IMG/VR virus record: IMGVR_UViG_3300032242_000723
Coordinates: 248,001-312,000 of that record
Length of the DNA stretch: 64,000 nt
Direction: 5' to 3' (one strand)
The notes below the pieces were generated by a model. The model was not told where the DNA came from. It did no database searches and saw only the letters and a program-made list of their open reading frames with translations. Below are positions 1-64,000 of this stretch, one piece after another. How positions within the stretch are numbered: position 1 is the first letter of the stretch; the number at the start of each line of letters is the position of its first letter. The position numbers were made by a program, and so were the translations under genes.

Positions 1-630
1 CTATATGAAAATCTAGTAAACGACGATTGTTATTACTCGTTTTATAATCCTGCACTACCCTTTAATACTGATACTACACTGCAAGAACAAATAGTTGAAT
101 GTTTACCTAATATACATAAGAACATAGATTATGTTGGTAAGCTTAGACTGAATTTCGATGATAATAGAACTAATCCAGTGGACGTTATACCAGAAGACAT
201 GCCACTATTCGATGATACGTACTTCTCTCTAGTTACTGAAACAATGTACTATGATTGTACTGTACCTAAATATAAACTCGGATATGATCTACCATTCTTG
301 AACTGTACATTCTTCTCTGAGAAGGTTTACAAGCCAATTATCATGATGCATCCTTTTCTATTGGTCGCTCGCCCACACTCTATTAGAATGCTCAAAGAAC
401 ATGGCTTCAAAACGTTTCATCCCTATATAGATGAGAGCTATGACAGTATAGAAGAAGATGGCGATAGAATGCAAGCTATCATCGCTGAAGTTAAGAGATT
501 ATCTAACCAAACTCCATTGGAATGGTTAATATGGTGTTCTAATGTTAAATCTATCGTAGAATATAATCAAAAATATCTCAAGGAAAACGTCAGTTACATT
601 GTGAATAAAGATTTGTCAGTATTCAAGTGA
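1..630 (+). CDS. Partial (5'-truncated) glycosyltransferase-like/modification protein
   Basis: Frame 1 is open from base 1. Motif FFSEKVYKP..HPF..GFKTFHPYIDESYD resembles the SEK-x-x-KP motif of phage GT-like proteins. Confidence 0.5.
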   Translation, partial: LYENLVNDDCYYSFYNPALPFNTDTTLQEQIVECLPNIHKNIDYVGKLRLNFDDNRTNPVDVIPEDMPLFDDTYFSLVTETMYYDCTVPKYKLGYDLPFLNCTFFSEKVYKPIIMMHPFLLVARPHSIRMLKEHGFKTFHPYIDESYDSIEEDGDRMQAIIAEVKRLSNQTPLEWLIWCSNVKSIVEYNQKYLKENVSYIVNKDLSVFK

Positions 631-668
631 TTCTAAATAGCTGTATGACTCTAAAGGAATTTTAACAG

Positions 669-2888
669 TTGGTAGATTTCAAGCTAACCTCTTTGGCTAA
701 CAAAAATACCAAGCCAAAAGAAAGACCAACTGTAGACATAACTGATTCTAGTCATCAATCAATGCTAGAAGCCATCTCTCCCTATGTTAAGCCTGCCGTT
801 CAGAAAAATCTAACACCGATTTATGTAGATTACAAGACACGCAAGTCATCGATGGTACTTGTCACCTGTCCACTTTGGAGTCCTTATATTCCCCCGTTAG
901 CAATAGCTAGACTGTCGGGTATAGCTAAAGCAGCAGGATACGAGACACATATCATGGATTTGAATGTGAAGGCTTATACTATTTTCCGTGATGATTGGAT
1001 CGTACACCAAAAGGTACCATTCACATTGTGGGACACATCATCAGCATGGCATTGGGCAGGCGGCATATATTATAATGATGTTCATCCTGTACTAGAACCT
1101 ATGCTCATGGAAGCAGTTGATCAGATCATTTCACTAAAGCCCTCAATAGTTAATTTCACTGTATACAGCAGTAGTGAAGAACCCACTAAGTGGATGTGTC
1201 AAGAGATCAAGCGTAGAGACCCTAATATACTAATCGCAGTAAATGGACCTAATGTACACAAAGCTTGGTATACTATCCAACCCTACTATGATTATGTTAT
1301 TGTCGGTGAAGCTGAGAAAAATCTATTGGTAATGCTTACTGAGATTGAAGAAGGTAAACTTCATACTGAACCAAGAGTATTAACACAGCCAGAGAACGAA
1401 CGTATCAATATTAATAATCTTCCTATGCCAGACTATGACTCAATCGATTTCTCATTGTATGAAATACCTAACGGCATTAATAGTGAAATTAGTAGGGGAT
1501 GTACTGCTAAATGTACCTTTTGTGATGAAACACACTTTGTACGTTATAGACAACGGCAAGCAATAGATTTGATTACAGAAATAGAGTGGCTCTATTATAA
1601 TAAAGGTACTGACGTAATATGGTTTATTGATAGTCTTATCAATGGTGACTTAAATGAACTAAGAGCGTTTGCGATAGCTTTACGAGAAAAAGACTTAAAG
1701 GTTAAGTTCACTGGATATGCCCGATGCGACGGTAGAATGAATCTAGAATATCTACAAGATTTAGCAGACGGCGGCTGTATCATGTTTAATTTTGGATGCG
1801 AAAGTGGAAGCCAAAAAGTACTTAACGATATGCACAAGGGTGTGACTATTGCCGAGATGGAGCAGAACTTCATCGACTGTAAGAAGGTTGGTATCTACTG
1901 TGCTACGAACTGGGTAGTTGGATTTCCTACTGAGAACTTTCAAGATTACTCTGACACGATGACATTCATGTGGCGTATGCGTAATATGAACATCAATAAT
2001 ATGGGATTGGGGATTGGCTTTAGCCCAGGGCTTGAAACTATAATAGCACAGAATCCACATAAGTACAACGTCTCATATCACAAATATCAATCGCATTGGA
2101 TTAGCAATGACTTTACCATTGGTGGCACACATGTTATGACTAGGGTAAAGAACATCCATATATGGCTAGATTTGTTTACAGGATGCACTGATATTGTGGT
2201 TGGATATCCAACCAGACCGTCACTGGCACGAGATCATTATAAGATTACATTGAATGACCCGTCAGTATGCAAAGAAATATACTATGAGAAGTTTGATTAT
2301 AACATCATTCCTCCCATTAATGATACGAACACATTTGCTAATCATCTTGTAAATGAGATGTGGCCGTTCTTTAGAAATTTATGGCGAGCACGGGGAGGAT
2401 ATACAGCAGAAATATTGTTTAATCCTGATATCGACTTGAAAGAGTTCGGCCACCAATTTGGTCCTGGCATGTATAATGCCGTATACAAGTTTACGATCAG
2501 TGACGATGGCATATGGGAAGCAGACTTTGATATTAAGTTTGATCAGATCGATAATCCATTAAATGACCCAACTATGCCAGGCTGGCGTCCAGGACCGTTT
2601 TATGCACAAGATCCCTCTCGTATGCAATCTAATACAGCTAAGCGAGCAAGAAAGTTAGCGAAGCCTACATGGGACATAGTGAATGGTAGATCAGATCAAG
2701 ATTTTACTGATTTGCTTAATGAAGAGAGTAAGTTAAATAACATTATAGATTTCTCGTTTGAACTAAAGTGGAAGGGTAACGGAGACTGGAGTAATGTAGA
2801 TGACTATCGTGTTGATACAACTACTAGTCAACCTAAAAATAAAGTCAAAACAACTACATTAATTAATTTTAATAGGAAGAATAAATGA
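669..2888 (+). CDS. Cobalamin-binding radical SAM protein (class B methyltransferase-like)
   Basis: CxxxCxxC motif (CTAKCTFC). N-terminal B12-binding-like domain (PPLAIARLSGIAKAAGYETHIMDLN ... VIVGEAE). FGCESGSQKVLNDMHKG and VVGFPTE motifs. TTG start after AAGGAA. Confidence 0.85.
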   Translation: MVDFKLTSLANKNTKPKERPTVDITDSSHQSMLEAISPYVKPAVQKNLTPIYVDYKTRKSSMVLVTCPLWSPYIPPLAIARLSGIAKAAGYETHIMDLNVKAYTIFRDDWIVHQKVPFTLWDTSSAWHWAGGIYYNDVHPVLEPMLMEAVDQIISLKPSIVNFTVYSSSEEPTKWMCQEIKRRDPNILIAVNGPNVHKAWYTIQPYYDYVIVGEAEKNLLVMLTEIEEGKLHTEPRVLTQPENERININNLPMPDYDSIDFSLYEIPNGINSEISRGCTAKCTFCDETHFVRYRQRQAIDLITEIEWLYYNKGTDVIWFIDSLINGDLNELRAFAIALREKDLKVKFTGYARCDGRMNLEYLQDLADGGCIMFNFGCESGSQKVLNDMHKGVTIAEMEQNFIDCKKVGIYCATNWVVGFPTENFQDYSDTMTFMWRMRNMNINNMGLGIGFSPGLETIIAQNPHKYNVSYHKYQSHWISNDFTIGGTHVMTRVKNIHIWLDLFTGCTDIVVGYPTRPSLARDHYKITLNDPSVCKEIYYEKFDYNIIPPINDTNTFANHLVNEMWPFFRNLWRARGGYTAEILFNPDIDLKEFGHQFGPGMYNAVYKFTISDDGIWEADFDIKFDQIDNPLNDPTMPGWRPGPFYAQDPSRMQSNTAKRARKLAKPTWDIVNGRSDQDFTDLLNEESKLNNIIDFSFELKWKGNGDWSNVDDYRVDTTTSQPKNKVKTTTLINFNRKNK

Positions 2889-3640
2889 GAAAGATAGCAT
2901 TAATAGCAGGATGCAGTCAGAGTGCTGGCTCTGAGATAGATGGTAACCAAGATAGTAGATACAATAGAGATCATTCTTTTGGTAATCTATTAGCTAATAA
3001 GTTAGGATATGAACCCGTTAATATTGCTGTAAGTGGGTCAACTAATGCAGGTATTGCACGTAGCATTCAACTATGGTTCAAAGAACATTATGATAGTACG
3101 ACTATGGAAGTATTTGTGATTGTAGGATGGACTGAGGGTAGTAGAATAGAAGTACCTTCAAGGCAGCTTGGACAAGACTATCATAGTTCTAACCCCGACT
3201 CAGACTGGTATGATACTACTGCTGGCAACTACTATAGACTAAACTTTAGTTGGGACGGTGACAATGATGAACAAAGATCAGTCGTTGCACCGCATAAACG
3301 GTACATGGTTGACAATCCTATCATAGTAGAAACTAACTCGATCAATCAAATACTGTTGATTCAATATTTCTTAAATTCGTTGAATATTGAATATGTTATG
3401 TCTCATACTATGCATCTATGTACCCAAAATGAATACTTATCCTATTATCTAGATTTAGTAGATCGTTCTCGATATTATGAGTTAGATGCCGATGATCAAA
3501 CATCATTCTATTGGAAATATAGAAATCTAGGATACACTAACGAAAAGGCCAAGTATTGGCACCATGGGGAAGAACCTCATAGGCTACACGCTGAAGCACT
3601 ATATACATTTATAAAGGAAAACAACAATGTCATTATCTAG
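2885..3640 (+). CDS. SGNH-hydrolase-like protein
   Basis: N-terminal AGCSQSAG block-I-like motif, NIAVSGSTN, and C-terminal HHGEEPH. Confidence 0.55.
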   Translation: MRKIALIAGCSQSAGSEIDGNQDSRYNRDHSFGNLLANKLGYEPVNIAVSGSTNAGIARSIQLWFKEHYDSTTMEVFVIVGWTEGSRIEVPSRQLGQDYHSSNPDSDWYDTTAGNYYRLNFSWDGDNDEQRSVVAPHKRYMVDNPIIVETNSINQILLIQYFLNSLNIEYVMSHTMHLCTQNEYLSYYLDLVDRSRYYELDADDQTSFYWKYRNLGYTNEKAKYWHHGEEPHRLHAEALYTFIKENNNVII

Positions 3641-4130
3641 TTTATTAGTATTACTATTAATTCCAGCATTTGCTATATTCGACAGATGGTCTGGTGGCGG
3701 TTTAGGGTGGAAGTCTACGTTTAAAGGCCGCCCATTATATTATGTTATGCTACTCATTCCATTCTTCTTTGTTATTAACTGGCAACTTGGAGTCATATTG
3801 ACTGGATGGTGTATCTGGCGAGAGCCTAAGTGGAAACTGTTTGGTGGATCATTAACTCCAAATACCGATAGAGAGATTGCTGGCACATTTGCCCGACATC
3901 TATTGATTCTCCCTGTTATACTAGTATGCTTAACATTCCCACTAGTAGCATGGTTAGGAACACTGATCACTCTAGTCGTATGGGCAGTACTCGCTACATA
4001 TCTAGCAAAAGAAAATGCTACTTATGCTAAGCATGGTGTTGATGTAAATGGTAGCATTGAGTTGGGACGCGGTGCACTGTTCGGTATCGCGATGTTCACG
4101 GTGTTGAACATCATTCAAATCGTAAATTAA
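3627..4130 (+). CDS. Multi-pass membrane protein, unknown function
   Basis: Five or more hydrophobic segments in 167 aa. Confidence 0.7.
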   Translation: MSLSSLLVLLLIPAFAIFDRWSGGGLGWKSTFKGRPLYYVMLLIPFFFVINWQLGVILTGWCIWREPKWKLFGGSLTPNTDREIAGTFARHLLILPVILVCLTFPLVAWLGTLITLVVWAVLATYLAKENATYAKHGVDVNGSIELGRGALFGIAMFTVLNIIQIVN

Positions 4131-4142
4131 AGGAAAACCAAA

Positions 4143-4247
4143 ATGTTTAAATATATTAAGAAGATGATCAAGTATATCAAGAGAGAACTTATGTACAGAA
4201 AGCGTATGAAAGAATTAAAAAAGCGGGACCCGTTTATCTATAAGTAA
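4143..4247 (+). CDS. 34-aa basic micropeptide MFKYIKKMIKYIKRELMYRKRMKELKKRDPFIYK
   Basis: Read manually: AAGGAA RBS, ATG at 4143, TAA at 4245-4247. Fills the gap before the carbamoyltransferase gene. Confidence 0.7.
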   Translation: MFKYIKKMIKYIKRELMYRKRMKELKKRDPFIYK

Positions 4248-4251
4248 TATC

Positions 4252-5727
4252 ATGAACTATATTGGAATAAGCTGTGGCTTTCACGATGCGGGACTAAGTG
4301 TAGTAGACGATGAAGGTAGGATATTGTTTGCTGGTCACAGTGAGCGATATAGTATGCAAAAGCATGACAAAGACCTATGTGCCGATATTATTCAAGATGC
4401 TCTTGGCTACGTGACAGATGACTATGAGTTGCACTACTATGAGAGGCCATTGCTCAAAGCTGTACGACAGTTCCAAGCAGGACAAGCATTAGGACCCTTT
4501 AGTGCTAAGTCAGTTATCGGCAAAGATAACATGACCATGCTAAGTGATAAGCCGGTCAAGACGCATGGACATCACCTAAGTCACGCGGCTGCTGGATTCC
4601 AAACAAGTCCATACAGTGATGCAACTGTAGTTGTTATTGATGCCATTGGTGAGCTTGACACTATCACTATATATGACGCATCATATGATAAGAGTGGCAA
4701 AGCAGTCTATAAGAAACTATGGAGCCGCATGTATCCTGACTCGATTGGTCTTTTTTATTCTGCGATGACAGCTAGAGTTGGCTTACGTCCACTAGATGAA
4801 GAATATATTCTAATGGGTATGGCCGCGTATGGGAATGCTGACAAATGCATAGACGAAATGGAAGAATCTATTGACTACGAGATGCTAGATTTCTACTATA
4901 ACTTTCATACCGGTGTCGATAGCGAATTCCTAAAGGGGGCAGATGATATGGACATTGCCGCGGCGGCACAGTCTGTTGTTGAAAGGTTAATCAATATGGT
5001 CATGAGTAAAGCCAGACAATATGGCAAGAGTAAGAATCTTGTATATGGAGGCGGCGTTGCATTAAACTGTTTAGCGAATAGAAATCTCGGAGAATATTTT
5101 AAGAATATTTGGATCATGCCTAACCCAGGTGACGCAGGTAACAGTGTAGGTGCAGCAGCATTAGGCTATGGTCGCAAGTTACAGTGGAATAATGCGTTTC
5201 TAGGATACGACATCAAAGGTGATTATCCAGTTGACAATATCATCGATAAGTTACATAATGATAAGATAGTAGGAGTGGCAAGTGGTAGAGCCGAGTTTGG
5301 CCCTAGAGCCTTAGGCAATCGTTCATTACTAGCAGACCCACGAGGACCAGACATTAAGGATAAGGTAAATGCAATCAAACGAAGACAACAGTTCAGACCA
5401 TTCGCACCCGTCATACTTGAAGAGCATCTTACTCAGTACTTTGACATGCCTATTAATTGGGATAGTAGCCGTTATATGCAAGTCATTGCTACTTGTAGGT
5501 ATCCTGACTTATTTCCCGCTATCGTTCATGCTGATGGGACTAGTCGTGTTCAAACAGTTCCAAAAGATAAATCAGGAATCAGACGACTCTTAGAACGTTG
5601 GTATGACGAGACCGGCTGCCCTATGCTACTTAACACATCGTTGAATATACGCGGTGAGCCAATGGTAAATAACCGTTCCGATGCAGATCGGTTTGAAAAA
5701 CTTTATAACGTTACTGTGTGCTCATAA
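4252..5727 (+). CDS. Carbamoyltransferase (NodU/CmcH/TobZ family)
   Basis: GISCGFHDAG, HHLSHAAAGF, GGVALNC, GDAGNSVGAA, EFGPRALGNRSLLADP, FRPFAP, LLNTSLN motifs. Confidence 0.92.
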   Translation: MNYIGISCGFHDAGLSVVDDEGRILFAGHSERYSMQKHDKDLCADIIQDALGYVTDDYELHYYERPLLKAVRQFQAGQALGPFSAKSVIGKDNMTMLSDKPVKTHGHHLSHAAAGFQTSPYSDATVVVIDAIGELDTITIYDASYDKSGKAVYKKLWSRMYPDSIGLFYSAMTARVGLRPLDEEYILMGMAAYGNADKCIDEMEESIDYEMLDFYYNFHTGVDSEFLKGADDMDIAAAAQSVVERLINMVMSKARQYGKSKNLVYGGGVALNCLANRNLGEYFKNIWIMPNPGDAGNSVGAAALGYGRKLQWNNAFLGYDIKGDYPVDNIIDKLHNDKIVGVASGRAEFGPRALGNRSLLADPRGPDIKDKVNAIKRRQQFRPFAPVILEEHLTQYFDMPINWDSSRYMQVIATCRYPDLFPAIVHADGTSRVQTVPKDKSGIRRLLERWYDETGCPMLLNTSLNIRGEPMVNNRSDADRFEKLYNVTVCS

Positions 5728-5734
5728 GTAGTAG

Positions 5735-8700
5735 ATGCTGAGAGATGTCTTTTATTACGGCGATAAGCCAAATGTACACCCACGAGAACAATACGCAGAA
5801 TCATTTGATGATGCTAGACAGAAGTCTACTACAGAACATTTTTGGATCATTAATGAGTTCTGCGATTATCGTGGATTTGATTGGGACTGGGACTTTGAGT
5901 TCCTTCCTGACGAAGACGTATGGGCAGAACAACATACTAACATATGGCCTAGCCAGCATCAAAAAGATAGTGGCACTTGGCTGTGTTCAAGTGAAGAATA
6001 CGATTTAAACCTATTTATATATCGTAATGATGTTACCCCGATTAAGCGTAAAAATATCAAGACATCTAACTGGGTTGAATTTGACCTAATTGATCAGACG
6101 AAGTTCGACTTCTCATGGCATCCGGACCCAACTGATCCTCCTTATATCTATAAATGGGGCAGCAAGTTTGCTCCGGCACAACTTAAGACATGCTTAGAAT
6201 ATCATGTTGAAGGTGCAACTAGAATAAAGTACATGACTAGTATCGTTGAACTATTACCGGATACAGATCGCTGGATCGAACATCAGGCTATCGACAAAAC
6301 TAAGTTTGATATGTCATGGCGTCCAGACCCAATGGATCCCCCTTTTATCTATATTTGGGGTAATAAGTATATAGAAGGTACATTAAGACCTACACTAGAA
6401 TATCGTGTACCCGATGCAATACATACGAAGTATATGCCTGATTTAATCTCAGTACTCCCTGAATATGATAGATGGGTAGAAGTACAGGCGGTAGATAAGA
6501 GCAAGTTTGACTTTAGTTGGCGACCAGATCCAAGAGAACCGGCATATATCTATACATGGGGTAATAAGTATATTGATGCTGAGTTTATACCTACGCTAGA
6601 ATATCATTGCGAAGGCGCAACAGAACGCAAGTATATGACAAATGATGTTGTTGTACTTCCTCAATATGATAGATGGGTAGAAGTACAGGCGGTAGATAAG
6701 AGCAAGTTTGACTTTAGTTGGCGACCAGATCCAAGAGAACCGGCATATATTTATGTTTGGGGTAATAAGTATATAGAAGGTACATTAATACCTACATTAG
6801 AGTATCATTGTCCCGATGCGACTAAAGTAAAGTATATGACAAACGATGTTGTTGTACTTCCTCAATGGGACAAATGGCAAATTCCTGACAATCTTGACAA
6901 GGCATCATTTGACTTTAGTTGGAGACCTGATCCACGTGAACCTGATTTTATTTACGAGTTTGCAACTCAATGGCAGAAGACAGGTGGACCGCGTTATATT
7001 GTAGAGAACGCAAAACAAAGAAAGTTTATAAATGATATACGAGCTACTATTTTGCCCACACACGCAAATTGGACTATTCCAGACAATATTGACATTAACA
7101 GTTTTGACTTTAGTTGGCATCCTGACGATACCGATCCTGCTTATATCTATGTATTTGGTACTCAATGGGCAACAAGTGGCGGACCAATTTACACTGTTGA
7201 CAATGCTACTAAAACAAAATATGTAGGAGTTCAGGTAGCGTCTGCTGTTGCATCTAAAACTAATTGGAAGTATAATTCAACTGTTGTAGATGAGAGTCAG
7301 TTTGATTTCTCGTGGCATCCAGATCCAAGAGAACCTGCATATATCTATGTATGGGGTAACAAATATGAAGACGGTAAATATAAATCTACAATAGAATATC
7401 ATGCCGAAGGTGCTACTGATGTCAAGTATATGACAAATGATGTCGCTTTGCTTCCTGATTGGGATAGATGGGTATTTCTTAAAGAGGTAGATAAGAACAA
7501 GTTTGACTTTAGTTGGCGACCAGACCCATTAGAACCCGCCTATATCTATACCTGGGGTAACAAGTATGAACCTGCTGAAATATCTCCGACGTTAGAATAT
7601 CATTGTCCTAACGCTACTGATGTAAAGTATATGGGCGATACAGCTCCTGTACTCCCTGAATGGGATAGATGGCAAATTCCTGATAACGTAGATAAATCTA
7701 AGTTCGACTTTACCTGGAGACCGGACCCAAGAGAGCCGCCCTTTATGTATGCGTTTGCTACTGTATGGAATGATAGGGGCGGCCCCATCTATGTTGCACC
7801 TACTTCAACTAAATTCAAATACATTGAAGATGTTAAAGCAGTATTGTTGTCGAGTACTGATAATTGGGAAATTTCTGAAGGAATAAATGTTTCTGACTTT
7901 GACTTCTCGTGGGTTCCGCACCCTCAGGCACCACCTTATATCTATCAGTTTGGTACATTAGGAGATCCTGACGACGGTCCAAGATATGTTTCTCCTGGTA
8001 ATAACGGCGAAATCGTTAAACTTAGAAGAGTAACAAAGAAGTTTGAAAAAGAACAGGTTGTCGCACAGTACTACATCGAAACAACGTTAGCTGATCTAGC
8101 CAGCAAATACCCTAGAAAATTATTTTGGGCTAAACAAAAAAATATTGATTATTCAACGTTCGACTTCACATGGCGACCTACGATTGAACAGGCAGAATAT
8201 GTACATGTATTTGGTTCGTCTGATTCAGATGCCACCCATACATATTTAGTTAACGGTATGCAATGGGCCAAAGGCAATCGTGAATTAAACTGGGTCAAAG
8301 ATGATAAGCTTGATGACAAGACACTGTTCAACATATTCAAGAAGTCTGATATGTTCTATGTTGACAAAGGTAATTTAGAAGCACAAGTAAGATTTGAAAA
8401 GCTTAGACTATTACACCCGCAGATACAAAAGACACGCTATCTAAACTCGTGGGTCGATACTATAAAGCGTTGTAATAATCGTGCAACGAGTGAATTGATA
8501 TGGGTACTCAACTCTGAGCTTGACTATACTGACTTTGACTTTGAATACTATCCTAATCCTTGGCAGATGAAGATGGTACATGTATTTGGTACACAGTGGT
8601 CACATTGGGGAACAACTTTCATGGTTAACAGAGAAACATTTGCCGAAGACACAAAGTATATTAATATCATTGAGCATCTATCTAACATTAACTTTGTAAA

Positions 8701-10069
8701 GAACATCAGAGCTACAGCAACTCAATGTGTATACGATACGATTATTATTGATCACGGTAATAAAGAACTTGATCGAGTCGTAGAACAAGTTACTAGCAAA
8801 ATATCTGGTAAGAACGTAACTGTTGTAAAGTATAACGAAAGTTATTTGCAAACCTTAAAGGATATTGTCGCACGACAGCAAGATAAAAAAGAACATTATC
8901 TGTGGCTATGTAGCAGTGTATGCGACTACTCATCGTTTGATTTCTCATATACTGTTGATCCATTTGCTAGAGATAATCTACATGTATTTGCTAGTGGTAG
9001 TCAGAAGTTTGGTGATACTTTCTTTATTGACGTAAATAAGGCCAAAGAGATTATTGATAAAATGTTGTCGTTAGAATATTATCATAAGGTCAACTATAAT
9101 AATGCACAAAAGGTCACCCGATTACCAGAGCCAATCATTGTTACGAATAATGATACATTAATTGACGCGGCGATGCATATTGAAGGTTTCCCTTATGCAA
9201 CAATCATCACAAGTGATAATAAAGATATCACTGTAATGCCAACAGAGCCTATGAATCTGTGGGCTCCGGAAACTAAGAACATCTTAGTTACATCTACTGG
9301 TGCAACTCGTATTGTTGTGCCTCGTGAAGTCAAAGATCATGTAAGCAAAGAACTATACGACTATCCGTATATTAAGAAAGCATCTAAGCTTGCTATCTCA
9401 TCGCCTATGGACATCGTGTATTTGAGCAACGGTGAGACAGGTGCGGAAGAGAACTGGGAACATCTGCAAAAGATCACAAAGGGATTAAAGAACCGTGTTG
9501 TTCGTGTTGATGGGGTCAATGGTCGTGTTCAAGCATATCATGCAGCATTGGAAGCGAGTGAGACACCTTGGGCATTCACTGTGTTTGCTAAGTTAAAGAT
9601 CAGTCCAAAGTTTGACTTCAACTGGCAACCAGATAGAATGCAAGCTGCAAAGCATTATATCTTCCACGCAAAGAATCCTGTCAACGGCTTGATTTACGGA
9701 CACCAGGCAATGATCGCATACAACAAGCGACTTACATTAGCTAACAAGGGTAACGGACTTGACTTCACTCTAGACGATGAACACGAAGTTGTGCCATTGT
9801 TGTCAGGTATCGCAAACTATAACACAGACGAGTTTTCCACTTGGCGTACATCTTTCCGTGAAGTGTTGAAGTTGAAGGCTGAAGATAGTGACATTGCTCG
9901 TACACGATTAGATGCGTGGCTTAACAAGGCAGAGGGTGACTTTGCTCAATATAGCATCAAGGGTGCGATTGACGCTGATGAATATTATGACGAGGTTGAT
10001 GGTGACTTTGATATGCTGAAGCTTAGTTACGAGTGGTCCTGGCTGAAAGAAAAGTTCGCTAACTCATAA
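5735..10069 (+). CDS. 1444-aa protein with about 15 FDFSW(R/H)PDP repeats and degenerate glycosyltransferase-like domains
   Basis: About 10 tandem ~67-aa units (FDFSWRPDPREPAYIYxWGNKY...PTLEYH..GAT..KYM) plus degenerate copies. C-terminal GT-A-like segment MDIVYLSNGE...VDGVNGRVQAYHAA...FTVFAK. Confidence 0.75.
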   Translation: MLRDVFYYGDKPNVHPREQYAESFDDARQKSTTEHFWIINEFCDYRGFDWDWDFEFLPDEDVWAEQHTNIWPSQHQKDSGTWLCSSEEYDLNLFIYRNDVTPIKRKNIKTSNWVEFDLIDQTKFDFSWHPDPTDPPYIYKWGSKFAPAQLKTCLEYHVEGATRIKYMTSIVELLPDTDRWIEHQAIDKTKFDMSWRPDPMDPPFIYIWGNKYIEGTLRPTLEYRVPDAIHTKYMPDLISVLPEYDRWVEVQAVDKSKFDFSWRPDPREPAYIYTWGNKYIDAEFIPTLEYHCEGATERKYMTNDVVVLPQYDRWVEVQAVDKSKFDFSWRPDPREPAYIYVWGNKYIEGTLIPTLEYHCPDATKVKYMTNDVVVLPQWDKWQIPDNLDKASFDFSWRPDPREPDFIYEFATQWQKTGGPRYIVENAKQRKFINDIRATILPTHANWTIPDNIDINSFDFSWHPDDTDPAYIYVFGTQWATSGGPIYTVDNATKTKYVGVQVASAVASKTNWKYNSTVVDESQFDFSWHPDPREPAYIYVWGNKYEDGKYKSTIEYHAEGATDVKYMTNDVALLPDWDRWVFLKEVDKNKFDFSWRPDPLEPAYIYTWGNKYEPAEISPTLEYHCPNATDVKYMGDTAPVLPEWDRWQIPDNVDKSKFDFTWRPDPREPPFMYAFATVWNDRGGPIYVAPTSTKFKYIEDVKAVLLSSTDNWEISEGINVSDFDFSWVPHPQAPPYIYQFGTLGDPDDGPRYVSPGNNGEIVKLRRVTKKFEKEQVVAQYYIETTLADLASKYPRKLFWAKQKNIDYSTFDFTWRPTIEQAEYVHVFGSSDSDATHTYLVNGMQWAKGNRELNWVKDDKLDDKTLFNIFKKSDMFYVDKGNLEAQVRFEKLRLLHPQIQKTRYLNSWVDTIKRCNNRATSELIWVLNSELDYTDFDFEYYPNPWQMKMVHVFGTQWSHWGTTFMVNRETFAEDTKYINIIEHLSNINFVKNIRATATQCVYDTIIIDHGNKELDRVVEQVTSKISGKNVTVVKYNESYLQTLKDIVARQQDKKEHYLWLCSSVCDYSSFDFSYTVDPFARDNLHVFASGSQKFGDTFFIDVNKAKEIIDKMLSLEYYHKVNYNNAQKVTRLPEPIIVTNNDTLIDAAMHIEGFPYATIITSDNKDITVMPTEPMNLWAPETKNILVTSTGATRIVVPREVKDHVSKELYDYPYIKKASKLAISSPMDIVYLSNGETGAEENWEHLQKITKGLKNRVVRVDGVNGRVQAYHAALEASETPWAFTVFAKLKISPKFDFNWQPDRMQAAKHYIFHAKNPVNGLIYGHQAMIAYNKRLTLANKGNGLDFTLDDEHEVVPLLSGIANYNTDEFSTWRTSFREVLKLKAEDSDIARTRLDAWLNKAEGDFAQYSIKGAIDADEYYDEVDGDFDMLKLSYEWSWLKEKFANS
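6462..6750 (+). repeat. 88-bp identical direct repeat with 201-bp period inside the repeat gene
   Basis: 6462-6549 is identical to 6663-6750. Confidence 0.9.
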
Positions 10070-10077
10070 GATTGTTG

Positions 10078-10106
10078 TTGACATATGTTTCCCGTTTCGC
10101 TATATT
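10078..10106 (+). promoter_or_regulatory. Sigma70-type early promoter
   Basis: TTGACA-17 bp-TATATT; ATG 5 nt downstream. Confidence 0.8.
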
Positions 10107-10111
10107 AAATC

Positions 10112-10360
10112 ATGGACAAACAAACGGAGATTGATAACATGAACTGTATCAACTGTAACAAGCCCGATGACGGCACCCTCACTAAGCCCTACGAAAAGGG
10201 TATCGATGTTGAGTCATATTTGGCAAGTCAAGGCCTAAACTTTTTTGTCTGCGAACAATGTTTAGATCACAACGAGTCTCAGCTTAAGCAGCTAGGATTT
10301 ACCGAAGAGTTGGAATTCTCGCAATATATGCGAGATAAATCAGCCAAGAGCTGGCGTTAG
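10112..10360 (+). CDS. Small protein with CxxC...CxxC putative Zn finger
   Basis: CINC and CEQC motifs. Confidence 0.6.
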   Translation: MDKQTEIDNMNCINCNKPDDGTLTKPYEKGIDVESYLASQGLNFFVCEQCLDHNESQLKQLGFTEELEFSQYMRDKSAKSWR

Positions 10361-10365
10361 GATAC

Positions 10366-10557
10366 GTGATGCAACGGTACGAGGCAGAACGGCTTCTAGA
10401 GTCTCTTGAGGGAATCATATACAATCGCATTGCGATATCGGAACATCCAAATGATCGGCCCCGCAATGACAGGCATCAAGCCGAGATGGAACTAGAACGA
10501 GAAGTTGCAATTAGTATCCTTGAATCTATTCCAAATGGTGAGCCGTGGGTAGAATAA
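10366..10557 (+). CDS. Small hypothetical early protein
   Basis: ORF packed in a small-gene cluster. Confidence 0.55.
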   Translation: MMQRYEAERLLESLEGIIYNRIAISEHPNDRPRNDRHQAEMELEREVAISILESIPNGEPWVE

Positions 10558-10730
10558 GTAACTGCCCTCGTTCTCCATGTGCTACTTCTTTCCCGTCATT
10601 AATTGATGGTAAGTGTCGTGCTTGTCGTACACGAAAGGACAAGCGGCTTTATCGCGAGCATATGGATGCCTTTCGGAAAAAGTGTGAAGAAAAAAGAGCC
10701 GCATCACGGTTTAAAACGGAGAACAAATAA
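10545..10730 (+). CDS. Small Cys-rich basic hypothetical protein
   Basis: CPRSPC...CRAC; overlaps its neighbours. Confidence 0.5.
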   Translation: MGRISNCPRSPCATSFPSLIDGKCRACRTRKDKRLYREHMDAFRKKCEEKRAASRFKTENK

Positions 10731-11053
10731 TGAGTATTGATAGCGATGAAGCAGAATATCAAAAGTATAAAGAAGAACTAAACAATCACATGTGGGATAT
10801 CAGGCAAAGAATTGATGCCTCTGAGATTGCTATGCGTAAGGTTCTGTGGGTTCTGGCTAACATCGCAGACAAGTATGATGCTAACGGTCTAGATGACGAT
10901 GCTCGCAAATATTGGGGCGTTGATAGTGTCAACACAAAAGATCCAAAAAAGATTGAACTTTACACAGGGCGCGGCGGTCAATGTCTATTGACTCTTCAAG
11001 ATTGCTTTGATGCCCGTGATGCATTAAACTATAACCCCCCAAAGGATAAATAA
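10730..11053 (+). CDS. Hypothetical protein
   Basis: Stop/start coupling with the upstream ORF. Confidence 0.65.
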   Translation: MSIDSDEAEYQKYKEELNNHMWDIRQRIDASEIAMRKVLWVLANIADKYDANGLDDDARKYWGVDSVNTKDPKKIELYTGRGGQCLLTLQDCFDARDALNYNPPKDK

Positions 11054-11054
11054 A

Positions 11055-11216
11055 ATGTTAAAAGTATTTAATATTATCGGAGCGAGCATCCTGCTTTTCG
11101 TAGGGGTTCATTATCTTTTCAGTAACGAAATGGTTGAAGGCTGGCACTATGGTATCATGACTTTAGTCGTCGCTGGACATTGGGTACTTGATAACATGCG
11201 AAATGGAAGAGACTGA
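11055..11216 (+). CDS. 53-aa two-TM membrane peptide
   Basis: Read manually: MLKVFNIIGASILLFVGVHYLFSNEMVEGWHYGIMTLVVAGHWVLDNMRNGRD, preceded by AAGGA. Confidence 0.6.
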   Translation: MLKVFNIIGASILLFVGVHYLFSNEMVEGWHYGIMTLVVAGHWVLDNMRNGRD

Positions 11217-11480
11217 GTGATGATTGATGTTCGCGATTTAAAGTGGGAAGTGCTAAAGCAAACTGAAAATGATATGCTGTGCCGCTGGAAAAAAGTGCAG
11301 GTTTCATACTATGATATGAAGTTTCATTTCAATGTTGACTGGTTCCATGATGATTATATCCCAAATCCAAAATATTTCGCTGAAGATATGCTACATGGAC
11401 AAGAGGCGGTGTTGAAAGAAATTGGATATCGGCTTGCTCATATCCAAAAACACGAAAAGAAACATCAAACCCTACAGTAG
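11217..11480 (+). CDS. Hypothetical protein
   Basis: ORF track; tight packing. Confidence 0.55.
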   Translation: MMIDVRDLKWEVLKQTENDMLCRWKKVQVSYYDMKFHFNVDWFHDDYIPNPKYFAEDMLHGQEAVLKEIGYRLAHIQKHEKKHQTLQ

Positions 11481-11491
11481 TTAACTATACG

Positions 11492-11623
11492 ATGAACGAA
11501 TATGCCAAACCTACTAGGTACGTACACGATGTACACTGCAATGCTGGTCGCGATAAACCTAAGTGGACTCCAGGAACTGGGTGTTCATGTTATCGTCTTA
11601 TGGACACTAGCCTAAAGAAATAA
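11492..11623 (+). CDS. 43-aa Cys/His peptide
   Basis: Read manually: MNEYAKPTRYVHDVHCNAGRDKPKWTPGTGCSCYRLMDTSLKK. Confidence 0.45.
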   Translation: MNEYAKPTRYVHDVHCNAGRDKPKWTPGTGCSCYRLMDTSLKK

Positions 11624-11635
11624 TCAAGGAAGAAC

Positions 11636-11664
11636 TTGACAAGCTATCCGAAAGTTAGTATATA
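11636..11664 (+). promoter_or_regulatory. Sigma70-type promoter
   Basis: TTGACA-17 bp-TATATA. Confidence 0.65.
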
Positions 11665-11698
11665 TACTATAGAGTGTAATCACAGAAAAGGAACTACC

Positions 11699-12196
11699 AT
11701 GAAGAACAAGCTAATCGCAGGCATCGCAATGTCTGCTGTACTAATCGGAGCCCTAACAGCAACTCCCGCACAATCTCGTGATAGGAATAGTTGGATCGCG
11801 CCTCTAGTTGGTGGCATGATCATCGGCAGCATTATGAACGATTCGGCAAGGTATCAAGAACAACAACGACAATACCAAGCTCAGCAACGATATCAGGCAC
11901 AACGGCAATATCAAGAACAACGGTATCAACGATATCAAGAACCACAACGTCCTTATGATTTGCCACTAACTAGGGTAAAGCCGAATCAAATTGATGCTCC
12001 TCTTTTCCCACCTTCTGACGGTCAATCTACTTATGGATCATCGACTGAAACTTATCTTCCTGTTACAATTTGCAGCAGAGAATGGAATGCTGACAAAACT
12101 CATGTAATGGAGCGTTGTTCAAAGCAGTATATGAACCAACGATATATTACATGTGACGGTAGCGACGATGAAAGCGGCATTTGTTGGCAACAATAA
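11699..12196 (+). CDS. Exported protein with signal peptide, Gly-zipper-like segment and Gln/Tyr/Arg-rich repeat
   Basis: Start corrected to ATG 11699 after AAGGAA. MKNKLIAGIAMSAVLIGALTATPAQS signal; WIAPLVGGMIIGSIM; QQRYQAQ repeats; four C-terminal Cys. Confidence 0.7.
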   Translation: MKNKLIAGIAMSAVLIGALTATPAQSRDRNSWIAPLVGGMIIGSIMNDSARYQEQQRQYQAQQRYQAQRQYQEQRYQRYQEPQRPYDLPLTRVKPNQIDAPLFPPSDGQSTYGSSTETYLPVTICSREWNADKTHVMERCSKQYMNQRYITCDGSDDESGICWQQ

Positions 12197-12198
12197 GA

Positions 12199-12229
12199 TT
12201 GACATGCACTGACAGACAGTGTATAAATA
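12199..12229 (+). promoter_or_regulatory. Dual promoter of tmRNA (sigma70 plus T4-type late TATAAATA)
   Basis: TTGACA 12199-12204, 17-bp spacer, TATAAATA 12222-12229. Confidence 0.75.
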
Positions 12230-12231
12230 AG

Positions 12232-12596
12232 ATTGAAACTGTTGATACAGGATCAAAGTTGGCGTAGACGCGGGTGCGAATCCCGCCGCCTCCACCATAG
12301 ATACACTAAAGGTGAGAACGGCTACCTCACGCACCAGAAATGGTATAGTAACGATAAAACGTGAAGAGATCCAGGATTGCATCTGGTTAGTGTGTCTATG
12401 ATGGGGGCGACTAGAATCGATACGCAATGGCGACGACGAGTAGGTTTCCGGTAAGTTACGACCGACAATTTGTACAAAAAACGTAAATGCTAACTTTATT
12501 GCTAGCAATGACAACGAGTTTGTAGCTATGGAAATGGCTGCTTAATCTGAGTTATTTGGAGCTTCGGGGATGTGCTCTATAACCTAAACATCCTCA
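12232..12596 (+). ncRNA. ssrA: Circularly permuted (two-piece) tmRNA
   Basis: T-arm GCGGG-UGCGAAU-CCCGC plus CGCCUCC-A-CCA ending at 12297 lies upstream of the 5' end GGGGGCG (12403), giving a 7-bp acceptor stem with G3-U70. Tag ORF 12489-12545 encodes ANFIASNDNEFVAMEMAA* after GUAAAU. The outer ends are approximate. Confidence 0.92.
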
Positions 12597-13367
12597 CTTA
12601 TCTGGGTACACCCAATATTTTGTACCATCTTTCCTAGATATCAGTTTTCTTCCTGTTACTGTTTGAGATTGTTTATCACGCCCTTTTCTGCCGTTAACAG
12701 CAGCGTTAGGGTTAGATAATCCTTTATTCCAGGCCGCTTTCCCTTTTTTAAATCCCGGAACCGCTGTTCCTTTTATCCAGGCAATCTTACCAGAACATAC
12801 CTTTGAACAAGTTTTTTGTTTTTGTGTATAGGTAGTAAAATCTTCGCAACACGCTGGGCATTGTTTAGTATGCAAGAGTTTGATTTTTTTTGTATTTCCT
12901 ACTTTCTTGGTAGTATTGTTTCGTTTCTTTTTTGTCACAGGACAATCAAGTGGAATAAATGACAGTAGCCCACTCTGCCTTAGTTCAACTTCTACTTTAC
13001 TATATCCTTTATTCCAGGCTGGTTTAGTTCTGTTTTTGGTATGTCCCTTACAACTTCCGCCCCTGGATAGTTTCTTTTGATTATAATATCTAACTGTTTT
13101 GTTCTGTATATTAGTGGTCCAATACAGTTCAGTGTCTTTGATCATATTAAGCCAGCGTTGTTCTGCATTACGCAAATCATCTAATTCACCATTAACATAT
13201 TCTAGTACTCTAAACTTAAAGGTATCTGGTCGTTTCTTGTGTGCCCGCAACATCATTGTGTTAGAACAAATATATGCATCTTCTATTAGTCCTTGATGTC
13301 CACCGACATAATAGAACTTTGCTTTGGTATCAAACCAAAGATACACGTAGCCAGTATAAATATTCAT
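12594..13367 (-). mobile_element. Free-standing GIY-YIG (Seg-like) homing endonuclease
   Basis: GYVY-x10-YYVGGH N-terminus, FKFRVLE..E..WL, YYN; repeated AWNKG/AWIKG DNA-binding-module motifs and a CPAC...CSKVC Zn ribbon. Confidence 0.8.
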
Positions 13368-13437
13368 GCTGATAGCTCCTTAATAGCATTAGAGTAGTTG
13401 GAGATTCCCGTCTCGCGAACTATATTAGTATTTATAC
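13368..13437 (-). promoter_or_regulatory. Conserved leader element, copy 1 (late promoter + hairpin + RBS)
   Basis: Minus strand: TATAAATA, TAGTT-CGC-GAGA-6nt-TCTC-C-AACTA, CTCTAATGCT, AAGGAG, CTATCAGC, ATG. 48 of 55 nt identical to 20045-20099. Confidence 0.85.
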
Positions 13438-13460
13438 ATACCTCATTGATAAATACTCGT

Positions 13461-16400
13461 ATGAATCTCAATGAACTCCATTCTTTCAAACTTGCAGATG
13501 CTATCAAGTTTCATACGGAACTTAATCCAAAACTTTGGAAAAATGACCAGTTAGATCCATTAGTTAGAAAGCAGTTATTGATTATTGCTGAGGACTTTGT
13601 TGAGGAGTTAGGAATACCTGATTTGGATATAGTTGATGTAACTATCTCAGGTTCTAACGCCGCATTTACCTGGACTAAACATAGCGATTTAGACCTTCAT
13701 ATCCTCGTAAATATGAGCGAGTTGCACCAAGACGCAATCTACCGCGAACTATTCAGAGCAAAGAAGACATTATATAATAGTAATCACGATATCACGGTGC
13801 ACGGCATCCCAGTTGAACTTTATGTTCAAGATTCAGCCGAACCTGTTGTATCGTTAGGTGAGTACAGTATCCTACATGATAAGTGGATCAAGGTCCCTGT
13901 TCGTAGAGCGGCCAAGTTAGATCAAAATGCTGCCAAAGCAAAGTTTGACCAACTTAAAGATTTGATTAGTGTTGCACTTAAGACTAAGCATAGCAAAAAG
14001 ATCAGTAAAGCCCTAGCATTAATCAAACGTTATCGCCAAGCTGGTCTTGACAAGGGCGGCGAGTTCAGTCCTGAGAACCTTGCCTTTAAGGCTGTTAGAT
14101 CGCAAGGTGCGATTGATGCACTATATGCAATGCGTGATAAGTTACACAGTGCAGAGTTAACGATTGAAGAAGGCTACGCTGGAGCCAAGATGAAGTTCTT
14201 GAAGCCAGGTGAATTGCGTGGATCGTACACGCCTGCTAAACTTACCGCATTAGGATTCAAGAAGTCACAGAACGGCTCATGGTTCATTCTACAATCTAAG
14301 TGGGAAGAGTTGCGTAAGACTGGTCAACTATATGAGACCGATGTTGTTGCAGAAAATCTCAGAAAAGAGTTTGAAGACTTTGATCCTGAAAACTTAGCTG
14401 AAGCACTTGACTCTACACCATATCCTTATGAAGAGATTTCGTCCACTCACCATAACTATATTGCTAGTAGAAGCCAATACATATTCACTACTGAAGATAA
14501 TCTGCCTTATGTAGCTATGATATTCAAATATCCAGGCAATAGAATCCGTATTGAGTTTAAGTCCACAAAGCAAACTCGTGATTTTCTTGGGTTCGAGGTG
14601 ACAGGTACAGGTGATGCCCGTAAGGTATTCGCTACTGTGATTGACATTGTGAAGAAGTATGTAGATAAGCATCATCCTGTTGAAATATCATTCTCAGCCA
14701 AAGAACCAAGCAGAGTCCGTTTATACGATGCGTTCTTGAAAAGACTGGATAGAGAGTTACCTGATTATGAAGGCAAATCGGGTCCAGGATACGAACCAGA
14801 TAATACATATTACCATCTCACTTTAAAAAATCAAAAGATAGACGAATCACTTGACTCACAACCATATCCTTATATTTCAACTATCGGCACAACAGGTGCA
14901 CATGAATATGCGTTCACTACGGATGACGATAACGAATATGAAGCCATAATCATTAATCAAAAATTTGGGATCCATGTATCTTTTTTTCTAAAACAAAAAC
15001 AACATAAAAATGGCCTAATCATAACCCGCACAGGTATAACGGGTACCGGCGATGCTCGTAGAGTGTTCGCTACTGTTATTGATATCGTGAAGAAATTCGC
15101 AGCAGCAGAGAAGCCTGAAGCCATAGTGTTTACTGCAAGTGAACCTAGCAGGATCCGTTTGTATGACGCATTCGTTAAAAGATTAGACAGAGAATTACCT
15201 GAGTATGCTGAGACTCGTAAAGAAAAAGGCATGGCAGAATGGTTCGTACTTCTACGCAAAACTAAGAAGATAGACGAAGCAACCGACCGTGACAGTGCGA
15301 TTAAGCAGATATTGAAGTTACAGAACACACAAGGTCGTTCACCAAGTGAGATAGAGGCATCAAAAGCTATCATCGCTAAAATGATGAAACGCTATAACAT
15401 TCATTCAAAAGAGTTGCTACCAGTTGAACGTAATCCATACCAAGATCGTATCAAACAAGCACGAGCCGAGCGTGATGTAGCAGGCGATATGCTAAAGGCA
15501 GAGTGGGATAGATTCAAAGGTGGGATCAAGGATAAGGTGTCTACTATCTTTAAAGAAGACTTAGACGAAGCACTTGATTCCCAACCATATCCATACGAGA
15601 TTGAAGAAGATAGCATAGCCTGGCAGATCAGCACCTTCACGACAAGTGACCGAAACCGTTATAAGGTTTGGGTAGTGAAATACAGTAATAAAGAAGTTTC
15701 GGTTGAATTCTCCTATCAAGGTAACGATGACATTGACACGAACTCAATGGAAATTGAAAACATAGGTGATGCCCGTAAGGTATTCGCTACTGTGATTGAG
15801 ATTGTAAAGAACTACGCTAAGAAGTATAAACCTAATAAGATTTCTTTTGACGCTGATCCAACTGAACCAAGCAGGATTCGTTTTTATAGTGCTCTTGTCA
15901 AGAGAGCAGACCGAATGTTGCCGGACTACGAAGATCAATCAATTGACTTCCTAGGTGACTTCAACCTTGTTAGAAAAGGTTATCAGTTTAACGAATCAAT
16001 AGTCTATCATGTGACCCCTACTAAAAATGTAAAGTCTATTATGCGTGACGGATTACGACCTCAAGTCGGCAACCGTTCGAGTAAGATTACAGGTGAAGAT
16101 AATGGTATCTTTGTCTTCAATAGCAAAAACGATGCAGAAGATGCTATAATGAACTGGCTCGGTGATGAGTTCGGTGAAGATGCTGAGTTAACCTTATTAG
16201 CAATCGATGCTGAAGGATTAGAACAGCATATGTCTACGGGTGCAGGATACGAAACAATCATGGATGTAGGGATCGAGCCTAGTCGTATTCGAGTAACTCA
16301 GGATATTCTTGAAGCATCTGGTTACATTCCAAGCAAGAAGGAAGCGAACGATCCTCGCTTCTCAACTGCGTTAACGGTAGATGTGAAACCTGATTCAATA

Positions 16401-16481
16401 CAAAAGAACGCTAAGGCATTTGGTTCAAAAACTTCACGAGCAGGTATTCCACCTCAAGCACGGACTGACGGCAAGATTTAA
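13461..16481 (+). CDS. 1006-aa polyvalent polyprotein: nucleotidyltransferase + 3 copies of an unknown domain + DUF2786-like + ADP-ribosyltransferase-like
   Basis: Start ATG 13461, 5 nt after TAAATA. SGSNA..SDLDLH Pol-beta NTase motif; three E(A/S)LDSxPYPY...GDARKVFATVI...EPSRIRLY units; KQILKLQ..SPSEIEASKAIIAKMMKRYNI; YHVT..NVKSIMRDGL.P. Confidence 0.8.
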   Translation: MNLNELHSFKLADAIKFHTELNPKLWKNDQLDPLVRKQLLIIAEDFVEELGIPDLDIVDVTISGSNAAFTWTKHSDLDLHILVNMSELHQDAIYRELFRAKKTLYNSNHDITVHGIPVELYVQDSAEPVVSLGEYSILHDKWIKVPVRRAAKLDQNAAKAKFDQLKDLISVALKTKHSKKISKALALIKRYRQAGLDKGGEFSPENLAFKAVRSQGAIDALYAMRDKLHSAELTIEEGYAGAKMKFLKPGELRGSYTPAKLTALGFKKSQNGSWFILQSKWEELRKTGQLYETDVVAENLRKEFEDFDPENLAEALDSTPYPYEEISSTHHNYIASRSQYIFTTEDNLPYVAMIFKYPGNRIRIEFKSTKQTRDFLGFEVTGTGDARKVFATVIDIVKKYVDKHHPVEISFSAKEPSRVRLYDAFLKRLDRELPDYEGKSGPGYEPDNTYYHLTLKNQKIDESLDSQPYPYISTIGTTGAHEYAFTTDDDNEYEAIIINQKFGIHVSFFLKQKQHKNGLIITRTGITGTGDARRVFATVIDIVKKFAAAEKPEAIVFTASEPSRIRLYDAFVKRLDRELPEYAETRKEKGMAEWFVLLRKTKKIDEATDRDSAIKQILKLQNTQGRSPSEIEASKAIIAKMMKRYNIHSKELLPVERNPYQDRIKQARAERDVAGDMLKAEWDRFKGGIKDKVSTIFKEDLDEALDSQPYPYEIEEDSIAWQISTFTTSDRNRYKVWVVKYSNKEVSVEFSYQGNDDIDTNSMEIENIGDARKVFATVIEIVKNYAKKYKPNKISFDADPTEPSRIRFYSALVKRADRMLPDYEDQSIDFLGDFNLVRKGYQFNESIVYHVTPTKNVKSIMRDGLRPQVGNRSSKITGEDNGIFVFNSKNDAEDAIMNWLGDEFGEDAELTLLAIDAEGLEQHMSTGAGYETIMDVGIEPSRIRVTQDILEASGYIPSKKEANDPRFSTALTVDVKPDSIQKNAKAFGSKTSRAGIPPQARTDGKI

Positions 16482-16517
16482 GTTGACACCCGACTCATAT
16501 TCATATACAGTATGAAC

Positions 16518-16778
16518 ATGAGTGACCGATTTAATACCGCAGAAGACGCCCGCAAATATGTGGATAACTTCCGTTATACCAATATTGACATCACTTTTAC
16601 ACAAGATACAACTCGGATCCTCAATAACGTTATCAAGTTGGTTACTGAACTCAGCCAGCTTGAGGTCGAGGCACGGCAGTCACGCAAAAATCGTAAGGTT
16701 GATGAGTGTAAGATACGGCTTGATCAAGCCATTGACAGACTAGAAAAGTTGATGATTATCGCTAAACTCATGAGTTAA
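16518..16778 (+). CDS. Hypothetical helical/coiled-coil protein
   Basis: Downstream of TTGACA(16483)-17 bp-TACAGT; alternative start at 16512. Confidence 0.65.
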   Translation: MSDRFNTAEDARKYVDNFRYTNIDITFTQDTTRILNNVIKLVTELSQLEVEARQSRKNRKVDECKIRLDQAIDRLEKLMIIAKLMS

Positions 16779-16796
16779 AAGGTTTACCCAAACTCT

Positions 16797-16825
16797 TTGA
16801 CACCATCATGTATATTGATTATATT
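16797..16825 (+). promoter_or_regulatory. Sigma70-type promoter
   Basis: TTGACA-17 bp-TATATT. Confidence 0.8.
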
Positions 16826-16875
16826 CACATCATAGAGACGCAAGAGGCGATCTCGTAAACATAAGGAACTATAAA

Positions 16876-18015
16876 ATGTCTCAAGTATCTACCGATCTAA
16901 CGGTTAACTCCGTACAGGCTCGCAAGGCCATTCTACAAGCATTCAAGGTCAAGCGACCCGTGTTTCTCTGGGGTCCCCCAGGTATCGGTAAATCGGAAGT
17001 TGTTTCCGATATCACTGATGAACTCGGCGGCTATATGGTCGATCTGCGTATGGCGCAGATGGAACCTACTGATATTCGCGGTATTCCTTACTTCAATAAG
17101 GAAAACGGCAAGATGGACTGGGCTGAGCCTGTCGATCTTCCAAGTGCTGAACTCGCTGCACAATATCCAATCGTCGTTCTCTTCCTCGATGAAATGAACT
17201 CGGCACCCCCTGCTGTTCAGGCAGCTGGTTATCAGTTGATCCTCAATCGTCGTGTTGGTAAGTACAAGCTTCCTGATAACGTGGTTATTGTCGCTGCTGG
17301 TAACCGCGATAGCGATAAGGGCGTTACATATCGTATGCCGATGCCGCTCGCAAATCGTTTCGTTCACATTGAAATGCGTCCTGACTTCGCATCTTGGCAA
17401 GCATGGGCTGTCAACAAGGGCATTCACCGTGACGTTGTTGGTTATCTCTCGTTCGCTAAGCAAGACTTGTATGACTTCAACGCTAAGTCGTCTTCTCGTG
17501 CATTTGCTACCCCGCGTTCGTGGTCCTTCGTTAGCGACATGATCGCCAATGAAAATGTCCCTTCGACTAGCGAAGATACGCTTGACAAGTTGGCAGGCGC
17601 ACTTGATCAAGATACTCTCTTGCATCTTGTCTCGGGTTCTGTTGGTGAAGGCCTTGCTACGAAGTTCATGGCACACCGCAAGTATGCAAGTCGTATGCCT
17701 AATCCTGCTGACATTCTGTCGGGTAAGGTCAAGGATCTTGACGTGAAGGAAATCTCTGCGATGTATTCGTTGACGATTTCTATGTGTTACGAGTTGCGTG
17801 ATGCAGTCACTAACAAGGTCGATCATAAGCAGTTTCATATCATGATTGATAACTTCCTCGAATATATGATGAAGAACTTTGAGACTGAGTTGGTTATCAT
17901 GGGTGCAAAGGTCGCTCTCAAGACCTACAAGCTTCCTATTAAGCATGAGGATTTGAAGACGTTTGATGCGTTCCACAAGCAGTTCGGTCGGCATATTGTG
18001 GAAGCAGGTAGCTAA
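16876..18015 (+). CDS. MoxR/CbbQ-like AAA+ ATPase
   Basis: Walker A GPPGIGKS, Walker B LFLDEMN, AAGN, PLANRF, TPRSW. Confidence 0.9.
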   Translation: MSQVSTDLTVNSVQARKAILQAFKVKRPVFLWGPPGIGKSEVVSDITDELGGYMVDLRMAQMEPTDIRGIPYFNKENGKMDWAEPVDLPSAELAAQYPIVVLFLDEMNSAPPAVQAAGYQLILNRRVGKYKLPDNVVIVAAGNRDSDKGVTYRMPMPLANRFVHIEMRPDFASWQAWAVNKGIHRDVVGYLSFAKQDLYDFNAKSSSRAFATPRSWSFVSDMIANENVPSTSEDTLDKLAGALDQDTLLHLVSGSVGEGLATKFMAHRKYASRMPNPADILSGKVKDLDVKEISAMYSLTISMCYELRDAVTNKVDHKQFHIMIDNFLEYMMKNFETELVIMGAKVALKTYKLPIKHEDLKTFDAFHKQFGRHIVEAGS

Positions 18016-18024
18016 GCTACCCGC

Positions 18025-18063
18025 TACAGGGGGAGGTTAGAGACGTCCTCCCCCTGTATTTTT
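18025..18063 (+). terminator. Rho-independent terminator
   Basis: 12-bp stem TACAGGGGGAGG/CCTCCCCCTGTA followed by T5. Confidence 0.85.
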
Positions 18064-18075
18064 GTATAAAATATC

Positions 18076-18104
18076 TTGACAAATTGTCTCATATGTATTA
18101 TATA
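18076..18104 (+). promoter_or_regulatory. Sigma70-type promoter
   Basis: TTGACA-17 bp-TATATA. Confidence 0.7.
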
Positions 18105-18133
18105 TTAAGACTTAATCAAGCAAAGGATATCTC

Positions 18134-19432
18134 ATGACCACACTCACTACGGCTAGTAAGCAAAGTAAGAAAAAGAAGTCTAGCGGCGAAAAATATGAAA
18201 ATCTCGTAGGACCAACTGATCCTAAAGTAGACTTTGCTGCACGAGATCGTTTGGTCTCTGCCCGTGTCGGGCTTTTGCTAAATCATTCTTTCTTCGGCAA
18301 CCTTGCAACTCGCATGAAGTTGATCAACGCTGATGAATGGTGCGGTACTGCTGCAACCGACGGACTAAACTTCTATTACAACTCACGCTTTATTATGATG
18401 CTCAGGACTAAGGAAGTTGAATTCCTAGTCGGTCACGAAGTCCTTCACATTGTTTATGATCATTTGGGTCGTCGCGGTAGCCGTGATCCTCAAATCTTTA
18501 ACATCGCAAACGACTATGCAGTCAACGCAGACTTGAAGAAGCACAAGGTCGGTGAGTTCATTACGACGGTACCTTGCTTGTATGATGCTAAGTATCTTGA
18601 CTGGGCTTCGGAAGTAATCTATGACGATTTGATGAAGAATGTTCAATACATCAACGTCCAGTCTTTGCTTGATCAAATGATTGACGATCACTTAGATGGT
18701 GAAGGCGATAGTGACGAAGACGGCGAGGGCGAAGGCAACGGTAACGGCAAGGGTCGTCCAAAGATGACCGAAGCCGAACGCGAGGCTATGCGTCAAGAAA
18801 TGAAGCAGGCTATCATCAGTGCTGCACAGTCTTCGGATGCAGGTTCTGTCCCGCTTGGTGTTCAACGTATGATCAAGGATCTCACTGATCCTGTTATGCC
18901 CTGGCGCGAATTGATCCAAACAAACTTGACTTCGGCTATCAAGAATGATTATAGCTGGATGCGTCCTTCGCGTCGTAGCTGGCATATGGATGCAGTGATG
19001 CCTGGTATGACTCCCGGTGAAGAGATTGACGTGACTGTCATGGTTGATATGTCAGGTTCTATCTCTAACAAGCAGGGGATGCAGTTCCTAAGTGAAGTTG
19101 CAGGTATGATGGACTCGTTTGATGGCTATCGTATTCGCATTGCTTGCTTTGATACTCAAGTGTATAACATGCAGGAGTTTACTTCTGAGAACATGGAAAA
19201 GATCGAGGAATATCAACTAGCAGGCGGCGGGGGAACCGATTTCGATTGCTTCTTCAACTATCTTAAGGAAAATGCTATCGAGCCTAATCGGTTGATCGTA
19301 TTCACAGATGGGTATCCGGCCGGAAGTTGGGGCGATCCAGAATACTGCGATACAACTTGGATCATTCATGGTGATCCCAATCCAAATCCCCCATTCGGAA
19401 CTTTTGCGATTTATGATGATCACATGAATTAA
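18134..19432 (+). CDS. Metallopeptidase-like (HExxH) + vWA domain protein (DUF2201-like)
   Basis: TAATDG, HEVLH, NIANDYAVN, MIDAS VDMSGS, GGGGTDF, VFTDG. Confidence 0.88.
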   Translation: MTTLTTASKQSKKKKSSGEKYENLVGPTDPKVDFAARDRLVSARVGLLLNHSFFGNLATRMKLINADEWCGTAATDGLNFYYNSRFIMMLRTKEVEFLVGHEVLHIVYDHLGRRGSRDPQIFNIANDYAVNADLKKHKVGEFITTVPCLYDAKYLDWASEVIYDDLMKNVQYINVQSLLDQMIDDHLDGEGDSDEDGEGEGNGNGKGRPKMTEAEREAMRQEMKQAIISAAQSSDAGSVPLGVQRMIKDLTDPVMPWRELIQTNLTSAIKNDYSWMRPSRRSWHMDAVMPGMTPGEEIDVTVMVDMSGSISNKQGMQFLSEVAGMMDSFDGYRIRIACFDTQVYNMQEFTSENMEKIEEYQLAGGGGTDFDCFFNYLKENAIEPNRLIVFTDGYPAGSWGDPEYCDTTWIIHGDPNPNPPFGTFAIYDDHMN

Positions 19433-20042
19433 TAATGCTTGTACTGGAGAAATCCTCGTATAACTGTACGAGGGTTTTTTCTGACTTTTTGTGTTTCTTA
19501 TAGTTTTCTTTATCGGTTATTAACCTAAGATTGGATATATCCGAGACTACGTTGATAGGTACATCATTTAAAAATCCATCAGTGACACTAAAAATATGAT
19601 CCACATGCCAATCTCTACTTCTTTTTCGTTCCGGATCAATATCATCTATATGTCTTGAATACTGAGTTTCTGCGTATTGATGGCATCGTCTTCCGTAGGT
19701 AGCACGATCCATACCATCAATAGTAAAATCTTTGTTTTCATAAATCTTGTTCCAATAGTCTGATCGTTTTTCGGAAAGGTCTTTCTTGATACAGGGTGCT
19801 TTAGAAACATTATCTACCCCATATTTCTCTATTGATTTTTCTTTGCGGACATCCTTCACGTAATCACATGAACTCGCATTAGGGAAACCATATCGTTCTA
19901 CGCATGTTTCCTGCATCCTCTTTAGGACCGCAGGACATCCTGCCGGTTTATGCGAACATACTGCTTTTCCTTTTTTGGTAAATCTTATTGCTTGGTCACC
20001 ACAACCATTTTCACATAGCGGTAAAGATTGATCTAAATACAT
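19362..20042 (-). mobile_element. HNH-type (putative homing) endonuclease with N-terminal CENGCG Zn motif and CxxRYG repeats
   Basis: Start corrected to ATG 20042 after AAGGAG. WHVDHIFSV..GF...ISDISNLRLI...N.KK is an HNH-like C-terminus; TCVERYG and SIEKYGVDN repeats. Confidence 0.7.
19450..19480 (+). terminator. Terminator after the vWA gene (lies inside the antisense HNH ORF)
   Basis: AAATCCTCGTA/TACGAGGGTTT stem followed by a T-run. Confidence 0.65.
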
Positions 20043-20044
20043 TT

Positions 20045-20113
20045 GCTGATAGCTCCTTGTAAGCATTAGAGTAGTTGGAGACGCCAATCTCGCGAACTAC
20101 ATCTTTATTTATC
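20045..20113 (-). promoter_or_regulatory. Conserved leader element, copy 2
   Basis: Minus strand: GATAAATA, same hairpin stems and AAGGAG as 13368-13437; only the loops differ. Confidence 0.85.
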
Positions 20114-20157
20114 CCAAACACGTTGCTATCACTACATATATAAGTTATAAAGAGATC

Positions 20158-20403
20158 ATGACACACACTATTGCCGATCTAAATCTAAATCATTGGTATA
20201 TTGACCGAGAGTTAGCATATTGTCCTGATCACTTTGTGGCTTCTAGGGTAGATTTAACTCCTGAAAGATATCTTTGGATTCAAGAAAAACTAGTTGGAAG
20301 ATTTGTGCGTGTTGCATCTCGGAATTCAGATAGATCCTTTGAAATGGTTCCTGCTTTTGAGGATCCGTCCGAGATGCTCTTCTACGAACTAGTCTGGGGC
20401 TAA
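20158..20403 (+). CDS. Small protein of a dispersed W..E(N/K)...FxLxW family
   Basis: RYLWIQEKL ... MLFYELVWG. Confidence 0.6.
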   Translation: MTHTIADLNLNHWYIDRELAYCPDHFVASRVDLTPERYLWIQEKLVGRFVRVASRNSDRSFEMVPAFEDPSEMLFYELVWG

Positions 20404-20465
20404 CAAATATTTAAATCATGTGTTTCCTTATTAAATAGTTTTGTCATATAATAAGGAGACACAAC

Positions 20466-21158
20466 ATGAGTTTTTTACGCCACGTCGGTAAGCACGGTGA
20501 TCGCCGGGTAGCGATTGTATATCGTGAAGTTCCAGGCGAGCCTCACATGTGTTTAGTAGTTTACACTGAGTTGTTAAATAGAAACATCCATGATCCAATG
20601 ATCCGCTGTATTGAAAGCGACATTGGTCAAAACAGTGAAAATCTTGCTGATGCATTGAATAGATCATACACAACTGACGGACAAATCATCCTTCAGAAGT
20701 TGCATTACGAAGGACAACTGAAGAAGGTTCAAACTGAACTTGTTGTCGTAACCCCTCAACCAGGTGCTAAAATCAAGTTGAGCGATCTTAATAAGATCCT
20801 TGATGAAATGAAGATGGGTGAAGATGCTACTCGCCGCTTAGCAGAAATGGATAAGCAAGCAGGAATGCAATCTCCCATGGAAGTTGCTAGAAGAATGCGA
20901 GGCGACCGCGATCCGACGCCATTCGTATCACCTACACCGGTAGCAGGTGGACCAGACGCATTGGGCGATACTCAACTTGCAGACTCGTTTGTTCAACAAG
21001 CCGAACGTATGCAACGTGAAGCAAATGGTCTTCTCGCAGAAGCTAAGCGTTTATTGAGCGAAGCTGCTGCACTTTCACCAACTGCCCCTATTGCCCCTGC
21101 TGTTTCAGAAGAGAAGAAGTCACGCGGTAGACCAAAGAAGACTACAGTAACAGCGTAA
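20466..21158 (+). CDS. Hypothetical protein with C-terminal coiled coil and AT-hook-like RGRPKK
   Basis: AAGGAG RBS; SRGRPKK near the C-terminus. Confidence 0.75.
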   Translation: MSFLRHVGKHGDRRVAIVYREVPGEPHMCLVVYTELLNRNIHDPMIRCIESDIGQNSENLADALNRSYTTDGQIILQKLHYEGQLKKVQTELVVVTPQPGAKIKLSDLNKILDEMKMGEDATRRLAEMDKQAGMQSPMEVARRMRGDRDPTPFVSPTPVAGGPDALGDTQLADSFVQQAERMQREANGLLAEAKRLLSEAAALSPTAPIAPAVSEEKKSRGRPKKTTVTA

Positions 21159-21171
21159 AGGTACCTAACTA

Positions 21172-21468
21172 ATGTCCCCTGAATTTTTACAAAAGTGGGA
21201 ACGGTTGATCGAGGGCGTTGAGAAAGAGAAGATTCCAGTAGAGTTTATCAAAAAACTAGTTCTAAAGCTGATCGGCAAAAAGCAAAAAACAATCAATGTT
21301 GAGCGAATGCTAGATCAGGGACTTGATCCAGAACAAGTTGAAGAAGTGATAAGCAGACAACTAATGGAGTTAGATAACGCAGTGATTGGTATTGAGTTTA
21401 TTCTTAATGTACAAACGATTGCTGATACTGTACAGCCCGAAACTAACAAACTATTGAGTAACCTATGA
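21172..21468 (+). CDS. Hypothetical protein
   Basis: ORF coupled to DHFR. Confidence 0.7.
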   Translation: MSPEFLQKWERLIEGVEKEKIPVEFIKKLVLKLIGKKQKTINVERMLDQGLDPEQVEEVISRQLMELDNAVIGIEFILNVQTIADTVQPETNKLLSNL

Positions 21469-21911
21469 AACTCATAATAGCATGTGACCCAAACGGGGGA
21501 ATAGGCTACGAAAACAAGTTACCCTGGACTCACATCCAGGGTGATTTGCCAAGATTCAAGCAACTCACTGCCGACTATCCAGTAATCATGGGACGCAACA
21601 CTTGGGACAGTCTCCCGAGAAAACCATTACCCAACCGCACCAACATCGTAGTTACATCAAGACCTTTTGATGAAGCACATTGCGTGGATCAGATTCTTGA
21701 TCATACCGACTTCTATTGGCTGATTGGCGGTGCCAATCTAATAGAACAATGCTGGCCATACATCAACGAGATTCACTTGACTAGAACACATGACCATTAT
21801 ACTTGCGATACTTTCATAGATTTGTTATACATTGAGAACAACTATGTTAAGACCCATTCAGAAGTATTAATGGACCATACATATGAGATTTGGAGAATAA
21901 AGAATGTATAA
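21465..21911 (+). CDS. frd: Dihydrofolate reductase
   Basis: GIGYENKLPW, DLPRFKQLT, VIMGRNTWDSL, PLPNRTNIVVTS, IGGA, DTF. Confidence 0.95.
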   Translation: MKLIIACDPNGGIGYENKLPWTHIQGDLPRFKQLTADYPVIMGRNTWDSLPRKPLPNRTNIVVTSRPFDEAHCVDQILDHTDFYWLIGGANLIEQCWPYINEIHLTRTHDHYTCDTFIDLLYIENNYVKTHSEVLMDHTYEIWRIKNV

Positions 21912-22413
21912 TTTAGAGATAGATGGTTGGATGATGGAGGTTGAACTCCAAGAGATTGAACGTTTAGCAGCAGAGGTTCCAGCCAACGGTCTTATCGTTG
22001 AAATTGGTTGTTTGTACGGCAGAAGTACATATGCTTGGGCAAAATCGTGTGATCCTAGTGTTAAGGTATTAGTGATTGACGCCTTTTACGGTAAAGATCA
22101 ACGTGCTAAATTTGATGCCAGTATGGCTGGAATCGAAAACATCGAAGTCATTGACGGAAAAGCTCCGGACAAAATGATTTATCCAGGATACATGATTGAT
22201 TTATTATTCATCGATGCAACACACTTTAATCCAAATGATTTGGAAATCATCGAGTATTTCCTTCCTTTTATGAAAAAGGGTGGAATATTATCAGGACATG
22301 ACTATTATGAAGCCTACCCTGATGTTATAGCTAATGTTAGAATGTTGGAGGAAAGATTTGATCAAAAAGTTACGAATGCACAAGGTACATCTATTTGGGC
22401 ATTTAGAGTTTAA
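21904..22413 (+). CDS. Class I SAM-dependent methyltransferase (Methyltransf_24-like)
   Basis: IVEIGCLYGRST, LLFIDATH, GGILSGHDY. Confidence 0.85.
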   Translation: MYNLEIDGWMMEVELQEIERLAAEVPANGLIVEIGCLYGRSTYAWAKSCDPSVKVLVIDAFYGKDQRAKFDASMAGIENIEVIDGKAPDKMIYPGYMIDLLFIDATHFNPNDLEIIEYFLPFMKKGGILSGHDYYEAYPDVIANVRMLEERFDQKVTNAQGTSIWAFRV

Positions 22414-22415
22414 AC

Positions 22416-23255
22416 ATGAACGAACACGTATATCTAGAACTATTAGAAGACATCCTCGAGAACGGTGAAGTAAGAGAAGACCGCACTGGTGTAGGCACAA
22501 TCAGTGTGTTTGGAAGACAGTTGCGATTTGATCTTGAAAAGGGCTTTCCTGCTGTAACGACTAAGAAGCTAGCATGGAAAGCATGTAAGTCTGAACTGAT
22601 TTGGTTCCTTGAAGGAAGCGGTGACGAGCGTAGACTTGCTAAGATTCTACACGGTACGAAGGATCCAGCTAATACTACAATCTGGTCGGGCAATGCTACT
22701 GCACCATACTGGGAACCTAAAGCCAAGTTTCCAGGTGATCTAGGCAGAGTATATGGGGTGCAATGGCGTAACTGGGGAGGCGTTGATCAGATCAAGAAAC
22801 TGATTGATGGTATCAGTAAAGACCCTTATAGTCGTAGACATATTGTCAGTGCGTGGAATGTAGATGAACTAGACGATATGGCACTGCCGCCTTGTCATGT
22901 GATGAGTCAGTTTAGTGTGAGCAACAACGGCCGTTTAAGTTGTCATATGTACCAAAGAAGTTGTGATGTTTTTTTGGGAATTCCCTTTAATATCGCAAGT
23001 TATGCTTTACTAACACATATGATTGCTCAAGTATGCGGCTTGCGTGTGGGTGAACTTGTTATCTCAACAGGAGACACTCATATCTACCTAAATCATCGTG
23101 ATCAAGTTGAAGAGCAACTTACCCGTAAACCTTATCCAGCACCGACTCTTTGGTTGAACCCAGATATTATCGAGATTGATCGGTTCAATATGGACGATAT
23201 TCAGTTGACAAACTATGAGAGCCATGCTAGTATCAAGGCTGAGATGGCAGTATGA
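22416..23255 (+). CDS. thyA: Thymidylate synthase ThyA
   Basis: DRTGVGT, MALPPCH, YQRSCDVFLGIPFNIASY, GDTHIY. Confidence 0.97.
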   Translation: MNEHVYLELLEDILENGEVREDRTGVGTISVFGRQLRFDLEKGFPAVTTKKLAWKACKSELIWFLEGSGDERRLAKILHGTKDPANTTIWSGNATAPYWEPKAKFPGDLGRVYGVQWRNWGGVDQIKKLIDGISKDPYSRRHIVSAWNVDELDDMALPPCHVMSQFSVSNNGRLSCHMYQRSCDVFLGIPFNIASYALLTHMIAQVCGLRVGELVISTGDTHIYLNHRDQVEEQLTRKPYPAPTLWLNPDIIEIDRFNMDDIQLTNYESHASIKAEMAV

Positions 23256-23494
23256 CGGACATCAAGTTCACCGCATTTGAGTTTCAAGTTGATTTAGATC
23301 AAGATGATCCTGATCTAGTGGCTGACTTATCAATAAATGAGTGGCAAAAGACTGATTCGGCAAAATGGCTATTAGAACATTCAAATATTGCTAAGCACCG
23401 CTGCAAAGACCCTGCTAGTATAAGTTTACATTACAAAATCGTCTCAACAATAACCCCTGAAAAATATACCTTTTGGAGCTTGACATACAAATGA
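23252..23494 (+). CDS. Small protein of the dispersed family
   Basis: KWLLEH ... YTFWSLTYK. Confidence 0.6.
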   Translation: MTDIKFTAFEFQVDLDQDDPDLVADLSINEWQKTDSAKWLLEHSNIAKHRCKDPASISLHYKIVSTITPEKYTFWSLTYK

Positions 23495-23793
23495 CACTAG
23501 ACAGAGATCAAATCATCAATAACATGTGCTTGACCTTTCGTCACGATTACGGAATCGTAATCACTGAAGAAGATAGAATGTATTCGTTGGCAGCAGGCAT
23601 GACCAAGCGAGAACGCGAAGCACTGTTTAATGACATGGCTCAAGTCTTTGACCATCACTTTGCTCATTTTGCTACTGGGTTGGAAGAATATCGTAAGATT
23701 AATGAGGGTGAGTTAATCACTATGCCAAAGAGCAAAGAACATGCAAAGTACATGATCTTGATTGCTGAACACTACTTGAAGTCTCACGAATGA
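23491..23793 (+). CDS. Hypothetical protein
   Basis: ATGA overlap start at 23491. Confidence 0.65.
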   Translation: MTLDRDQIINNMCLTFRHDYGIVITEEDRMYSLAAGMTKREREALFNDMAQVFDHHFAHFATGLEEYRKINEGELITMPKSKEHAKYMILIAEHYLKSHE

Positions 23794-24743
23794 GAATACT
23801 TGTCACTGGTGGAATGGGTTTCATCGGACATAATGTCGTAGCACAGTTAGAAATGTTAGGACATGATGTACTGACGGTTGATAACTATACCAACTATGGT
23901 ATCGTACCAAGTACTGAACTCACTCACCTAGTGAAAGAACGAGCCAAGAAGGTAGATTCAATGTGTCATCCATATGACATTGCGGATCTGATCGTCATGG
24001 ATAGGACATTCAACACTTTCAAGCCTGAGTTAGTGATTCACTTAGCCAGCTTTCCTAGACAGAAAGCAGTTGGTATTGATCCAGGAGCAGCATCTCGTAC
24101 AATGACAGAAGGATTGCTCAACCTATGCGAAGTATCGGCTAAGCATAATGTCAAGCGTTTTGTCTATATCAGCAGCAGTATGGTATATGGTAACTTTGCT
24201 GACGGTACGACAGAACATGCACAATGCGATCCAATCGGTCAATATGGAATCATGAAACTAGCAGGTGAAATGCTGGTTAAAGATTATGCCAAACGTGGAT
24301 GTTTTGACTACACCATCTTGCGTCCAAGTGCGGTCTACGGCCCACTTGATGTCAACGACAGAGTAGTAGCGAAGTTCATTCTAGCAGCGATGCAAGATCA
24401 ACCACTTGAGGTCAATGGTTCAGGTGAGTCACTTGACTTTACATATGTAGAAGATGCTGCTTCAGGTATCGTAGGAGCGTCTCTGAGCGACGTTGCAGCA
24501 AATCGCACATATAACATCACTCGTGGCAGGGGCGTCTCTCTGCTTGAAGCAGCGTCACTTGTCACGAAGATCGTTGGTAAAGGTACACTAAAGATTGCTG
24601 AGCGTGACAATACCTTCCCTAGCAGAGGTGCATTAGATATTAGTGCTGCTCACAGAGATTTCGGCTACAACCCAACTGTTAACATCTTAGAAGGTTTCCA
24701 AAGATACTATGACTATCTTAACAATACCGCACTTCGGTCTTAA
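23790..24743 (+). CDS. NAD-dependent nucleotide-sugar epimerase/dehydratase (extended SDR)
   Basis: GGMGFIG, SSSMVYG, YGIMK (YxxxK), RPSAVYGP, DFTYVED. Confidence 0.93.
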   Translation: MRILVTGGMGFIGHNVVAQLEMLGHDVLTVDNYTNYGIVPSTELTHLVKERAKKVDSMCHPYDIADLIVMDRTFNTFKPELVIHLASFPRQKAVGIDPGAASRTMTEGLLNLCEVSAKHNVKRFVYISSSMVYGNFADGTTEHAQCDPIGQYGIMKLAGEMLVKDYAKRGCFDYTILRPSAVYGPLDVNDRVVAKFILAAMQDQPLEVNGSGESLDFTYVEDAASGIVGASLSDVAANRTYNITRGRGVSLLEAASLVTKIVGKGTLKIAERDNTFPSRGALDISAAHRDFGYNPTVNILEGFQRYYDYLNNTALRS

Positions 24744-25779
24744 ACGACAGTACACTACTCTTAAGGATGAGTTATTACAGGCGACTGATAATGTCCTAAG
24801 CAAAGGTATCCTAATTGGCGGTGAATATACTCGCGAGTTTGAACAATGGCTGGCTAAGAAAACTTGGTGCAGATTTGCAACGGTAACCCACAGTGGTACT
24901 CAGGCTTTAGAGTTCATTGCTCAATATGTAAGCGATCAAGACTTCTTAAATGGTAACCCAGACAATCCCAAAATTATACTACCAAATCTATCCTATCCCG
25001 CAACATTGAATGCGTTCTTAAGTAACGGTTGGGAAGTGGAACTTGTGGATACAGACAGTCACGGTTGTATGTCGTTTGATACACTTGAAAGAACGGATGA
25101 CCAGACTTATTCTTGTTATGTAGGATTGTATGGAGTAGAAGCACCTACGTACTTCACTAACTGGACTATAGTAGACGGAGCACAACATTGGCTTCAAGCG
25201 GATGGCAATGTGGGTGCTGGGATGGCAATCAGTTTTGATCCTACCAAGAACCTAAACGCATCTGGAAACGGCGGTGCGGTAGTCACAAACGATGAAGGAC
25301 TATATAACTTTGTAAACAAAGCAAAGAACAACGGTAAGCCAGAGTATGATTATCGTGGTACAAACTCTAAGATGAGTGAGATTGATTGTGCCCATCTATT
25401 GGTGCGAACGAAGTACATCGAGGAGTGGCAAATACGAAGAAGATTCGTCAGTGACACTTATATTGAGAACTTTGCTGATATGCCATTTAGATGCCTTTCA
25501 AAAGGAATTATCGATCATGCTGATCAGAAGTTTGTAATTTACACTGAGAGACGAGATGAGCTACATGCATACTTAAACGAGCACGGCGTTGAATCTAAGA
25601 TTCACTATCCGTATACATTGAGTGATCTTCCCGTTGCTACTGGATTAGTCAAGCCAGACATGATGAGTGTTAGCATGATGCTTAGTCGCGGTGTGCTTAG
25701 TTTGCCCATTTACCCTGAACTCACTGATGATGAAATATACTACATTATAAAGCAAGTTAAAGATTTCTTTGCTAAATAA
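24709..25779 (+). CDS. DegT/DnrJ/EryC1/StrS PLP-dependent sugar aminotransferase
   Basis: SGTQAL, VDGAQ, SFDPTKNL (PLP Lys), GNGGAVVT, GTNSKMSE, LSLPIYPEL. Confidence 0.93.
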   Translation: MTILTIPHFGLKRQYTTLKDELLQATDNVLSKGILIGGEYTREFEQWLAKKTWCRFATVTHSGTQALEFIAQYVSDQDFLNGNPDNPKIILPNLSYPATLNAFLSNGWEVELVDTDSHGCMSFDTLERTDDQTYSCYVGLYGVEAPTYFTNWTIVDGAQHWLQADGNVGAGMAISFDPTKNLNASGNGGAVVTNDEGLYNFVNKAKNNGKPEYDYRGTNSKMSEIDCAHLLVRTKYIEEWQIRRRFVSDTYIENFADMPFRCLSKGIIDHADQKFVIYTERRDELHAYLNEHGVESKIHYPYTLSDLPVATGLVKPDMMSVSMMLSRGVLSLPIYPELTDDEIYYIIKQVKDFFAK

Positions 25780-25786
25780 TAGTATC

Positions 25787-26242
25787 ATGTGGCTATTAAC
25801 AATCTTCTCGACCTTCCTCGTTCACGCTATGCTTATGACAGGCGTAATACTCCTTGCATGTTCTATGTTCTTAGGAGCTATCACATTCTTTAGGACATAT
25901 AAGTTTCCTATGCAGATTCTTGGGTTTATCTTGCTTGGTGCAGGATTGTACTATGAGGGTGCATTGGCTCATATGGCATCACAGGAAAAGGCAGTTGCTG
26001 CTCTTGAGATAAAGCTGAAGACTGCTGAAGCAGAATCATTGCGATTGAATGGTATAATCATTACTCAAAAGCGTGATTATGACATATTAGTGCAGTCAAA
26101 GGGCGACACTATCATCAAATATATTCATGATAGGTCAACTGTCATTGATAGCAAATGTGTAATCACACCCGATGTCATCGACGCACTCAATCAGGCTGCA
26201 AGCCTCGACGCGACCACTGAACCCAAGAAAGATAAGCCATGA
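25787..26242 (+). CDS. Putative inner-membrane spanin (Rz-like)
   Basis: N-terminal TM helices followed by a coiled coil; directly upstream of a lipoprotein gene. Confidence 0.6.
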   Translation: MWLLTIFSTFLVHAMLMTGVILLACSMFLGAITFFRTYKFPMQILGFILLGAGLYYEGALAHMASQEKAVAALEIKLKTAEAESLRLNGIIITQKRDYDILVQSKGDTIIKYIHDRSTVIDSKCVITPDVIDALNQAASLDATTEPKKDKP

Positions 26243-26541
26243 AAAAACTTATAATCGTTGCCTGTTTGTTCCTCGCATCTTGTTCTCACATTGCGGTTCC
26301 TGTAACTGCTAAGTTCCCAGATGCACCAGTTGAACTTAGACAAGAATGTGAAACACTCACTAAACTAGCATCTACTGCCAAACTAAGCACGGTAATGATC
26401 GCCGTCACTGAAAACTATGTCAAATATGCAAAGTGTAAGCGTCAAAATCAAGCTTGGAATGAATGGTATGACGGACAAAAGAAGATATTTGACGAAGCTA
26501 CAGAGACACGCAAGTTCCCTTGGATTCATATCAAGAAGTAA
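26239..26541 (+). CDS. Putative outer-membrane lipoprotein spanin (Rz1-like)
   Basis: Signal with lipobox FLASC; Pro-rich segment; C...Y..C pattern. Confidence 0.7.
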   Translation: MKKLIIVACLFLASCSHIAVPVTAKFPDAPVELRQECETLTKLASTAKLSTVMIAVTENYVKYAKCKRQNQAWNEWYDGQKKIFDEATETRKFPWIHIKK

Positions 26542-26581
26542 CATTCTTTTGATAAATACAAGATAGCAACGGAAGATCAAT

Positions 26582-27139
26582 ATGAGTACCACACCACTAT
26601 ATAATCAACAAGTTATCAACATTGGTGCACAGCCAAATGATGGCGTGGGCGATCCGTTACGTGTAGCGTTTGAGAAAGTAAACAATAACTTCTCTAATCT
26701 ATTTGCTACCTTTGTTAACTCTACTATTGCTTATACATTTGGAAACACTGCTGGTCAGGTTATCTTTGAATATCCAGCAAACGCTTTCTCTGAGGGTCAG
26801 TTCTATATTCAATCAAGTGATACTGGAACACCAGACAGACAAAATATTCAACTTTTTGCACAGATTAATCCAGCACATGATACTATCAAGTTCAGTGGTT
26901 ATGGTTCTACCTTCTTTGGTAACTGTACTTCTCGCTATAATATGGATGTTGTTGGTGGCAATGTAAGAATATTGGCCAACCCATTGATTGACGATGATAT
27001 GACTCACTTTATCTCTTCGCAGATCATGTGGACAGGCCCAAATGTACCAGGTATGTATATCTCTCCCGATGGATATGCTAACTCATCTATCGCTACCGAA
27101 ACAGTGGTCAACATCACAACAGAGCAACCTGCACCATGA
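26582..27139 (+). CDS. Baseplate wedge-like structural protein (T4 gp9/gp10 N-terminal motif)
   Basis: INIGAQPNDGVGDPLRVAFEKVNNNF motif. Confidence 0.7.
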   Translation: MSTTPLYNQQVINIGAQPNDGVGDPLRVAFEKVNNNFSNLFATFVNSTIAYTFGNTAGQVIFEYPANAFSEGQFYIQSSDTGTPDRQNIQLFAQINPAHDTIKFSGYGSTFFGNCTSRYNMDVVGGNVRILANPLIDDDMTHFISSQIMWTGPNVPGMYISPDGYANSSIATETVVNITTEQPAP

Positions 27140-27555
27140 GAGCTTGGGAATTTCTAACAGAAGCACAACTTCATCCAGAAGAAGCATCGTTGCCTACAAA
27201 GCCAACCGACAAGTTACTTCCTGATCAGGCCGGCGCATTGCCCGCTACTTATATCATTCCTGAACTACCTAACCAAGATCCATATCTACAATATCGTTTC
27301 GGAGTAGCATTAGCAGGCGCTAAAGGTAGAAAACAACGAGAACAAGATGGTGTTTCTAGTATGGATCGCACGAGTGCATTCGGTGAAGCAGAGATCATTG
27401 TATCGTACGGTGATGATGTCGGACCATTTATTGACGATGCTCTTAAGCAAATGGGCATGAGTGGAAAGAAGATGGTAAGCACTCCTACGAGTATAGAAAC
27501 TTCTGATGTTACTAAAGTTAGCCCAATGAGACCGTTTAAAGGATATGCAAGATGA
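27136..27555 (+). CDS. Putative head/internal protein with capsid-targeting-like N-terminus
   Basis: MRAWEFLTE; paralog of the next gene (shared S..E...V.KVSP ending). Confidence 0.6.
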   Translation: MRAWEFLTEAQLHPEEASLPTKPTDKLLPDQAGALPATYIIPELPNQDPYLQYRFGVALAGAKGRKQREQDGVSSMDRTSAFGEAEIIVSYGDDVGPFIDDALKQMGMSGKKMVSTPTSIETSDVTKVSPMRPFKGYAR

Positions 27556-27932
27556 GAGCACATGAGTTTATTAGTGAAGGTACTGGTGTTCCACCTGAAT
27601 CCCATACTCACGCCCACAGCGGCGGTTATAAGTTTATGGATAACGGAACAGACAGAACTTACAACTTGAATCGCATCATGGCCGCAGCAGGGCAATCTGA
27701 CGGTAAATCAACGAAAGCAATAAAAGACTTCGATGATGAAAGTTTTGCTGGTAAACATAACATGGCTTATCCTTATACTGAGATTGAACACAACATGCTG
27801 AAGCAAGCATTCAATACTGTTTCTCCTAGCGATGTTCATCGTATTCCTGGCGACAAAAGTAGTGCTGAGCATCCATCTACACATAAAGTAAGTCCGGTTG
27901 CTAAACGACCTACTGATCACAGAAAAAAATAA
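27552..27932 (+). CDS. Putative head/internal protein with capsid-targeting-like N-terminus
   Basis: MRAHEFISE; tandem paralog of the previous gene. Confidence 0.6.
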   Translation: MRAHEFISEGTGVPPESHTHAHSGGYKFMDNGTDRTYNLNRIMAAAGQSDGKSTKAIKDFDDESFAGKHNMAYPYTEIEHNMLKQAFNTVSPSDVHRIPGDKSSAEHPSTHKVSPVAKRPTDHRKK

Positions 27933-27962
27933 TCACAAGCCTGTTGCTATATAAATATTATC

Positions 27963-28658
27963 ATGAGCAACATTGACATCAACCAAACACTAGACCTAAT
28001 CAAACTCAAGTTCTACAACGAATATCTGTACACCGCCCACCTGTACGATGAAGGCGACAGTCCATTTCATAAAGAACTAACAGCACAAGTCGTAAAGACT
28101 TATGTAGACCCACTCAATCTTCCAAAAGATGCACATATTCTTGATCTTGGATGCGGCCCTGGCTACTTCTTAGACGAGATGAAGGAACGCGAGTACACTA
28201 ACACTGTTGGTGTCACACTCAGTCCAGGTGATATCAAGATTTGTGAAGACAAGGGACATGTGATCAAGAAGTATGATCTATCATTTCTTCCACAGAAGGA
28301 TGGCTACTACGATGAGTCAGTAGACTTTATCTTCTTGCGTCATGCACTTGAGCATAGTCCGTATCCTATCTTCTCATTGATGGAATATAATCGTATCCTC
28401 AAGCAGGGATCAAAGATTTACATTGAAGTTCCAGCCCCAGACTGTGAACGACAACATGAATCTAACCTGAATCACTATTCTATCTTAGGTTCTAATCAGT
28501 TGGGAGCACTATTACAACGCTGTGGATTCAACATTGATGCGTTTAACAACTTAGAGTTTGATCTTCATATTCCAACCGAAGATGGTGAAACTAAGAAGGT
28601 TACTGAAAAGTATTATTGCATAGTTGCCACGAAGGCTAAACCACTAGATGTAAAGTAA
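27963..28658 (+). CDS. Class I SAM-dependent methyltransferase
   Basis: ILDLGCGPG, VDFIFLRHALEH, RILKQG. Confidence 0.9.
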   Translation: MSNIDINQTLDLIKLKFYNEYLYTAHLYDEGDSPFHKELTAQVVKTYVDPLNLPKDAHILDLGCGPGYFLDEMKEREYTNTVGVTLSPGDIKICEDKGHVIKKYDLSFLPQKDGYYDESVDFIFLRHALEHSPYPIFSLMEYNRILKQGSKIYIEVPAPDCERQHESNLNHYSILGSNQLGALLQRCGFNIDAFNNLEFDLHIPTEDGETKKVTEKYYCIVATKAKPLDVK

Positions 28659-28677
28659 GTTTTAAATATCGAGCATA

Positions 28678-28716
28678 AATACTCTCACAACAGATACTTG
28701 TGAGAGTATTTTTTTA
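28678..28716 (+). promoter_or_regulatory. Hairpin overlapping a late promoter (terminator-like)
   Basis: AAATACTCTCACA/TGTGAGAGTATTT inverted repeat plus T-run; its left arm contains the TAAATA box. Confidence 0.55.
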
Positions 28717-28727
28717 AGGAAAAACCT

Positions 28728-29096
28728 ATGAAACCTAGTGAGATTCTGCGTAGTCTAGCAGATATGATTGACGCAAGACAACAAGCAATCAAGCCTTTAG
28801 GAGCAAGCGGCGCATTGAATCCTAGATTGATGCCGCAAGTTATAGCAGAACCAGTAGATGTTGAGTTTGAGCCTGCGAATGGTCTTGCTCAACAACCTGA
28901 TGATGTGTTTGTTCCTCCATTGCAGTTGAAGATTGAACTTCTCAAGAAATCACAGGGTGTGGAAAACATCTATGATGATCCTGAAGAGGAAGAAGATGAA
29001 GCCCATCATTATGATGAGTTGGCTGCGATCAAGCGTAATGCAGGAATCGCCCCTATCGTGTTAGACGCATTAGACGACGACGAACCACTAGGATAA
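28728..29096 (+). CDS. Acidic virion-associated hypothetical protein
   Basis: MKPSEIL N-terminus; follows a late promoter; AAGGAA RBS. Confidence 0.6.
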   Translation: MKPSEILRSLADMIDARQQAIKPLGASGALNPRLMPQVIAEPVDVEFEPANGLAQQPDDVFVPPLQLKIELLKKSQGVENIYDDPEEEEDEAHHYDELAAIKRNAGIAPIVLDALDDDEPLG

Positions 29097-29102
29097 CAAA
29101 TT

Positions 29103-31664
29103 ATGGCCTTCATCCAAAATCTGTTTACAAGTAGAGACAATAGTGCCAACGCATCAACGTATGTAGGTCAGCAAGGCCGCATCTGGTGGGATCCGTTGAC
29201 CAACTCTATGTATTACAGTGATGGATCAACTCCAGGCGGTATACCAGTTGGAGCAGGTGGCAATCCATTCAATCAGGTTCTTAATACAAACAGCAATGTT
29301 ACCTTTAGTAGCGTTACTGTAACGGGAAACATCAATCTAGGTGCTTCATCAACTATTACAGGCAACCTTAATCTTTCAAACACCTCTGTTGCTAATCTTG
29401 GTAACTTTACGATCAGCGATCAAACACTAGCAGGTACAATCAACAATAGAACTATTAGAATCAGTCCGGTCGGCAACGCAGCCGTACAAGTATTAAACGG
29501 TATTCAGGTATATCAAGGAAACTTTAGCACAAGTCCATTGTTCAGCGTTACCAATAGTGGAGTTGTATCAACAATAGTTCCTAACGCAGTAAGTTATTTA
29601 GGTGCGTTTGAAATCGTAGGTAACCCTGCAGGCAATACAGTTCCTCCTCAGAACTATGGCGTGTTGCTACACACTACAGGTGTGCCGTCAGTTCCTGCTC
29701 GTATCTATAACGACGGTGTTGCAAACTACGCAGCGATTATTAATCGTAGATATAACGGCACAAGTGCTGCACCAACTGGCGTACTTGCTAATGAAATAAT
29801 GGGTCGTATTGGTGCTACTCCTTATCTCAATAACGCAACATGGACATCATTAAGTACTACACGTATTGACATGATTACAACTGAAATACAAACTACCGCT
29901 GCTCAAGGTAGCAAGATGGAGTTTTATACAGTAGCAAATGGCGATACTGTTCCTACTCTAACTATGGATTTAGACACTGATACTGGAATCACACTACACG
30001 CTAATGTACTTCCTGCCCACACTAATCAGTTTTCATTGGGCAACTCTACTTTTAAATGGAATGATTTGTGGCTTGGCCCAACAAGTCTGCACATGGAAGA
30101 TACTGTAACACATTTGAACACTGCATTGACTGTACAAAACGGTACATTGTTCATTGACGGTTCGCAGCGTATTCAAATCGGTAATATGCAAATGACGACT
30201 GATGGCATCAGTCTAGTAACTGCAAACACTGGTTCAAATGTTCAAATCGGAACTGCTGGTGACACTGGTTATATGCAACTCAATATGCCAGGTATCAAGT
30301 TTAGAGACAGCACGATTCAAACAACCGCCGCTGTTCCTCTAAGTTATATGGGTGCAGCAAACGGCGTAGCAACACTTGGTGCAGACAGCAAAGTTATACC
30401 ATCACAACTTCCAGCAGGAGCAGTGTTCTTTAAAGGCATATGGGATGCATCAACTAACACTCCAACCCTCGTAAATGGTACTGGAACTGCTGGTTGGGAA
30501 TATCAATGTTCTGTTGCAGGCACGGTAAACTTTGGCGCTGGCAATATCACATTTGCAGTGGGCGACTTTGTAATCTACAATGGTTCGTTGTGGCAAAAGA
30601 TCGCAGGTTCAGGTGCAGGCGTCACCAGCTTTAATACGAGAACAGGTGTAGTCACACTAACAAGTAGTGATGTTACTACTGCATTGTCTAACAGCAGCAT
30701 TGTAAACAGTAAACTAGTTAATCCAAATGTAACGATCACAACAGGTGCAGGCTTATCTGGCGGCGGAGTACTTGCATTGGGCGGAAGCCTCGCACTTGTT
30801 GCTAATGTCGGTAATGTTGTTGGTGGTACTGGCGTAAATGTTGCCGCTGCATCAGGAAACTACACGGTTAGCATCGGTCAACCAGTTGGAACTGCGAATA
30901 GCGTACAGTTCTATGCACTAACAACGACAACGACTGTTGCTGCAACTGGAAACATCACAGGCGGTAACTTAACAACGGGTGGCAAAGTTGTTGCAACCGG
31001 AAACATTGAAACAAGTGGTAACTTAGTTACACCAAACACTGTTATTAACAGTAGCATGACGAGTAACGGTAATGTTAACTTCACTGGTGCTAATGTCAGC
31101 TTAGGTGCAGTCGGTAATGTTCGTGTTACAGGCGGTACTAACGGTCAGTTCTTGACGACCAATGGTTCAGGCACACTAAGCTGGTCAAATGTTGCAGGCG
31201 CCAATGTTTCAGGAACAGTAGCGAATGCAACTTATGCAACAAGCGCAGGTATTGCCACTTCAGCAAATGCAGTGGCAGGTGCCAATGTTTCAGGAACAGT
31301 AGCGAATGCAACTTATGCAACAAGCGCAGGTATTGCCACTTCAGCAAATGCAGTGGCAGGTGCTAATGTTTCAGGAACAGTAACAACCGCAACCAACTTA
31401 TCGGCAGCTAGTAGTATTTTAGCAGGGTCGTTCTCATTGGCAGTCAATGTAGGTAAAAACAGTTTGACTACATTAACACAAACTATTTCCGGGCTAACAA
31501 CTAGTCATAAAGTTATCATTACACCTGCAACAGCAATGCCGGATAATAGTGCCGGTTTTGAAGCAGCATGGGCAAGTTCTTCTAATACACTTAGTCTACA
31601 GTTTTCAAATCCCGGCGGCGCAGTCAATGCTTCATTCAACATAAACTATTTTGCCTGGGTATAA
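29103..31664 (+). CDS. Tail fibre/virion appendage protein
   Basis: Mtd-N-like start (VGQQGRIWWD...SDGSTPGG); Gly/Thr/Asn/Ala-rich beta repeats; NGVATLGADSKV..SQLP; W.AS.N.P.L..G.G..G..Y module. Confidence 0.75.
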   Translation: MAFIQNLFTSRDNSANASTYVGQQGRIWWDPLTNSMYYSDGSTPGGIPVGAGGNPFNQVLNTNSNVTFSSVTVTGNINLGASSTITGNLNLSNTSVANLGNFTISDQTLAGTINNRTIRISPVGNAAVQVLNGIQVYQGNFSTSPLFSVTNSGVVSTIVPNAVSYLGAFEIVGNPAGNTVPPQNYGVLLHTTGVPSVPARIYNDGVANYAAIINRRYNGTSAAPTGVLANEIMGRIGATPYLNNATWTSLSTTRIDMITTEIQTTAAQGSKMEFYTVANGDTVPTLTMDLDTDTGITLHANVLPAHTNQFSLGNSTFKWNDLWLGPTSLHMEDTVTHLNTALTVQNGTLFIDGSQRIQIGNMQMTTDGISLVTANTGSNVQIGTAGDTGYMQLNMPGIKFRDSTIQTTAAVPLSYMGAANGVATLGADSKVIPSQLPAGAVFFKGIWDASTNTPTLVNGTGTAGWEYQCSVAGTVNFGAGNITFAVGDFVIYNGSLWQKIAGSGAGVTSFNTRTGVVTLTSSDVTTALSNSSIVNSKLVNPNVTITTGAGLSGGGVLALGGSLALVANVGNVVGGTGVNVAAASGNYTVSIGQPVGTANSVQFYALTTTTTVAATGNITGGNLTTGGKVVATGNIETSGNLVTPNTVINSSMTSNGNVNFTGANVSLGAVGNVRVTGGTNGQFLTTNGSGTLSWSNVAGANVSGTVANATYATSAGIATSANAVAGANVSGTVANATYATSAGIATSANAVAGANVSGTVTTATNLSAASSILAGSFSLAVNVGKNSLTTLTQTISGLTTSHKVIITPATAMPDNSAGFEAAWASSSNTLSLQFSNPGGAVNASFNINYFAWV
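31200..31382 (+). repeat. 81-bp (27-aa) tandem repeat, about 2.3 copies
   Basis: 31200-31280 is identical to 31281-31361, plus a partial third copy; encodes ANVSGTVANATYATSAGIATSANAVAG. Confidence 0.9.
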
Positions 31665-31665
31665 C

Positions 31666-31935
31666 ATGACAGACAATGCTGGTATCAATCTTGTTGTAAA
31701 GGGAAGTTGTAATCCCTTCGGTGGTTGCGGCGGCGGATGTTGCAAAGTTAGAGTGTACGAACCTGGAAATGTAAACTATCATTTAGAATGGTGCGAGTAT
31801 TTTGATGAACCTACTCGTAAATGTAAAATATACGAAACTAGACCCGAGGGGTGCAGAACATACCCAACTGTAAGGCACATCCAACACGATATATGGTTAA
31901 TACCAGGTTGTGGATATTACCTTGAAGAAGAATAA
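31666..31935 (+). CDS. YkgJ-like Cys-cluster (Zn/Fe-S chelating) protein
   Basis: C-x5-C-x3-CC ... C..F......C.IY..RP..CR.YP; ATG at 31666. Confidence 0.75.
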   Translation: MTDNAGINLVVKGSCNPFGGCGGGCCKVRVYEPGNVNYHLEWCEYFDEPTRKCKIYETRPEGCRTYPTVRHIQHDIWLIPGCGYYLEEE

Positions 31936-31943
31936 ATACTATC

Positions 31944-33491
31944 ATGAGTAACGCACCTTCACTAATCAAAGACCCATATAAGAAAACAGTATTTAAAAAT
32001 CAACAAGAACTAGACGATTTCGTTAAATGTTGTGACCCGGCAACAGGTTATCTATATTTCATGGATAACTTCTTTATGATTCAACACCCTACTCGTGGCA
32101 GTATGAACTATCACCCCTGGGCATTCCAAGAACGATTGATTGAAACATATCACAAATATCGTTTTTCTATCTCACTGATGCCAAGACAGTCTGGTAAATC
32201 AACAAGTGCAGCCGGATACTTGCTTTGGTATGCAATGTTCAATCCGGACTCAACGATATTAATCGCAGCACACAAATATACAGGTGCTCAGGAAATCATG
32301 CAGCGTATTCGTTATGCGTATGAAAACTGCCCAGATCATATCAAGGCTGGTGTCACAACCTATAACAAGGGTTCTATTGACTTTGAAAACGGTTCGCGTA
32401 TCGTATCTGCTACAACGACTGAGAACACTGGTCGTGGTATGTCAATCACCTTATTATATCTTGACGAGTTCGCATTCGTTAGACCTTCAATCGCTAAAGA
32501 GTTCTGGACAGCAATCACTCCTACTCTGTCAACAGGAGGTAAAGCCATTATCACATCAACACCAAACTCAGATGAAGATCAGTTCGCACTCATATGGAAA
32601 GGTGCTAACAAGACAGAAGACGAGTTCGGCAATACTACTGATATAGGCGTAAACGGATTTAGAGCATATAGAGCATACTGGAGAGAACAGCCGGGCCGCG
32701 ACGACAAATGGGCTGCTGAACTCCGTGCTCAACTCGGGGATGATCGCTTTCGCAGAGAGATGGATTGCGATTTTATCATCGCAGACGAGACGCTTATCAA
32801 TCCAAACACGTTACTACTGTTAGACGGCATCGAACCTGTTTCTCGTATGGGACAAATACGCTGGTACCAACAACCTGTCAAGGGAAATATATACGCAGTT
32901 GGTCTTGATCCTTCATTAGGTACAGGTGGCGATCCATCTGCGATACAGATATATGAAGCAAATACAACCACACAGATTGGTGAATGGAAGCATAATAAGA
33001 CTGACATTCCTAGCCAGATCAAGTTGATTGCTGAAGTTTGTAGGCACATAGAATCCATCACGAAAGAACCAAACAACATCTATTACTCTATTGAGAGCAA
33101 TGGTATCGGTGAAGCGGCTATCATATCATTAAACGAGTTCGGTGAATCAAACATCCCAGGAACCTTCTTGAGTGAGAGCGGCAAAAAGCGTAAGGGCTTT
33201 AACACAACAAACAAGGTCAAGATCGCCGCGTGTGCTAAGTTCAAAACATTGCTAGAATCAAAGAAAATGACAGTCAATAGCCGTCCATTGATCAGCGAAC
33301 TTAAAGCATTTGTCGCATCTGGTGGCAGTTATGCAGCCAAAATCGGTGACACGGATGATTTGGTAATGGCCTCACTATTAGCGGTTAGAATGATGACTCA
33401 ACTCGCAGAGTATCATGGTGACTTAGAATCTCAAATCAGAGATCATAGTGAGTTCATTGAGCCATTACCCTTCTTTGCGGTACTCGGATAA
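31944..33491 (+). CDS. terL: Terminase large subunit (T4 gp17-like)
   Basis: PRQSGKST Walker A, LLYLDEFAFV Walker B, ITSTPN, GLDPSLGTGGD and DDLVMA nuclease motifs. Confidence 0.95.
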   Translation: MSNAPSLIKDPYKKTVFKNQQELDDFVKCCDPATGYLYFMDNFFMIQHPTRGSMNYHPWAFQERLIETYHKYRFSISLMPRQSGKSTSAAGYLLWYAMFNPDSTILIAAHKYTGAQEIMQRIRYAYENCPDHIKAGVTTYNKGSIDFENGSRIVSATTTENTGRGMSITLLYLDEFAFVRPSIAKEFWTAITPTLSTGGKAIITSTPNSDEDQFALIWKGANKTEDEFGNTTDIGVNGFRAYRAYWREQPGRDDKWAAELRAQLGDDRFRREMDCDFIIADETLINPNTLLLLDGIEPVSRMGQIRWYQQPVKGNIYAVGLDPSLGTGGDPSAIQIYEANTTTQIGEWKHNKTDIPSQIKLIAEVCRHIESITKEPNNIYYSIESNGIGEAAIISLNEFGESNIPGTFLSESGKKRKGFNTTNKVKIAACAKFKTLLESKKMTVNSRPLISELKAFVASGGSYAAKIGDTDDLVMASLLAVRMMTQLAEYHGDLESQIRDHSEFIEPLPFFAVLG

Positions 33492-33530
33492 GATTGCACA
33501 GACTATTTCACATTTAGTATAAATAGTATC

Positions 33531-35522
33531 ATGGCACTAGAAAACAAATCATTCAATGTAAAACTTTATAAACTTTTGAAATCTAAAGGTTATGAACCAG
33601 TTCCTTTGGACTCAAAGAACAAAAGAGTTCAAGCATCACAAGAAGCTGATGTTATTGAGTTCACTTTCAAAAAAGAAGGTGAAGATTATGGCAAAGCTTG
33701 GGTAAGTATCGACGATGCTCAACGGGTCATAGTATATTACGACGATGAGCAAGAAAACAGTCCAAGCGAAGTAACTCCAGGTGTTGATTACGATGATACT
33801 TGGACAGGTTTCTTGACCCACTTAAAGAACTGGTCAATGCGTAAGCAACTTGATTTTGAATTAGCCAACAAAGACCGCTTAGGCGATGACATGAGACAAC
33901 GGGATTATCATAAGATGAAAGAAAAAGTATCAGAAGGCTATCACGCTATGGGCAGAGCAAAAAGTTATAATGACAATGTACCAGATGTAAAGATCGTCCT
34001 TCAACATAGCCGTAATATCGAAGAAGGTGAACAACGCTATCGTAACGTAGCGAAAATCTATCTTGAAAACTCAGACGGCGAGCGTATCCTTGCACCTACT
34101 AACAAGCCAGGCGTAGCACAGATTTATGCACGTCACTTAGCAGAAGGTGGACAACCTCATGATGAACGTTGGAATCACTTGAAGGGTCTTTGCGAAGAAT
34201 ATAACAAGATGGCTGGATTTGTCCGTGCTACCCGCAATGGTGAGTTCACTGAGTCCGCACAAAAACTCGTACAAGAAGGTATCAATCACTATAATAAGTT
34301 ACGTGAATCACTTAGCAAGATGCGTGGTTCGCGTGGCTACAACGCATACTTTGAATCATGGTCACCTCCTCTCATGGAAGATGAGAGTGATGACACGATC
34401 AATGAACTATTCGTCCAGGAAACAATGGATCCTCGTATCGAGTCGGTTATGCCAATCCTCTCACGCCTTCGCAAGAATGTAGTAGAGATGAATGAAGTTG
34501 GTATGCTTGAAAGCTGGGCTGACAATGTTATCAATGAGAAGCTGGAACTTGGCGAATATAACGATCATGAAATGGCTGACACAAAAACTGACATGAGAAA
34601 AACAGGTGATGAAGTCACATCAGAGCATGACGAAGCCTATGCAAAGTTAAAGAGAATGGCACCCGAACTCTATAACTTCATTCGTAACGAAGCTCCGATG
34701 CCGATTGATCCGATCCAAACATTACAATATCTTCGCCAATCAGGTGGAAATGCAGGACAACTATTACGTATGCTTAAGGATCACATCAAGCAAGATACCG
34801 AAAAGCAATACGACAAAAAGCATCCATCCTTAGCAGAAAGCATGAAGCGTTTCTTAGAGACACTCGTGAATGAAGGACTCAAAGATACAGGTTGGATGGA
34901 CAAGGACGAAGCCGAGGACGGCACGGTTCCTGCATTCATGCGTAAGAAGCAATATGACGACAAGATGAAGGACGCTACGGGCGGCCCTGCAGTTCGTACT
35001 GCAAAGAACAAGCCTGAAGACGAAATTGACGAAAACTTCATCAGCATGGACGCACAAGCCGTAGCAGAAGAAGATGATGCAGGTCAACTCAAAGGTGGCC
35101 CAATCGAAGCCTATGGTGTACATGGCGTGAAGTCTAAGCAATGGCGCAAGACATTTAAAAGTCAAGCTGCGTTTGAAAAATGGTTAGACAAAAATGAAGG
35201 CAACGTTGAAGTTTATGGCACTCGTGACCTAGATGAAAGCCTAGACGAATCTAGTTATCCTTGGTTAGATCATAATGATCGTCCTGCAAACAAAAGAGAC
35301 AAATCGCGTGATTCAGAAGAAGCATTGCGTAAAGAAGTCTCGCGTAAACAGGAAAAGAAGGTTGAAGAAGATTTAGATGCTAACCAAAAGCGTGTAGGTC
35401 AACTTGGTCCTACAGAAAAGGTCAAGAACAATAACATCGGTAAACTAGTAGGTGCCAACGAAAGCACTGAGTATGATGAAGAATTGGCAAGAATAATGGA
35501 TATTGCCCGTTTTAAAAGATAA
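33531..35522 (+). CDS. 663-aa modular head-associated protein
   Basis: Late, leaderless start. Acidic C-terminal half is broken by VNEG, IDEN, LDES-LDES, VEED and ANES sites. Confidence 0.55.
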   Translation: MALENKSFNVKLYKLLKSKGYEPVPLDSKNKRVQASQEADVIEFTFKKEGEDYGKAWVSIDDAQRVIVYYDDEQENSPSEVTPGVDYDDTWTGFLTHLKNWSMRKQLDFELANKDRLGDDMRQRDYHKMKEKVSEGYHAMGRAKSYNDNVPDVKIVLQHSRNIEEGEQRYRNVAKIYLENSDGERILAPTNKPGVAQIYARHLAEGGQPHDERWNHLKGLCEEYNKMAGFVRATRNGEFTESAQKLVQEGINHYNKLRESLSKMRGSRGYNAYFESWSPPLMEDESDDTINELFVQETMDPRIESVMPILSRLRKNVVEMNEVGMLESWADNVINEKLELGEYNDHEMADTKTDMRKTGDEVTSEHDEAYAKLKRMAPELYNFIRNEAPMPIDPIQTLQYLRQSGGNAGQLLRMLKDHIKQDTEKQYDKKHPSLAESMKRFLETLVNEGLKDTGWMDKDEAEDGTVPAFMRKKQYDDKMKDATGGPAVRTAKNKPEDEIDENFISMDAQAVAEEDDAGQLKGGPIEAYGVHGVKSKQWRKTFKSQAAFEKWLDKNEGNVEVYGTRDLDESLDESSYPWLDHNDRPANKRDKSRDSEEALRKEVSRKQEKKVEEDLDANQKRVGQLGPTEKVKNNNIGKLVGANESTEYDEELARIMDIARFKR

Positions 35523-35557
35523 CGCAATAAAGTATTATATTACTTACCCATTACTGG

Positions 35558-35684
35558 TATAAATATATTGACACAGTGTTTGATATCTTGTATATTGAAC
35601 ACTGTGTTAGTTGTCTCCGACAGCAAAACATAAATCTCACACTAAAGCTCAAAATAAAGCACATTTTAACAGGAGAAAAACAAA
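35558..35684 (+). promoter_or_regulatory. SSB gene leader: late and sigma70 promoters, 16-bp hairpin, A-rich unstructured tract
   Basis: TATAAATA at 35558; TTGACA 35568-17 bp-TATATT; inverted repeat ACACAGTGTT (35571)/AACACTGTGT (35598); CAGGAG RBS. Confidence 0.65.
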
Positions 35685-36683
35685 ATGGCAAGTTTAGCAG
35701 AAATCCGCGCTCGCATTGCAGCAGCAGAAAATAAGGGTCAAAACAAAGGCTCAAATACACAATCAGATAACGCAATCTATCCTCACTGGAATATCGATGA
35801 AGGCACTACTGCCACTGTTCGATTTCTTCCAGATGCTGATCCAAACAACACATTCTTTTGGATTGAACGTCAAGTAATCAAGCTCCCATTCAACGGCATT
35901 AAGGGCGACGCCGACAGCAAGCAAGTCACTATTCAGGTGCCATGCGTAGAGATGTATGGTGACAACTGTCCTATTCTAGCAGAAGTTCGCCCTTGGTATA
36001 AGGATGATTCGCTTAAGGATATGGCTAACAAGTATTGGAAGAAGCGTTCTTATATCTATCAGGGCTTTGTTCGGCAAAACCCAATTGGCGATGACAAGAC
36101 TCCAGCGAATCCTATTCGTCGCTTTGTCGTTACCTCGCAGATTCAAACGATCATCAAGGCATCACTTATGGATCCTGAGATGGAAGAGTTGCCAACTGAC
36201 TACACGAAAGGTCTTGACTTCAACGTCCGTAAGACTTCTGGTAAGGGAGGTTATGCAGAGTACACTACATCCAGTTGGGCACGTAAGGAAACTTCTTTGA
36301 CTGAGGCTGAAATGGCTGCTATTGAAGCACATGGTCTGTACAATCTTGCTGACTTCTTGCCAAAGAAGCCAAGTGAAGCAGAACTTCGCATCATCAAAGA
36401 GATGTTTGACGCTTCAGTTGACGGTCGTCCATATGACACCGATAAGTGGGGTGCATACTATCGTCCTTACGGTGTTGATGCACCAGCAGGTACTGCAACA
36501 GATAAACAAACGGCTACTGCTGAAACCAGAGCCCCTGTTACAGCTCCTACTACAGTCACTTACTCATCAGATCCAGATGATGTTCCGTTTGAAACAGATC
36601 AACCAATCGTGGTTCCTACTACAACTTCAAGCGACAAGGCACAGGACATTCTCGCAATGATCCGTGCAAGACAGCCTAAGTAA
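35685..36683 (+). CDS. Single-stranded DNA-binding protein (T4 gp32-like)
   Basis: VRFLP, PC.EMYG..CP, KYWKKRSY, G.DF..RKT...GY..Y..S.W, acidic C-terminal tail. Confidence 0.88.
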   Translation: MASLAEIRARIAAAENKGQNKGSNTQSDNAIYPHWNIDEGTTATVRFLPDADPNNTFFWIERQVIKLPFNGIKGDADSKQVTIQVPCVEMYGDNCPILAEVRPWYKDDSLKDMANKYWKKRSYIYQGFVRQNPIGDDKTPANPIRRFVVTSQIQTIIKASLMDPEMEELPTDYTKGLDFNVRKTSGKGGYAEYTTSSWARKETSLTEAEMAAIEAHGLYNLADFLPKKPSEAELRIIKEMFDASVDGRPYDTDKWGAYYRPYGVDAPAGTATDKQTATAETRAPVTAPTTVTYSSDPDDVPFETDQPIVVPTTTSSDKAQDILAMIRARQPK

Positions 36684-36696
36684 CTAGCCTAACAAA

Positions 36697-36720
36697 GTCG
36701 GGGGAGGAAACTTCCCCGAC
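36697..36720. other. GC-rich GAAA-tetraloop hairpin
   Basis: GTCGGGGGAG-GAAA-CTTCCCCGAC; no T-run on the + strand. Confidence 0.6.
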
Positions 36721-36736
36721 AGTTAAGGATATCACA

Positions 36737-36967
36737 ATGACAACATCAGATGAAAGATACCGTGCTATCAAGCAGGGAAAGAAACTTCTTGAGGAGCTTT
36801 GCGATCCAGGCAAGACTCCAAGAGTCCCAAGTATTGTTCGTGACCGGGCTAGAAGCATTCTAAGGCATTTTCCTAATGAGAATGACTTAGACGAGATTTC
36901 TACCAATAGTCCCGAACTACTTGAAAAAACATCATTTAATGATAAAGTAAAACACATAGCAAGATAG
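36737..36967 (+). CDS. Small conserved protein (BPSL0761-like)
   Basis: T.SDERYRAI...LLEEL.....PRVP..VR.RA..ILRHFP. Confidence 0.55.
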   Translation: MTTSDERYRAIKQGKKLLEELCDPGKTPRVPSIVRDRARSILRHFPNENDLDEISTNSPELLEKTSFNDKVKHIAR

Positions 36968-36976
36968 GAAATACAA

Positions 36977-38047
36977 TTGGCAAAACCGTTCGATGTATCA
37001 AAATTCCGTAAGGATATTACTAAGGCCATTGATGGCCTAAGTATCGGGTTTAACGACCCAACAGATTGGATTAGCACAGGCAACCATGCACTTAATTATC
37101 TCATTAGCGGTGACTTTAATAAAGGCGTACCTCTTGGTAAAGTTACTGTCTTTGCCGGAGAGTCTGGATCAGGCAAGTCATTCATTTGCTCAGGAAATCT
37201 AGTAAGACACGCTCAAGAGCAAGGCATTTATGTCGTACTCGTTGATAGCGAAAACGCACTTGACGAGGCATGGCTACACGCTCTTGGCGTTGACACTAGC
37301 GAAGACAAGCTACTAAAGCTTAATATGGCAATGATTGATGACGTTGCTAGGACTATTCATGAGTTCATGAAGGGTTATAAGACTATCCCAGACGGCCCTG
37401 AAAAGCCTAAGGTACTGTTTGTTATTGACAGTCTTGGTATGTTGCTCACTCCAACTGACGTAAATCAGTTTGAAGCAGGTGACATGAAGGGTGATATGGG
37501 TCGTAAGCCTAAGGCACTGACTGCACTTGTTCGCAACTGTGTAAACATGTTCGGTAATCATAATGTTGGATTGGTTGCTACTAATCACACTTATGCTTCA
37601 CAAGATATGTTTGACCCAGACGACAAGATTTCAGGTGGTCAAGGGTTCGTATACGCATCTAGTATCGTAGTTGCGATGAAGAAACTAAAGCTCAAAGAAG
37701 ACGAAGACGGCAATAAGATTTCGGAAGTCAAAGGTATTCGTTCTGCATGTAAGATTATGAAGACGCGATATGCAAAGCCTTTCGAATCAGTTCAAGTCAA
37801 GATTCCATATGAGACTGGCATGAGTCCCTATTCAGGTCTAGTTGACTTGATTGAAAAGGCTGGCATGCTTGCAAAGGAAGGCAACTCACTTGTTTACACT
37901 CGTCTCGATGGTACAATCATCAAGAAGTTTCGTAAAGGCTGGGAGCGTAATGACGATAGCTGTTTGGACACTGTTATGACAGAGTTTGAACAGAAGTCAG
38001 CCAAGATCGCTCCTATCATGGTCGAAGAAGAGGATTCAGCAGAATGA
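36977..38047 (+). CDS. uvsX: RecA-like recombinase (UvsX)
   Basis: AGESGSGKS, DSENAL, IDSLGML, TNHTY, SGGQG..YASS, KTRYAKPF. Confidence 0.93.
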   Translation: MAKPFDVSKFRKDITKAIDGLSIGFNDPTDWISTGNHALNYLISGDFNKGVPLGKVTVFAGESGSGKSFICSGNLVRHAQEQGIYVVLVDSENALDEAWLHALGVDTSEDKLLKLNMAMIDDVARTIHEFMKGYKTIPDGPEKPKVLFVIDSLGMLLTPTDVNQFEAGDMKGDMGRKPKALTALVRNCVNMFGNHNVGLVATNHTYASQDMFDPDDKISGGQGFVYASSIVVAMKKLKLKEDEDGNKISEVKGIRSACKIMKTRYAKPFESVQVKIPYETGMSPYSGLVDLIEKAGMLAKEGNSLVYTRLDGTIIKKFRKGWERNDDSCLDTVMTEFEQKSAKIAPIMVEEEDSAE

Positions 38048-38331
38048 GTCTAGCACTGGTTAATGAAATCTGGAAACTTCTCAAGGTTAGCATTGAAGCA
38101 GGTGACACTAGTGGTGCCGCAGAGATATTAGTCAACTATCTAGTTGAGGAAGACTACTCTCCGGCTGAAATTAAGCAGGCATTTCGTAATGATACAAACA
38201 TTAAGAAAGCACTAGACTACTATTTAGAAACGCCAGAAGATGGTCTTGTCGAAGTCAAGCATGATCCATATGAATATGAAGATGAAGACGAACTATACTT
38301 TGATGACGAAGACTTTGACGACACGTACTGA
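38044..38331 (+). CDS. Hypothetical protein with acidic tail
   Basis: Coupled between uvsX and the uvsY-like gene. Confidence 0.7.
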   Translation: MSLALVNEIWKLLKVSIEAGDTSGAAEILVNYLVEEDYSPAEIKQAFRNDTNIKKALDYYLETPEDGLVEVKHDPYEYEDEDELYFDDEDFDDTY

Positions 38332-38789
38332 TGGCGTGGTACAGTAGAGTCTCACAAGATTTAAGTGTACTCCCTGATTTTATCTCACACTATGAAGGTG
38401 AGATACAGTCAGCAAAGGGCGATGTCAAGGTATATGGCAATGTTGAAAAGAACATTGCTGCCCTTCCAGGAATTGCTGAGTATCGTTTCAATCAACTACA
38501 AGAGATTGAAGCGGTACTCAACTTTCTTAACATACAACTACGAAAGATTCGCAGGAAGCACTTTCAGAAATATTTAGAGAAATACAATCGTCAACTATCA
38601 AGCCGTGATGCCGAAAAATACGTAGACGGCGAAGATGAAGTGGTTGACTTTGAAGTTTTGATCAATGAAGTCGCACTGATACGAAATAAATTTTTAGGTG
38701 TCATGAAGGGACTAGATAGTAAGAACTTCATGTTAGGCCATATTGTCAGGCTTAGAACAGCTGGTATGGAAGATATTACAATCGGATGA
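38331..38789 (+). CDS. uvsY: Recombination mediator (UvsY-like)
   Basis: Helical protein with KYLEKYNRQLSSRDAEKYVDGE; position next to uvsX. Confidence 0.7.
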   Translation: MAWYSRVSQDLSVLPDFISHYEGEIQSAKGDVKVYGNVEKNIAALPGIAEYRFNQLQEIEAVLNFLNIQLRKIRRKHFQKYLEKYNRQLSSRDAEKYVDGEDEVVDFEVLINEVALIRNKFLGVMKGLDSKNFMLGHIVRLRTAGMEDITIG

Positions 38790-38796
38790 ACATATA

Positions 38797-39978
38797 ATGA
38801 ATAATGCTTATGTAGTCGGCTATGGAATGATTGATGCGTTGGGAAACAATCCAAAAGATTGCTTTCAACGAATGTTAGACGATAATGATTATTCTTCCGA
38901 CATTCCGTCAATGCTTGAAGAAAATCTCAAAGTTTATCGCGGATATCAAGTAGATGAATCCAAATTAATACTTCCAGAAGGTTGGAGCAATAAAGGTGTT
39001 AACTTATCTCAAAAACTTGCTATGCATTCTGCAATGCAAGCATTAGAAATGGCAAATCTTCCCTATAGTAGCAATGTTGCAGTTATTTACAGCACAACTT
39101 CGGTGATTGATGAAGCATTAGAAGAGTTTTTTCCCAAACTTATTGCGAACAAAAGAATTAACCCTCGCACGGTAATCAATCGTATTCCTGATATGACTGC
39201 CGATCATATTAGCAGCTATTGGAAATTTATGGGAGTAAGTGCTGCGGTACTTGGCTCTTGTGCAACAGGTATTCTATCGATTGATTATGCAATGCGTTTA
39301 TTAGACGAATATGACTATGTGGTATGCGGTAGTGGTGACGCAGGAACCTTTCGTATTGCAATGAAGAGTTTTTCTTCAGGCGGCGCATTAGGAAACAATA
39401 ATAAACCATTTGATGACGACCGTGAAGGATTTGTCATGGGATCAGGTGCAGGTGTATTGATTCTAGCATCGGCTAAAAGTGTTGAAAAGTATGGTTCAAA
39501 AGTTTATGCTACTTTGTATCCTGCAGGTTTGGCAAGTGATGCATATGATCAAACGTCTCCTGCCGCAGATGGACGAGGATCCCGCTTAGCATTATCCAAA
39601 GCAACAGCAAGCAATGTTACAATCGATGCAGTATCGGCACATGCTACTAGCACTCCTATAGGAGACATCATTGAATATACTTCGGTAACTGATTATTTCG
39701 GAAAGATACCTATCTATGCACCTAAATCTAAAATAGGCCATACCCTAGGTGGTTCTGGTATCGTTGAAACGATTTATGCCATTGAGTCAATGAATGCTGG
39801 CATAATACCTCATATACAAAACCTAAATAATGCATCGATGGATACATATAACTGTTTAGTACGTACTAACACGCTTTTTGAAGATAAGCCTACGTTACGC
39901 ACTCTTAATAACTCATTCGGTTTTGGTGGTAAATGTGCATCGCAAATTATTGAGGTAACAAGGCACGATTTCGGTTGA
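38797..39978 (+). CDS. fabF: Beta-ketoacyl-ACP synthase II (FabF-like)
   Basis: Start corrected to ATG 38797. Cys-His-His triad: GSCATG, SAHATSTPIGD, KSKIGHTLG; NNSFGFGG; GFVMGSGAG. Confidence 0.92.
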   Translation: MNNAYVVGYGMIDALGNNPKDCFQRMLDDNDYSSDIPSMLEENLKVYRGYQVDESKLILPEGWSNKGVNLSQKLAMHSAMQALEMANLPYSSNVAVIYSTTSVIDEALEEFFPKLIANKRINPRTVINRIPDMTADHISSYWKFMGVSAAVLGSCATGILSIDYAMRLLDEYDYVVCGSGDAGTFRIAMKSFSSGGALGNNNKPFDDDREGFVMGSGAGVLILASAKSVEKYGSKVYATLYPAGLASDAYDQTSPAADGRGSRLALSKATASNVTIDAVSAHATSTPIGDIIEYTSVTDYFGKIPIYAPKSKIGHTLGGSGIVETIYAIESMNAGIIPHIQNLNNASMDTYNCLVRTNTLFEDKPTLRTLNNSFGFGGKCASQIIEVTRHDFG

Positions 39979-40003
39979 CTTCGTTTGTTCGTTTTGATAG
40001 ATT
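39975..40003 (+). promoter_or_regulatory. Early promoter
   Basis: ACGATTTCGG-TTGACT-17 bp-TAGATT; upstream decamer shared with the promoter at 42745. Confidence 0.7.
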
Positions 40004-40040
40004 GAATCATAGACAGAAACACACAAACGGAGCTACTCAC

Positions 40041-40358
40041 ATGACTCAGTTCTCAAACGAAAATCTCAATGATTCTAACGGCTGGCTCTCTTACGGTCCA
40101 GAACGCAAGTTCGTTGCTAACTTCTCAAAGCGTGGTGGTGGTAAGGCTACCTTCATCAAGTTCTTGATCAAGAACTTCACTGTTGAAGAATATTTTGAGA
40201 TGCTTGAGACTAACAAGTCTCCACTTGGCATCGCTCAAACTAAGGGCTATGTTCTTCCTCACATCAAGAAGTGGCTCAAGGATCGGGGTTTGCCCCAGAC
40301 TTCAGCTGGCTTTGACACGATGATCCAGCAAAATATGGCTGCTCGATTGGCTGCATAA
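40041..40358 (+). CDS. Hypothetical early protein
   Basis: GGAG RBS; ATG at 40041. Confidence 0.7.
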   Translation: MTQFSNENLNDSNGWLSYGPERKFVANFSKRGGGKATFIKFLIKNFTVEEYFEMLETNKSPLGIAQTKGYVLPHIKKWLKDRGLPQTSAGFDTMIQQNMAARLAA

Positions 40359-40379
40359 TCCTAGATTAAGGGTCATACT

Positions 40380-40712
40380 ATGTCCGCATATGGCTATTAT
40401 AAAATCAAAATGAGGCAACGGCTATCAGAAGCACAAAATCATCGCTGCTGCTATTGTCATGTACGCTTTAGTGATGATCGTGCCTCCCCTTATTATGCAA
40501 CACTTGAACATGTTATTCCAATATCGCGCGGCGGAAGTAATAACTTAAAAAATCTTGTGGTAGCGTGTGAAGCATGTAATAACATTCGTGGTAGTAGATA
40601 TAAGGCTGAAGAGTTCGGCAACCTAATACAGCATGGTCGCCTGGGTCTTTTGATGAACAACATGCATTTCATTTTTGATAAAATCAAAGCAAACGAGGAA
40701 CTTGCCACATGA
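40380..40712 (+). CDS. HNH endonuclease
   Basis: CCYC, TLEHVIPISRGGSN..KNLVVACEACNN.RG. Confidence 0.9.
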   Translation: MSAYGYYKIKMRQRLSEAQNHRCCYCHVRFSDDRASPYYATLEHVIPISRGGSNNLKNLVVACEACNNIRGSRYKAEEFGNLIQHGRLGLLMNNMHFIFDKIKANEELAT

Positions 40713-40915
40713 CTACGCCTGAAACGATTGAACGCCTTGACAACATCATCGCTAAGTTGGACGAGTCTGACGGCATGTTCGTTTACGGTATGCTCAACAA
40801 GATTGAAGCACTTGAGCGTGAGGTTGCCAAGCTGAAAGAGGATATTGGTTACCTAGAGTTCGCACATGACGATGCAATGTATAACGAAGGTTGGAAATTC
40901 GGTGACGGTTACTAA
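40709..40915 (+). CDS. Small coiled-coil hypothetical protein
   Basis: ATGA overlap. Confidence 0.6.
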   Translation: MTTPETIERLDNIIAKLDESDGMFVYGMLNKIEALEREVAKLKEDIGYLEFAHDDAMYNEGWKFGDGY

Positions 40916-40916
40916 C

Positions 40917-41183
40917 ATGAAACTGAATATTTCTGCATTCAAGCCTTATGATAAGGACGAAGGATATCACTTCTGTTTTTACCATGAAGAATATCTAAAG
41001 ATTGGGGTTAATCATAACAACCCTAAAGACGGGGGTTATGTTTTGTATGTGATTGACAACGACGATTTTGTCATGAATAAGTTTTATGCATCATATGCAG
41101 ATGTCATGATTGACTTTATGTCACTGCTCAAGGTACCACATATACAGATTCGTTCATTGGAAGCACTTGGTTTAGAAGTTTAG
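40917..41183 (+). CDS. Hypothetical protein
   Basis: ATG at 40917, directly after the upstream stop. Confidence 0.55.
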   Translation: MKLNISAFKPYDKDEGYHFCFYHEEYLKIGVNHNNPKDGGYVLYVIDNDDFVMNKFYASYADVMIDFMSLLKVPHIQIRSLEALGLEV

Positions 41184-41185
41184 AC

Positions 41186-41214
41186 TTGACATCTATCCTC
41201 ATATAGTCTACATC
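41186..41214 (+). promoter_or_regulatory. Sigma70-type promoter
   Basis: TTGACA-17 bp-TACATC. Confidence 0.65.
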
Positions 41215-41243
41215 GATCTATAAACTGAAACAAGGAGCATACC

Positions 41244-42464
41244 ATGAACTACGATTTTCCGATTATCAATAACATCTCGGATGTGTTGCCAGCGATTGAA
41301 GGTCGTGACGAGTTCACGGTTGCTCAAAAGGACGGCTACACTGTCATCAACTATAATGTGATGTTTGAGGATACCTTTCCTCCCGTGAAAGTTACTGGAG
41401 GTTCTGCTAAGATGCGAGCCGAAAGGTCTCGTCATAACGTCCTGCGTCGTGAATGTCGCGGCATCATGTTTGACTCCGTGACTGGCGACATCATCCGTCG
41501 TCCTTTTCATAAGTTCTTTAATGTGAATGAAAGGGATGAAACTCAAGATAACACTATTGATATGTCTAAACCTCATGTTATCCTTGAGAAGCTGGACGGT
41601 AGCATGGTCGCTCCATTCTACGCGAATGATTTAATGCTATTTGGAACGAAGATGGGTGCTACTGATGTAGCGAAGCCTGTTGAAGCCTTTGTTAATGCAA
41701 ATCCAAAGTATATTGACTTTTCGCGAAACCAGATTGAAAATGGGTTTACTCCTATCTTTGAATGGTGCTCGCGTAAGCAGCGTATCGTTTTAGATTATCC
41801 TGAAGATCAGTTGATCTTGACTGGTCTCCGTCATCTTGAAACTGGTGAATATGTTTATTATGACGGTTTTGCTAGACTAGGAAAGGCTATGGATATCCCA
41901 GTTGTCCGTGCGTTTGACTCTCGTTCGGATATGAAGGAGTTCATTGAGTACACTCGTGATCTAGAAAACCTCGAGGGCTTTGTCGTTCGCTTTGACGATG
42001 GCCACATGCTAAAGTTAAAGTGTGAATGGTACCTTCAGATCCACCGTGCGAAGGAAGCGATTCTACAAGATCGTAACATCGTTGAGTTGATCCTTGACGA
42101 ACACTTGGATGATGTGAAGCCTCACCTGCTTCAGGAAGATCGTGATCGTATCAACAAGTTTGAGAATGATTTCAATCAAGCGATTATGAAAATATCAACT
42201 CACATCCTCGACAAGATAGTCAAAGATGTTCGTGGCTTGAAGATTTCTCGTAAGGACTTTGCTCTTGTCGTGTCTACTGTCGGTAACCAAAAAGGTGTCA
42301 ACTATATCGCTCCTATCATCTTTACTCTTTGGGATACTAATCCTATTGAGGTGAGTGATGTTGATGCACAGGTCCGCAAGATGGTACGCAAGTATCTGAA
42401 TAAGATTGCGAGGTACGAAGAGATTCGTGCTGCGTGGTTCCCTAATGTAATCTATAACATCTAA
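41244..42464 (+). CDS. rnlA: RNA ligase 1 (T4 RnlA-like)
   Basis: ECRG..FD, FHKFFN, EKLDGS (motif I), EGFVV (IV), LKLKCEWY (V). Confidence 0.88.
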   Translation: MNYDFPIINNISDVLPAIEGRDEFTVAQKDGYTVINYNVMFEDTFPPVKVTGGSAKMRAERSRHNVLRRECRGIMFDSVTGDIIRRPFHKFFNVNERDETQDNTIDMSKPHVILEKLDGSMVAPFYANDLMLFGTKMGATDVAKPVEAFVNANPKYIDFSRNQIENGFTPIFEWCSRKQRIVLDYPEDQLILTGLRHLETGEYVYYDGFARLGKAMDIPVVRAFDSRSDMKEFIEYTRDLENLEGFVVRFDDGHMLKLKCEWYLQIHRAKEAILQDRNIVELILDEHLDDVKPHLLQEDRDRINKFENDFNQAIMKISTHILDKIVKDVRGLKISRKDFALVVSTVGNQKGVNYIAPIIFTLWDTNPIEVSDVDAQVRKMVRKYLNKIARYEEIRAAWFPNVIYNI

Positions 42465-42486
42465 ACAACCTTAAAGGAAAAAGACA

Positions 42487-42732
42487 ATGGCTACCGCACT
42501 AGAAACTATTAAGTTCGCTGAAGGCAAACTCCTTGCTGCTAAGACATACTTCCCTGGCAGCAATGAGATTGCTCGTTTGGAGTTCATTGTTGAGGATCTG
42601 AGGTCCAAGTTGACCCCAGAAGAACTCATTCAGCATACCACTAAGGTGGTCAAGACCGAAGCCGATGTAGAGGCTGAGCGTATTGCTACTGTTAAGGCAA
42701 TGAACGAAAACCGAGATAAGCCTAGCATTTAG
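42487..42732 (+). CDS. Hypothetical protein
   Basis: AAGGAA RBS. Confidence 0.65.
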   Translation: MATALETIKFAEGKLLAAKTYFPGSNEIARLEFIVEDLRSKLTPEELIQHTTKVVKTEADVEAERIATVKAMNENRDKPSI

Positions 42733-42744
42733 GTACGATTTCGG

Positions 42745-42773
42745 TTGACATCATTTACCCGTTTTGCTATATT
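42745..42773 (+). promoter_or_regulatory. Early promoter
   Basis: ACGATTTCGG-TTGACA-TCATTTACCCGTTTTGC-TATATT. Confidence 0.8.
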
Positions 42774-42805
42774 GATCAAGTTGAAACATTTCAAAAGGAA
42801 TAAGC

Positions 42806-43813
42806 ATGCCTCGCGTTCTCGTTAAGTCTGGTGAATATCGCAACTATCCGGTGACCAATGCCGAGTTTGAACTTGTTAAGGGTTTTCAAGTCGGTGCAAA
42901 GGGTGGTTATCTAACTGTTAAGAACGGTGGGTTTTTCCCCATTGACATTGAAGATATCAAGATCAAGGTCGCAGGACTTGATAACTTTGAAATCGACGGC
43001 GAACCAGTTGTTGTTGAAACTAAGGTCACAGAGACCGACGAAGAGGCAATGAACCGTATTGCTACACGCTTTCAAATCCTAGATGAAATGTCAGCGGCTT
43101 GTATCAATGGCAATATTCGTGCGATGATCGTCTCGGGTCCTCCGGGTGTTGGTAAATCGTTCGGCGTTGAAACGCAACTTGAAAAGTCTGCGATGTTTGA
43201 CAAGATCGCAGGCAATCGTGTGCGTTATGAAGTTGTCAAGGGTGCAATGACTGCATTGGGTCTGTATGCCCAGCTTTACAAGTACAGCGACAAGAAGAAC
43301 ATCCTAGTGTTTGATGACTGTGATAGCGTGTTCATGGACGATCTTACCTTGAACATTCTAAAGGCTGCTCTTGATAGTGGCAAGCGTCGCAAGATTTGCT
43401 GGAATTCGGACTCGCGACTATTGCGTGAAGAAGGTATCCCGCACAGTTTCAACTTTGAAGGCTCTTGCATCTTCATCACGAACATCAAGTTTGACAACAT
43501 TAAGTCAAAGCGTCTTCAAGATCACCTCGAAGCATTGCAATCTCGTTGTCACTTCCTTGATCTCACGATTGATACAGCCCGCGATATGATGCTTCGTATC
43601 AAGCAAGTTGACCGTGATGCTAATGGCGGATTGTTCAACGACTATCATTTCCAAAACAATGAGGGCGAAACTGTCCTCGCATACATGGAAGATAACAAGG
43701 CTAAGTTGCGTGAGTTGTCTATTCGTATGGCACTCAAGATTGCTGATCTTGTCAAGATTTCCCCTACTAACTGGAAGAACCTCGCTCAAAGCACTTGTAT
43801 GAAGCGTTCGTAA
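42806..43813 (+). CDS. AAA+ ATPase, phage-type, function unknown
   Basis: SGPPGVGKS, LVFDDCD, FITN, LQSRC. Confidence 0.85.
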   Translation: MPRVLVKSGEYRNYPVTNAEFELVKGFQVGAKGGYLTVKNGGFFPIDIEDIKIKVAGLDNFEIDGEPVVVETKVTETDEEAMNRIATRFQILDEMSAACINGNIRAMIVSGPPGVGKSFGVETQLEKSAMFDKIAGNRVRYEVVKGAMTALGLYAQLYKYSDKKNILVFDDCDSVFMDDLTLNILKAALDSGKRRKICWNSDSRLLREEGIPHSFNFEGSCIFITNIKFDNIKSKRLQDHLEALQSRCHFLDLTIDTARDMMLRIKQVDRDANGGLFNDYHFQNNEGETVLAYMEDNKAKLRELSIRMALKIADLVKISPTNWKNLAQSTCMKRS

Positions 43814-43840
43814 AACTTCTAATCTATACCAGTTAACTTT

Positions 43841-43863
43841 GGGGGCTTCGGCCCCCTTTTTTT
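43841..43863 (+). terminator. Rho-independent terminator with UUCG loop
   Basis: GGGGGC-TTCG-GCCCCC-T7. Confidence 0.92.
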
Positions 43864-43908
43864 ACCAATATATTTGTATTAAAATATTGATGCTGCTATA
43901 GTACTAAG

Positions 43909-44940
43909 ATGAACAATAAAGAACATCTCCTTTACTTCTTTTTGCAAGGGACAATAAACCTTAGTCAATATGATTATAAGTTTATGTCTAACCTGCAAAC
44001 AATGATAAGCAATGATAGCAGAGTGACCTCTAACCAGGCAACATTGTTTGATAACCTTATCAGCAAATATCAAAAGCAGTTAGCTAAGGCTGGGTACGAT
44101 AAGCAAACGCTTAAGACATTACCTTGGAAAGCAACCATAGTCGAAAGCACGGCTGAACATACTAGTGCCAGAGTGTCATTGTTTGATAACGAACTTAAGA
44201 TCAGGGTACCGTTCAACAAATCCTTCATTGCTCATTTCAGAGAGAATGTAGTTGACAATCCTTTTACCTGGGACAAAGAGTCTAAGTACTATCGCGCCTA
44301 TTTTACGACAAACGCACTGAAGATCGCATCAAAGTCACTTCCTAAATATTTCCCCACAGTAACCTATCATGATGACCTCGTTGATATCGTGAATGAGTTA
44401 AAGAAATATGAGGCACCTGTATGGGATCCAATGTTGATCGACAACAACGGTCACTTAATGATCGCCGCTACAAATCCTATCGTGGATAATATCGTAAAGG
44501 ATATAAATCTTCAGTTAAATATGAAGACATTGCATACATTATCACGACATGGAATCAAAACTGATAATAAGATCACTGATACTGATCTTAAACTTAAGTT
44601 CGCAGCCGAGTATGTAACCGAAGTAGATTTGGACAACATGGAACAAGTGGCAGAATGGGTGAAGGAACTCGAATGTGATGGTGTGATATTAGGTAGAGGC
44701 ATCATATATGGTAAACCTTACGGACTAGGTGAGACGGCTACGATGAAAGAGATTATTACTACTAATCTAGCCAAACATGATGTGCCCTGTATTGCATCGC
44801 ACTCATCACAAGAAGGCGCGACTGTGGACCGTAACTATCTTTTAATGCAACTTACTAGCATGACAACTACGCCAGCATTTCCCAGCAATACTTCTAAGAT
44901 AATCATAGTGAAAAACTCCCGTCCCATAGAGGTCAAATGA
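43909..44940 (+). CDS. Hypothetical protein
   Basis: 343-aa ORF coupled to the helicase gene. Confidence 0.7.
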   Translation: MNNKEHLLYFFLQGTINLSQYDYKFMSNLQTMISNDSRVTSNQATLFDNLISKYQKQLAKAGYDKQTLKTLPWKATIVESTAEHTSARVSLFDNELKIRVPFNKSFIAHFRENVVDNPFTWDKESKYYRAYFTTNALKIASKSLPKYFPTVTYHDDLVDIVNELKKYEAPVWDPMLIDNNGHLMIAATNPIVDNIVKDINLQLNMKTLHTLSRHGIKTDNKITDTDLKLKFAAEYVTEVDLDNMEQVAEWVKELECDGVILGRGIIYGKPYGLGETATMKEIITTNLAKHDVPCIASHSSQEGATVDRNYLLMQLTSMTTTPAFPSNTSKIIIVKNSRPIEVK

Positions 44941-46385
44941 AACAAGCAAAAATAATAATCAAAGATGAAGTCAATGTAAAGATTGAGGGACTAGAACTCA
45001 ATATCCGCAAAGCGTTGACGAAAAAGTTTGAGTTTGAGAAGCCCGGTGCAAGATATCAGCCAGCAGTACGATTAGGTAGATGGAACGGTAAGGTCAGTTA
45101 TTTCTCATTAGGTGGTAGCACCTATATGAATCTACTAGACAAGATCATCCCTGTACTGATCGACTATGACTACGACATTGAGTTACAAGACCTTCGTGAA
45201 CCTAGCGAAGAGTTACAGTTTGAACGGGTGACAGAAGATACCTTTTCTGATATCAAATGGCCAAAAGGACATGAGCGTGAAGGGCAACCTGTTGTCTTGC
45301 GTGACTATCAGATAGAGATCGTAAACAACTTCCTAGAGAACCCTCAATCGCTTCAGGAAGTCGCTACAGGGGCGGGCAAGACTCTTATGACTGCTGCACT
45401 GTCTAAGAGTATAGAGCATCTAGGACGCTCTATAGTGATCGTTCCTAACACATCGTTGGTCGTTCAAACAGAAGCAGACTACATCAACTTAGGGCTTGAC
45501 GTGGGCGTATATTTCGGTGCCCGTAAAGAGTATGGAAAAACACATACGATCTGTACCTGGCAATCACTGAATATCTTATTGAAGAACACCGAAGAGGATA
45601 GCGAAGTAGTACCCAGTTTCTTTGAGGATGTCGTATGTGTTATCGTAGACGAGGTACATATGGCTAAGGCTGATGTTCTCAAGACGATGCTAACTGGTGT
45701 GCTATCTAATGTCCCTATTCGTTGGGGACTAACAGGTACGATCCCTAAAGCAGAGATGGATAAGACATCTATATTAGTATCATTGGGACCTGTTATAGGT
45801 AAGCTCTCAGCAAGCGAACTACAAGACAGAGGGGTATTAGCAACCTGTCATGTGAATATCATACAGTTGAAGGATAAGGTAGAGTTTATCAACTATCAAA
45901 GTGAACTCAAGCACCTATTAGAAAATGAATCTCGTCTTGATAAGATCGCAGAACTGATCGCGAATATTAACTTAACAGGTAATACTCTAGTATTAGTTGA
46001 CCGAGTGAATGCAGGTAAAGAACTTGCTAGTAGATTACCTAATGCAGTTTTTGTAAACGGCGGAACCAAACTTACAGAGAGAAAAGAAGAATATGACGAA
46101 GTTGCTACCAGCAATGATAAGGTTATCCTTGCCACCTATGGTGTGGCTGCTGTTGGTATTAACATCCCCCGTATTTTTAATTTGGTTCTCATTGAGCCCG
46201 GGAAAAGCTTTGTTCGTGTCATTCAATCGATTGGTCGTGGTATTAGAAAGGCCGAAGATAAAGACCATGTTCAAATCTGGGATATTACAAGCTCCTGTAA
46301 GTTCGCAAAGAGGCACCTAACACAACGGAAAGCATTCTATAAAGACGCAAACTACCCATTTACAATAGAGAAATTGGATTACTAA
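44937..46385 (+). CDS. uvsW: SF2 DNA helicase (UvsW-like)
   Basis: LRDYQ, ATGAGKT, IVDEVH, GLTGT, AVGINIPR, QSIGRGIR. Confidence 0.92.
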   Translation: MKQAKIIIKDEVNVKIEGLELNIRKALTKKFEFEKPGARYQPAVRLGRWNGKVSYFSLGGSTYMNLLDKIIPVLIDYDYDIELQDLREPSEELQFERVTEDTFSDIKWPKGHEREGQPVVLRDYQIEIVNNFLENPQSLQEVATGAGKTLMTAALSKSIEHLGRSIVIVPNTSLVVQTEADYINLGLDVGVYFGARKEYGKTHTICTWQSLNILLKNTEEDSEVVPSFFEDVVCVIVDEVHMAKADVLKTMLTGVLSNVPIRWGLTGTIPKAEMDKTSILVSLGPVIGKLSASELQDRGVLATCHVNIIQLKDKVEFINYQSELKHLLENESRLDKIAELIANINLTGNTLVLVDRVNAGKELASRLPNAVFVNGGTKLTERKEEYDEVATSNDKVILATYGVAAVGINIPRIFNLVLIEPGKSFVRVIQSIGRGIRKAEDKDHVQIWDITSSCKFAKRHLTQRKAFYKDANYPFTIEKLDY

Positions 46386-46424
46386 TATGTTGACATCAAA
46401 TACTATCTGTGCTATATTAGCAAC

Positions 46425-46928
46425 ATGAGAATACTTACATTAGACGAAAACGAGGCATTCAACCTCGAATACTTGCCAGAAGAAATTGATGATCTAAGAT
46501 TTGCGGTACTAGATAACTCAACACCTACTAATGTAGACTATCTGTATATCCCGTTAATCTTCCTAGAATCATTCAATGCTCCTGCACTCGTGCTCAAGAT
46601 CGGCAACAAAACGATCAAGATGCCAGTTGATTGGCAGATACTAATCGGTGAACAAGAACATGGTGATTTAGAAACTCTTCAGTTGTCCAGCTTGAATGAC
46701 AGGGGATTCAATGCGTTTCAGTTCAATCCATTGACATCTAAGGCACCGACATTCTTACCCATTGAGATATTAGATATCTATCCAGATGTGACATGGTATG
46801 CACCTAAGTTGCGTAATGGACAGTTCTTATGTGTACCAATAGACGATGGTCCCGAACCGCGTTGCGTATACTTTGTTAAAGAGATCAGCAGGAACTGCGA
46901 GATCGTAGATTATGGACAGGCGTTTTGA
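46425..46928 (+). CDS. Conserved hypothetical phage protein
   Basis: ATG 6 nt after TTGACA(46390)-17 bp-TATATT. Confidence 0.7.
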   Translation: MRILTLDENEAFNLEYLPEEIDDLRFAVLDNSTPTNVDYLYIPLIFLESFNAPALVLKIGNKTIKMPVDWQILIGEQEHGDLETLQLSSLNDRGFNAFQFNPLTSKAPTFLPIEILDIYPDVTWYAPKLRNGQFLCVPIDDGPEPRCVYFVKEISRNCEIVDYGQAF

Positions 46929-46939
46929 GGGAAATAACA

Positions 46940-47068
46940 ATGGTAAACTTAGAAGCAGTAACAAAGTTCCAAAAGAAGCATAAACAGTCGGATATCATGG
47001 GAGTGATTAGAACGATGTATCCAGACTTAGAGATCACTCTAGCAAAAAACAAAGGAAAACACAAATGA
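46940..47068 (+). CDS. 42-aa basic peptide
   Basis: Read manually: MVNLEAVTKFQKKHKQSDIMGVIRTMYPDLEITLAKNKGKHK after GAGGG. Confidence 0.45.
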   Translation: MVNLEAVTKFQKKHKQSDIMGVIRTMYPDLEITLAKNKGKHK

Positions 47069-47382
47069 ACTTTATCGACAAATGGTTTAGGAAGATGATG
47101 CGGAAAGTAGAGCAGGAAGACTGCACTATTGATGCACCAGAGTCCCGCCCATCATATTCAGGACTGAGAAGTGGTCAGGTTATGAACTTCACGATATACA
47201 AGGCTAGTGGTGGATTTGTTATTCAGTATAACAACGAAGATAACGATCATAATAACCATAAATCTTACCACGCAGTACCCACACCTAACAATCATGAACC
47301 TAAGTTATTGATCGTGAATAACGGTGAAGATTTGGGCAAGGCTATTGATCAACTTATCTTAGTAGAGGCATTAAAGGCGTAA
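47065..47382 (+). CDS. Hypothetical protein
   Basis: AAGGAA RBS. Confidence 0.65.
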   Translation: MNFIDKWFRKMMRKVEQEDCTIDAPESRPSYSGLRSGQVMNFTIYKASGGFVIQYNNEDNDHNNHKSYHAVPTPNNHEPKLLIVNNGEDLGKAIDQLILVEALKA

Positions 47383-47969
47383 TGGCTAAAGAAAAGGTAC
47401 AAGCTGACGAGAAGTTTGAGAACCAAGACTTTGACTTGTTCCAAGCCCTCATTGCTATTGACAAGAAAGACTATGGTTACTACGATAGACTGACTGTTGA
47501 ACAGCAGAAGAAGTTTGTACCTTTCATGATGTTACATTGGGTCAGTGCAGTGAATGGTGGTAAAGATATTCAATCTTACTATCTTCAAAGCACTGATTAT
47601 CATGCGAACAAGTATCTGTTCAATGAGAATGTGCAAAAGCATCCCAAGTTACAGTGGCTAATGCTATGTTCAGCAAGTCCAGGTGTGGGGAAACAGTTCC
47701 ATCAGTGGATACCTCATATCAAGGACAAAGTGGCAAAACTACGAGAAAAGCCAAAGAATAAAGAGATCAAAGAATACTACAAGAAGATTTATCCTAGAGC
47801 GAGTGACAGTGACCTTACCCTATTGAGTGAGAGATATGTTGACCAACATCGCAAAAAGATGTATCTTGCTAATAAGTTTCCTACCCTGAAGTTTGATGAG
47901 ATTGAGACATTAAGTGGCATTATTACAGACCAAGACATTGAAGACTACGAACAAGACTGGGGCAACTGA
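47382..47969 (+). CDS. Replication-module protein (possibly clamp-loader small subunit-like)
   Basis: FDLFQALIAID...FVPFMM pattern and location; weak resemblance only. Confidence 0.4.
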   Translation: MAKEKVQADEKFENQDFDLFQALIAIDKKDYGYYDRLTVEQQKKFVPFMMLHWVSAVNGGKDIQSYYLQSTDYHANKYLFNENVQKHPKLQWLMLCSASPGVGKQFHQWIPHIKDKVAKLREKPKNKEIKEYYKKIYPRASDSDLTLLSERYVDQHRKKMYLANKFPTLKFDEIETLSGIITDQDIEDYEQDWGN

Positions 47970-48645
47970 ACCTAAGTTCGGTTGCGAGTTCTGTAATAGA
48001 TCGTTTCAGCGTGAGACATCTATTGCTACTCACCTCTGCGAAAACAAGCGTAGGTGGCAAGACAAAGACCAAGCAGGAAATCGTATTGGCTTCCAAGCTT
48101 GGTTAGAGTTCTACAAAAAGAACACCGCGACTAAGAAGGCTCGGACTTATCTTGACTTCACAAAGAGTGCATATTACCTAGCGTTTGTGAAGTTCGGTCA
48201 TTATTGTGTCAATGTAAATGTGTTGAATGTCAGCCGCTATGCTGATTGGCTACTCAAAAACTCAGTCAGTATTGACAACTGGTGCAGCGATACGACCTAC
48301 ACTAAGTTTATCATTGATCATCTCAAAACAGAAGATCCATTTGACGCGATTGCTCGTAGTATTGAGACAGCTATCACACATGCAAAGAATGAAGGTATAC
48401 AGAGTCACGATTACTTGCGTTATGGCAATCGTAATAAACTCTGTCATGTGATTACCACTGGTAAGATCAGTCCTTGGATGCTTTATCATAGCACGAGTGG
48501 TATTGAGATGATTGAAAGCCTGGACGAGATACATCAAAAGATGATCATAGATTATATCAATCCAGAACAATGGGCGATCAAGTTTGTGCGTAACGCAGAT
48601 ATCATTCCGCAGATCAAAGAACTATTATCCGCTGCAGGGTACTGA
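47914..48645 (+). CDS. C2H2-type Zn-finger protein
   Basis: CEFC..SF.....IATHLC. Confidence 0.65.
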   Translation: MALLQTKTLKTTNKTGATEPKFGCEFCNRSFQRETSIATHLCENKRRWQDKDQAGNRIGFQAWLEFYKKNTATKKARTYLDFTKSAYYLAFVKFGHYCVNVNVLNVSRYADWLLKNSVSIDNWCSDTTYTKFIIDHLKTEDPFDAIARSIETAITHAKNEGIQSHDYLRYGNRNKLCHVITTGKISPWMLYHSTSGIEMIESLDEIHQKMIIDYINPEQWAIKFVRNADIIPQIKELLSAAGY

Positions 48646-48926
48646 TGGATTTCCCTCATCCTATATCCCATATGCCACCCAAAAAAGCCTGGTATGATTG
48701 TAAGCCTGGGTGGCATGAGGTCATTATACCTACTCCTTGGGATACAGAAAACAATGAACCAGGATGTTATAAAGTCATCCGATGGCTGTACGAGAATATA
48801 GCACAATGCGAAAGACATTGTATATGGGCTGGTAGTTTCTATCTATTTCAGGACCCCAGATCGGTTACCAGCATTAAGTGTAGATATGAAAGAGATTACT
48901 TATGGCTAAAGCTAACATGGGGATGA
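48645..48926 (+). CDS. Small protein of the dispersed family
   Basis: IRWLYENI ... YLWLKLTWG. Confidence 0.6.
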   Translation: MDFPHPISHMPPKKAWYDCKPGWHEVIIPTPWDTENNEPGCYKVIRWLYENIAQCERHCIWAGSFYLFQDPRSVTSIKCRYERDYLWLKLTWG

Positions 48927-49195
48927 CATCTTCTCCTACCATTGTATATGAAGAAATAGACAACACACCAAAGTTAAACATCGTTACTAAACAACTTTGG
49001 GTCGACGGTCAAGGTTGGGTTCCTACAAAGTTTTACAACATTCCTAACTTAGGTAGGATATCAAACATATCCCCACTTGAGCGATGGTGCATAGACAACT
49101 TAGGCGAACCTAATTATCTAGGCAGATGGTTTAAAGGGTCTCAAACGATCATTCTTGATGATAAATCCTACATGCTTTGGTTGCTGATGAAATGA
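48923..49195 (+). CDS. Small protein of the dispersed family
   Basis: ATGA overlap at 48923; ERWCIDNL ... YMLWLLMK. Confidence 0.6.
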   Translation: MTSSPTIVYEEIDNTPKLNIVTKQLWVDGQGWVPTKFYNIPNLGRISNISPLERWCIDNLGEPNYLGRWFKGSQTIILDDKSYMLWLLMK

Positions 49196-49283
49196 AATAT
49201 TTACCCATGATACACTTTTTGCACTTGCTTAATATCCTAAGCAGTGCTACTATACAAAATAGACAACATATGGAAAAGAATTA

Positions 49284-49835
49284 ATGGCACATGCAATCAT
49301 GATTGATATGGAAACGCTTGACACTGCTACGTCAACAGTTATCCTTACCATCGGCGCGGTATTGTTTGATCCAATGGGATCCGGTATTATCGAACAAATC
49401 GAACTTCGTCCTACTATGGATGAACAAACAGACGTATACAATCGTACAATCAGTGAAGACACTCTGCGTTGGTGGAGCGAACAAAGCCCTGACGCTATCA
49501 ACGAAGCAATGGGTGATCATGATCGTATCCCATATAAGGAATGTATGGAGAAACTTGCTAAGTTCTGCTGGAACAGAAAGGCTGTTTGGTCTAACGGTTC
49601 CGTCTTTGACATCATGATTGCAGAGTCGTCCTTCGCTGAACTTGACATCAAGACTCCTTGGCAGTTCTGGTCTATCCGCGATTGTCGTACTATATATGAA
49701 CTTGCAAATGTCAGCCTCAAAGACGGTGGACACGTGACCTCACACAAGGCAGTAGAAGATGCGGCTCATCAGGCTGCATGTGTTCAACGAGCATACAAGA
49801 AACTGTATGACGCAGGGTTTACGCACCTCAAATGA
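49284..49835 (+). CDS. DEDD 3'-5' exonuclease (RNase AS/DexA-like)
   Basis: MIDMETL, VWSNG..FD, RDCRT, HKAVEDA..QA. Confidence 0.85.
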   Translation: MAHAIMIDMETLDTATSTVILTIGAVLFDPMGSGIIEQIELRPTMDEQTDVYNRTISEDTLRWWSEQSPDAINEAMGDHDRIPYKECMEKLAKFCWNRKAVWSNGSVFDIMIAESSFAELDIKTPWQFWSIRDCRTIYELANVSLKDGGHVTSHKAVEDAAHQAACVQRAYKKLYDAGFTHLK

Positions 49836-50035
49836 CTAAGATTTATGAGTTTCCTCCTCAGCAACGGAAAACTGTTGAAACTTGGCTTACTGAGAACGTA
49901 AGCATAGAGGGGACTCGGTGGTGGACACATGGATTGAACGTGACTACTGAAGGACCATTGGTATATAAAGTTCACATTGATCTTACTGAAGAAGAAGAAT
50001 CTAAACTTACTTGGTTTATATTGGCAAATAAATGA
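49832..50035 (+). CDS. Small protein of the dispersed family
   Basis: ETWLTENV ... LTWFILANK. Confidence 0.55.
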   Translation: MTKIYEFPPQQRKTVETWLTENVSIEGTRWWTHGLNVTTEGPLVYKVHIDLTEEEESKLTWFILANK

Positions 50036-50613
50036 ACTTAGATGCAGATGTTGACATTGACGTAGGTGATCGGGATAAGGTTCTTAATCTTATCAAGCAT
50101 ATCCCTGCATCTATGCGTAACGTCACTCCTATCAGGAAGCATTCGTCTGGGGTTTATGTCACTGATATTCCCTATGATCCTGTTTATGATATGGCTACGA
50201 TTGATTATGCTGAAGCAGAACAACGCGGCTATTTCAAACTTGACTTGCTTAATGTTCATGTCTATAACTTGATCAAAGATGAAGAACATTTATTACGTAT
50301 GATGCAGGAACCAGATTGGTCTATGTTGAAAAAGCGTAGCATTGTTCTAGAGTTGATTCACCTCGGCAATCAGGCTGATTCTGTTAGTAGAATGCCAGAA
50401 CCAATCGACTCCATCCCTAGACTAGCAATGTTCCTAGCAGCGATCAGACCTGCAAAGAGACATCTGTTAGGTAAGTCTTGGAAAGAGATCAACGAAACTG
50501 TGTGGGATAAAGATCAAACTGGATACAGTTTCAAAAAGAGCCATGCTCTTGCCTATGCACAACTGGTAGTCGTCCACATGAACTTACTAAAAGAACAGGA
50601 AAACAAAGCATGA
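50032..50613 (+). CDS. DnaE (Pol III alpha, C-family) palm/fingers fragment
   Basis: DADVDID (cf. PDxDxD), KHSSGV (cf. HAxG), FKLDLL (cf. KxDxL), AAIRPA, YSFKKSHALAY (cf. FNKSH..AY). Confidence 0.8.
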   Translation: MNLDADVDIDVGDRDKVLNLIKHIPASMRNVTPIRKHSSGVYVTDIPYDPVYDMATIDYAEAEQRGYFKLDLLNVHVYNLIKDEEHLLRMMQEPDWSMLKKRSIVLELIHLGNQADSVSRMPEPIDSIPRLAMFLAAIRPAKRHLLGKSWKEINETVWDKDQTGYSFKKSHALAYAQLVVVHMNLLKEQENKA

Positions 50614-50825
50614 ATTGGATCAAGTGGCTCGGTACAACTGGGGTGATTGTAGCAACTATTCTTCGTGCATTAGGCTATCACGTTGAAGATATGGTGATCG
50701 GATTTCTAGGCACTGTGTTGTGGACATATGCAGCGTATAAAGATAAGGATATGGCACTGTTAACTTGTAACGTGTTTATCATAGCAGTATTGTCATATGG
50801 CATTTTAAAGGGATTTGGACACTAA
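50610..50825 (+). CDS. Three-TM small membrane protein
   Basis: Three hydrophobic helices in 71 aa. Confidence 0.65.
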   Translation: MNWIKWLGTTGVIVATILRALGYHVEDMVIGFLGTVLWTYAAYKDKDMALLTCNVFIIAVLSYGILKGFGH

Positions 50826-51349
50826 TGATTGGAAAAACAATGGAACTTAAACTACTCAAAGAAAACGATCCTAAACTACTTCAACCATCTACACCTTGGG
50901 ACTTTGATGTTGACGGTGATCCAACCGAACTCGTTAAGGAAATGGTGCGAGTACTAACTGAGAACGGCGGCGTTGGTCTTGCTGCGCCGCAATGCGGAAT
51001 CAATAAGACGATCTTTATCATGGGCAACTTCACGAAGATGGTAGTCTGTATCAATCCAAAGATCGTTTCTCTATCAGAGGGACGCACTACTGACACAGAA
51101 GGATGCTTGAGTTTCCCCGAACTTTGGCTAAAGGTTTCAAGAGCCGATAGTTGCTTTGTCAGTTATCAAAACACATCAGGTGAGTTGGTTGAAGATGAAC
51201 TTACAGGAATGATGGCTCGTGTTTATCTGCATGAGTTTGATCATCTATTGGGGATCACGTTTGATCAACGAGTTGGTGAAATGAAGTTGAAGATGGCTAA
51301 GGAAACAAGAGTTAAAGACTTGAAGAAGAAGTCTAGGGCATCCGCTTAA
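50825..51349 (+). CDS. def: Peptide deformylase
   Basis: GVGLAAPQ, EGCLS, HEFDHLLG; basic C-terminal helix. Confidence 0.96.
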   Translation: MIGKTMELKLLKENDPKLLQPSTPWDFDVDGDPTELVKEMVRVLTENGGVGLAAPQCGINKTIFIMGNFTKMVVCINPKIVSLSEGRTTDTEGCLSFPELWLKVSRADSCFVSYQNTSGELVEDELTGMMARVYLHEFDHLLGITFDQRVGEMKLKMAKETRVKDLKKKSRASA

Positions 51350-51713
51350 CAAGCGTAATACTCCTACGCTTAGCACGTTTCTTAGCAAAGTCTGTCATAC
51401 TAACAACAGGACCGTGTAAAATCTCTAGGCTCTTATTGTTGAATGTTCTAATATAGGGCTTGAAGATGGACCAATCATCTTTCAGGAAAAGGTTAATGGG
51501 AATCGTTCTATTTGATTCCCACCACCATATGTCTCCTAGTTCTAAAAACTTAGCCTTAAGATCGGCTGTTAATATTGACCCGTAATCGTACATGGTTGTT
51601 ACCATGTCGTCGCGATTCTGGATGATACCTACAAAGTCTTGTGAGGCATAGGAACAGACCGTGATAAACGGGTGATTATTACTCAGTTTGATGAAAAAAT
51701 CGTTTGCGTCCAT
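51333..51713 (-). CDS. Hypothetical protein (tail-to-tail overlap with def)
   Basis: 126-aa ORF with upstream TAAATA; fills an otherwise empty interval. Confidence 0.7.
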   Translation of the reverse strand: MDANDFFIKLSNNHPFITVCSYASQDFVGIIQNRDDMVTTMYDYGSILTADLKAKFLELGDIWWWESNRTIPINLFLKDDWSIFKPYIRTFNNKSLEILHGPVVSMTDFAKKRAKRRSITLVKRMP

Positions 51714-51797
51714 GATGTAACTGTATTTACACTAGGTTGCCCAAACTTAATATTTTAATATTATAAAGACTAAATACTATATCAAGGAGCAACATCA

Positions 51798-52559
51798 GTG
51801 TATTCCACTTCAGTTTATGTATATACACAACGACAAATAGTTGTTACCCTGTCAGGAAACTCACCGAGGAAGTATATGCCACAGTATGCAAAAACACTTA
51901 CACTGCACAAAGGTGTAGACAACCAGTTGCAGTTCCAGTTCTTGAATCAACAGCAAAAACCAGTTGACATCACGGGTAAGGAAATCACTTGTAGAATCAT
52001 CAACTATAACGGTGGTGCAATACTGTTGACTAAGGCACTAAATCTTCAGTTTGCATTAACTGGCATCGCGACTCTTGATTTGAATGCCGCTGATATCGAG
52101 AACATTTCTCCGCAACTATGCTACTATACACTTGAGATTCCAGTAGGGGCATTCAACTATCCTGTATTCGTTGATCAAAATGCAGGTGGGCGCGGCGATC
52201 TAAATATCATCAACTCTATTCTACCAGCATTTGTTCCATCGTCAAATGTAACGATTCCAACTGGACAAACTTTCCCTAATCTGGCACCCAATGTAACGAC
52301 CCCTCTTGTATACCATACTAGCGTAATCAATACTGAAGACAATCCTGTACTGACTATTCAGGCTAGATATGAAGAGTTCAATGGTAATGTAGTTATCGAA
52401 GGTTCCTGCCAACCAGATACTGATTGGTATCCTATTGAACTACATACTTACGATTCCATTACAGATACTTTGGGTTATGTAGTCAGAGGCTTTCATCCGT
52501 TCATTAGAATGGAATTCACCAGTAATGCAGGCGCGGTTACTAACATAATCTCCCGTTAA
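51798..52559 (+). CDS. Virion structural protein (BppU-N-like beta domain)
   Basis: LTLHKGVDNQLQFQFLN...KPVDITG motif; late promoter and AAGGAG RBS; GTG start. Confidence 0.55.
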   Translation: MYSTSVYVYTQRQIVVTLSGNSPRKYMPQYAKTLTLHKGVDNQLQFQFLNQQQKPVDITGKEITCRIINYNGGAILLTKALNLQFALTGIATLDLNAADIENISPQLCYYTLEIPVGAFNYPVFVDQNAGGRGDLNIINSILPAFVPSSNVTIPTGQTFPNLAPNVTTPLVYHTSVINTEDNPVLTIQARYEEFNGNVVIEGSCQPDTDWYPIELHTYDSITDTLGYVVRGFHPFIRMEFTSNAGAVTNIISR

Positions 52560-52606
52560 GTTACCAGAATACTTGATTAAACAACAGGATATGCTATACT
52601 GATATC

Positions 52607-53581
52607 ATGTTTGATATCCTAAATGTAATAACAGGAAAGAAAAAGCGTACACAAGGCGGCTGGTATAGCTTCAACGCACCTTGTTGTCATAATCGCGGAC
52701 ATAAAGTTGACAAGAGAATGCGTGGCGGTATCAAGCATGACGGTGACAACAACTGGTCGTACAACTGTTTCAACTGTAACTTCAAGTGCGGATTTGTATT
52801 AGGCAAGCAACTTAGTGCGAACACTAAGCAGTTGCTACGCTGGATGGGCGTAGAAGACAGTCAGATCACTAAGTGGAACCTAGAAAGTCTACAGCAAAAA
52901 GATTTGATTGAATATGTGACATCTAAGAAACAACGATCACATATTAGATTTGAAGAAGTTACATTACCTGATGCTGAAATGCTTGACAGTAACAATATAA
53001 AGCACAAATACTTTACTGACTATGTGAATAGCAGAGGATTTAAGACAACTGATTATCCTTTCATGGTCACTCCTGATGATGAGGGGCGAAACGCAAATCG
53101 TATTATCATTCCCTATACATATAAGAACAAGATCGTAGGACACACAAGTCGTTATCTTGACAATCGTATCCCCAAGTTCATCAAAGAACAACAGCCAGGA
53201 TATGTGTTTGGTTATGATTTTCAGAAGCCAAACTGGGAAGTATGTATCGTAGTCGAAGGCATATTTGATGCACTATCGTTAGATGCTATTGCACTGACAC
53301 ACGATACGATCAGCGACGAACAGGCTATCTTGATACGCTCACTCAATAGACGAGTCATCGTTGTTCCTGATATGGATAAGACAGGCTTAACGATATGCGA
53401 ACGAGCATTAGAGTTGGGCTTTCAAGTATCGATCCCAGATTGGGGACCTGATGTAAAGGATGTCAACGATGCTGTAGTTAAATATGGCAAGTTGGCGACA
53501 TTACTAAGTATACTACAAAACGCAACGAACAGTAAGATTAAGATAGAGATGAATAGGAAACGCATTGCTAAAAGAGTATAA
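52607..53581 (+). CDS. DNA primase (DnaG/gp61-like)
   Basis: Zn motif PCCH...CFNC; TOPRIM VVEGIFDA, VPDMD, KDVND. Confidence 0.9.
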   Translation: MFDILNVITGKKKRTQGGWYSFNAPCCHNRGHKVDKRMRGGIKHDGDNNWSYNCFNCNFKCGFVLGKQLSANTKQLLRWMGVEDSQITKWNLESLQQKDLIEYVTSKKQRSHIRFEEVTLPDAEMLDSNNIKHKYFTDYVNSRGFKTTDYPFMVTPDDEGRNANRIIIPYTYKNKIVGHTSRYLDNRIPKFIKEQQPGYVFGYDFQKPNWEVCIVVEGIFDALSLDAIALTHDTISDEQAILIRSLNRRVIVVPDMDKTGLTICERALELGFQVSIPDWGPDVKDVNDAVVKYGKLATLLSILQNATNSKIKIEMNRKRIAKRV

Positions 53582-54971
53582 TACAGACGTTCAAACATTA
53601 TTCTTGAGAATGATGGTAACTAATGCCGAGTTGTATACTCGCGTCATGAATATCATGAATGCTGAGAACTTTGATCGTAAGTTACGTCCAGTTGCGGAGT
53701 TCATGGTTGAGCACTCTACGAAGTATAGCATCATGCCTGATCCATTGCAGATCAAGGCAACAACTGGTGAAGATATTGAACCTATCCCTGAACTCACTGA
53801 GGGTCACTTTGATTGGTTCTTAGAAGAGTTTGAATCATTCACAAAGCGTCAAGAACTTGAAAGAGCGATCCTCAAAGCAGCAGACATGCTTGAGAAAGGT
53901 GAGTTTGACCCTGTTGAAAAACTGATCAAGGACGCGGTTCAGATCAGTCTACAGCGTGACATGGGTACAGATTACTTTGCGAATCCTACAAATCGTATCA
54001 ACAAGTATTTCAACGCAGGTGGACAGGTCAGCACTGGCTGGCCTCAGATGGATCGTCTATTGTATGGCGGATTTAGTCGCGGCGAGTTGAACATCTTTGC
54101 TGGTGGTTCTGGCTCTGGTAAGTCTCTTGTCATGATGAACATCGCACTCAACTGGTTACAACAAGGCATGAGCGGTGTCTATATCAGTCTTGAACTCTCA
54201 GAAGAGTTAACCTCATTGCGAACAGATGCGATGTTGACTAGCATGAGCACGAGAGACATTCGTAAGGACATTGAAACGACTGGATTAAAGGTCGTGATGA
54301 TGGGTAAGAAGTCTGGTAAGTATCGTGTTAAGGGCTTACCGGCACAAAGCACAGTGAACGACATTCGCAGCTATCTCAAAGAAGTTCAGATCCAAACTGG
54401 AATCAAAGTGGACTTCGTGATGATTGACTATCTTGATCTGGTGATGCCTGTATCAGTCAAGGTCAATCCTAACGATCAGTTTATCAAGGACAAGTATGTG
54501 TCTGAAGAACTACGTAACCTGGCAAAGGAACTTGGTGTTCTAATGGTAACTGCATCTCAGCTAAATCGTTCGGCTGTTGAAGAGATTGAGTTTGATCACA
54601 GTCACATTGCAGGTGGTATTTCAAAGATCAATACTGCTGACAATGTATTCGGTATCTTTACTTCACGATCAATGCGTGAGCGTGGCAAGTATCAGATTCA
54701 GTGTATGAAGTCTCGTTCATCTACTGGTGTTGGACAAAAGATTGACCTAGAGTATAATATTGAGACGATGCGTATTACAGATGAAGATCCAGAAGGTGAT
54801 AGTAAACCACAACCTAGTGCAAGTCAGATCATGAGTCAGATCAAGAATACTAGTACTGTGGGTACAATAAACGATGCTGTTCACAACACTATGGGAACAG
54901 ATGAAAAAAGAGTTGTTCCAGATGTACAGAGTGCAAAATTAAAGGCAATGCTTAACTCACTAAAGAAATAG
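53565..54971 (+). CDS. Replicative helicase (DnaB/gp41-like)
   Basis: AGGSGSGKS, SLELSEE, IDYLDL, ASQLNR, KSRSS; TTG start. Confidence 0.93.
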   Translation: MLKEYNTDVQTLFLRMMVTNAELYTRVMNIMNAENFDRKLRPVAEFMVEHSTKYSIMPDPLQIKATTGEDIEPIPELTEGHFDWFLEEFESFTKRQELERAILKAADMLEKGEFDPVEKLIKDAVQISLQRDMGTDYFANPTNRINKYFNAGGQVSTGWPQMDRLLYGGFSRGELNIFAGGSGSGKSLVMMNIALNWLQQGMSGVYISLELSEELTSLRTDAMLTSMSTRDIRKDIETTGLKVVMMGKKSGKYRVKGLPAQSTVNDIRSYLKEVQIQTGIKVDFVMIDYLDLVMPVSVKVNPNDQFIKDKYVSEELRNLAKELGVLMVTASQLNRSAVEEIEFDHSHIAGGISKINTADNVFGIFTSRSMRERGKYQIQCMKSRSSTGVGQKIDLEYNIETMRITDEDPEGDSKPQPSASQIMSQIKNTSTVGTINDAVHNTMGTDEKRVVPDVQSAKLKAMLNSLKK

Positions 54972-55017
54972 TTTTGACTTTTATGAATAAATACAATCAG
55001 TAGGATCTTTACACTCT

Positions 55018-55263
55018 ATGCAAAAGAAAACAAAAAGTCTCCTTGAGGAGTTGCAGTCGTACGGTGAGAATCGTGACATTAATCATGTCATTGAATCGCG
55101 GGCGTCCAACATCATCACAAGTGCTATCAACCTGATAGAACTGATGCAACGTAACTATTCTCCTGAGAAGGCTGAACTTCTAGAGAAGAAGTTGCTTAGT
55201 GCAATCAAAGGCAAAGATCAAGCAAGATTTTCTAAAAGTTTGAGGAAGAAAAATGAAGATTAA
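55018..55263 (+). CDS. Hypothetical late protein
   Basis: Follows AATAAATA. Confidence 0.65.
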   Translation: MQKKTKSLLEELQSYGENRDINHVIESRASNIITSAINLIELMQRNYSPEKAELLEKKLLSAIKGKDQARFSKSLRKKNED

Positions 55264-56275
55264 TGAGTTTGGTAATAAGCAGCAAGTTGAAGAGGGATTA
55301 GGCGACGGCCTACAAAGCATAGGCAATGCAGTCATCGGAAAAAATGCTACTTCTGCTATCAAAGGAATGTTCACTGGAAATCAAGAACAAGGTGTAGAAG
55401 ATGCCTTTGTAAGAAACTTTTTGACAAGTGTTACTCCTAGATTAAAACAAGCAATTTCTACTGGTTTAGTCTCTCTTCCAGCCGCCTCTGCCGCACCTGA
55501 CCTGACCAACAGAACGGCTGATGGAGCCCCACCTACGCCAGAACCAGCAGCAGCACCAAATACAACATCCTCTAATTCTAGAAAAGATGCAGCAGGAAAC
55601 GTACCATATGATGATTTAGCTGAAACTGCATATAGCAAATATGCTAAACTCAATGCGATCTTTGAAAGCATCATGTCTGAAGAAGAGGTAGTCGGTGGTT
55701 CTGAAAGTATTTCTCAATTTTTAGAGGACTGGTTTACTAAGTACATGCAAGGATACAACTGGCAATCAAGAAAACCTGTATTTGATGCAATATTTAAAGA
55801 AGTAGAATCAACATATAGCAAGACAGGCGGAAAAGAAGCACTTAAAAAACTAGCAAAGGCCGCTTTTGCAATCACAGGCGGAGCAACTCCTTCAAAGATC
55901 AATGCAACTCCTAATGATACGACGAAAAGTAATACAATACAGAATCAGCAGCCAACCCAAAATAATCAAGGCGTAGGGCAAGGTAGAGGGCAAGGCGCCG
56001 GTCAAAGTGTAGGTGGACAGGCACCAATGAGCGCATCATTCGTACAAGCACATTTGGATGCGTTGAAACAATCTGACCCTAAAGGGTATGCTGCTATTGT
56101 GAGCAAGATTATTAAAGAATATAAGAAAACATTTGCTGCAAGAAATTCTAAGAAGGCGGCGGCACCTACTCCTCCTCCAGTTCCAGCGGCAGCACCAGCG
56201 GCCGGCCCCGTCACTAAGACTGAACCGCCGGTTAAGATAGCAGAATCAAGACTTAGACGTTACCCAAAACTATAA
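55253..56275 (+). CDS. Putative head/internal protein with Ala/Pro/Gln-rich linkers
   Basis: MKINEF start; VEEG, IFES and IAES sites. Confidence 0.55.
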   Translation: MKINEFGNKQQVEEGLGDGLQSIGNAVIGKNATSAIKGMFTGNQEQGVEDAFVRNFLTSVTPRLKQAISTGLVSLPAASAAPDLTNRTADGAPPTPEPAAAPNTTSSNSRKDAAGNVPYDDLAETAYSKYAKLNAIFESIMSEEEVVGGSESISQFLEDWFTKYMQGYNWQSRKPVFDAIFKEVESTYSKTGGKEALKKLAKAAFAITGGATPSKINATPNDTTKSNTIQNQQPTQNNQGVGQGRGQGAGQSVGGQAPMSASFVQAHLDALKQSDPKGYAAIVSKIIKEYKKTFAARNSKKAAAPTPPPVPAAAPAAGPVTKTEPPVKIAESRLRRYPKL

Positions 56276-56300
56276 AACATATTGTCAAAACCGACTTTTT

Positions 56301-56357
56301 TTATTCCTAGCATAAATATATTCATGAGTCAATGAACTCACTTTTTTGAAGGAATAA
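56301..56357 (+). promoter_or_regulatory. Anti-SD/late promoter/RBS leader
   Basis: TTATTCCT (56301) pairs with AGGAATAA (56350); CATAAATA lies between them. Confidence 0.6.
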
Positions 56358-56361
56358 CAAA

Positions 56362-56775
56362 ATGACACAATTTACACGTACACATGGTGACTATCAACCA
56401 GTACAGAATATGGACTCACCAGCTTATACAGTTGGTGCGATCAACGCTGTTACTTCTGCTGCTACTGTTCAACCACAAGGTCCAAAGCTCGACTACTTCA
56501 CTATCACTGCTTCGGGTTCAACTGCTTTCAGCACAACTCAAGTAAACGTAATGATTCAAACTATCCAGCAAAAGGCAACTATCTACATCTACGAGTTCAC
56601 AACTGCTGGTCCTGATACTCTTGCAGTTGCTGTTTACCCAACTGGTGTATGGGCTCCTGTTGATGCGACTTACGGTGCAAACGCAAACGTTGTTGCAGCA
56701 ATCAATACAGCACTTACTGCTGCTTCAGTTGCTAATACTACTACTGGTACAGCTTCAGCTACCTTCACTAACTAA
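56362..56775 (+). CDS. Virion structural protein
   Basis: Thr/Ala-rich; late promoter; strong codon bias. Confidence 0.65.
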   Translation: MTQFTRTHGDYQPVQNMDSPAYTVGAINAVTSAATVQPQGPKLDYFTITASGSTAFSTTQVNVMIQTIQQKATIYIYEFTTAGPDTLAVAVYPTGVWAPVDATYGANANVVAAINTALTAASVANTTTGTASATFTN

Positions 56776-56796
56776 TCTTAGTTAGACATACTAACG

Positions 56797-56830
56797 AAAA
56801 CCCGAGAATTTAATTATTCTCGGGTTTTTT
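56797..56830. terminator. Bidirectional terminator
   Basis: AAAACCCGAGAAT/ATTCTCGGGTTTT followed by a T-run. Confidence 0.85.
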
Positions 56831-56847
56831 ATGTTCTAAATACTTGC

Positions 56848-57291
56848 ATGTCACACCGCATCTGCTGCTATACCTTATTCAATATCACTCATACTGGTGT
56901 GTTAAACAGGTCAAGGCCTAATGAAGATAATGTAAATGAATGGTTACGTAAACGCAATACACAATGTAACTTTGATACAGTACTACAAGCAATATCATTG
57001 CGGTCACAGCCCGAAGTTGTTAAGGTGCCGATAAGAATAGAAATGCAAGAAGCTGACTTTATAAAGTTTGGTTTTTTGTATAGTAAAGAAGACAAGATTA
57101 GTTACTATTGGAAGTTTGAGTTTGAAGTACAACATGCAAGTGTGTTTGAGAACGGAATCATTCCATTAGGAGCGTTATACAATGATTGCAACGGTATTCC
57201 AATGATACTATGCGAAGATCAACTTACTATGCTGTCCAACTTCTTAGATACATCATCTGAGTTAAAGAACATTCACTTTGAGGTAACATGA
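56848..57291 (+). CDS. Hypothetical late protein
   Basis: ATG 5 nt after TAAATA. Confidence 0.7.
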   Translation: MSHRICCYTLFNITHTGVLNRSRPNEDNVNEWLRKRNTQCNFDTVLQAISLRSQPEVVKVPIRIEMQEADFIKFGFLYSKEDKISYYWKFEFEVQHASVFENGIIPLGALYNDCNGIPMILCEDQLTMLSNFLDTSSELKNIHFEVT

Positions 57292-57776
57292 CGAACGCAA
57301 CTAAACTTGATCAGTTCTTTACCAGAGAGATTAACGCCGACCTGCGTGATGTATTGATCACTTGTGACAGGTTAGTCAAATATTCTTTGTTCGGTAAATA
57401 CACCATTGCCCCTACAAATGATGAATATTACAAAGTAACTATATCAGGATCCGAATCATCATATGAGTTTGCGTTGTTAAAGAACGCATTGACTTGGTGT
57501 GTATTCCGAAACTCTTCAAAACAACGTGAGGCCAGCAAGATTCAACTGCTTGACATGAAGTTATGTGGCATCGACGTTGACTTAGCTGTTCATAGACGCA
57601 AGCTAAAACTAGCAACAGATTCATTCACTAAAGACATCTATATCATCAAGGTACAAGAAGATACTATCAAGCGAAAGCAAATCGTCGCTGAAATCAATTC
57701 TTATATAAATAATTCAAGACAGATACAGGTTAAGAAGTTCACTGGCAAGAATAAGATGAATTTTAAATATCTGTGA
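57288..57776 (+). CDS. Hypothetical protein
   Basis: ATGA overlap; C-terminal coiled coil. Confidence 0.65.
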   Translation: MTNATKLDQFFTREINADLRDVLITCDRLVKYSLFGKYTIAPTNDEYYKVTISGSESSYEFALLKNALTWCVFRNSSKQREASKIQLLDMKLCGIDVDLAVHRRKLKLATDSFTKDIYIIKVQEDTIKRKQIVAEINSYINNSRQIQVKKFTGKNKMNFKYL

Positions 57777-57809
57777 TAAATACTACATCAACACGGAAGA
57801 GTAACACCT

Positions 57810-58508
57810 ATGAAACTAAATGATTTTGACAAGAAGAACGTCGCAGCTAAGGCTCTGAGAGAGTCATTCGCTATGAATTTTGATGTAACTAACCTAGATC
57901 GTCCTAAGACTCGGGCAATGCTCACTAAAGTCAATGGATTAATCAATGAATCAAAAAGATCACCTGACTTTCATAAGGCTCAGAACAATCCAACTTACAT
58001 GAAGTTAAAGTTTATGGAGCAAGTTCTAGCACAACATTTGCGTATCGCAAAGACTCCTCGCATCGTGTTTGAAAATGAAGAAGTAGAAAAGTCACAAGTC
58101 ATTCTTGCTGCACAAGATATGGTTGATTCTATTCAGAAGTATTACGAAGATGTAAACGACATGCTCGTTAAAGAACTTCCTGCTCTTGTTGATTCAATTC
58201 AATCAGAGATCGGTGCTAACGAGAGTCAAGCATACGAGCAACAAGCTGGCGAAACATTAACTGCACTCAACACCGCCCTTCAAGAAGCAAAGACCAAAAT
58301 GACAGCGGCATTAGGCGGGTTGACTGGTCAGGGTGGAATGGATGCATTCGGCGGACCTCCTGAAATGGGTGGCGAAGATGATTTGGGTGGCATGGGTTCC
58401 GAAGATGATTTGGGTGGCATGGATGACATGGGCGGCGAAGAGCTTCCTCCGATGCCTGAAGAAGAGCCTGATATGGGTTTAGGTAGCGTCGGTCGCGCAA
58501 AGAGATAA
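57810..58508 (+). CDS. Putative prohead core/scaffold-like protein
   Basis: MKLNDF start; helical body; acidic G/M/D/E tail with a GEDDLGGM duplication. Confidence 0.5.
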   Translation: MKLNDFDKKNVAAKALRESFAMNFDVTNLDRPKTRAMLTKVNGLINESKRSPDFHKAQNNPTYMKLKFMEQVLAQHLRIAKTPRIVFENEEVEKSQVILAAQDMVDSIQKYYEDVNDMLVKELPALVDSIQSEIGANESQAYEQQAGETLTALNTALQEAKTKMTAALGGLTGQGGMDAFGGPPEMGGEDDLGGMGSEDDLGGMDDMGGEELPPMPEEEPDMGLGSVGRAKR

Positions 58509-58510
58509 TA

Positions 58511-58843
58511 ATGCGTCTCTTTGAATTTGATCAGGAAAAAGCTCAGGTAACTCAGATCGTTGCTTTAATAAATCAGTTAAAGCAGGATATTGAGGATGGA
58601 GACATCGATCCTCAAGATTATACCGTTGACGAGCTACTTGACTATTTTCAAATGTATGACATCATATTAGATGTAAACGATCTATACAACATGATTAAAG
58701 TGCCTCCGCTTAAGGACCTTATCAAAAACATTCAAGGTGATAAGGTATTATTTGTTGGTCAAGGCGAAGAAGACGCCCTCGACGCACCAGAAGATGAGCA
58801 AGAAAAAGTCGTTGCTAAGATGGCTAAATCTGCAATGAAGTAA
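58511..58843 (+). CDS. Acidic putative head protein
   Basis: MRLFEF start. Confidence 0.55.
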   Translation: MRLFEFDQEKAQVTQIVALINQLKQDIEDGDIDPQDYTVDELLDYFQMYDIILDVNDLYNMIKVPPLKDLIKNIQGDKVLFVGQGEEDALDAPEDEQEKVVAKMAKSAMK

Positions 58844-58887
58844 CCATATCTGTTGACATATGATCGCTACTGTAGTAACATGCAACT

Positions 58888-59604
58888 ATGTCAATAACCA
58901 ATAAGTTTCCCTATAAAGAAATGAGTAAGGTATCCGTCGACGGTAAACGACGGTACCTCACTCCAGATGGGCTCAAAGTCCCTAGTGTAACGACTATCCT
59001 AGACTCGACTAAATCAGAAGAATCTAAGCAAGCTCTGCAAAACTGGCGTAATAGCATAGGACACAAAAAAGCTGCTGAAATCACAACTGAAGCAGCAGGC
59101 CGTGGCACTCGTATGCACAAGTGGATTGAAAACTACATCAAAGATGATGTCATCGGAGATCCAGGTAGCAATCCTTACAGTCAAACAAGTCACATGATGG
59201 CTAAGCAGATTATTGAAAAGGGTTTAGTGAACTGTGACGAGTATTGGGGCACAGAGGTTTCATTACATTTCCCTGAAGTCTATGCGGGTACGACTGATCT
59301 ATGTGGTGTTCATGCTGGCGCAGAAGCAATCATGGACCATAAACAATCAAACAAGCCAAAGAAGCGTGAGTGGATTGACGATTACTTTGTTCAAACTGCT
59401 GCATATGCTATTGCACATAATGAAGTGTTTAATACAAAGATACGCAAGGGCGTTATCTTTATGTGTGTCCCTCCTACTCAAGCAATAGATCACACTTGGT
59501 CAACTCCTCAATATTTAGAGTTCATCATTGAAGGTAATGAGTTTGACAAGTATGAAAACTTATGGTGGAAACGGTTAGAAGCCTACTATAGCAAACTCGT
59601 TTAA
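58888..59604 (+). CDS. PD-(D/E)xK exonuclease (Cas4/ExoV-like)
   Basis: PSVTTIL, GTRMH, YAGTTDL, DHKQS, QTAAYA; promoter TTGACA at 58853. Confidence 0.88.
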   Translation: MSITNKFPYKEMSKVSVDGKRRYLTPDGLKVPSVTTILDSTKSEESKQALQNWRNSIGHKKAAEITTEAAGRGTRMHKWIENYIKDDVIGDPGSNPYSQTSHMMAKQIIEKGLVNCDEYWGTEVSLHFPEVYAGTTDLCGVHAGAEAIMDHKQSNKPKKREWIDDYFVQTAAYAIAHNEVFNTKIRKGVIFMCVPPTQAIDHTWSTPQYLEFIIEGNEFDKYENLWWKRLEAYYSKLV

Positions 59605-59619
59605 GGGTTTCACAACATC

Positions 59620-59656
59620 AAGTGATAAATAACTGTAACAACAGGTAATATCACTT
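59620..59656 (+). promoter_or_regulatory. Inverted repeat enclosing late promoter and RBS
   Basis: AAGTGATA (59620)/TATCACTT (59649) abuts the ATG. Confidence 0.55.
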
Positions 59657-61888
59657 ATGGCAATTATCCAGATTTCAAAATTACAAGCCCGATCAGGTAA
59701 TCTAGTAGACCTACCTCAACTAGATGAAGCTGAGTTTGCCTGGGCATCAGATGACAAAAGACTGTTCATCGGTAAAACAACACCAAATGAAAACATCGAA
59801 GTTCTAACTGGCTATTCAAATATTAGCTTTAGTCAGATTACAGGTTCAGTTGGTAACCTTAATATTAATCCTGTAACACTCGCTGACGGGCAAGCACTAA
59901 TATATGACGGGACCAATTGGGTAAATCGTGGCGGCGATGTCGGAGGCTTAATCAATCTAGGCAATGTTGCTAATATAAAGATCACCGGTCAAGCTGGTAT
60001 TGGTTATGTGCTTCAGACAGACGGTCTAGGTAATCTATCTTGGACACCAAAAGGTGCGTTATATACCCCTATCGTCAACCTAACTAACAATACATCTGGC
60101 AATGTCATTACGATGAAGGTTGCCAACACAACGCCATATACTAACAAACAGTTAGTTACGATCAGCGGCGGCGTAATCGCAAATGCATCAGCTTCCGGCA
60201 ATATAAACGGAAAATCATTCTATGTTAAGTTGGCTACTGATTACGCATCAACTGGAAATGTAACTCTATATACTGATCTACTATTAACCACGACAGCTAA
60301 CGGTGCCGGACTGACATCATATACTGCTAACTCAGGTGTAGCGACTGCTAGTTTAGGTTCAGGTTCAGGTACAGCAACTGCTGGCGGAACTAATACTATG
60401 GTTCAGTTTAACAATACTACATTGTTAGATGGTAGTTCAGACTTCACCTGGGATTTTGGTGCAGCTAAAGTTCTTACTGTTGTCGGCAACGCCAACGTAA
60501 CCAATCTAAATGCAACTGGCGTGGGTACGGCTACTCGCTTTATTTCTAACATTGCTACTGGCACTACTCCTCTTCAAGTCGTTTCTACTACTCGTGTTGC
60601 AAATCTAAACGTTGCAAACGCTGGCTATTCAGATATCGCAGGTACAGTAACGACTAATGCTCAGCCAAATATCACTTCAGTTGGATCATTATCTTCACTC
60701 ACTGTAACTGGCAATGCAAATGTTGGTAATGTAGGTACTGCACAAGTTCTCGCAACTGCAAACGTCATCTCACCTCAACTGATCTCTAATATCACTACTG
60801 GAACTGCTCCGTTTGTTGTCACTTCAACTACCCAAGTGGCAAACCTAAATGTAGCAACTGCAGGCACTGTAACAACCAATGCTCAACCAAATATCACAAG
60901 TGTTGGTACTCTAACTGGATTGGGAGTCAATGGTACTATAACAGCAGTCAATATCACCGCAAATACAGGTGTATTCACTGGTAATGGCAATGGATTAAGT
61001 TCCATTGTTGGTGCAAATGTAACTGGAACTGTAACAAGTGCAACTAACGCATCTGCACTATTACAAAACACGTCAACAGCGACTACAGTTTACCCGACAT
61101 TTACTACTTCAAGTGCGAATGGTAACTCATCTGCGGTAATCAATACTTCTATTAGTGCGAATTTAAGTAATGCCTCAATTACAGCTACGACTTTTGTTGG
61201 TGCTTTATCTGGTGCTGCAACAACAGCGGGGACAGTAACCACTAACGCACAACCAAATATCACAAGTGTTGGTACTCTCAGTGCATTAACAGTAACTGCA
61301 AATGTCGCAACAGGCGGAATCAAGACTGACAACTATTATTACGCAAACGGTGTATCAATCAGCTTTGCAGGATCATATAGTAACTCTAATGTAGCTGCTT
61401 ATTTACCAACCTTTACAGGCACTGTGGGAGCAACTGCTCTTACTACAGGTGCAAACACTACAGTAGGCACGATTACTGGTAACTGGGGACTAAGCACTGG
61501 TTCTAAGCTAACTGCAACCTACGCTGACTTAGCAGAATATTATACAGCCGATGCTACATATCTACCGGGCACAGTTCTTGCATTCGGTGGTGATCAAGAA
61601 GTAACACTTGCATTAAATGAAACAAACAAAGTTGCAGGGGTGGTAACTACAAATCCAGCATTCGTGATGAATGAAACTTGCAAAGGTCCTGCTGTAGCGA
61701 TTGCTCTTCAAGGACGTGTACCATGCAAAGTTACAGGCACTATTCACAAGGGTGACATGATGGTCAGTGCAGGAAACGGTTATGCGAAAGCATCGGAATC
61801 ACCGGCAATCGGAACTGTTATCGGCAAATCATTAGAAAACTTCGACGGCATTGATGGTATCATTGAAGTCGCAATCGGCAAAACATAA
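59657..61888 (+). CDS. Tail fibre-like protein with C-terminal intramolecular chaperone-like domain
   Basis: Mtd-N-like start; three AGTVTTNAQPNITSVG(S/T)L repeats; ADLAEYY...GTVLAFGG...IALQGRVPCKV...GDMMVS C-terminus. Confidence 0.75.
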   Translation: MAIIQISKLQARSGNLVDLPQLDEAEFAWASDDKRLFIGKTTPNENIEVLTGYSNISFSQITGSVGNLNINPVTLADGQALIYDGTNWVNRGGDVGGLINLGNVANIKITGQAGIGYVLQTDGLGNLSWTPKGALYTPIVNLTNNTSGNVITMKVANTTPYTNKQLVTISGGVIANASASGNINGKSFYVKLATDYASTGNVTLYTDLLLTTTANGAGLTSYTANSGVATASLGSGSGTATAGGTNTMVQFNNTTLLDGSSDFTWDFGAAKVLTVVGNANVTNLNATGVGTATRFISNIATGTTPLQVVSTTRVANLNVANAGYSDIAGTVTTNAQPNITSVGSLSSLTVTGNANVGNVGTAQVLATANVISPQLISNITTGTAPFVVTSTTQVANLNVATAGTVTTNAQPNITSVGTLTGLGVNGTITAVNITANTGVFTGNGNGLSSIVGANVTGTVTSATNASALLQNTSTATTVYPTFTTSSANGNSSAVINTSISANLSNASITATTFVGALSGAATTAGTVTTNAQPNITSVGTLSALTVTANVATGGIKTDNYYYANGVSISFAGSYSNSNVAAYLPTFTGTVGATALTTGANTTVGTITGNWGLSTGSKLTATYADLAEYYTADATYLPGTVLAFGGDQEVTLALNETNKVAGVVTTNPAFVMNETCKGPAVAIALQGRVPCKVTGTIHKGDMMVSAGNGYAKASESPAIGTVIGKSLENFDGIDGIIEVAIGKT

Positions 61889-61899
61889 GGAATAATAAC

Positions 61900-62457
61900 A
61901 TGGCTTCATACGTTTATACAGCATCAGGTTCGGTAGCAGCATCTGCAAACATCGCAACTGATAAGGTCAGAATCGCTACCACATCTGGTCCGATTCACTT
62001 TACTACGAGTTTTCCAAACGTTGCAATAACTGGTACGATAACCTGTGCTACCAACAGCAAAACAGTAACTGGCGTAGGTACTTCATTTACCACTGAGTTA
62101 GCAATCGGTACTTGGTTAGGGAATACGACAGGAAGTAATGTTGGCATCGTCGCAGCAATCGCAAACAACACAAGCCTTACTTTAGTTGCAAATGCTGCGG
62201 TAGCAATCTCAGGCGCTGCTGCCAGATATAATCCATATGGCGTTCCATATACTGTTGCTACAACTAGCAGTGAAATCATTCCAGCTAGTACATTAGAAAA
62301 CAGCATCACAGTTGGTCAAGGCAACATTGTATCATATCTCAATGTGACTGGTGCAACTGCTGCACCGTTTAGCATCACTGAACTTGGTATGCCTCACCCA
62401 AATAGTGGTGCATCAGGCTTCCCATCTACACCAGCGAATGGCGGACCTAGCAGCTAA
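61900..62457 (+). CDS. Virion structural protein
   Basis: Ala/Thr/Gly-rich beta protein; AAGGAA RBS. Confidence 0.65.
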   Translation: MASYVYTASGSVAASANIATDKVRIATTSGPIHFTTSFPNVAITGTITCATNSKTVTGVGTSFTTELAIGTWLGNTTGSNVGIVAAIANNTSLTLVANAAVAISGAAARYNPYGVPYTVATTSSEIIPASTLENSITVGQGNIVSYLNVTGATAAPFSITELGMPHPNSGASGFPSTPANGGPSS

Positions 62458-62463
62458 AAAACG

Positions 62464-62557
62464 CTCCTGTTTGATAAATAGATTCATACGCTCTCGCTCG
62501 GAGAGTTTATGCAGTTTAACCCACTGCGTAGCAAGTAGACCTTGCACCAAACAGGAG
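62464..62557 (+). promoter_or_regulatory. Structured multi-hairpin 5' leader with RBS-sequestering stem
   Basis: CTCCTGTTTG/CAAACAGGAG 10-bp stem encloses GATAAATA and three hairpins. Confidence 0.7.
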
Positions 62558-62564
62558 AAAACAA

Positions 62565-63932
62565 ATGGGTCGTCCTCTAAAAATCGCAAAAGCACAAGCC
62601 GTGCTTACTATCACTGATACCAATACAAATGGTACTGTGACTGTCACACAAAATCTAACTACTGAACCAACCGTTGGCGTAGCTGAATGGATGAAGTTCA
62701 CTGTAGCAACTACAGTCGGTGGTCTAACCGCAGGTCAAACTTACTACATTCTTGCTATTACTGGTAATAACACATTCACTGTCTCATCAACACAAAAAAG
62801 CGTTCAACCACAAGTTAGCCCAACATTATCTACTACTACAGGTGGTTCTGTTAGTGCAACTGTTAACGCTGTTGACATGTACTTCAACAATCCAGATGGT
62901 GGCACTGGTTATCCAGCAACTAACGCAAATACTTATTCAGTAGTCGGTGGTAACACTGCACTTTATGGTAAGCAAGTTCTTTGTAACGTAGCATTCGGTG
63001 TCAATGGAACTGGTACTGTATTTGCTAATGCAAGTAGCAACATCGTAGTTGGTCTTGGTACTGACTTCGCGAATCTTGCAACTGGTACAATACTATTTTC
63101 AACTGGTACGGACGGCACCGTGACTCTTCTCGGTACAGGCACTGCAACTAAGGGCAATCTAACAGTTGCACTAGCTAACTCTGCTGCAAACGGTACTATC
63201 GGTACTTCAGGAAATGCACAGACACTATCAGTCAACACTCCGGTTGTATTTAACAGCACATTCGGTGGCAACATCACGTCTGGTACTACTTATTATGTTA
63301 AGGCTATCGCTAACGCAGCCGCATTCACTGTATCAACTACAGTTGGTGGTGCAACTTTAGCATTGAGTGCAAACGCTTCTGTAACTGGTAATGCGATTCA
63401 AAATCGTGTTGTTCTTGGTGCTGTATCTTCAAACGATGCTAGTGCAAATGCATTTGTTCAAGCACTTCCAGAAGCAGGCTATATTGTCCGTCAAAAGGGC
63501 AAGACAAAGTATCTCGTAACTGGCACAACAACGGCTATTACTGGTGCGGTTTATACTGCTAACGTCGCAAACACTGCGTTGACACCAAACACAATGTCAA
63601 TCATTGCAACTAACGCGGCATCTGGTACACAGTATATTTCAAGCGTGAATGATCATAGTTCACAACTATTCCCAGCAACTGTTGCTCCTGGTTCATTAGT
63701 AACTGGTACTGTATATACAATCTACAGTGCAGGTACTACCAACTGGACATCAGTTGGTGCAGCCGCAAACATCACTGGTGTCACATTCGCTGCTACTGGT
63801 ACTGCTTCTGGTACAGGTTTAGCAGTGTTGAGTACTGTTAACCCGGATGTTATTTCTTCATTCAACACAGCCGCTGTTGCGAATGCTGCAAATGGTCAGC
63901 CAAACCCAATCGTCACTATCAACAACGCATAA
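62565..63932 (+). CDS. Virion structural protein with two internal beta repeats
   Basis: MGRPLK start; two G..TYY.......FTVS.T modules; Thr/Ala/Gly-rich. Confidence 0.7.
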   Translation: MGRPLKIAKAQAVLTITDTNTNGTVTVTQNLTTEPTVGVAEWMKFTVATTVGGLTAGQTYYILAITGNNTFTVSSTQKSVQPQVSPTLSTTTGGSVSATVNAVDMYFNNPDGGTGYPATNANTYSVVGGNTALYGKQVLCNVAFGVNGTGTVFANASSNIVVGLGTDFANLATGTILFSTGTDGTVTLLGTGTATKGNLTVALANSAANGTIGTSGNAQTLSVNTPVVFNSTFGGNITSGTTYYVKAIANAAAFTVSTTVGGATLALSANASVTGNAIQNRVVLGAVSSNDASANAFVQALPEAGYIVRQKGKTKYLVTGTTTAITGAVYTANVANTALTPNTMSIIATNAASGTQYISSVNDHSSQLFPATVAPGSLVTGTVYTIYSAGTTNWTSVGAAANITGVTFAATGTASGTGLAVLSTVNPDVISSFNTAAVANAANGQPNPIVTINNA

Positions 63933-63943
63933 GGATTATTGGT

Positions 63944-64000
63944 ATGGTTCAGCCTTCTTCCATTAGACAAATCAAGCAGACTGAAACCGACGTTGCAGTC
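63944..64000 (+). CDS. Partial CDS (3'-truncated)
   Basis: AAGGA RBS; MVQPSSIRQIKQTETDVAV runs off the window. Confidence 0.6.
   Translation, partial: MVQPSSIRQIKQTETDVAV

What the first reader, a model, noticed from the sequence alone, without database searches (positions are those of the whole stretch)
13461..16481. Effector polyprotein punctuated by prohead-protease-like cleavage sites
Seen: every domain boundary carries a hydrophobic-x-E followed by a small residue: IEE/G, LAE/A (14400), IDE/S (14844), IDE/A (15276), LDE/A (15567), FNE/S (15993), ILE/A (16311). The modules are a Pol-beta-type nucleotidyltransferase (GS..DLD), three copies of an unknown domain, a DUF2786-like helix bundle and an ART-like YHVT..SI...GL.P domain. 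Established: T4 gp21 cleaves after (I/L)-x-E, T4 Alt is a packaged and injected ADP-ribosyltransferase, and polyvalent proteins occur in phages. Inference: a late-made precursor is packaged, cut into separate enzymes in the capsid, and injected to nucleotidylate or ADP-ribosylate host targets.
Basis: partly seen in the sequence, partly recalled or inferred. Interest (0 to 1): 0.85.

Follow-up and report, generated by a model that had tools for sequence, protein, structure and literature searches.

The report
Cleavable multi-enzyme protein of a jumbo phage
A giant uncultured phage encodes a 1006-residue string of host-modifying enzyme modules joined by short linkers that look exactly like the cutting sites of the T4-type capsid protease, so it is probably loaded into the phage head, cut into pieces and injected, but no experiment shows this yet.

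Summary
ORF 13461-16481 (+) is uninterrupted and 1006 aa long. It carries exactly seven [ILVFM]-x-E-[GAS] motifs, and all seven sit on the seven module breakpoints found independently from homology.

The modules are:
- a Pol-beta-type nucleotidyltransferase;
- a 77-aa unknown module;
- three DUF6934 copies with a GNAT-like fold;
- a helical module that is not DUF2786;
- a mini ADP-ribosyltransferase-fold domain, closest to the KptA/Tpt1 NAD lobe;

More than 800 metagenomic relatives share the N-terminal enzyme and shuffle the other modules. About 95-100% of their junctions keep (V/L/I)-x-E|(A/S), against a 19% background.

Free-standing versions of the modules, and two small ORFs in this window, begin with MRAxEFIxE leaders like the T4 capsid-targeting sequence MKTYQEFIAE. 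The closest cultured relative, PA5oct, has a T4 gp21-type protease. The gene shares an ATAAATA-N5-ATG element with the terminase and a virion gene.

Best reading: a head-packaged polyvalent effector cut in trans by the prohead protease. Packaging and cleavage are inferred, not shown. This is a new variant of known kinds.

The parts
13448..13455 (+). GATAAATA element 5 nt before the ATG. It resembles a T4 late promoter and may give a near-leaderless transcript.
   Evidence: The same [TGA]ATAAATA-N5-ATG geometry precedes TerL (31931), a virion protein gene (33518) and ORF 27963. ATAAATAC occurs in 36 of 51 unique upstream regions of related polyvalent genes, against 0.9 expected.
13461..16481 (+). 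Whole ORF: a 1006-aa polyvalent protein (P0001).
13461..14171 (+). Module A (res 1-237): Pol-beta-type nucleotidyltransferase. It ends in ...LTIEE|G.
   Evidence: phrog_36119 at 8e-42. PF01909 at E 0.009, below cutoff. Profile against PDB: 2rff at E 0.026 and DrrA at 0.17, aligned on GS..D.D. G64, S65, D76, D78 and E119 are invariant. Free-standing ~230-aa homologues occur in cyanophages, Lak phages and Maribacter phages.
14172..14402 (+). Module B (res 238-314): small module of unknown function (MKFLKPGELRGSY...). It ends in NLAE|A.
   Evidence: It recurs directly after the NTase in many relatives. No Pfam hit.
14403..14846 (+). Module C1 (res 315-462): DUF6934 with a GNAT-like fold. It ends in KIDE|S.
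   Evidence: PF22028. AF2 model with pTM 0.76. Foldseek matches SpeG and other GNATs at E 6e-4.
14847..15278 (+). Module C2 (res 463-606): second DUF6934 copy. It ends in KIDE|A.
   Evidence: It shares 69 of 148 identical residues with C1.
15279..15569 (+). Module D (res 607-703): basic helical module of unknown function. It ends in DLDE|A.
   Evidence: It recurs after the NTase in many relatives as A..R[DE]DA..KIKKL. Pfam gives only a sub-threshold HTH_68 hit (E 0.007) and no DUF2786.
15570..15995 (+). Module C3 (res 704-845): third DUF6934 copy. It ends in QFNE|S.
15996..16313 (+). Module E (res 846-951): mini ADP-ribosyltransferase-fold domain (YHVT...). It ends in DILE|A.
   Evidence: AF2 pLDDT is about 90 over residues 1-103 of the model. 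Foldseek matches KptA/Tpt1 at E 1e-4, then CC0527, PltA, PARP2 and DarT. Small phage proteins of 100-125 aa match in BFVD. H850 is invariant and R872 nearly so. Position 884 is Phe here and Tyr in 36 of 52 homologues.
16314..16478 (+). Module F (res 952-1006): conserved basic tail (pI 10), ASGYIPS..DPRF..ALTVDV..RAGIPP..GKI. It is predicted disordered with one short helix.
   Evidence: It lies at the C-end of 194 relatives of 72-1566 aa and is internal in 76. Amino-acid identity is 84% while third-codon-position identity is only 46-48%, so selection acts on the peptide. pLDDT is about 50. There is no Pfam, PDB or GenBank-phage match.
14163..14174 (+). Junction site 1: I-E-E|G (res 235-238).
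14394..14405 (+). Junction site 2: L-A-E|A (res 312-315).
14838..14849 (+). Junction site 3: I-D-E|S (res 460-463).
15270..15281 (+). Junction site 4: I-D-E|A (res 604-607).
15561..15572 (+). Junction site 5: L-D-E|A (res 701-704).
15987..15998 (+). Junction site 6: F-N-E|S (res 843-846).
16305..16316 (+). Junction site 7: I-L-E|A (res 949-952).
   Evidence: The segment is disordered in the model.
27136..27555 (+). Small ORF (139 aa) with the T4-CTS-like leader MRAWEFLTE|A. It shows that this genome uses such leaders.
   Evidence: No family or phage match.
27552..27932 (+). Small ORF (126 aa) with the T4-CTS-like leader MRAHEFISE|G.
   Evidence: No family or phage match.

Best explanation
The gene encodes a polyvalent effector of an uncultured jumbo myovirus of the T4 superfamily, near PA5oct and Phosso. 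It looks like an end-to-end fusion of small internal-protein genes.

The string reads: nucleotidyltransferase, module B, GNAT-like, GNAT-like, helical D, GNAT-like, mini-ART, F tail. At every junction the fusion kept the cleavage end, (V/L/I)-x-E|(A/S/G), of a T4-style capsid-targeting leader.

Proposed mechanism (inferred, not shown):
1. The protein is made together with packaging and virion genes.
2. It is incorporated into the prohead core.
3. The gp21-type (S77) prohead protease cuts it in trans at the seven sites, giving pieces of about 27, 9, 17, 16, 11, 17, 12 and 6 kDa.
4. The pieces are ejected with the DNA and modify host targets by nucleotidylation, acylation and NAD-dependent transfer.

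Shown here: the architecture, the folds, the conservation of the junction motif, the leaders and the regulatory motif.
For: Placement of the motifs
- All seven motifs coincide with independently mapped module breakpoints, and none is internal to a module.
- Across the family, 95-100% of junctions carry h-x-E against a 19% background.
- Before F, positions P8-P4 are unconserved (under 0.55 bit). P3 is V/L/I (2.0 bit), P2 is free, P1 is E in 90% and P1' is A in 90%.
- An internal F is followed by GK-[IL]-x-E in 41 of 42 unique cases. This is often followed by DLMKEWKSFLAE, which matches T4 MKTYQEFIAE in register.

Leaders
- Free-standing E, F and C proteins, 41 neighbouring ORFs in 80 related loci, and two window ORFs start with MRAxEFIxE or MKIxE(L/I)(L/I)xE.
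- A gene that starts MKIKELLNE|GMTFNPV in some genomes appears fused as ...GKIAESLINE|GMTFNPV in others.
- T4 head proteins show the same L/I-x-E|A/S ends (PMC9026906).

Phage background
- TerL is 48-49% identical to those of Phosso and PA5oct.
- PA5oct has a T4-ordered head module with an S77 protease 38% identical to gp21, a 73-aa virion protein starting MKINDIITE|G, and a scaffold-like protein with eight such motifs.

Other points
- No peptidase domain or HExxH is present in the protein.
- Junction 7 is disordered, and junctions 2 and 3 are of low to moderate confidence in the models.
- The ATAAATA-N5-ATG element is shared with TerL and a virion gene.
Against: - There is no proteomic or biochemical evidence.
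- The genome's own protease and head genes are outside the 64-kb window and could not be linked to it.
- The protein's N-terminus (MNLNELHSF...) is part of the NTase domain, not a recognisable CTS.
- The gene lies among metabolic and replication genes, not in a head module.
- The shared start-proximal motif also precedes a methyltransferase-like ORF, so it is not proof of late timing.
- In many relatives the first junction reads IET|M or IEN|V, which does not fit I-x-E.
- The seven sites amount to only about four independent events.
- Motif retention could be inheritance from fused leaders rather than current function.
Confidence: 0.55

Rival explanations
1. Fusion relic. The junction motifs are leftovers of the leaders of once-separate genes and are no longer cut. 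The protein works as one intact multi-domain enzyme, whether packaged or not.
For: Fused and unfused versions of the same junction exist. Many modules that follow the NTase begin with Met (IET|MY...), as expected from gene fusion. N4 vRNAP is a precedent for an uncleaved packaged polyvalent protein (PMC5512222).
Against: Across 178 unique contexts, P3 and P1 stay conserved while P2 and P8-P4 drift. This points to present selection on the motif itself. Linker lengths between the motif and module E vary from 1 to 9 residues while the motif is kept.
Confidence: 0.2
2. Ordinary cytoplasmic multi-domain enzyme. The h-x-E-small strings are structural boundary elements such as helix caps or domain N-terminal arms, or simply conserved edges of shuffled modules, with no link to any protease or to the capsid.
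For: The motif at junction 2 is modelled as a short helix. EAS is contiguous with the invariant GYIP of F and could be part of that module. The gene is not next to head genes.
Against: The same three-position pattern precedes five unrelated modules and follows F. It equals the C-terminal end of N-terminal leaders that match the experimentally defined T4 CTS (PMC9026906). A structural cap would not be expected on folds as different as GNAT-like, ART-like and a disordered tail.
Confidence: 0.15
3. Processing occurs outside the capsid, by another phage or host protease that recognises h-x-E. The result would be a true cytoplasmic polyprotein, as in RNA viruses.
For: There is no CTS at the protein's own N-terminus. 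A 2026 preprint abstract says proteolytic activation by phage protease enzymes triggers host CBASS immunity (PMC12991175, abstract seen).
Against: No candidate protease was seen in the window. The motif matches the S77 prohead-protease logo, and the leaders match a capsid-targeting signal.
Confidence: 0.07

Closest known systems
T4 internal proteins IPI-III and Alt, which have a capsid-targeting sequence and are processed by gp21
   Same: The leaders MRAxEFIxE and MKEWKSFLAE resemble T4 MKTYQEFIAE. Cleavage-type ends are (L/I/V)-x-E|A/S. The cargo is diverse and fast-shuffling and includes an ART-fold enzyme, as with Alt. The phage belongs to the T4 superfamily (PMC9026906, PMC3012670).
   Different: T4 cargo are single proteins trimmed only at their ends. 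Here up to eight modules are strung together with a site at every junction. The polyprotein's own N-terminus is not a CTS. A conserved 55-aa tail, F, has no T4 counterpart. The ART is KptA-like in fold, not the R-S-E Alt type.
Polyvalent proteins of phages and conjugative elements (Iyer, Burroughs, Anand, de Souza, Aravind 2017)
   Same: Many unrelated effector domains sit in one polypeptide, with extreme domain shuffling. ART, GNAT, ParB and NTase themes recur. Relatives carry PF18760 ART-PolyVal. Injection with the DNA is predicted (PMC5512222).
   Different: The 2017 set is centred on embedded zincin or assemblin-like peptidases for self-release. That paper found Pol-beta NTases only in conjugative-element versions. 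This protein has no peptidase and has prohead-protease-type linkers instead (PMC5512222).
Ejection and inner-body proteins of phiKZ, 201phi2-1 and SPN3US, cut by gp175/gp245
   Same: These are jumbo-phage head cargo cut after Glu by a gp21-related protease, often at several sites (PMC9026906).
   Different: As I recall, the P3 residue in those phages is small (S/A/G-x-E). This is from memory and was not checked here. In this family P3 is V/L/I, as in T4. The phiKZ-type proteins are not strings of enzymes.
Tpt1/KptA RNA 2'-phosphotransferase and small phage KptA-like proteins
   Same: Module E superposes on the NAD-binding ART lobe with 24-27% identity over about 100 residues, and shares the YH(V/G)T strand.
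   Different: E lacks the N-terminal RNA-binding lobe, which I recall carries most of the Tpt1 catalytic tetrad (from memory). E is about 100 aa, and its activity is unknown.

Membership tests
Polyvalent proteins (Iyer et al. 2017) | Two or more unrelated effector or enzyme domains in one phage polypeptide, with shuffled architectures among relatives | tested here: met
   NTase, three GNAT-like modules, an ART-fold module and three unknown modules. More than 800 relatives show varied C-terminal domain sets.
Polyvalent proteins (Iyer et al. 2017) | Embedded peptidase (zincin MPTase or assemblin-like) as the hub domain for self-processing | tested here: not met
   No peptidase family in Pfam or PHROGs and no HExxH string. 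None appears among the precomputed Pfam domains of the 120 listed relatives.
T4-type capsid-targeted cargo (IPs, Alt) | N-terminal capsid-targeting sequence of the MKTYQEFIAE type | tested here: inconclusive
   This protein starts MNLNELHSF..., which is part of the NTase domain. Free-standing homologues of its modules and two window ORFs do carry such leaders.
T4-type capsid-targeted cargo (IPs, Alt) | (L/I)-x-E followed by a small residue at the processing points | tested here: met
   Seven sites, all at module junctions. The family logo is, and the T4 comparison.
T4-type capsid-targeted cargo (IPs, Alt) | gp21-type (Peptidase S77) prohead protease in the same genome | not testable with these tools
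   It is not in the 64-kb window or in the F-bearing loci. It is present in the nearest cultured relative, PA5oct, with 38% identity to gp21. No listed S77 hit could be tied to the 333,583-bp scaffold.
T4-type capsid-targeted cargo (IPs, Alt) | Presence in virions and ejection into the host | not testable with these tools
   The phage is uncultured, and no GenBank phage carries module F.
Pol-beta nucleotidyltransferase superfamily | hG[GS] ... D-x-[DE] catalytic motif plus a third acidic residue | tested here: met
   G64, S65, D76, D78 and E119 are invariant in 36 relatives. They align to the GS..D.D of 2rff and DrrA.
Pol-beta nucleotidyltransferase superfamily | Significant profile match to a curated NTase family | tested here: inconclusive
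   PF01909 scores 16.8 bits against a cutoff of 21. The PDB profile E-value is 0.026. The fold was not modelled.
ADP-ribosyltransferase superfamily | ART split-sheet fold | tested here: met
   Foldseek probability is 1.00 to KptA/Tpt1 (E 1e-4). CC0527, PltA, PARP2, DarT1 and RES follow. The model pLDDT is about 90.
ADP-ribosyltransferase superfamily | Catalytic triad (H-Y-E/D or R-S-E) | tested here: inconclusive
   H850 is invariant and R872 nearly so. The Tyr position is Phe884 in this copy and Tyr in 36 of 52 homologues. Residue-level superposition was not available.
ART-PolyVal (PF18760) | Pfam match above threshold | tested here: not met
   Module E has no PF18760 hit. In relatives such as P0014, PF18760 is a separate module at residues 811-981.
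DUF6934 (PF22028) | Pfam match above the gathering score | tested here: met
   94.6 bits against a cutoff of 27, in three stretches.
GNAT acyltransferases | GNAT fold and acyl-CoA pyrophosphate loop (Q/R-x-x-G-x-G/A) | tested here: inconclusive
   The top 50 Foldseek hits are almost all GNAT-fold proteins, but E is only 6e-4 and TM about 0.44. A conserved TG-x-GDA loop precedes the long helix. The N-terminal GNAT helices are absent, and there is no PF00583 hit.
   The only hit is HTH_68 at E 0.007, below the cutoff.

The most novel reading that the evidence does not exclude
The 55-residue F tail is a portable head-loading or protease-docking tag. It is as strongly conserved as a structural protein yet is attached to hundreds of unrelated enzymes. 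Together with the leader-derived cleavable linkers, it would form a natural cargo-tag plus cut-site system. Such a system would let a clade of jumbo phages load arbitrary strings of effector enzymes into the capsid and release them as separate proteins on maturation. That would be a trans-processed DNA-phage polyprotein.
Probability: 0.3. Interest if true: 0.85.

Novelty: new variant of a known kind. Interest (0 to 1): 0.72.

Why it matters
If the reading is right, the T4 rule for capsid cargo (a short leader plus an I-x-E cut) extends beyond T-even phages. It would operate in a large uncultured jumbo-phage clade and would have been reused as a linker to build polyproteins.

It would also give a second route for releasing the domains of polyvalent effectors: the prohead protease acting in trans, rather than an embedded peptidase.

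The finding flags more than 1000 candidate injected proteins, recognisable by leader, linker and F tail. This is a ready catalogue of possible anti-defence enzymes.

It also suggests simple natural parts (leader, linker, tail) that could be tested for protein packaging in laboratory phages.

Tried and rejected
- Megablast of the gene and of 25 kb of the window against GenBank phages found nothing. One call failed on a size slip.
- tblastn of F and of the two leader ORFs against GenBank phages found nothing.
- A single-sequence PDB search of the NTase found nothing. An F profile against PDB found nothing meaningful. PADLOC found nothing.
- The exact TATAAATA count in the window (8 against 4.55 expected) is not significant on its own. 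Only the fixed spacing to ATG was informative.
- Multi-module alignment A3 misplaced the B and D fragments and was discarded. B, D and the NTase were therefore not modelled.
- T4 head proteins (gp20, 67, 68, 21, 22, 23, 24) gave no tblastn hit in the window, in 80 F-bearing loci or in PA5oct 96-190 kb.
- PA5oct gp212, annotated 'head maturation protease', is unrelated to gp21 (E 57) and is probably ClpP-like. The IMG/VR scan run with it returned no F-bearing contig and was wasted.
- I searched the true PA5oct S77 protease against the protein database, hoping to spot a hit on the 333,583-bp scaffold. None of the 120 listed hits carried that contig length.
- DNA-level homogenisation as the cause of F conservation was rejected, because third-position identity is only 46-48%.
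Full report
**1. What is in the sequence**

Window 13461-16481 (+) is one open reading frame of 1006 codons with no internal stop. An upstream TTG at 13398 is also possible. Relatives, however, all begin with the same M-(D/N)-(I/L)-x-E-L-x-S-F sequence, so ATG 13461 is the start.

Their number alone is unremarkable: 7 against 3.95 +/- 1.95 in shuffles, p about 0.1. Several are homologous positions of a repeated module, so they represent roughly four independent events.

Their placement is what stands out. I mapped module borders independently, from the ends of BLAST alignments to 253 relatives. The borders fall at residues 235-240, 305-315, 460-465, 600-605, 695-700, 845 and 945-950, which is on the seven sites. 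The protein has no other [ILVFM]-x-E-[GAS] motif.

**2. The modules**

- **A (1-237).** A Pol-beta-type nucleotidyltransferase. G64-S65 and D76-x-D78 are invariant in 36 relatives. They align to the catalytic GS...D.D of a PDB nucleotidyltransferase (2rff, E 0.026) and of the Legionella AMPylase DrrA (E 0.17). Pfam hits are consistent but sub-threshold. Free-standing ~230-aa homologues occur in cyanophages, Lak megaphages and Maribacter phages.
- **B (238-314).** Unknown function, no family match.
- **C1, C2, C3 (315-462, 463-606, 704-845).** These are DUF6934 (94.6 bits) and are 41-47% identical to one another. An AlphaFold model of C1 with its linkers has pTM 0.76. It matches GNAT-fold proteins almost exclusively, with SpeG at E 6e-4 and TM about 0.44. 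A conserved TG-x-GDA loop sits where GNATs bind the CoA pyrophosphate.
- **D (607-703).** Basic and helical. It is not DUF2786 and shows only a sub-threshold HTH_68 hit.
- **E (846-951).** Modelled with pLDDT about 90. It has the ADP-ribosyltransferase fold. The best matches are the NAD lobe of KptA/Tpt1 (E 1e-4, 24-27% identity over about 100 columns), followed by CC0527, typhoid-toxin PltA, PARP2, DarT1 and RES. Many 100-125-aa phage proteins share this fold. His850 is invariant. The usual Tyr is Phe884 in this copy.
- **F (952-1006).** It is predicted disordered apart from one short helix.

**3. The family**

More than 800 metagenomic proteins share module A at 60-65% identity. They carry different sets of downstream modules: ART-PolyVal PF18760, PF18905, DUF6934, ParB, GNAT, deaminase and amidoligase. 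They lie on contigs of up to 512 kb. This is the pattern called polyvalent proteins (PMC5512222).

An exhaustive search with E+F found 1439 representatives. E and F are separate modules. F lies at the extreme C-terminus of proteins of 72-1566 aa, or sometimes internally. It is 70-86% identical throughout.

Among 55 distinct coding versions, F is 84% identical in protein. At third codon positions it is only 46-48% identical. The peptide itself is therefore under strong selection, and DNA homogenisation is not the cause. F has no Pfam, PDB or GenBank-phage match.

**4. The junction motif is a family-wide rule**

[ILVMF]-x-E occurs within the 12 residues before F in 154 of 162 unique contexts. 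The figures are 56 of 59 before E, 23 of 23 before C and 17 of 17 before D. The background over all 12-mers is 19%.

In 178 unique contexts before F, positions P8-P4 carry under 0.55 bit. P3 is V/L/I (2.0 bit), P2 is free (0.9 bit), P1 is Glu in 90% and P1' is Ala in 90%.

When F is internal, its end reads GK-(I/L)-x-E in 41 of 42 unique cases. Between the motif and the start of E, the spacer varies from 1 to 9 residues, yet the motif is kept.

One exception: the first junction reads IET|M or IEN|V in many relatives. That does not fit I-x-E, although an I-Q-E often follows a few residues later.

**5. Link to T4 capsid targeting**

T4 ipII and ipIII, read from the T4 record, begin MKTYQEFIAE|A. 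Other T4 head proteins show L/I-x-E|A/S ends: gp24 MAKINELLRE|S, gp22 ...LIAE|A, gp67 ...LIE|A and gp23 ...FLTE|A.

The review PMC9026906 states that the first 10 residues of IPIII suffice for packaging. Residues 4 and 7 matter for targeting, and residues 8 and 10 for processing by gp21.

In this family, free-standing E, C and F proteins start with MRAKEFITE, MRATEFITE, MKISELLLE, MKIYEIINE and the like. In 80 related 20-kb loci, 41 ORFs start this way, all on the gene strand. The window itself has two such ORFs, at 27136 (MRAWEFLTE|A) and 27552 (MRAHEFISE|G). Of the 584 Met starts screened in the window, only three matched the pattern: these two ORFs and one on the antisense of the ATPase gene, which I take to be spurious.

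After an internal F, many relatives carry DLMKEWKSFLAE, which matches the T4 sequence in register. A gene that begins MKIKELLNE|GMTFNPV right after the polyvalent gene in some genomes is fused in others as ...GKIAESLINE|GMTFNPV.

I conclude that the junctions are the retained cleavage ends of such leaders, and that the polyprotein is a string of fused leader-type genes.

**6. What phage this is**

The window carries TerL, a gp32-like SSB, UvsX, UvsY, an RnlA-type RNA ligase, helicases and a primase.

TerL is 48-49% identical to those of Sinorhizobium phage Phosso and Pseudomonas phage PA5oct, and it hits 2665 mostly T4-like records.

PA5oct has a T4-ordered head module: portal, a 73-aa virion protein starting MKINDIITE|G, a protease, a scaffold-like protein with eight h-x-E-small motifs, and a capsid protein starting ...LFE|S...LTE|G. 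Its protease is 38% identical to T4 gp21 (E 9e-24) and is PF03420.

The window's own head genes lie elsewhere on the 333,583-bp scaffold, and I could not reach them.

**7. Timing**

GATAAATA lies 5 nt before the ATG. The same element and spacing precede TerL, a virion protein gene and one methyltransferase-like ORF in the window.

ATAAATAC at that position is present in 36 of 51 unique upstream regions of related polyvalent genes, against 0.9 expected.

It resembles the T4 late promoter TATAAATA. This is my own knowledge and is an inference. It suggests co-expression with packaging genes but does not prove it.

**8. Verdict**

The module calls are right except DUF2786.

The cleave-in-the-capsid model now rests on strong comparative evidence, but it is still untested. 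The protein lacks a CTS at its own N-terminus, and its protease has not been seen.

The closest known systems are the T4 internal proteins and Alt, and the polyvalent proteins of Iyer et al. This protein differs from the first in being a multi-module string with an extra conserved tail. It differs from the second in having no embedded peptidase and carrying prohead-protease-type linkers instead. I rate it a new variant of known kinds. The role of the F tail is the most open and most interesting question.

Noticed in passing
window 27136-27555 and 27552-27932 (+): Two adjacent small ORFs (139 and 126 aa) begin MRAWEFLTE|A and MRAHEFISE|G, like the T4 capsid-targeting sequence. They have no Pfam, PHROG or GenBank-phage match and are candidate internal (injected) proteins.
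   Followed up: partly
window 13448, 27950, 31931, 33518 (+); loci L006-L085: [TGA]ATAAATA followed by exactly 5 nt and ATG precedes the target gene, a methyltransferase-like ORF, TerL and a virion protein gene. ATAAATAC just before the ATG is conserved in 36 of 51 related loci. It could be a T4-late-like promoter giving near-leaderless mRNAs, or a translation signal.
   Followed up: partly
window 12594-13367 (-) and 19362-20087 (-): Two reverse-strand ORFs look like homing endonucleases. The first has a GIY-YIG-like N-terminus by eye and abuts the target gene's upstream region. The second hits phrog_3339 (homing endonuclease) at E 1e-5.
   Followed up: no
window 5735-10069 (+): A 1444-aa ORF with no PHROG match lies directly after a Nol-like carbamoyltransferase gene (4252-5727).
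   Followed up: no
window 49284-49835, 50032-50613, 50825-51349 (+): DNA polymerase seems to be encoded in pieces: an exonuclease-like 183-aa ORF and a 193-aa polymerase fragment, followed by a peptide deformylase gene. PA5oct also has a split polymerase, interrupted by a homing endonuclease.
   Followed up: no
window 14703, 15141, 15864, 16275 (+): The hexapeptide EPSR(I/V)R occurs four times in the protein: once in each GNAT-like copy and once in the unrelated ART-fold module E. Unexplained.
   Followed up: no
window 16876-18015 and 18134-19432 (+): A MoxR-type AAA ATPase and its phrog_1314 partner lie just downstream of the target. PA5oct has an ATPase (gp149) and an 'HNH endonuclease'-labelled gene (gp144) near each other at 234-239 kb, separated by four genes; I matched them to the window pair from annotation only. 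No polyvalent gene is annotated in the ~10 kb upstream of that ATPase.
   Followed up: partly
L089 350-1021 (PA5oct gp212) and loci L090-L169: The PA5oct gene annotated 'head maturation protease' (gp212) is unrelated to T4 gp21 (BLASTP E 57). It is 62-69% identical in the 80 IMG/VR contigs kept of 574 confirmed matches, so it is probably a ClpP-like protease and mislabelled. The real S77 protease is gp331.
   Followed up: partly
L171 10922-11143 (PA5oct gp333): A 73-aa virion-detected PA5oct protein, in the position of T4 gp67, begins MKINDIITE|G. This is the same leader style as in the uncultured clade.
   Followed up: no

What the first reader, a model, noticed from the sequence alone, without database searches (positions are those of the whole stretch)
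27136..27932. T4-like capsid-targeting N-termini on a set of small late proteins
Seen: MRAWEFLTE/A and MRAHEFISE/G on tandem paralogs, with related starts MNLNEL (13461), MKPSEI (28728), MKINEF (55253), MKLNDF (57810) and MRLFEF (58511). Established: T4 internal proteins use the N-terminal sequence MKTYQEFIAE, which is cleaved after the final Glu. Inference: a shared address code identifies the packaged and injected proteome of this phage.
Basis: partly seen in the sequence, partly recalled or inferred. Interest (0 to 1): 0.65.

Follow-up and report, generated by a model that had tools for sequence, protein, structure and literature searches.

The report
T4-style capsid-address tag, jumbo phage
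Two small neighbouring genes of an uncultured 333-kb freshwater phage start with the same nine amino acids as nine other unrelated proteins of that phage; the tag closely resembles the phage T4 signal that loads proteins into the head and is then cut off, so it probably marks the proteins this phage packs (and perhaps injects), though no virion data exist to prove it.

Summary
The two ORFs exist as described: 27136-27555 starts MRAWEFLTE and 27552-27932 starts MRAHEFISE. They are remote paralogs. The window lies in a 333-kb IMG/VR jumbo phage with T4-type head genes.

- **Non-random tag.** M-[KR]-x-x-E-[FIL]-[IL]-x-E occurs 12 times in a six-frame scan of the genome, 11 at ORF starts. About 0.01 are expected, and the reversed motif gives 0.
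- **Unrelated carriers.** These include three kinase-like proteins next to the major capsid gene, a GH19 lysin fusion, a GNAT protein and DUF6267/DUF6934 proteins. Some orthologs and paralogs lack the tag.
- **Conservation.** Uncultured relatives carry 5-10 tags each; cultured relatives carry 0-2.
- **Fit to T4.** The conserved positions match the T4 CTS residues mapped for targeting and processing. The tag ends in the gp21 cleavage motif L/I-X-E, and the phage encodes a gp21-family protease with catalytic His and Ser.

Packaging, cleavage and injection are inferred, not shown.

Verdict: a probable new member of the T4 CTS kind. Confidence is about 0.65 and interest is moderate.

The parts
27136..27555 (+). 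ORF1, 139 aa. It is a small protein of unknown function and a tagged member of a family with more than 400 metagenomic homologs.
   Evidence: There is no Pfam or PHROG hit. The AF2 model is poor, with pLDDT 69 and pTM 0.32.
27136..27162 (+). The 9-codon tag MRAWEFLTE of ORF1: a putative capsid-targeting propeptide with predicted cleavage after Glu9 (L-T-E|A).
   Evidence: A3, F6 and E9 are invariant, and M1, R2 and E5 are at least 90% conserved, in 82 homologs. Residues 10-26 are variable and carry indels. The model shows a helix at 3-12 followed by a disordered stretch at 13-24. PSSM score 22.2 bits.
27552..27932 (+). ORF2, 126 aa. It is a remote paralog of ORF1 and is also tagged.
   Evidence: hhalign against the ORF1 family gives 99.6% probability.
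27552..27578 (+). The 9-codon tag MRAHEFISE of ORF2, with predicted cleavage after Glu9 (I-S-E|G).
   Evidence: M1, R2, A3, E5, F6 and E9 are invariant in 9 family members that are only 25-62% identical overall. It has the highest PSSM score in the genome, 28.1 bits.
26582..27139 (+). Upstream fibre/baseplate-like ORF of 185 aa. Its stop overlaps the ORF1 start (ATGA), so it is context only and is not tagged.
   Evidence: Its N-terminus matches baseplate-wedge and tail-fibre PHROGs. The order fibre-like gene, ORF1, ORF2, methyltransferase-like gene is conserved in G001 and G002.
58511..58843 (+). Borderline candidate, 110 aa, starting MRLFEFDQE. It has Asp where the tag has Ile or Leu.
   Evidence: PSSM 8.5 bits, between the clear set (at least 13.9) and background. 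The G001 ortholog starts MRLYEFANS.
55253..56275 (+). Borderline candidate, 340 aa, starting MKINEFGNKQQVEEG. It may be a longer variant ending V-E-E|G. It lies among replication genes.
   Evidence: PSSM 4.9 bits. The N-terminus is conserved in a G002 protein (MKINEFNSPKQVDEG) whose body is otherwise barely alignable. Its neighbours are a primase, a helicase and an exonuclease.

Best explanation
The first nine residues of both ORFs, consensus M-R-A-x-E-F-[I/L]-x-E, are a T4-type capsid-targeting sequence. This is a short N-terminal propeptide that directs a protein into the assembling prohead core. The phage's gp21-family prohead protease then removes it by cutting after the final Glu ([I/L]-x-E|), leaving the mature protein inside the head with the DNA.

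The same tag marks about 11 proteins of this 333-kb phage:
- ORF1 and ORF2 in the window.
- Three kinase-like proteins next to the capsid gene.
- A GH19 lysin fusion and a GNAT protein.
- A ligase-like DUF6267 protein and a DUF6934 protein.
- Two unknowns.

Together these form the likely head-internal cargo, and part of it is probably delivered into the host with the DNA.

**Shown:** the motif, its position specificity, its portability, its conservation, and the presence of the protease.
**Inferred:** targeting, cleavage and injection.
For: 1. **Position-specific excess.** Of 12 six-frame hits, 11 are at ORF starts, against 0.012 expected; the reversed motif gives 0. The hydrophobic-x-E count spikes at residues 7-9 in three genomes, at 17 against about 8.
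2. **Portability.** With the first 12 residues removed, carriers fall into unrelated families with different domains: GH19, GNAT, DUF6267, DUF6934 and kinase-like phrog_15752.
   - Each genome also has an untagged GH19 protein of about 207 aa.
   - The domain at 435-648 of the 650-aa GNAT protein stands alone directly behind the tag in G001 and G002.
   - DUF6267 orthologs in G002 and in cyanophages lack the tag.
3. **Protein-level selection.** Glu codons follow genome usage and Ala3 uses all four codons.
4. **Conservation.** The tag is invariant in more than 80 ORF1 homologs and in 9 ORF2 homologs while the adjacent residues vary. Five uncultured relatives hold 5-10 matches each, against 0-1 in the control.
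5. **Fit to T4.**
   - Aligned on EF[IL]xE, T4 residue F7 (targeting) and residues I8 and E10 (processing) correspond to the most conserved positions here, F6, [IL]7 and E9 (PMC9026906).
   - gp21 cuts after L/I-X-E.
   - The 10-codon version of the pattern (position 2 left open) recovers ipII, ipIII, gene 24 and alt in T4.
6. **Machinery.** The phage has a PF03420 protease with the catalytic His and Ser retained and its own invariant L-R-E at residues 5-7, alongside a gp23 capsid protein and a portal in a T4-ordered module. Three tagged kinase-like genes lie immediately after the capsid gene and a homing endonuclease, the slot held by gene 24 in T4.
7. **Virion evidence from relatives.** The PA5oct homolog of the tagged 422-aa protein is an MS-detected structural protein that starts MKLFEVFTLYE. 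The GNAT domain matches parts of DarB-like and PLxRFG giant phage proteins.
Against: - No virion proteome, N-terminal sequence or expression data exist for this uncultured phage.
- The cultured relatives PA5oct, Vibrio phage 2.275.O and Phosso have only 0-2 matches, so the tag is not a general feature of the wider group.
- The residue after Glu9 is small (S, G, A or T) in only 16 of 28 cases. Tyr, Asn, His, Phe, Arg, Leu and Lys also occur.
- Several carriers lie among non-structural genes. The DUF6267 plus cytidylyltransferase pair looks metabolic.
- The mature ORF1 is acidic (pI 5.4), unlike the basic T4 internal proteins.
- The scaffold-like gene shows no sequence similarity to T4 gp22.
- AGA is over-used at codon 2 (17 of 25 Arg codons against 28% genome-wide), which hints at some nucleotide- or initiation-level bias.
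Confidence: 0.65

Rival explanations
1. The 9-mer is only a protease-removable propeptide or a partner-binding helix, for example one that keeps enzymes inactive until cleaved. It has no role in head targeting, and the proteins act inside the infected cell without being packaged.
For: The [IL]-x-E ending and the protease are the best-supported parts. Several carriers are enzymes in non-structural neighbourhoods.
Against: gp21-type proteases are known to act inside proheads (PMC9958956; PMC9026906). The conserved positions include E5 and F6, which are upstream of the cleavage determinants, and F6 aligns with the T4 targeting residue F7. One carrier family is virion-borne in PA5oct.
Confidence: 0.12
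2. The tag addresses proteins to something other than the head. Candidates are a degradation tag for the phage-encoded ClpP system, a chaperone-recognition signal, or another localisation signal.
For: The phage encodes a ClpP-like ORF. T4 precedent exists for N-termini that direct proteins to GroEL (cited in PMC10052503). There is no direct evidence for a head location.
Against: The motif has no resemblance to hydrophobic signal peptides. Its closest sequence match is the T4 CTS and the gene 24 and alt propeptides. The kinase-like carriers sit inside the head-gene module.
Confidence: 0.1
3. The similarity is a nucleotide-level feature of the first 27 bases, either a translation-initiation context or a recombination site for shuffling gene cassettes, and not a peptide signal.
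For: ATGAGAGC dominates the starts, and AGA is over-used at codon 2. Tagged genes cluster in variable tandem arrays.
Against: Synonymous codons vary freely at conserved residues. These include GAA and GAG at genome frequency, four Ala codons, AGA/CGT/CGA/CGC/AAG at position 2, and six or more codons at positions 6-7. The kinase genes use ATGCGTATC yet keep the peptide pattern.
Confidence: 0.05
4. The carriers are simply diverged paralogs that keep an ancestral N-terminus, with no signal function.
For: ORF1 and ORF2 are paralogs, and so are the three kinase-like genes.
Against: Across families the bodies share no similarity and carry different Pfam domains. Tagged and untagged versions of one domain coexist. 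The tag stays N-terminal whatever the domain order.
Confidence: 0.03

Closest known systems
Phage T4 capsid-targeting sequence (CTS) of internal proteins IPII and IPIII, removed by prohead protease gp21
   Same: - It is N-terminal, about 10 residues long, and shared by otherwise unrelated proteins.
- The core E-F-I/L-x-E is identical in pattern: T4 has MKTYQEFIAE and this phage has MRAxEF[IL]xE.
- It ends in the gp21 site L/I-X-E.
- A gp21-family protease and a gp23-type capsid protein are present.
   Different: - The tag is one residue shorter, 9 against 10, and has Arg-Ala at positions 2-3 instead of Lys-Thr.
- It is carried by about 11 proteins, including enzymes of up to 650 aa (756 aa in G002), not only small basic proteins.
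- No experimental proof of targeting or cleavage exists.
- The host and phage are uncultured and come from freshwater.
T4 gene 24 and Alt N-terminal propeptides (MAKINELLRE, MELITELFDE)
   Same: These are short N-terminal peptides ending in hydrophobic-x-E on head-located proteins. Alt is a packaged, injected enzyme, analogous to the tagged kinase-like, GNAT and GH19 proteins. The kinase-like genes start MRINE[IL][IL]NE and occupy the slot after the capsid gene plus a homing endonuclease, as gene 24 does in T4.
   Different: The proteins here are not capsid-vertex paralogs. PF07068 matches only once in the genome.
Ejection/inner-body protein propeptides of phiKZ-like giant phages (phiKZ, 201phi2-1, SPN3US)
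   Same: Many head-internal proteins are processed after Glu by a gp21-related protease, and the propeptides are thought to target proteins to the prohead (PMC5694885; PMC9026906).
   Different: Those propeptides are mostly longer than 100 residues, have no common N-terminal 9-mer, and use S/A-X-E or A-X-E rather than I/L-X-E. This phage belongs to the T4-core jumbo group, with its capsid protein 65-73% identical to those of PA5oct, GAP32, CBB and others.
PA5oct structural protein EST35_0205
   Same: It is homologous to the tagged 422-aa protein (about 31% identity over 180 residues). It was detected in virions by MS, and its N-terminus MKLFEVFTLYE is CTS-like.
   Different: It does not match the strict 9-mer. 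PA5oct as a whole has only one strict-pattern hit, and that one lies inside an ORF.

Membership tests
T4-type capsid-targeting sequence (CTS) / gp21-processed head-internal proteins | A short peptide of about 10 residues at the extreme N-terminus, shared by proteins whose mature parts are unrelated. | tested here: met
   Eleven of 12 genome-wide hits are at ORF starts. Carrier bodies are unrelated and carry different domains.
T4-type capsid-targeting sequence (CTS) / gp21-processed head-internal proteins | The peptide ends in the gp21 cleavage motif L/I-X-E. | tested here: met
   Position 7 is I, L or V in 28 of 28 tags from three genomes and position 9 is E in 28 of 28, but the search motif itself required both. 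A small residue follows in 16 of 28. Independent support: a hydrophobic-x-E spike at residues 7-9, and E9 invariant in ORF1/ORF2 homologs found by whole-protein similarity. The motif definition is from PMC9026906.
T4-type capsid-targeting sequence (CTS) / gp21-processed head-internal proteins | Conservation of the residues that were mapped as functional in the T4 IPIII CTS (4 and 7 for targeting; 8 and 10 for processing). | tested here: inconclusive
   Aligned on EF[IL]xE, T4 F7, I8 and E10 correspond to F6 (21 of 28 F, the rest I or L), [IL]7 and E9, which are the most conserved positions. The counterpart of T4 Tyr4 is not conserved here: it is A3 or a variable position 4.
T4-type capsid-targeting sequence (CTS) / gp21-processed head-internal proteins | The genome encodes a gp21-family (Peptidase_S77) prohead protease with its catalytic residues. 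| tested here: met
   PF03420 scores 93 bits, above its cut-off. The protein is 34% identical to T4 gp21. The His in GEVDHPD and the Ser in GVSSRG align with the two positions that read Ala in the 5JBL crystal sequence but His and Ser in the T4 genome.
T4-type capsid-targeting sequence (CTS) / gp21-processed head-internal proteins | A T4-type prohead with a gp22-like scaffolding core that the CTS binds. | tested here: inconclusive
   The portal, protease, a coiled-coil 365-aa ORF and the gp23 capsid gene lie in T4 order. However, the 365-aa ORF shows no sequence similarity to T4 gp22 (E 1.6) and matches only an unnamed PHROG.
T4-type capsid-targeting sequence (CTS) / gp21-processed head-internal proteins | The tagged proteins are incorporated into proheads, the tag is cleaved off, and the mature protein is present in virions and injected. 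| not testable with these tools
   The phage is uncultured, and no proteomic or RNA data exist. Indirect evidence only: a PA5oct homolog is a structural protein. The predicted complex of the protease with ORF1 residues 1-45 gave no verdict.
T4 internal proteins proper (small, basic, DNA-associated IPI/IPII/IPIII) | A small, basic mature protein. | tested here: not met
   Mature ORF1 is 14.1 kDa with pI 5.4. ORF2 is 12.9 kDa with pI 8.9. Other carriers are 10-71 kDa in this genome (up to 83 kDa in G002) with pI 4.8-9.6. There is no sequence similarity to any phage protein in the GenBank collection.
phiKZ-type ejection-protein propeptides | Long propeptides (tens to more than 100 residues) cut at S/A-X-E. 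| tested here: not met
   The tag is 9 residues long and position 7 is I, L or V, never S or A. The definition is from PMC5694885 and PMC9026906.

The most novel reading that the evidence does not exclude
A very abundant, uncultured clade of freshwater jumbo phages (140-525 kb) uses a 9-residue, sequence-readable address tag to load a changeable set of ready-made enzymes into the head for delivery with the DNA. The set includes up to three T7-0.7-like kinases, a GNAT acetyltransferase, a GH19 wall hydrolase and a ligase-like protein. Genes gain and lose the tag over evolutionary time. If this is right, the injected 'first-minute' effector set of uncultured phages could be read directly from metagenomes.
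Probability: 0.4. Interest if true: 0.7.

Novelty: new member of a known kind. Interest (0 to 1): 0.55.

Why it matters
If the tag works as in T4, the head-internal (and probably injected) proteins of a whole clade of uncultured giant phages can be listed from sequence alone. This normally requires purified virions and mass spectrometry.

The list already points to unusual cargo, namely kinase-like proteins, an acetyltransferase and a lysin fusion. These are candidates for host take-over or anti-defence factors that act before any phage gene is expressed. The gain and loss of the tag on otherwise conserved enzymes shows how phages recruit new proteins into the virion.

The mechanism itself is not new. 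The T4 CTS has been known since 1996, and T4 reviews already suggested it is an evolutionary device of T4-like phages.

Tried and rejected
- **Similarity searches for ORF1 and ORF2.** PHROGs, Pfam and tblastn against 50,697 phage records found nothing.
- **Structure of ORF1.** The AF2 model from 82 sequences was poor (pLDDT 69, pTM 0.32). Foldseek against BFVD found only one uncharacterised uncultured-phage protein (E 4.6e-4, TM 0.27), and the ESM Atlas found nothing usable. No fold or function is assigned.
- **Complex prediction.** The run on protease residues 20-212 with ORF1 residues 1-45 returned 'no answer' (score 0.00). It is not evidence either way.
- **Cultured relatives.**
  - PA5oct has one strict-pattern hit, which lies inside an ORF not detected by MS.
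  - Phosso has two hits on hypothetical proteins.
  - Vibrio phage 2.275.O has none.
- **Expression.** No RNA run holds the region, so read laying was not used and 'late' stays untested. The promoter and terminator scan of 23.5-29.5 kb was at shuffle level.
  - 13461 is rejected: its N-terminus is part of a conserved domain.
  - 28728 is rejected on PSSM score.
  - 57810 does not reach the 32 best PSSM scores and has no phage tblastn match. It does have a virion-structural PHROG hit and L-R-E at residues 16-18, so it may be a head protein with a different, longer propeptide.
- **Scaffold.** The scaffold-like ORF is not detectably homologous to T4 gp22.
Full report
**1. What is in the sequence**

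The window is bases 248001-312000 of a 333,115-bp IMG/VR virus record with 41% G+C and a CheckV completeness of 92%. ORF1 (27136-27555, 139 aa) starts MRAWEFLTEA, and ORF2 (27552-27932, 126 aa) starts MRAHEFISEG. Both begin at the first available start codon, and each start overlaps the preceding stop as ATGA.

Pairwise BLASTP aligns only the first 17 residues. Family profiles show the two are remote paralogs: hhalign gives 99.6% probability over 124 columns, and both share a C-terminal S-P-x-x-x-F-K-G-Y signature. Neither matches Pfam, PHROGs or any of 50,697 GenBank phage records.

**2. Is the shared start more than chance?**

Yes, by several independent tests.
- The strict motif M-[KR]-x-x-E-[FILVM]-[ILVM]-x-E heads 10 of about 424 crude ORFs, against 0.012 expected from N-terminal composition.
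- In a six-frame scan of the whole genome it occurs 12 times. Eleven are at the start of ORFs of at least 100 aa. One of these (genome 38126) is a re-called start that overlaps the previous stop as ATGA.
- The reversed motif occurs 0 times. The motif with any of the 19 other residues at position 1 occurs only 5 times.
- The count of hydrophobic-x-Glu peaks at residues 7-9 in this genome and in two relatives, at 17 against a background of about 8.
- A PSSM built only from two other genomes separates this genome's N-termini cleanly. Ten ORFs score at least 13.9 bits and the re-called start scores 10.2. Next come window 58511 (8.5), window 55253 (4.9) and genome 40347 (2.3), and then background at 0 or below.

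The 13461 N-terminus belongs to a conserved ~235-aa domain found in cyanophages and Lak phages.

**3. Who carries the tag**

The carriers in this genome are:

| Genome position | Size | Identity |
|---|---|---|
| 28780 | 372 aa | DUF6267; its cyanophage homologs carry a ligase-like KWDG motif |
| 36861 | 422 aa | unknown |
| 38126 | 280 aa | DUF6934 |
| 43142 | 432 aa | C-terminal GH19 lysin domain |
| 44547 | 100 aa | unknown |
| 103821 | 650 aa | GNAT domain |
| 174187, 174750, 175328 (minus strand) | 187-192 aa | three tandem kinase-like paralogs (phrog_15752, T7 0.7-type) |
| window ORF1 and ORF2 | 139 and 126 aa | unknown |

With the first 12 residues removed, the families do not match each other. 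The tag behaves as a portable module:
- Every genome examined also has an untagged stand-alone GH19 protein of about 207 aa.
- The C-terminal domain of the 650-aa GNAT protein occurs in G001 and G002 as a protein of about 230 aa directly behind the tag.
- The DUF6267 orthologs in G002 and in T4-like cyanophages lack the tag, and homology starts at about residue 19.
- The 100-aa protein's ortholog in G002 is untagged.
- A tagged G002 protein corresponds to genome 40347, which has a degenerate start, MRATELKKG.

**4. Level of selection**

At the invariant Glu positions, GAA and GAG occur at genome frequency. Ala3 uses all four codons, and positions 6-7 use six or more codons each. The constraint is therefore on the peptide.

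AGA is over-used at codon 2 (17 of 25 Arg codons against 28% genome-wide). This is a mild initiation-context bias that does not explain the downstream pattern.

**5. Conservation elsewhere**

ORF1 has more than 400 homologs in metagenomes, at 56-83% identity, on contigs of up to about 357 kb. In 82 of them A3, F6 and E9 are invariant and M1, R2 and E5 are at least 90% conserved, while residues 10-26 are variable and carry indels. ORF2 homologs that are only 25-62% identical overall keep M1, R2, A3, E5, F6 and E9.

A back-translated pattern finds 5-10 copies in each of five uncultured relatives of 142-525 kb, against 0-1 for the control pattern. Full ORF calls in G001 and G002 give 8 and 9 tagged proteins, often in tandem arrays.

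The nearest cultured phages by capsid protein are Phosso, Vibrio phage 2.275.O, PA5oct, GAP32 and CBB, at 65-73% identity. The three of these that were scanned (PA5oct, Vibrio phage 2.275.O, Phosso) have only 0-2 pattern hits, none informative. Runs that hold the DNA are freshwater or aquatic metagenomes, and no RNA run holds it.

**6. The machinery that would read the tag**

The genome has a T4-ordered head module on the minus strand at 174-186 kb:
- a portal;
- a 77-aa protein;
- an acidic protein with a virion-structural PHROG hit;
- a Peptidase_S77 protease (PF03420, 93 bits);
- a 365-aa coiled-coil ORF;
- the gp23-family capsid protein (PF07068, 327 bits);
- a homing endonuclease;
- the three tagged kinase-like genes.

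This order is supported.

The protease is 34% identical to T4 gp21. It keeps the His and Ser at the two positions that read Ala in the 5JBL crystal sequence. Its own N-terminus has an invariant L-R-E at residues 5-7, which parallels the L-I-E-9 noted for T4 gp21. The capsid protein's N-terminal 45 residues hold several L-x-E sites ahead of the region that aligns with mature T4 gp23. The scaffold-like ORF is assigned by position only, because it shows no similarity to T4 gp22.

**7. Comparison with T4**

Reading the T4 record with the 10-codon version of the pattern (position 2 left open) recovers the following:
- ipII and ipIII, both MKTYQEFIAE;
- gene 24, MAKINELLRE;
- alt, MELITELFDE;
- ORF 61.1, MKTFKEFIKE;
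- one site internal to gene 16.

According to PMC9026906, gp21 cuts after L/I-X-E. The first 10 residues of IPIII suffice for head incorporation. Residues 4 and 7 matter most for targeting, and residues 8 and 10 for processing. The authors suggest the CTS is an evolutionary device for loading diverse proteins.

Aligned on E-F-[IL]-x-E, T4 F7, I8 and E10 fall on the most conserved positions here, F6, [IL]7 and E9. The tag here is one residue shorter and has Arg-Ala at positions 2-3. PMC3012670, PMC9958956 and PMC5694885 give the same picture of CTS function. They also contrast it with the long S/A-X-E propeptides of phiKZ-like phages, which this tag does not resemble.

**8. Indirect evidence for a virion location**

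- The tagged 422-aa protein has a PA5oct homolog (EST35_0205). It lies in a block of MS-detected structural proteins, was itself MS-detected, and starts MKLFEVFTLYE.
- The GNAT domain matches parts of proteins annotated as DarB-like antirestriction or PLxRFG. From general knowledge these are large phage proteins taken to be virion-borne; this was not checked here.
- Three kinase-like carriers sit in the head module. TATAAATA, the T4 late-promoter consensus, lies 6 nt upstream of the first of them.

**9. What remains unknown**

The functions of ORF1 and ORF2 are not identified.
- The AF2 model is poor. It predicts a helix over residues 3-12, a disordered stretch at 13-24 and a small, mostly helical body.
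- Fold and language-model searches gave nothing usable.
- Mature ORF1 is acidic and ORF2 mildly basic, so they are not obvious copies of the basic T4 internal proteins.
- The predicted protease-substrate complex returned no verdict.
- No data address cleavage, packaging, copy number or injection.

**10. Verdict**

The in-window list of 'related starts' is mostly wrong.

The best explanation is a T4-type capsid-targeting and processing propeptide read by a gp21-family protease (confidence about 0.65). This makes it a new member of a known kind, with an unusually broad and enzyme-rich cargo in an abundant uncultured phage clade.

Rivals are:
- a cleavage-only propeptide;
- another destination for the tag;
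- a nucleotide-level element;
- plain paralogy.

Each is less consistent with the position specificity, portability, codon pattern and head-module context. All could be settled by virion or viral-fraction proteomics and a simple cleavage assay.

Noticed in passing
window 27950-27957 (before the ATG at 27963), window 33518-33525 (before 33531); genome 175916 (minus strand) and 320938 (minus strand): TATAAATA, the T4 late-promoter consensus, sits only 5-6 nt upstream of four start codons, including that of the first tagged kinase-like gene. That is too close for a normal leader with a Shine-Dalgarno site, so the late mRNAs may be leaderless or the motif may have another role. Overall there are 27 copies in the genome, 10 of them within 60 nt of a same-strand ORF start.
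   Followed up: partly
window 25787-26242 and 26239-26541: This is a likely spanin pair. The first ORF has a PHROG 'signal peptide motif' hit. The second starts MKKLIIVACLFLASC, a lipobox, and overlaps the end of the first ORF by four bases. It lies just upstream of the fibre-like gene and ORF1/ORF2.
   Followed up: no
genome 175912-176685 (minus strand; outside the window, locus L006 5912-6685): A homing endonuclease (phrog_655, E 4e-49) is inserted between the major capsid gene and the first tagged kinase-like gene. This mirrors segD between T4 genes 23 and 24.
   Followed up: partly
T4 record NC_000866, 18966-19130 (minus strand): The uncharacterised T4 ORF 61.1 starts MKTFKEFIKE, a near-copy of the IPII/IPIII CTS ending in I-K-E. 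It may be an unrecognised head-targeted protein of T4 itself.
   Followed up: no
genome 28780-31609 (locus L004 1780-4609): The DUF6267 gene is followed by a gene with a cytidylyltransferase domain, both here and in T4-like cyanophages (S-CAM4, S-H9-1). The cyanophage homologs carry K-W-D-G, which resembles ligase/nucleotidyltransferase motif I. Only this phage's copy carries the tag.
   Followed up: partly
window 13461-16481: This 1006-aa protein has a widely conserved N-terminal domain of about 235 aa (found in cyanophages, Lak phages and huge uncultured phages) and three DUF6934 stretches. It shares internal domains with two tagged proteins (genome 38126 and G001 122249).
   Followed up: partly
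window 29103-31664: This fibre-like protein of 853 aa contains an exact tandem repeat of about 27 residues (AGANVSGTVANATYATSAGIATSANAV) and tail-protein PHROG hits.
   Followed up: no
genome 84574-85164: A phage-encoded ClpP-like ORF (N-terminus MSLVPIVLEQTARGERSYDI) appeared as a chance match to the relaxed motif. PA5oct is also annotated with a ClpP.
   Followed up: no
genome 179119-179757 (minus strand) and metagenomes: The prohead protease is 85-100% identical across the 120 best cluster representatives listed. The search hit its 8000-candidate ceiling, which indicates that this phage clade is very abundant in public metagenomes.
   Followed up: no

What the first reader, a model, noticed from the sequence alone, without database searches (positions are those of the whole stretch)
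38797..39978. Stand-alone intact ketosynthase (FabF-like) in the recombination operon
Seen: complete Cys-His-His triad; inserted between the uvsY-like gene and an early promoter that overlaps its stop codon; codon usage looks more A/T-rich than its neighbours (by eye, not computed); no ACP gene in the window. Established: KAS II controls acyl-chain elongation and is an uncommon phage gene. Inference: host membrane-lipid remodelling, or acyl supply to the glycan-modification pathway.
Basis: partly seen in the sequence, partly recalled or inferred. Interest (0 to 1): 0.65.

Follow-up and report, generated by a model that had tools for sequence, protein, structure and literature searches.

The report
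Virus-only FabF-like ketosynthase, freshwater jumbo phage
A 333-kb freshwater phage carries an intact, strongly conserved fatty-acid chain-extending enzyme from a large virus-only branch of the FabF family; it has no carrier protein of its own, so it most likely taps the host's fatty-acid machinery during infection.

Summary
Window 38797-39978 (+) encodes a 393-aa two-domain beta-ketoacyl synthase. The Cys155-His282-His315 triad, Lys310 and the gate Phe376 are all intact. The AlphaFold2 model (pLDDT 93) superposes on FabF at TM 0.91.

It is neither a host contaminant nor a chimera. The same uvsX-uvsY-KS order occurs in independent contigs at 95% and 72-74% identity, and dN/dS is 0.04.

The gene belongs to a large clade found only in viruses. 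That clade has at least 135 IMG/VR loci and more than 120 metagenome clusters, all in T4-type phages where tested. It sits on a long stem (1.95 changes per site). The best match among 185,579 cellular species is only 27-36% identical.

It is FabF-like but not a FabF equivalog. It scores 209 bits against a cut-off of 494. Thr403-Asn404 of the gate network is replaced by an invariant Lys379 and by Cys380.

This genome has no ACP, PPTase, FabD/G/Z/A, desaturase or PlsC. Relatives often sit beside desaturase-like genes (27 of 85 loci), and sometimes FabG or ACP. That supports lipid remodelling through host ACP.

The promoter over the stop codon is real: it is an element repeated at least nine times in the genome. 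"fabF" has already been noted in freshwater pelagimyophages, so this is a new member of a known kind.

The parts
38797..39978 (+). Beta-ketoacyl synthase (KS) gene, 393 aa, virus-only FabF-like clade. Catalytic Cys155, His282, His315, Lys310, gate Phe376; clade hallmark GFGG-Lys379-Cys380.
38331..38789 (+). UvsY-like recombination mediator. Its stop lies 7 nt before the KS start, so the two genes are probably translationally coupled.
38044..38331 (+). 95-aa acidic ORF between uvsX and uvsY, conserved in relatives (cluster 42). It overlaps both neighbours by 1-4 nt.
36977..38047 (+). UvsX/RecA-like recombinase, 61-69% identical to those of jumbo phages (Phosso, Vibrio 2.275.O, GAP32, CBB).
35685..36683 (+). 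gp32-like ssDNA-binding protein by position and synteny with GAP32. It has no Pfam hit.
39960..40043 (+). Repeated promoter-plus-leader element: -35 TTGACT at 39975-39980, -10 TAGATT at 39998-40003, conserved leader, GGAG, ATG at 40041. It has at least 9 copies in the genome. Its upstream part encodes the KS tail TRHDFG and the stop codon.
40041..41183 (+). Variable cassette between KS and rnl1: 105-aa gene (phrog_22119), HNH endonuclease at 40380-40712, and 68-aa and 105-aa ORFs. It is absent in the 95% relative L004, where rnl1 follows KS directly.
41244..42464 (+). T4 Rnl1-type RNA ligase, the conserved downstream neighbour of the KS in close relatives.

Best explanation
The gene encodes an active elongating beta-ketoacyl-ACP synthase of a virus-only, FabF-like clade. 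It is the last gene of the co-directional, tightly packed gp32-uvsX-uvsY unit, so it is probably made together with the replication and recombination proteins (inferred). The phage has no ACP, PPTase or any other fatty-acid-synthesis gene. The enzyme must therefore load acyl chains from host acyl-ACP onto Cys155 and condense them with host malonyl-ACP (inferred from the conserved catalytic set). That would add chain-elongation capacity to the host type II fatty-acid synthase during infection. The likely benefit is to keep up, or to shift toward longer or unsaturated chains, the supply of membrane lipid in a cold freshwater host during a long jumbo-phage infection (inferred from gene neighbours in relatives). 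The jumbo lineage probably acquired the gene from smaller T4-type freshwater phages, where it sits among desaturase-like and oxygenase genes.
For: Enzyme:
- Both KS domains are present.
- The AF2 model has pLDDT 93.3 and pTM 0.94. Its top structural matches are FabF enzymes at TM 0.89-0.91.
- Every residue needed for transacylation and decarboxylative condensation is invariant in 51 relatives: Cys163, His303, His340, Lys335, Thr305/307, Asp311, Glu314, Phe400, Asp265 (FabF numbering). The FabF-type loop 2 is also kept.

Selection:
- dN/dS is 0.042 against a relative with dS 0.52, similar to uvsX (0.05) and gp32 (0.03).

Genuine phage gene:
- The same synteny is seen in independent contigs, and contigs of other freshwater runs cover both junctions.
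- Gp23 capsid genes are present in this record and in 5 of the 9 KS-bearing relatives' records searched, including the two complete relatives; the four without are 32-59% complete.

Dependence on the host:
- This 92%-complete genome has no ACP, PPTase, FabD, FabG, FabA/Z, desaturase or PlsC.
- Two complete relatives (145 kb and 235 kb) also lack an ACP; only 2 of 29 records have one.

Lipid role:
- FA_desaturase family genes occur in 12 of 29 KS-bearing records, and a desaturase-like cluster lies within 10 kb of the KS in 27 of 85 loci.
- An acyl-ACP desaturase lies directly downstream, with an ACP nearby, in L002, L003 and L007.
- A FabG-like reductase scoring 230-240 bits lies within 5 kb in four records.

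Origin:
- The clade is monophyletic (SH-aLRT 100).
- The jumbo-phage sequences are nested inside it, next to phages estimated at about 160-175 kb from their contig length and CheckV completeness.
Against: - No activity, expression or host is known. No RNA run holds the region.
- Asn404, whose Ala mutant leaves FabF 2-3% active (bioRxiv 10.1101/2021.02.13.431092), is Cys here. Thr403 is Lys.
- Three of six FabF residues taken as ACP-docking are lost: Arg68 is deleted, Lys69 is Gly, Arg206 is Gly. An 8-residue loop after Arg206 is also missing. The identity of this residue set rests partly on my own recollection; only Lys65 and Lys69 were checked in a paper.
- The glycine-rich pocket loop (FabF Gly107-Ile108) is replaced, so substrate length may differ.
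- The protein scores far below all FabF/FabB equivalog cut-offs.
- This genome has none of the lipid partners seen in relatives.
- The ACP-docking prediction gave no verdict.
Confidence: 0.55

Rival explanations
1. It is a specialised condensing enzyme that is not a plain FAS II elongase. The rewired gate (Lys379-Cys380) and altered pocket would adapt it to other substrates. Candidates are chains modified by the phage desaturase or oxygenase partners seen in relatives, short chains, or CoA thioesters. The product would be a particular lipid or small molecule rather than bulk fatty acid.
For: - Lys403 is invariant and Asn404 is replaced by Cys or Ser in the main subclade, whereas 78 of 80 bacterial relatives keep Asn.
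- The pocket loop and ACP-patch residues have changed.
- The stem branch is long, at 1.95 changes per site.
- Unknown tandem paralogs (cluster 3), 2OG-Fe(II) oxygenases and a P450 often lie next to the gene.
Against: - The pantetheine-binding Thr305/Thr307, the FabF-type loop 2, and Lys119-Arg120 (FabF Arg127-Lys128) are kept.
- Nine basal members still have Asn404.
- The partners that could be named are ordinary lipid genes.
- This genome has no partner at all.
Confidence: 0.22
2. It is a metabolic brake. The protein would mainly decarboxylate malonyl-ACP or trap acyl-ACP, throttling host fatty-acid synthesis and freeing acetyl-CoA, ATP and NADPH for phage replication.
For: - Placement in a replication and recombination unit.
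- The altered gate network could uncouple decarboxylation from condensation. This is an inference from the N404A phenotype in FabF.
Against: - The acyl-accepting Cys155 is invariant. Dedicated decarboxylating KS variants usually lose it (my own knowledge of KSQ/CLF-type enzymes).
- Relatives are linked to desaturases, FabG and ACP, which points to making lipids rather than blocking them.
Confidence: 0.1
3. It is a bacterial contaminant, an assembly chimera, or a very recent capture of the host's own fabF.
For: GC3 is mildly low, at the 6th percentile. The synonymous distance to the close relative is higher than for the neighbours: 0.52 against 0.10-0.26.
Against: - The uvsY-KS junction and the KS-promoter junction are the same in independent assemblies from other samples.
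- The best cellular match among 185,579 species is 27-36% identical.
- The one record with a bacterial label (a 'Ca. Elulimicrobium' MAG) is a T4-like phage contig.
- The clade is monophyletic.
Confidence: 0.02
4. It is a decaying or non-enzymatic remnant with no function.
For: None beyond the lack of partner genes in this genome.
Against: dN/dS is 0.04, the frame is full length, all catalytic residues are invariant across 39-100% identity, and the fold is predicted with confidence.
Confidence: 0.03

Closest known systems
Bacterial FabF (KAS II), e.g. E. coli, B. subtilis, V. cholerae
   Same: - Same thiolase fold, at TM 0.89-0.91.
- Same Cys-His-His triad, Lys335, GFGG gate with Phe400, and Asp265 loop 2.
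- Similar length, about 390-413 aa.
- Best NCBIfam and PDB matches.
   Different: - Only 24-30% identical, and 209 bits against a cut-off of 494.
- Thr403-Asn404 is replaced by Lys-Cys.
- Arg68, Lys69 and Arg206 are lost, and there is an 8-residue deletion after Arg206.
- The pocket loop Gly107-Ile108 is replaced.
- There is no acpP/fabG/fabD neighbourhood.
- It is encoded only by viruses.
'fabF' reported in freshwater pelagimyophages (Zaragoza-Solas et al. 2020, PMC7029224) and fabF counted in viral AMG surveys (PMC10653327)
   Same: - The paper lists fabF, a stearoyl-CoA desaturase and speH as unique to the freshwater group.
- Relatives of this KS at 56-58% identity sit in 30%-GC T4-like contigs next to speH, desaturase-like genes, Asp/Arg hydroxylase, DenV and ribosomal protein S21.
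- They are very probably the same family.
   Different: - Here the gene is in a 333-kb jumbo phage of the GAP32/Rak2-like backbone, in the recombination unit, and without any lipid partner.
- The papers give annotation only. They report no clade analysis and no residue analysis.
- I did not compare against the paper's own sequences.
Mitochondrial KAS (Arabidopsis mtKAS 1W0I, human OXSM 2IWZ)
   Same: It gives the best phmmer E-value in the PDB (3e-39) and a similar fold match. It is likewise a single KS that covers all elongation steps.
   Different: The margin over bacterial FabF is trivial. The viral clade is a separate long branch, and the GFGG-Lys-Cys hallmark is not shared.
Virus-encoded fatty-acid desaturases (Zhong et al. 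2020, PMC7300359; Lake Baikal viruses, PMC7678222)
   Same: They are phage auxiliary genes proposed to tune host membrane lipids in cold waters. Desaturase-like genes are the commonest neighbour of this KS family whose function could be named.
   Different: It is a different enzyme, and those genes look recently taken from hosts. This KS clade has no close cellular source.
FabB (KAS I) and type II PKS KS-alpha/CLF
   Same: Same fold and same triad.
   Different: Scores are lower: 121 bits for FabB and 115 bits for a polyketide KS. There is only one KS gene in the genome, so there is no CLF partner. No PKS tailoring genes were found.

Membership tests
Beta-ketoacyl synthase superfamily (thiolase fold, Pfam PF00109 + PF02801) | Both KS domains score above Pfam gathering cut-offs | tested here: met
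   73.1 and 73.3 bits against a cut-off of 20.8. AF2 model versus FabF structures: TM 0.91.
Elongating decarboxylating KS (FabF/FabB type) | Cys-His-His triad plus Lys335, Phe400 gate, Thr305/Thr307, Asp311/Glu314 | tested here: met
   All are present and invariant in 51 relatives.
FabF equivalog (TIGR03150 / NF005589) | Score at or above the curated NCBIfam cut-off | tested here: not met
   208.9 bits against 493.75, and 210.6 bits against 387.
FabF equivalog (TIGR03150 / NF005589) | Asp265-Asn404 hydrogen-bond network of the gate (N404A leaves 2-3% activity) | tested here: not met
   Asp265 is kept (Asp248), but Asn404 is Cys380 (46 of 51; Ser in 5) and Thr403 is Lys379 (51 of 51). Bacterial relatives keep Asn in 78 of 80.
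FabF equivalog (TIGR03150 / NF005589) | Basic ACP-docking residues Lys65, Arg68, Lys69, Arg127, Lys128, Arg206 | tested here: inconclusive
   Three of six are kept (Lys66, Lys119, Arg120) and three are lost. The docking prediction with E. coli ACP gave no verdict. Only Lys65 and Lys69 were verified in the paper; the rest of the residue list is from my own knowledge.
FabF equivalog (TIGR03150 / NF005589) | Placement inside bacterial FabF in a tree | tested here: not met
   The viral sequences form their own clade (SH-aLRT 100, stem 1.95) outside the 28 bacterial sequences plus E. coli FabF. This was a quick tree with a long-branch warning, and the root is not inferred.
FabF equivalog (TIGR03150 / NF005589) | Condensing activity on acyl-ACP, including C16:1 to C18:1 elongation | not testable with these tools
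   Needs an enzyme assay or complementation.
Virus-only KS clade (this family) | Monophyly, the GFGG-Lys hallmark, and occurrence only on viral contigs | tested here: met
Phage auxiliary metabolic gene | A metabolic enzyme of cellular type, flanked by phage genes on both sides, conserved and under purifying selection | tested here: met
   uvsY lies upstream and rnl1/HNH downstream. Synteny holds in relatives. dN/dS is 0.04.
Type II polyketide KS-alpha/CLF pair | A second, Cys-less KS partner and a dedicated ACP | tested here: not met
   There is only one KS and no ACP in the genome.

The most novel reading that the evidence does not exclude
The virus-only KS clade would be a mechanistically distinct condensing enzyme, not merely a diverged FabF. 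In it an invariant Lys at FabF position 403, with Cys at 404, replaces the Asp265-Asn404 gate network, and the ACP patch and acyl pocket are remodelled. T4-type aquatic phages, and secondarily this jumbo phage, would use it to make a lipid or acyl product that the host synthase does not make, possibly together with the unknown tandem paralogs and desaturase-like genes that accompany it.
Probability: 0.2. Interest if true: 0.7.

Novelty: new member of a known kind. Interest (0 to 1): 0.4.

Why it matters
Phage control of host lipid synthesis is poorly understood. Desaturase genes have been discussed, but no phage condensing enzyme appears to have been characterised in the literature I could search.

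This gene shows that a single KS family, with no close cellular source, is spread over many aquatic T4-type phages and has moved into a jumbo phage. That makes it a good, testable candidate for how phages keep or reshape host membranes.

The natural Lys-Cys replacement of a gate element that is important in FabF also offers a ready-made experiment on how ketosynthase gating works.

For annotation, the family should be named "FabF-like ketosynthase, viral clade" rather than KAS II.

Tried and rejected
- Complex prediction with two KS copies plus E. coli ACP scored 0.28, under the mark of 0.34. That is no verdict, and it counts neither for nor against binding.
- Megablast of the locus against deposited phages found nothing.
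- tblastn of the KS against deposited phages gave 29 hits, all below 60% identity (23.9-31.2% among those listed). The listed ones look like bacterial DNA filed as phage.
- A single-protein scan of IMG/VR found only 3 loci; the alignment-based scan was needed.
- Searching for a hidden ACP: phmmer with the E. coli and the phage ACP gave a best E-value of 0.92, for the 81-aa ORF at 42487-42732. That ORF has no Pfam hit and no Asp-Ser-Leu motif, so it was rejected.
- A first attempt used 40042 as the start of the downstream gene and was out of frame. The ATG is at 40041.
- No RNA run holds the region, so expression and transcript ends could not be tested.
- Pfam gave no family for the tandem paralogs next to the KS in many relatives (cluster 3), nor for the 242-aa gene that follows the KS in the 72-74% relatives.
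- The large representative-protein search was not run. It carries no names or context, so it could not separate viral from cellular relatives, and the word search and family scans had already settled the family.
- No alternative genetic code was needed.

Full report
**1. What is in the sequence**

The window is bases 248001-312000 of a 333,115-bp IMG/VR virus record that CheckV rates 92% complete. That record also encodes a T4-type Gp23 capsid protein.

The ORF at 38797-39978 (+) gives a 393-aa protein. It starts at an ATG 7 nt after the stop of a UvsY-like gene (38331-38789, phrog_231).

Upstream on the same strand, with overlaps of 1-4 nt, lie three genes:
- a 95-aa ORF;
- UvsX/RecA (36977-38047);
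- a gp32-like gene (35685-36683).

UvsX is 61-69% identical to the recombinases of jumbo phages such as Sinorhizobium phage Phosso, Vibrio phage 2.275.O, GAP32 and CBB.

In GAP32 the order terminase, SSB, UvsX, a 154-aa gene and helicase is the same, but other genes fill the slot after the 154-aa gene. The KS therefore sits in a variable slot of a conserved replication and recombination module.

**2. Is it an intact ketosynthase?**

- Pfam finds both KS domains.
- phmmer against PDB sequences gives mitochondrial KAS and FabF at about 1e-39 to 1e-37.
- An AlphaFold2 model built on 51 relatives has pLDDT 93.3 and pTM 0.94. Its best structural matches are FabF enzymes at TM 0.89-0.91, followed by mitochondrial KAS and FabB.
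- Mapping onto E. coli FabF shows Cys163, His303, His340, Lys335, Thr305, Thr307, Asp311, Glu314, Phe400, Phe202, Phe229, Thr270, Pro272 and Asp265 all present and invariant in the 51 relatives.

The triad claim is correct.

**3. Is it a contaminant or a chimera?**

No. The evidence is:
- A JGI contig with a 95% identical protein has uvsX, a 93-aa gene, uvsY, KS and then rnl1.
- Contigs at 72-74% identity keep gp32, uvsX, uvsY and KS, one of them on a 327-kb contig.
- Contigs from other freshwater runs cover both ends of the gene.
- dN/dS against the 95% relative is 0.042 at dS 0.52. This compares with uvsX (0.05) and gp32 (0.03) and is far tighter than rnl1 (0.26).

GC3 is 0.269, against a genome mean of 0.364 (sd 0.068).

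**4. What family is it?**

The word-based protein search found more than 120 clusters at 55-97% identity, all about 390 aa. A profile-seeded scan of IMG/VR found 135 loci, of which 80 were kept, at 39-95% identity on contigs of 29-47% GC.

The same kind of scan over one genome for each of 185,579 bacterial and archaeal species found nothing better than 27-36% identity.

The single source record with a bacterial name, a "Candidatus Elulimicrobium humile" MAG, is a 56-kb contig. It carries T4 RNase H, speH, DenV, an Asp/Arg hydroxylase and ribosomal protein S21, so it is a phage contig binned by mistake.

In a maximum-likelihood tree, 37 viral sequences form one clade (SH-aLRT 100) on a stem of 1.95 changes per site. 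They sit apart from 28 bacterial sequences and E. coli FabF. This was a quick search, and the tool warns of long branches.

NCBIfam ranks FabF models first, at 209-211 bits, but these are far under their cut-offs of 387 and 494. FabB, KasA and polyketide KS models score 115-125 bits.

The protein is therefore FabF-like in fold and chemistry, but it is not a FabF equivalog.

**5. How the clade differs from FabF**

- After the GFGG gate loop, bacterial relatives have His/Val/Thr/Gln followed by Asn in 78 of 80 cases. The viral clade always has Lys there, followed by Cys (75 of 85 loci), Asn (9) or Ser (1).
- In E. coli FabF, Asn404 bonds to Asp265, and N404A keeps only 2-3% of activity (bioRxiv 10.1101/2021.02.13.431092). 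Asp265 is kept here, so a Lys379-Asp248 link may replace the lost one. That is inference.
- Of the basic residues I take to dock ACP in FabF, Lys65, Arg127 and Lys128 have equivalents. Arg68 is deleted, and Lys69 and Arg206 are Gly. An 8-residue loop after Arg206 is missing. Only Lys65 and Lys69 were confirmed in the paper.
- The Gly107-Ile108 pocket loop is replaced by Thr/Val/Cys/Ile followed by Ser. This alignment is less certain in the N-terminal third.

**6. Partners**

This genome has no ACP, PPTase, FabD, FabG-type reductase, FabA/Z, either type of desaturase, or PlsC acyltransferase. The same search method does find the KS.

Across 29 larger KS-bearing viral records:
- 2 have an ACP;
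- 12 have a membrane FA_desaturase family gene;
- 1 has an acyl-ACP desaturase;
- 5 have a short-chain (FabG-type) reductase match, four of them strong at 230-240 bits.

The two complete genomes (145 kb and 235 kb, both with terminal repeats) have no ACP.

In my clustering of all ORFs within 10 kb of the KS, the desaturase-like cluster is the second commonest neighbour (27 of 85 loci). The FabG-like gene lies within 5 kb in one lineage, and the acyl-ACP desaturase is the very next gene in another, with an ACP 7 kb upstream.

Other frequent neighbours are typical of the flexible regions of aquatic T4-like phages:
- 2OG-Fe(II) oxygenases and Asp/Arg hydroxylases;
- speH and ThyX;
- MazG, DenV and RNase H.

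This matches the published note that freshwater pelagimyophages uniquely carry fabF, a stearoyl-CoA desaturase and speH (PMC7029224).

HMMs built from these partner clusters find nothing in the present genome. Here the KS is truly alone.

**7. Evolution**

In the tree, the jumbo-phage sequences (window, L001, L008) are sister to L013 and L014. Those two come from contigs that CheckV puts at 30-44% of genomes of about 160-175 kb, and they have a different gene context. This group of five is nested inside the larger clade.

The simplest reading is that the jumbo lineage took the gene from smaller T4-type phages. This depends on the bacterial rooting and is an inference.

**8. The promoter**

The consensus scan alone is not significant. 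However, 39960-40043 matches at least eight other places in the genome. The copies share the -35 box, the TGCTATATT -10 region, a 35-nt leader, GGAG and an ATG. Contig depth rises fourfold there.

The upstream part of the element encodes the last six residues and the stop codon of the KS. In the 95% relative, the same -35 box follows the KS but leads into rnl1.

The 1.1-kb stretch at 40041-41183, which contains an HNH endonuclease, is therefore an insertion in this genome, and it brought or copied a promoter. The KS is thus the last gene of its unit. No terminator-like site separates it from the next promoter.

**9. Mechanism and rivals**

Most likely, at about 0.55, this is an active elongating KS working on host acyl-ACP and malonyl-ACP. 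It would sustain or skew fatty-acid elongation during infection.

The rivals are:
- a specialised enzyme with different substrates (0.22);
- a malonyl-ACP-draining brake (0.10);
- a dead gene (0.03);
- a contaminant (0.02).

The docking prediction with E. coli ACP gave no verdict and is not counted. No RNA data exist for the locus.

**10. Verdict**

Phage fabF genes are already listed in metagenome studies, so this is a new member of a known kind.

The points that appear not to have been described in the literature I could search are:
- the virus-only clade;
- its altered gate;
- its spread across T4-type phages into a jumbo phage.

Interest is moderate.

Noticed in passing
window 39960-40043 (+); other copies at genome positions near 69843, 90439, 90888, 92827, 113359 (-), 128754 (-), 154218 (-), 315832: An ~85-nt repeated promoter-plus-leader element (TTGACA, 17 nt, TGCTATATT, conserved leader, GGAG, ATG) with at least 9 copies. 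It looks like a phage-specific class of sigma-70-type promoters that share a 5' leader. Its upstream part doubles as the coding sequence for the KS C-terminal tail.
   Followed up: partly
window 40041-41183: A cassette made up of a 105-aa gene (phrog_22119), an HNH endonuclease (40380-40712) and two small ORFs lies between KS and rnl1. It is absent in the 95% relative L004 and only partly present in L005. It looks like an HNH-linked insertion that duplicated a promoter.
   Followed up: partly
window 38746 joined to 39972 in runs X2 and X3: Contigs in two freshwater runs join the end of uvsY to the repeated promoter and skip the KS. Only 30 nt lie on the shorter side, and the target is a repeat. 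This is therefore only a weak hint of KS-less relatives.
   Followed up: no
window 38797-39978 versus L004 10001-11182: The synonymous distance of the KS to the close relative (0.52) is two to five times that of gp32, uvsX and uvsY (0.10-0.26), and rnl1 is also high (0.47). This may mark a recombination boundary after uvsY or weaker codon selection.
   Followed up: no
L172 (GenBank RGCK01000001.1, 'Candidatus Elulimicrobium humile' MAG): This 56-kb contig of a bacterial MAG carries T4 RNase H, speH, DenV, ribosomal protein S21 and the viral KS. It is a T4-like phage contig binned into the MAG.
   Followed up: yes
L013-L025, L049-L059 and others, directly upstream of the KS; weakly similar ORFs at genome 134106-135826 (outside the window): Tandem arrays of two to five paralogs of 190-350 aa (my cluster 3) sit right before the KS in 22 loci and have no Pfam hit. 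Three tandem ORFs in this genome resemble them only at E 0.01.
   Followed up: partly
window 42487-42732 (+): This 81-aa ORF after rnl1, conserved in L004 and L005, gave E 0.92 to E. coli ACP. It has no Pfam hit and no Asp-Ser-Leu motif, so it is not an ACP. Its function is unknown.
   Followed up: yes
window 42806-43813 (+): A 335-aa protein with a weak AAA ATPase match (E about 1e-3). It is conserved downstream of rnl1 in the close relative.
   Followed up: no
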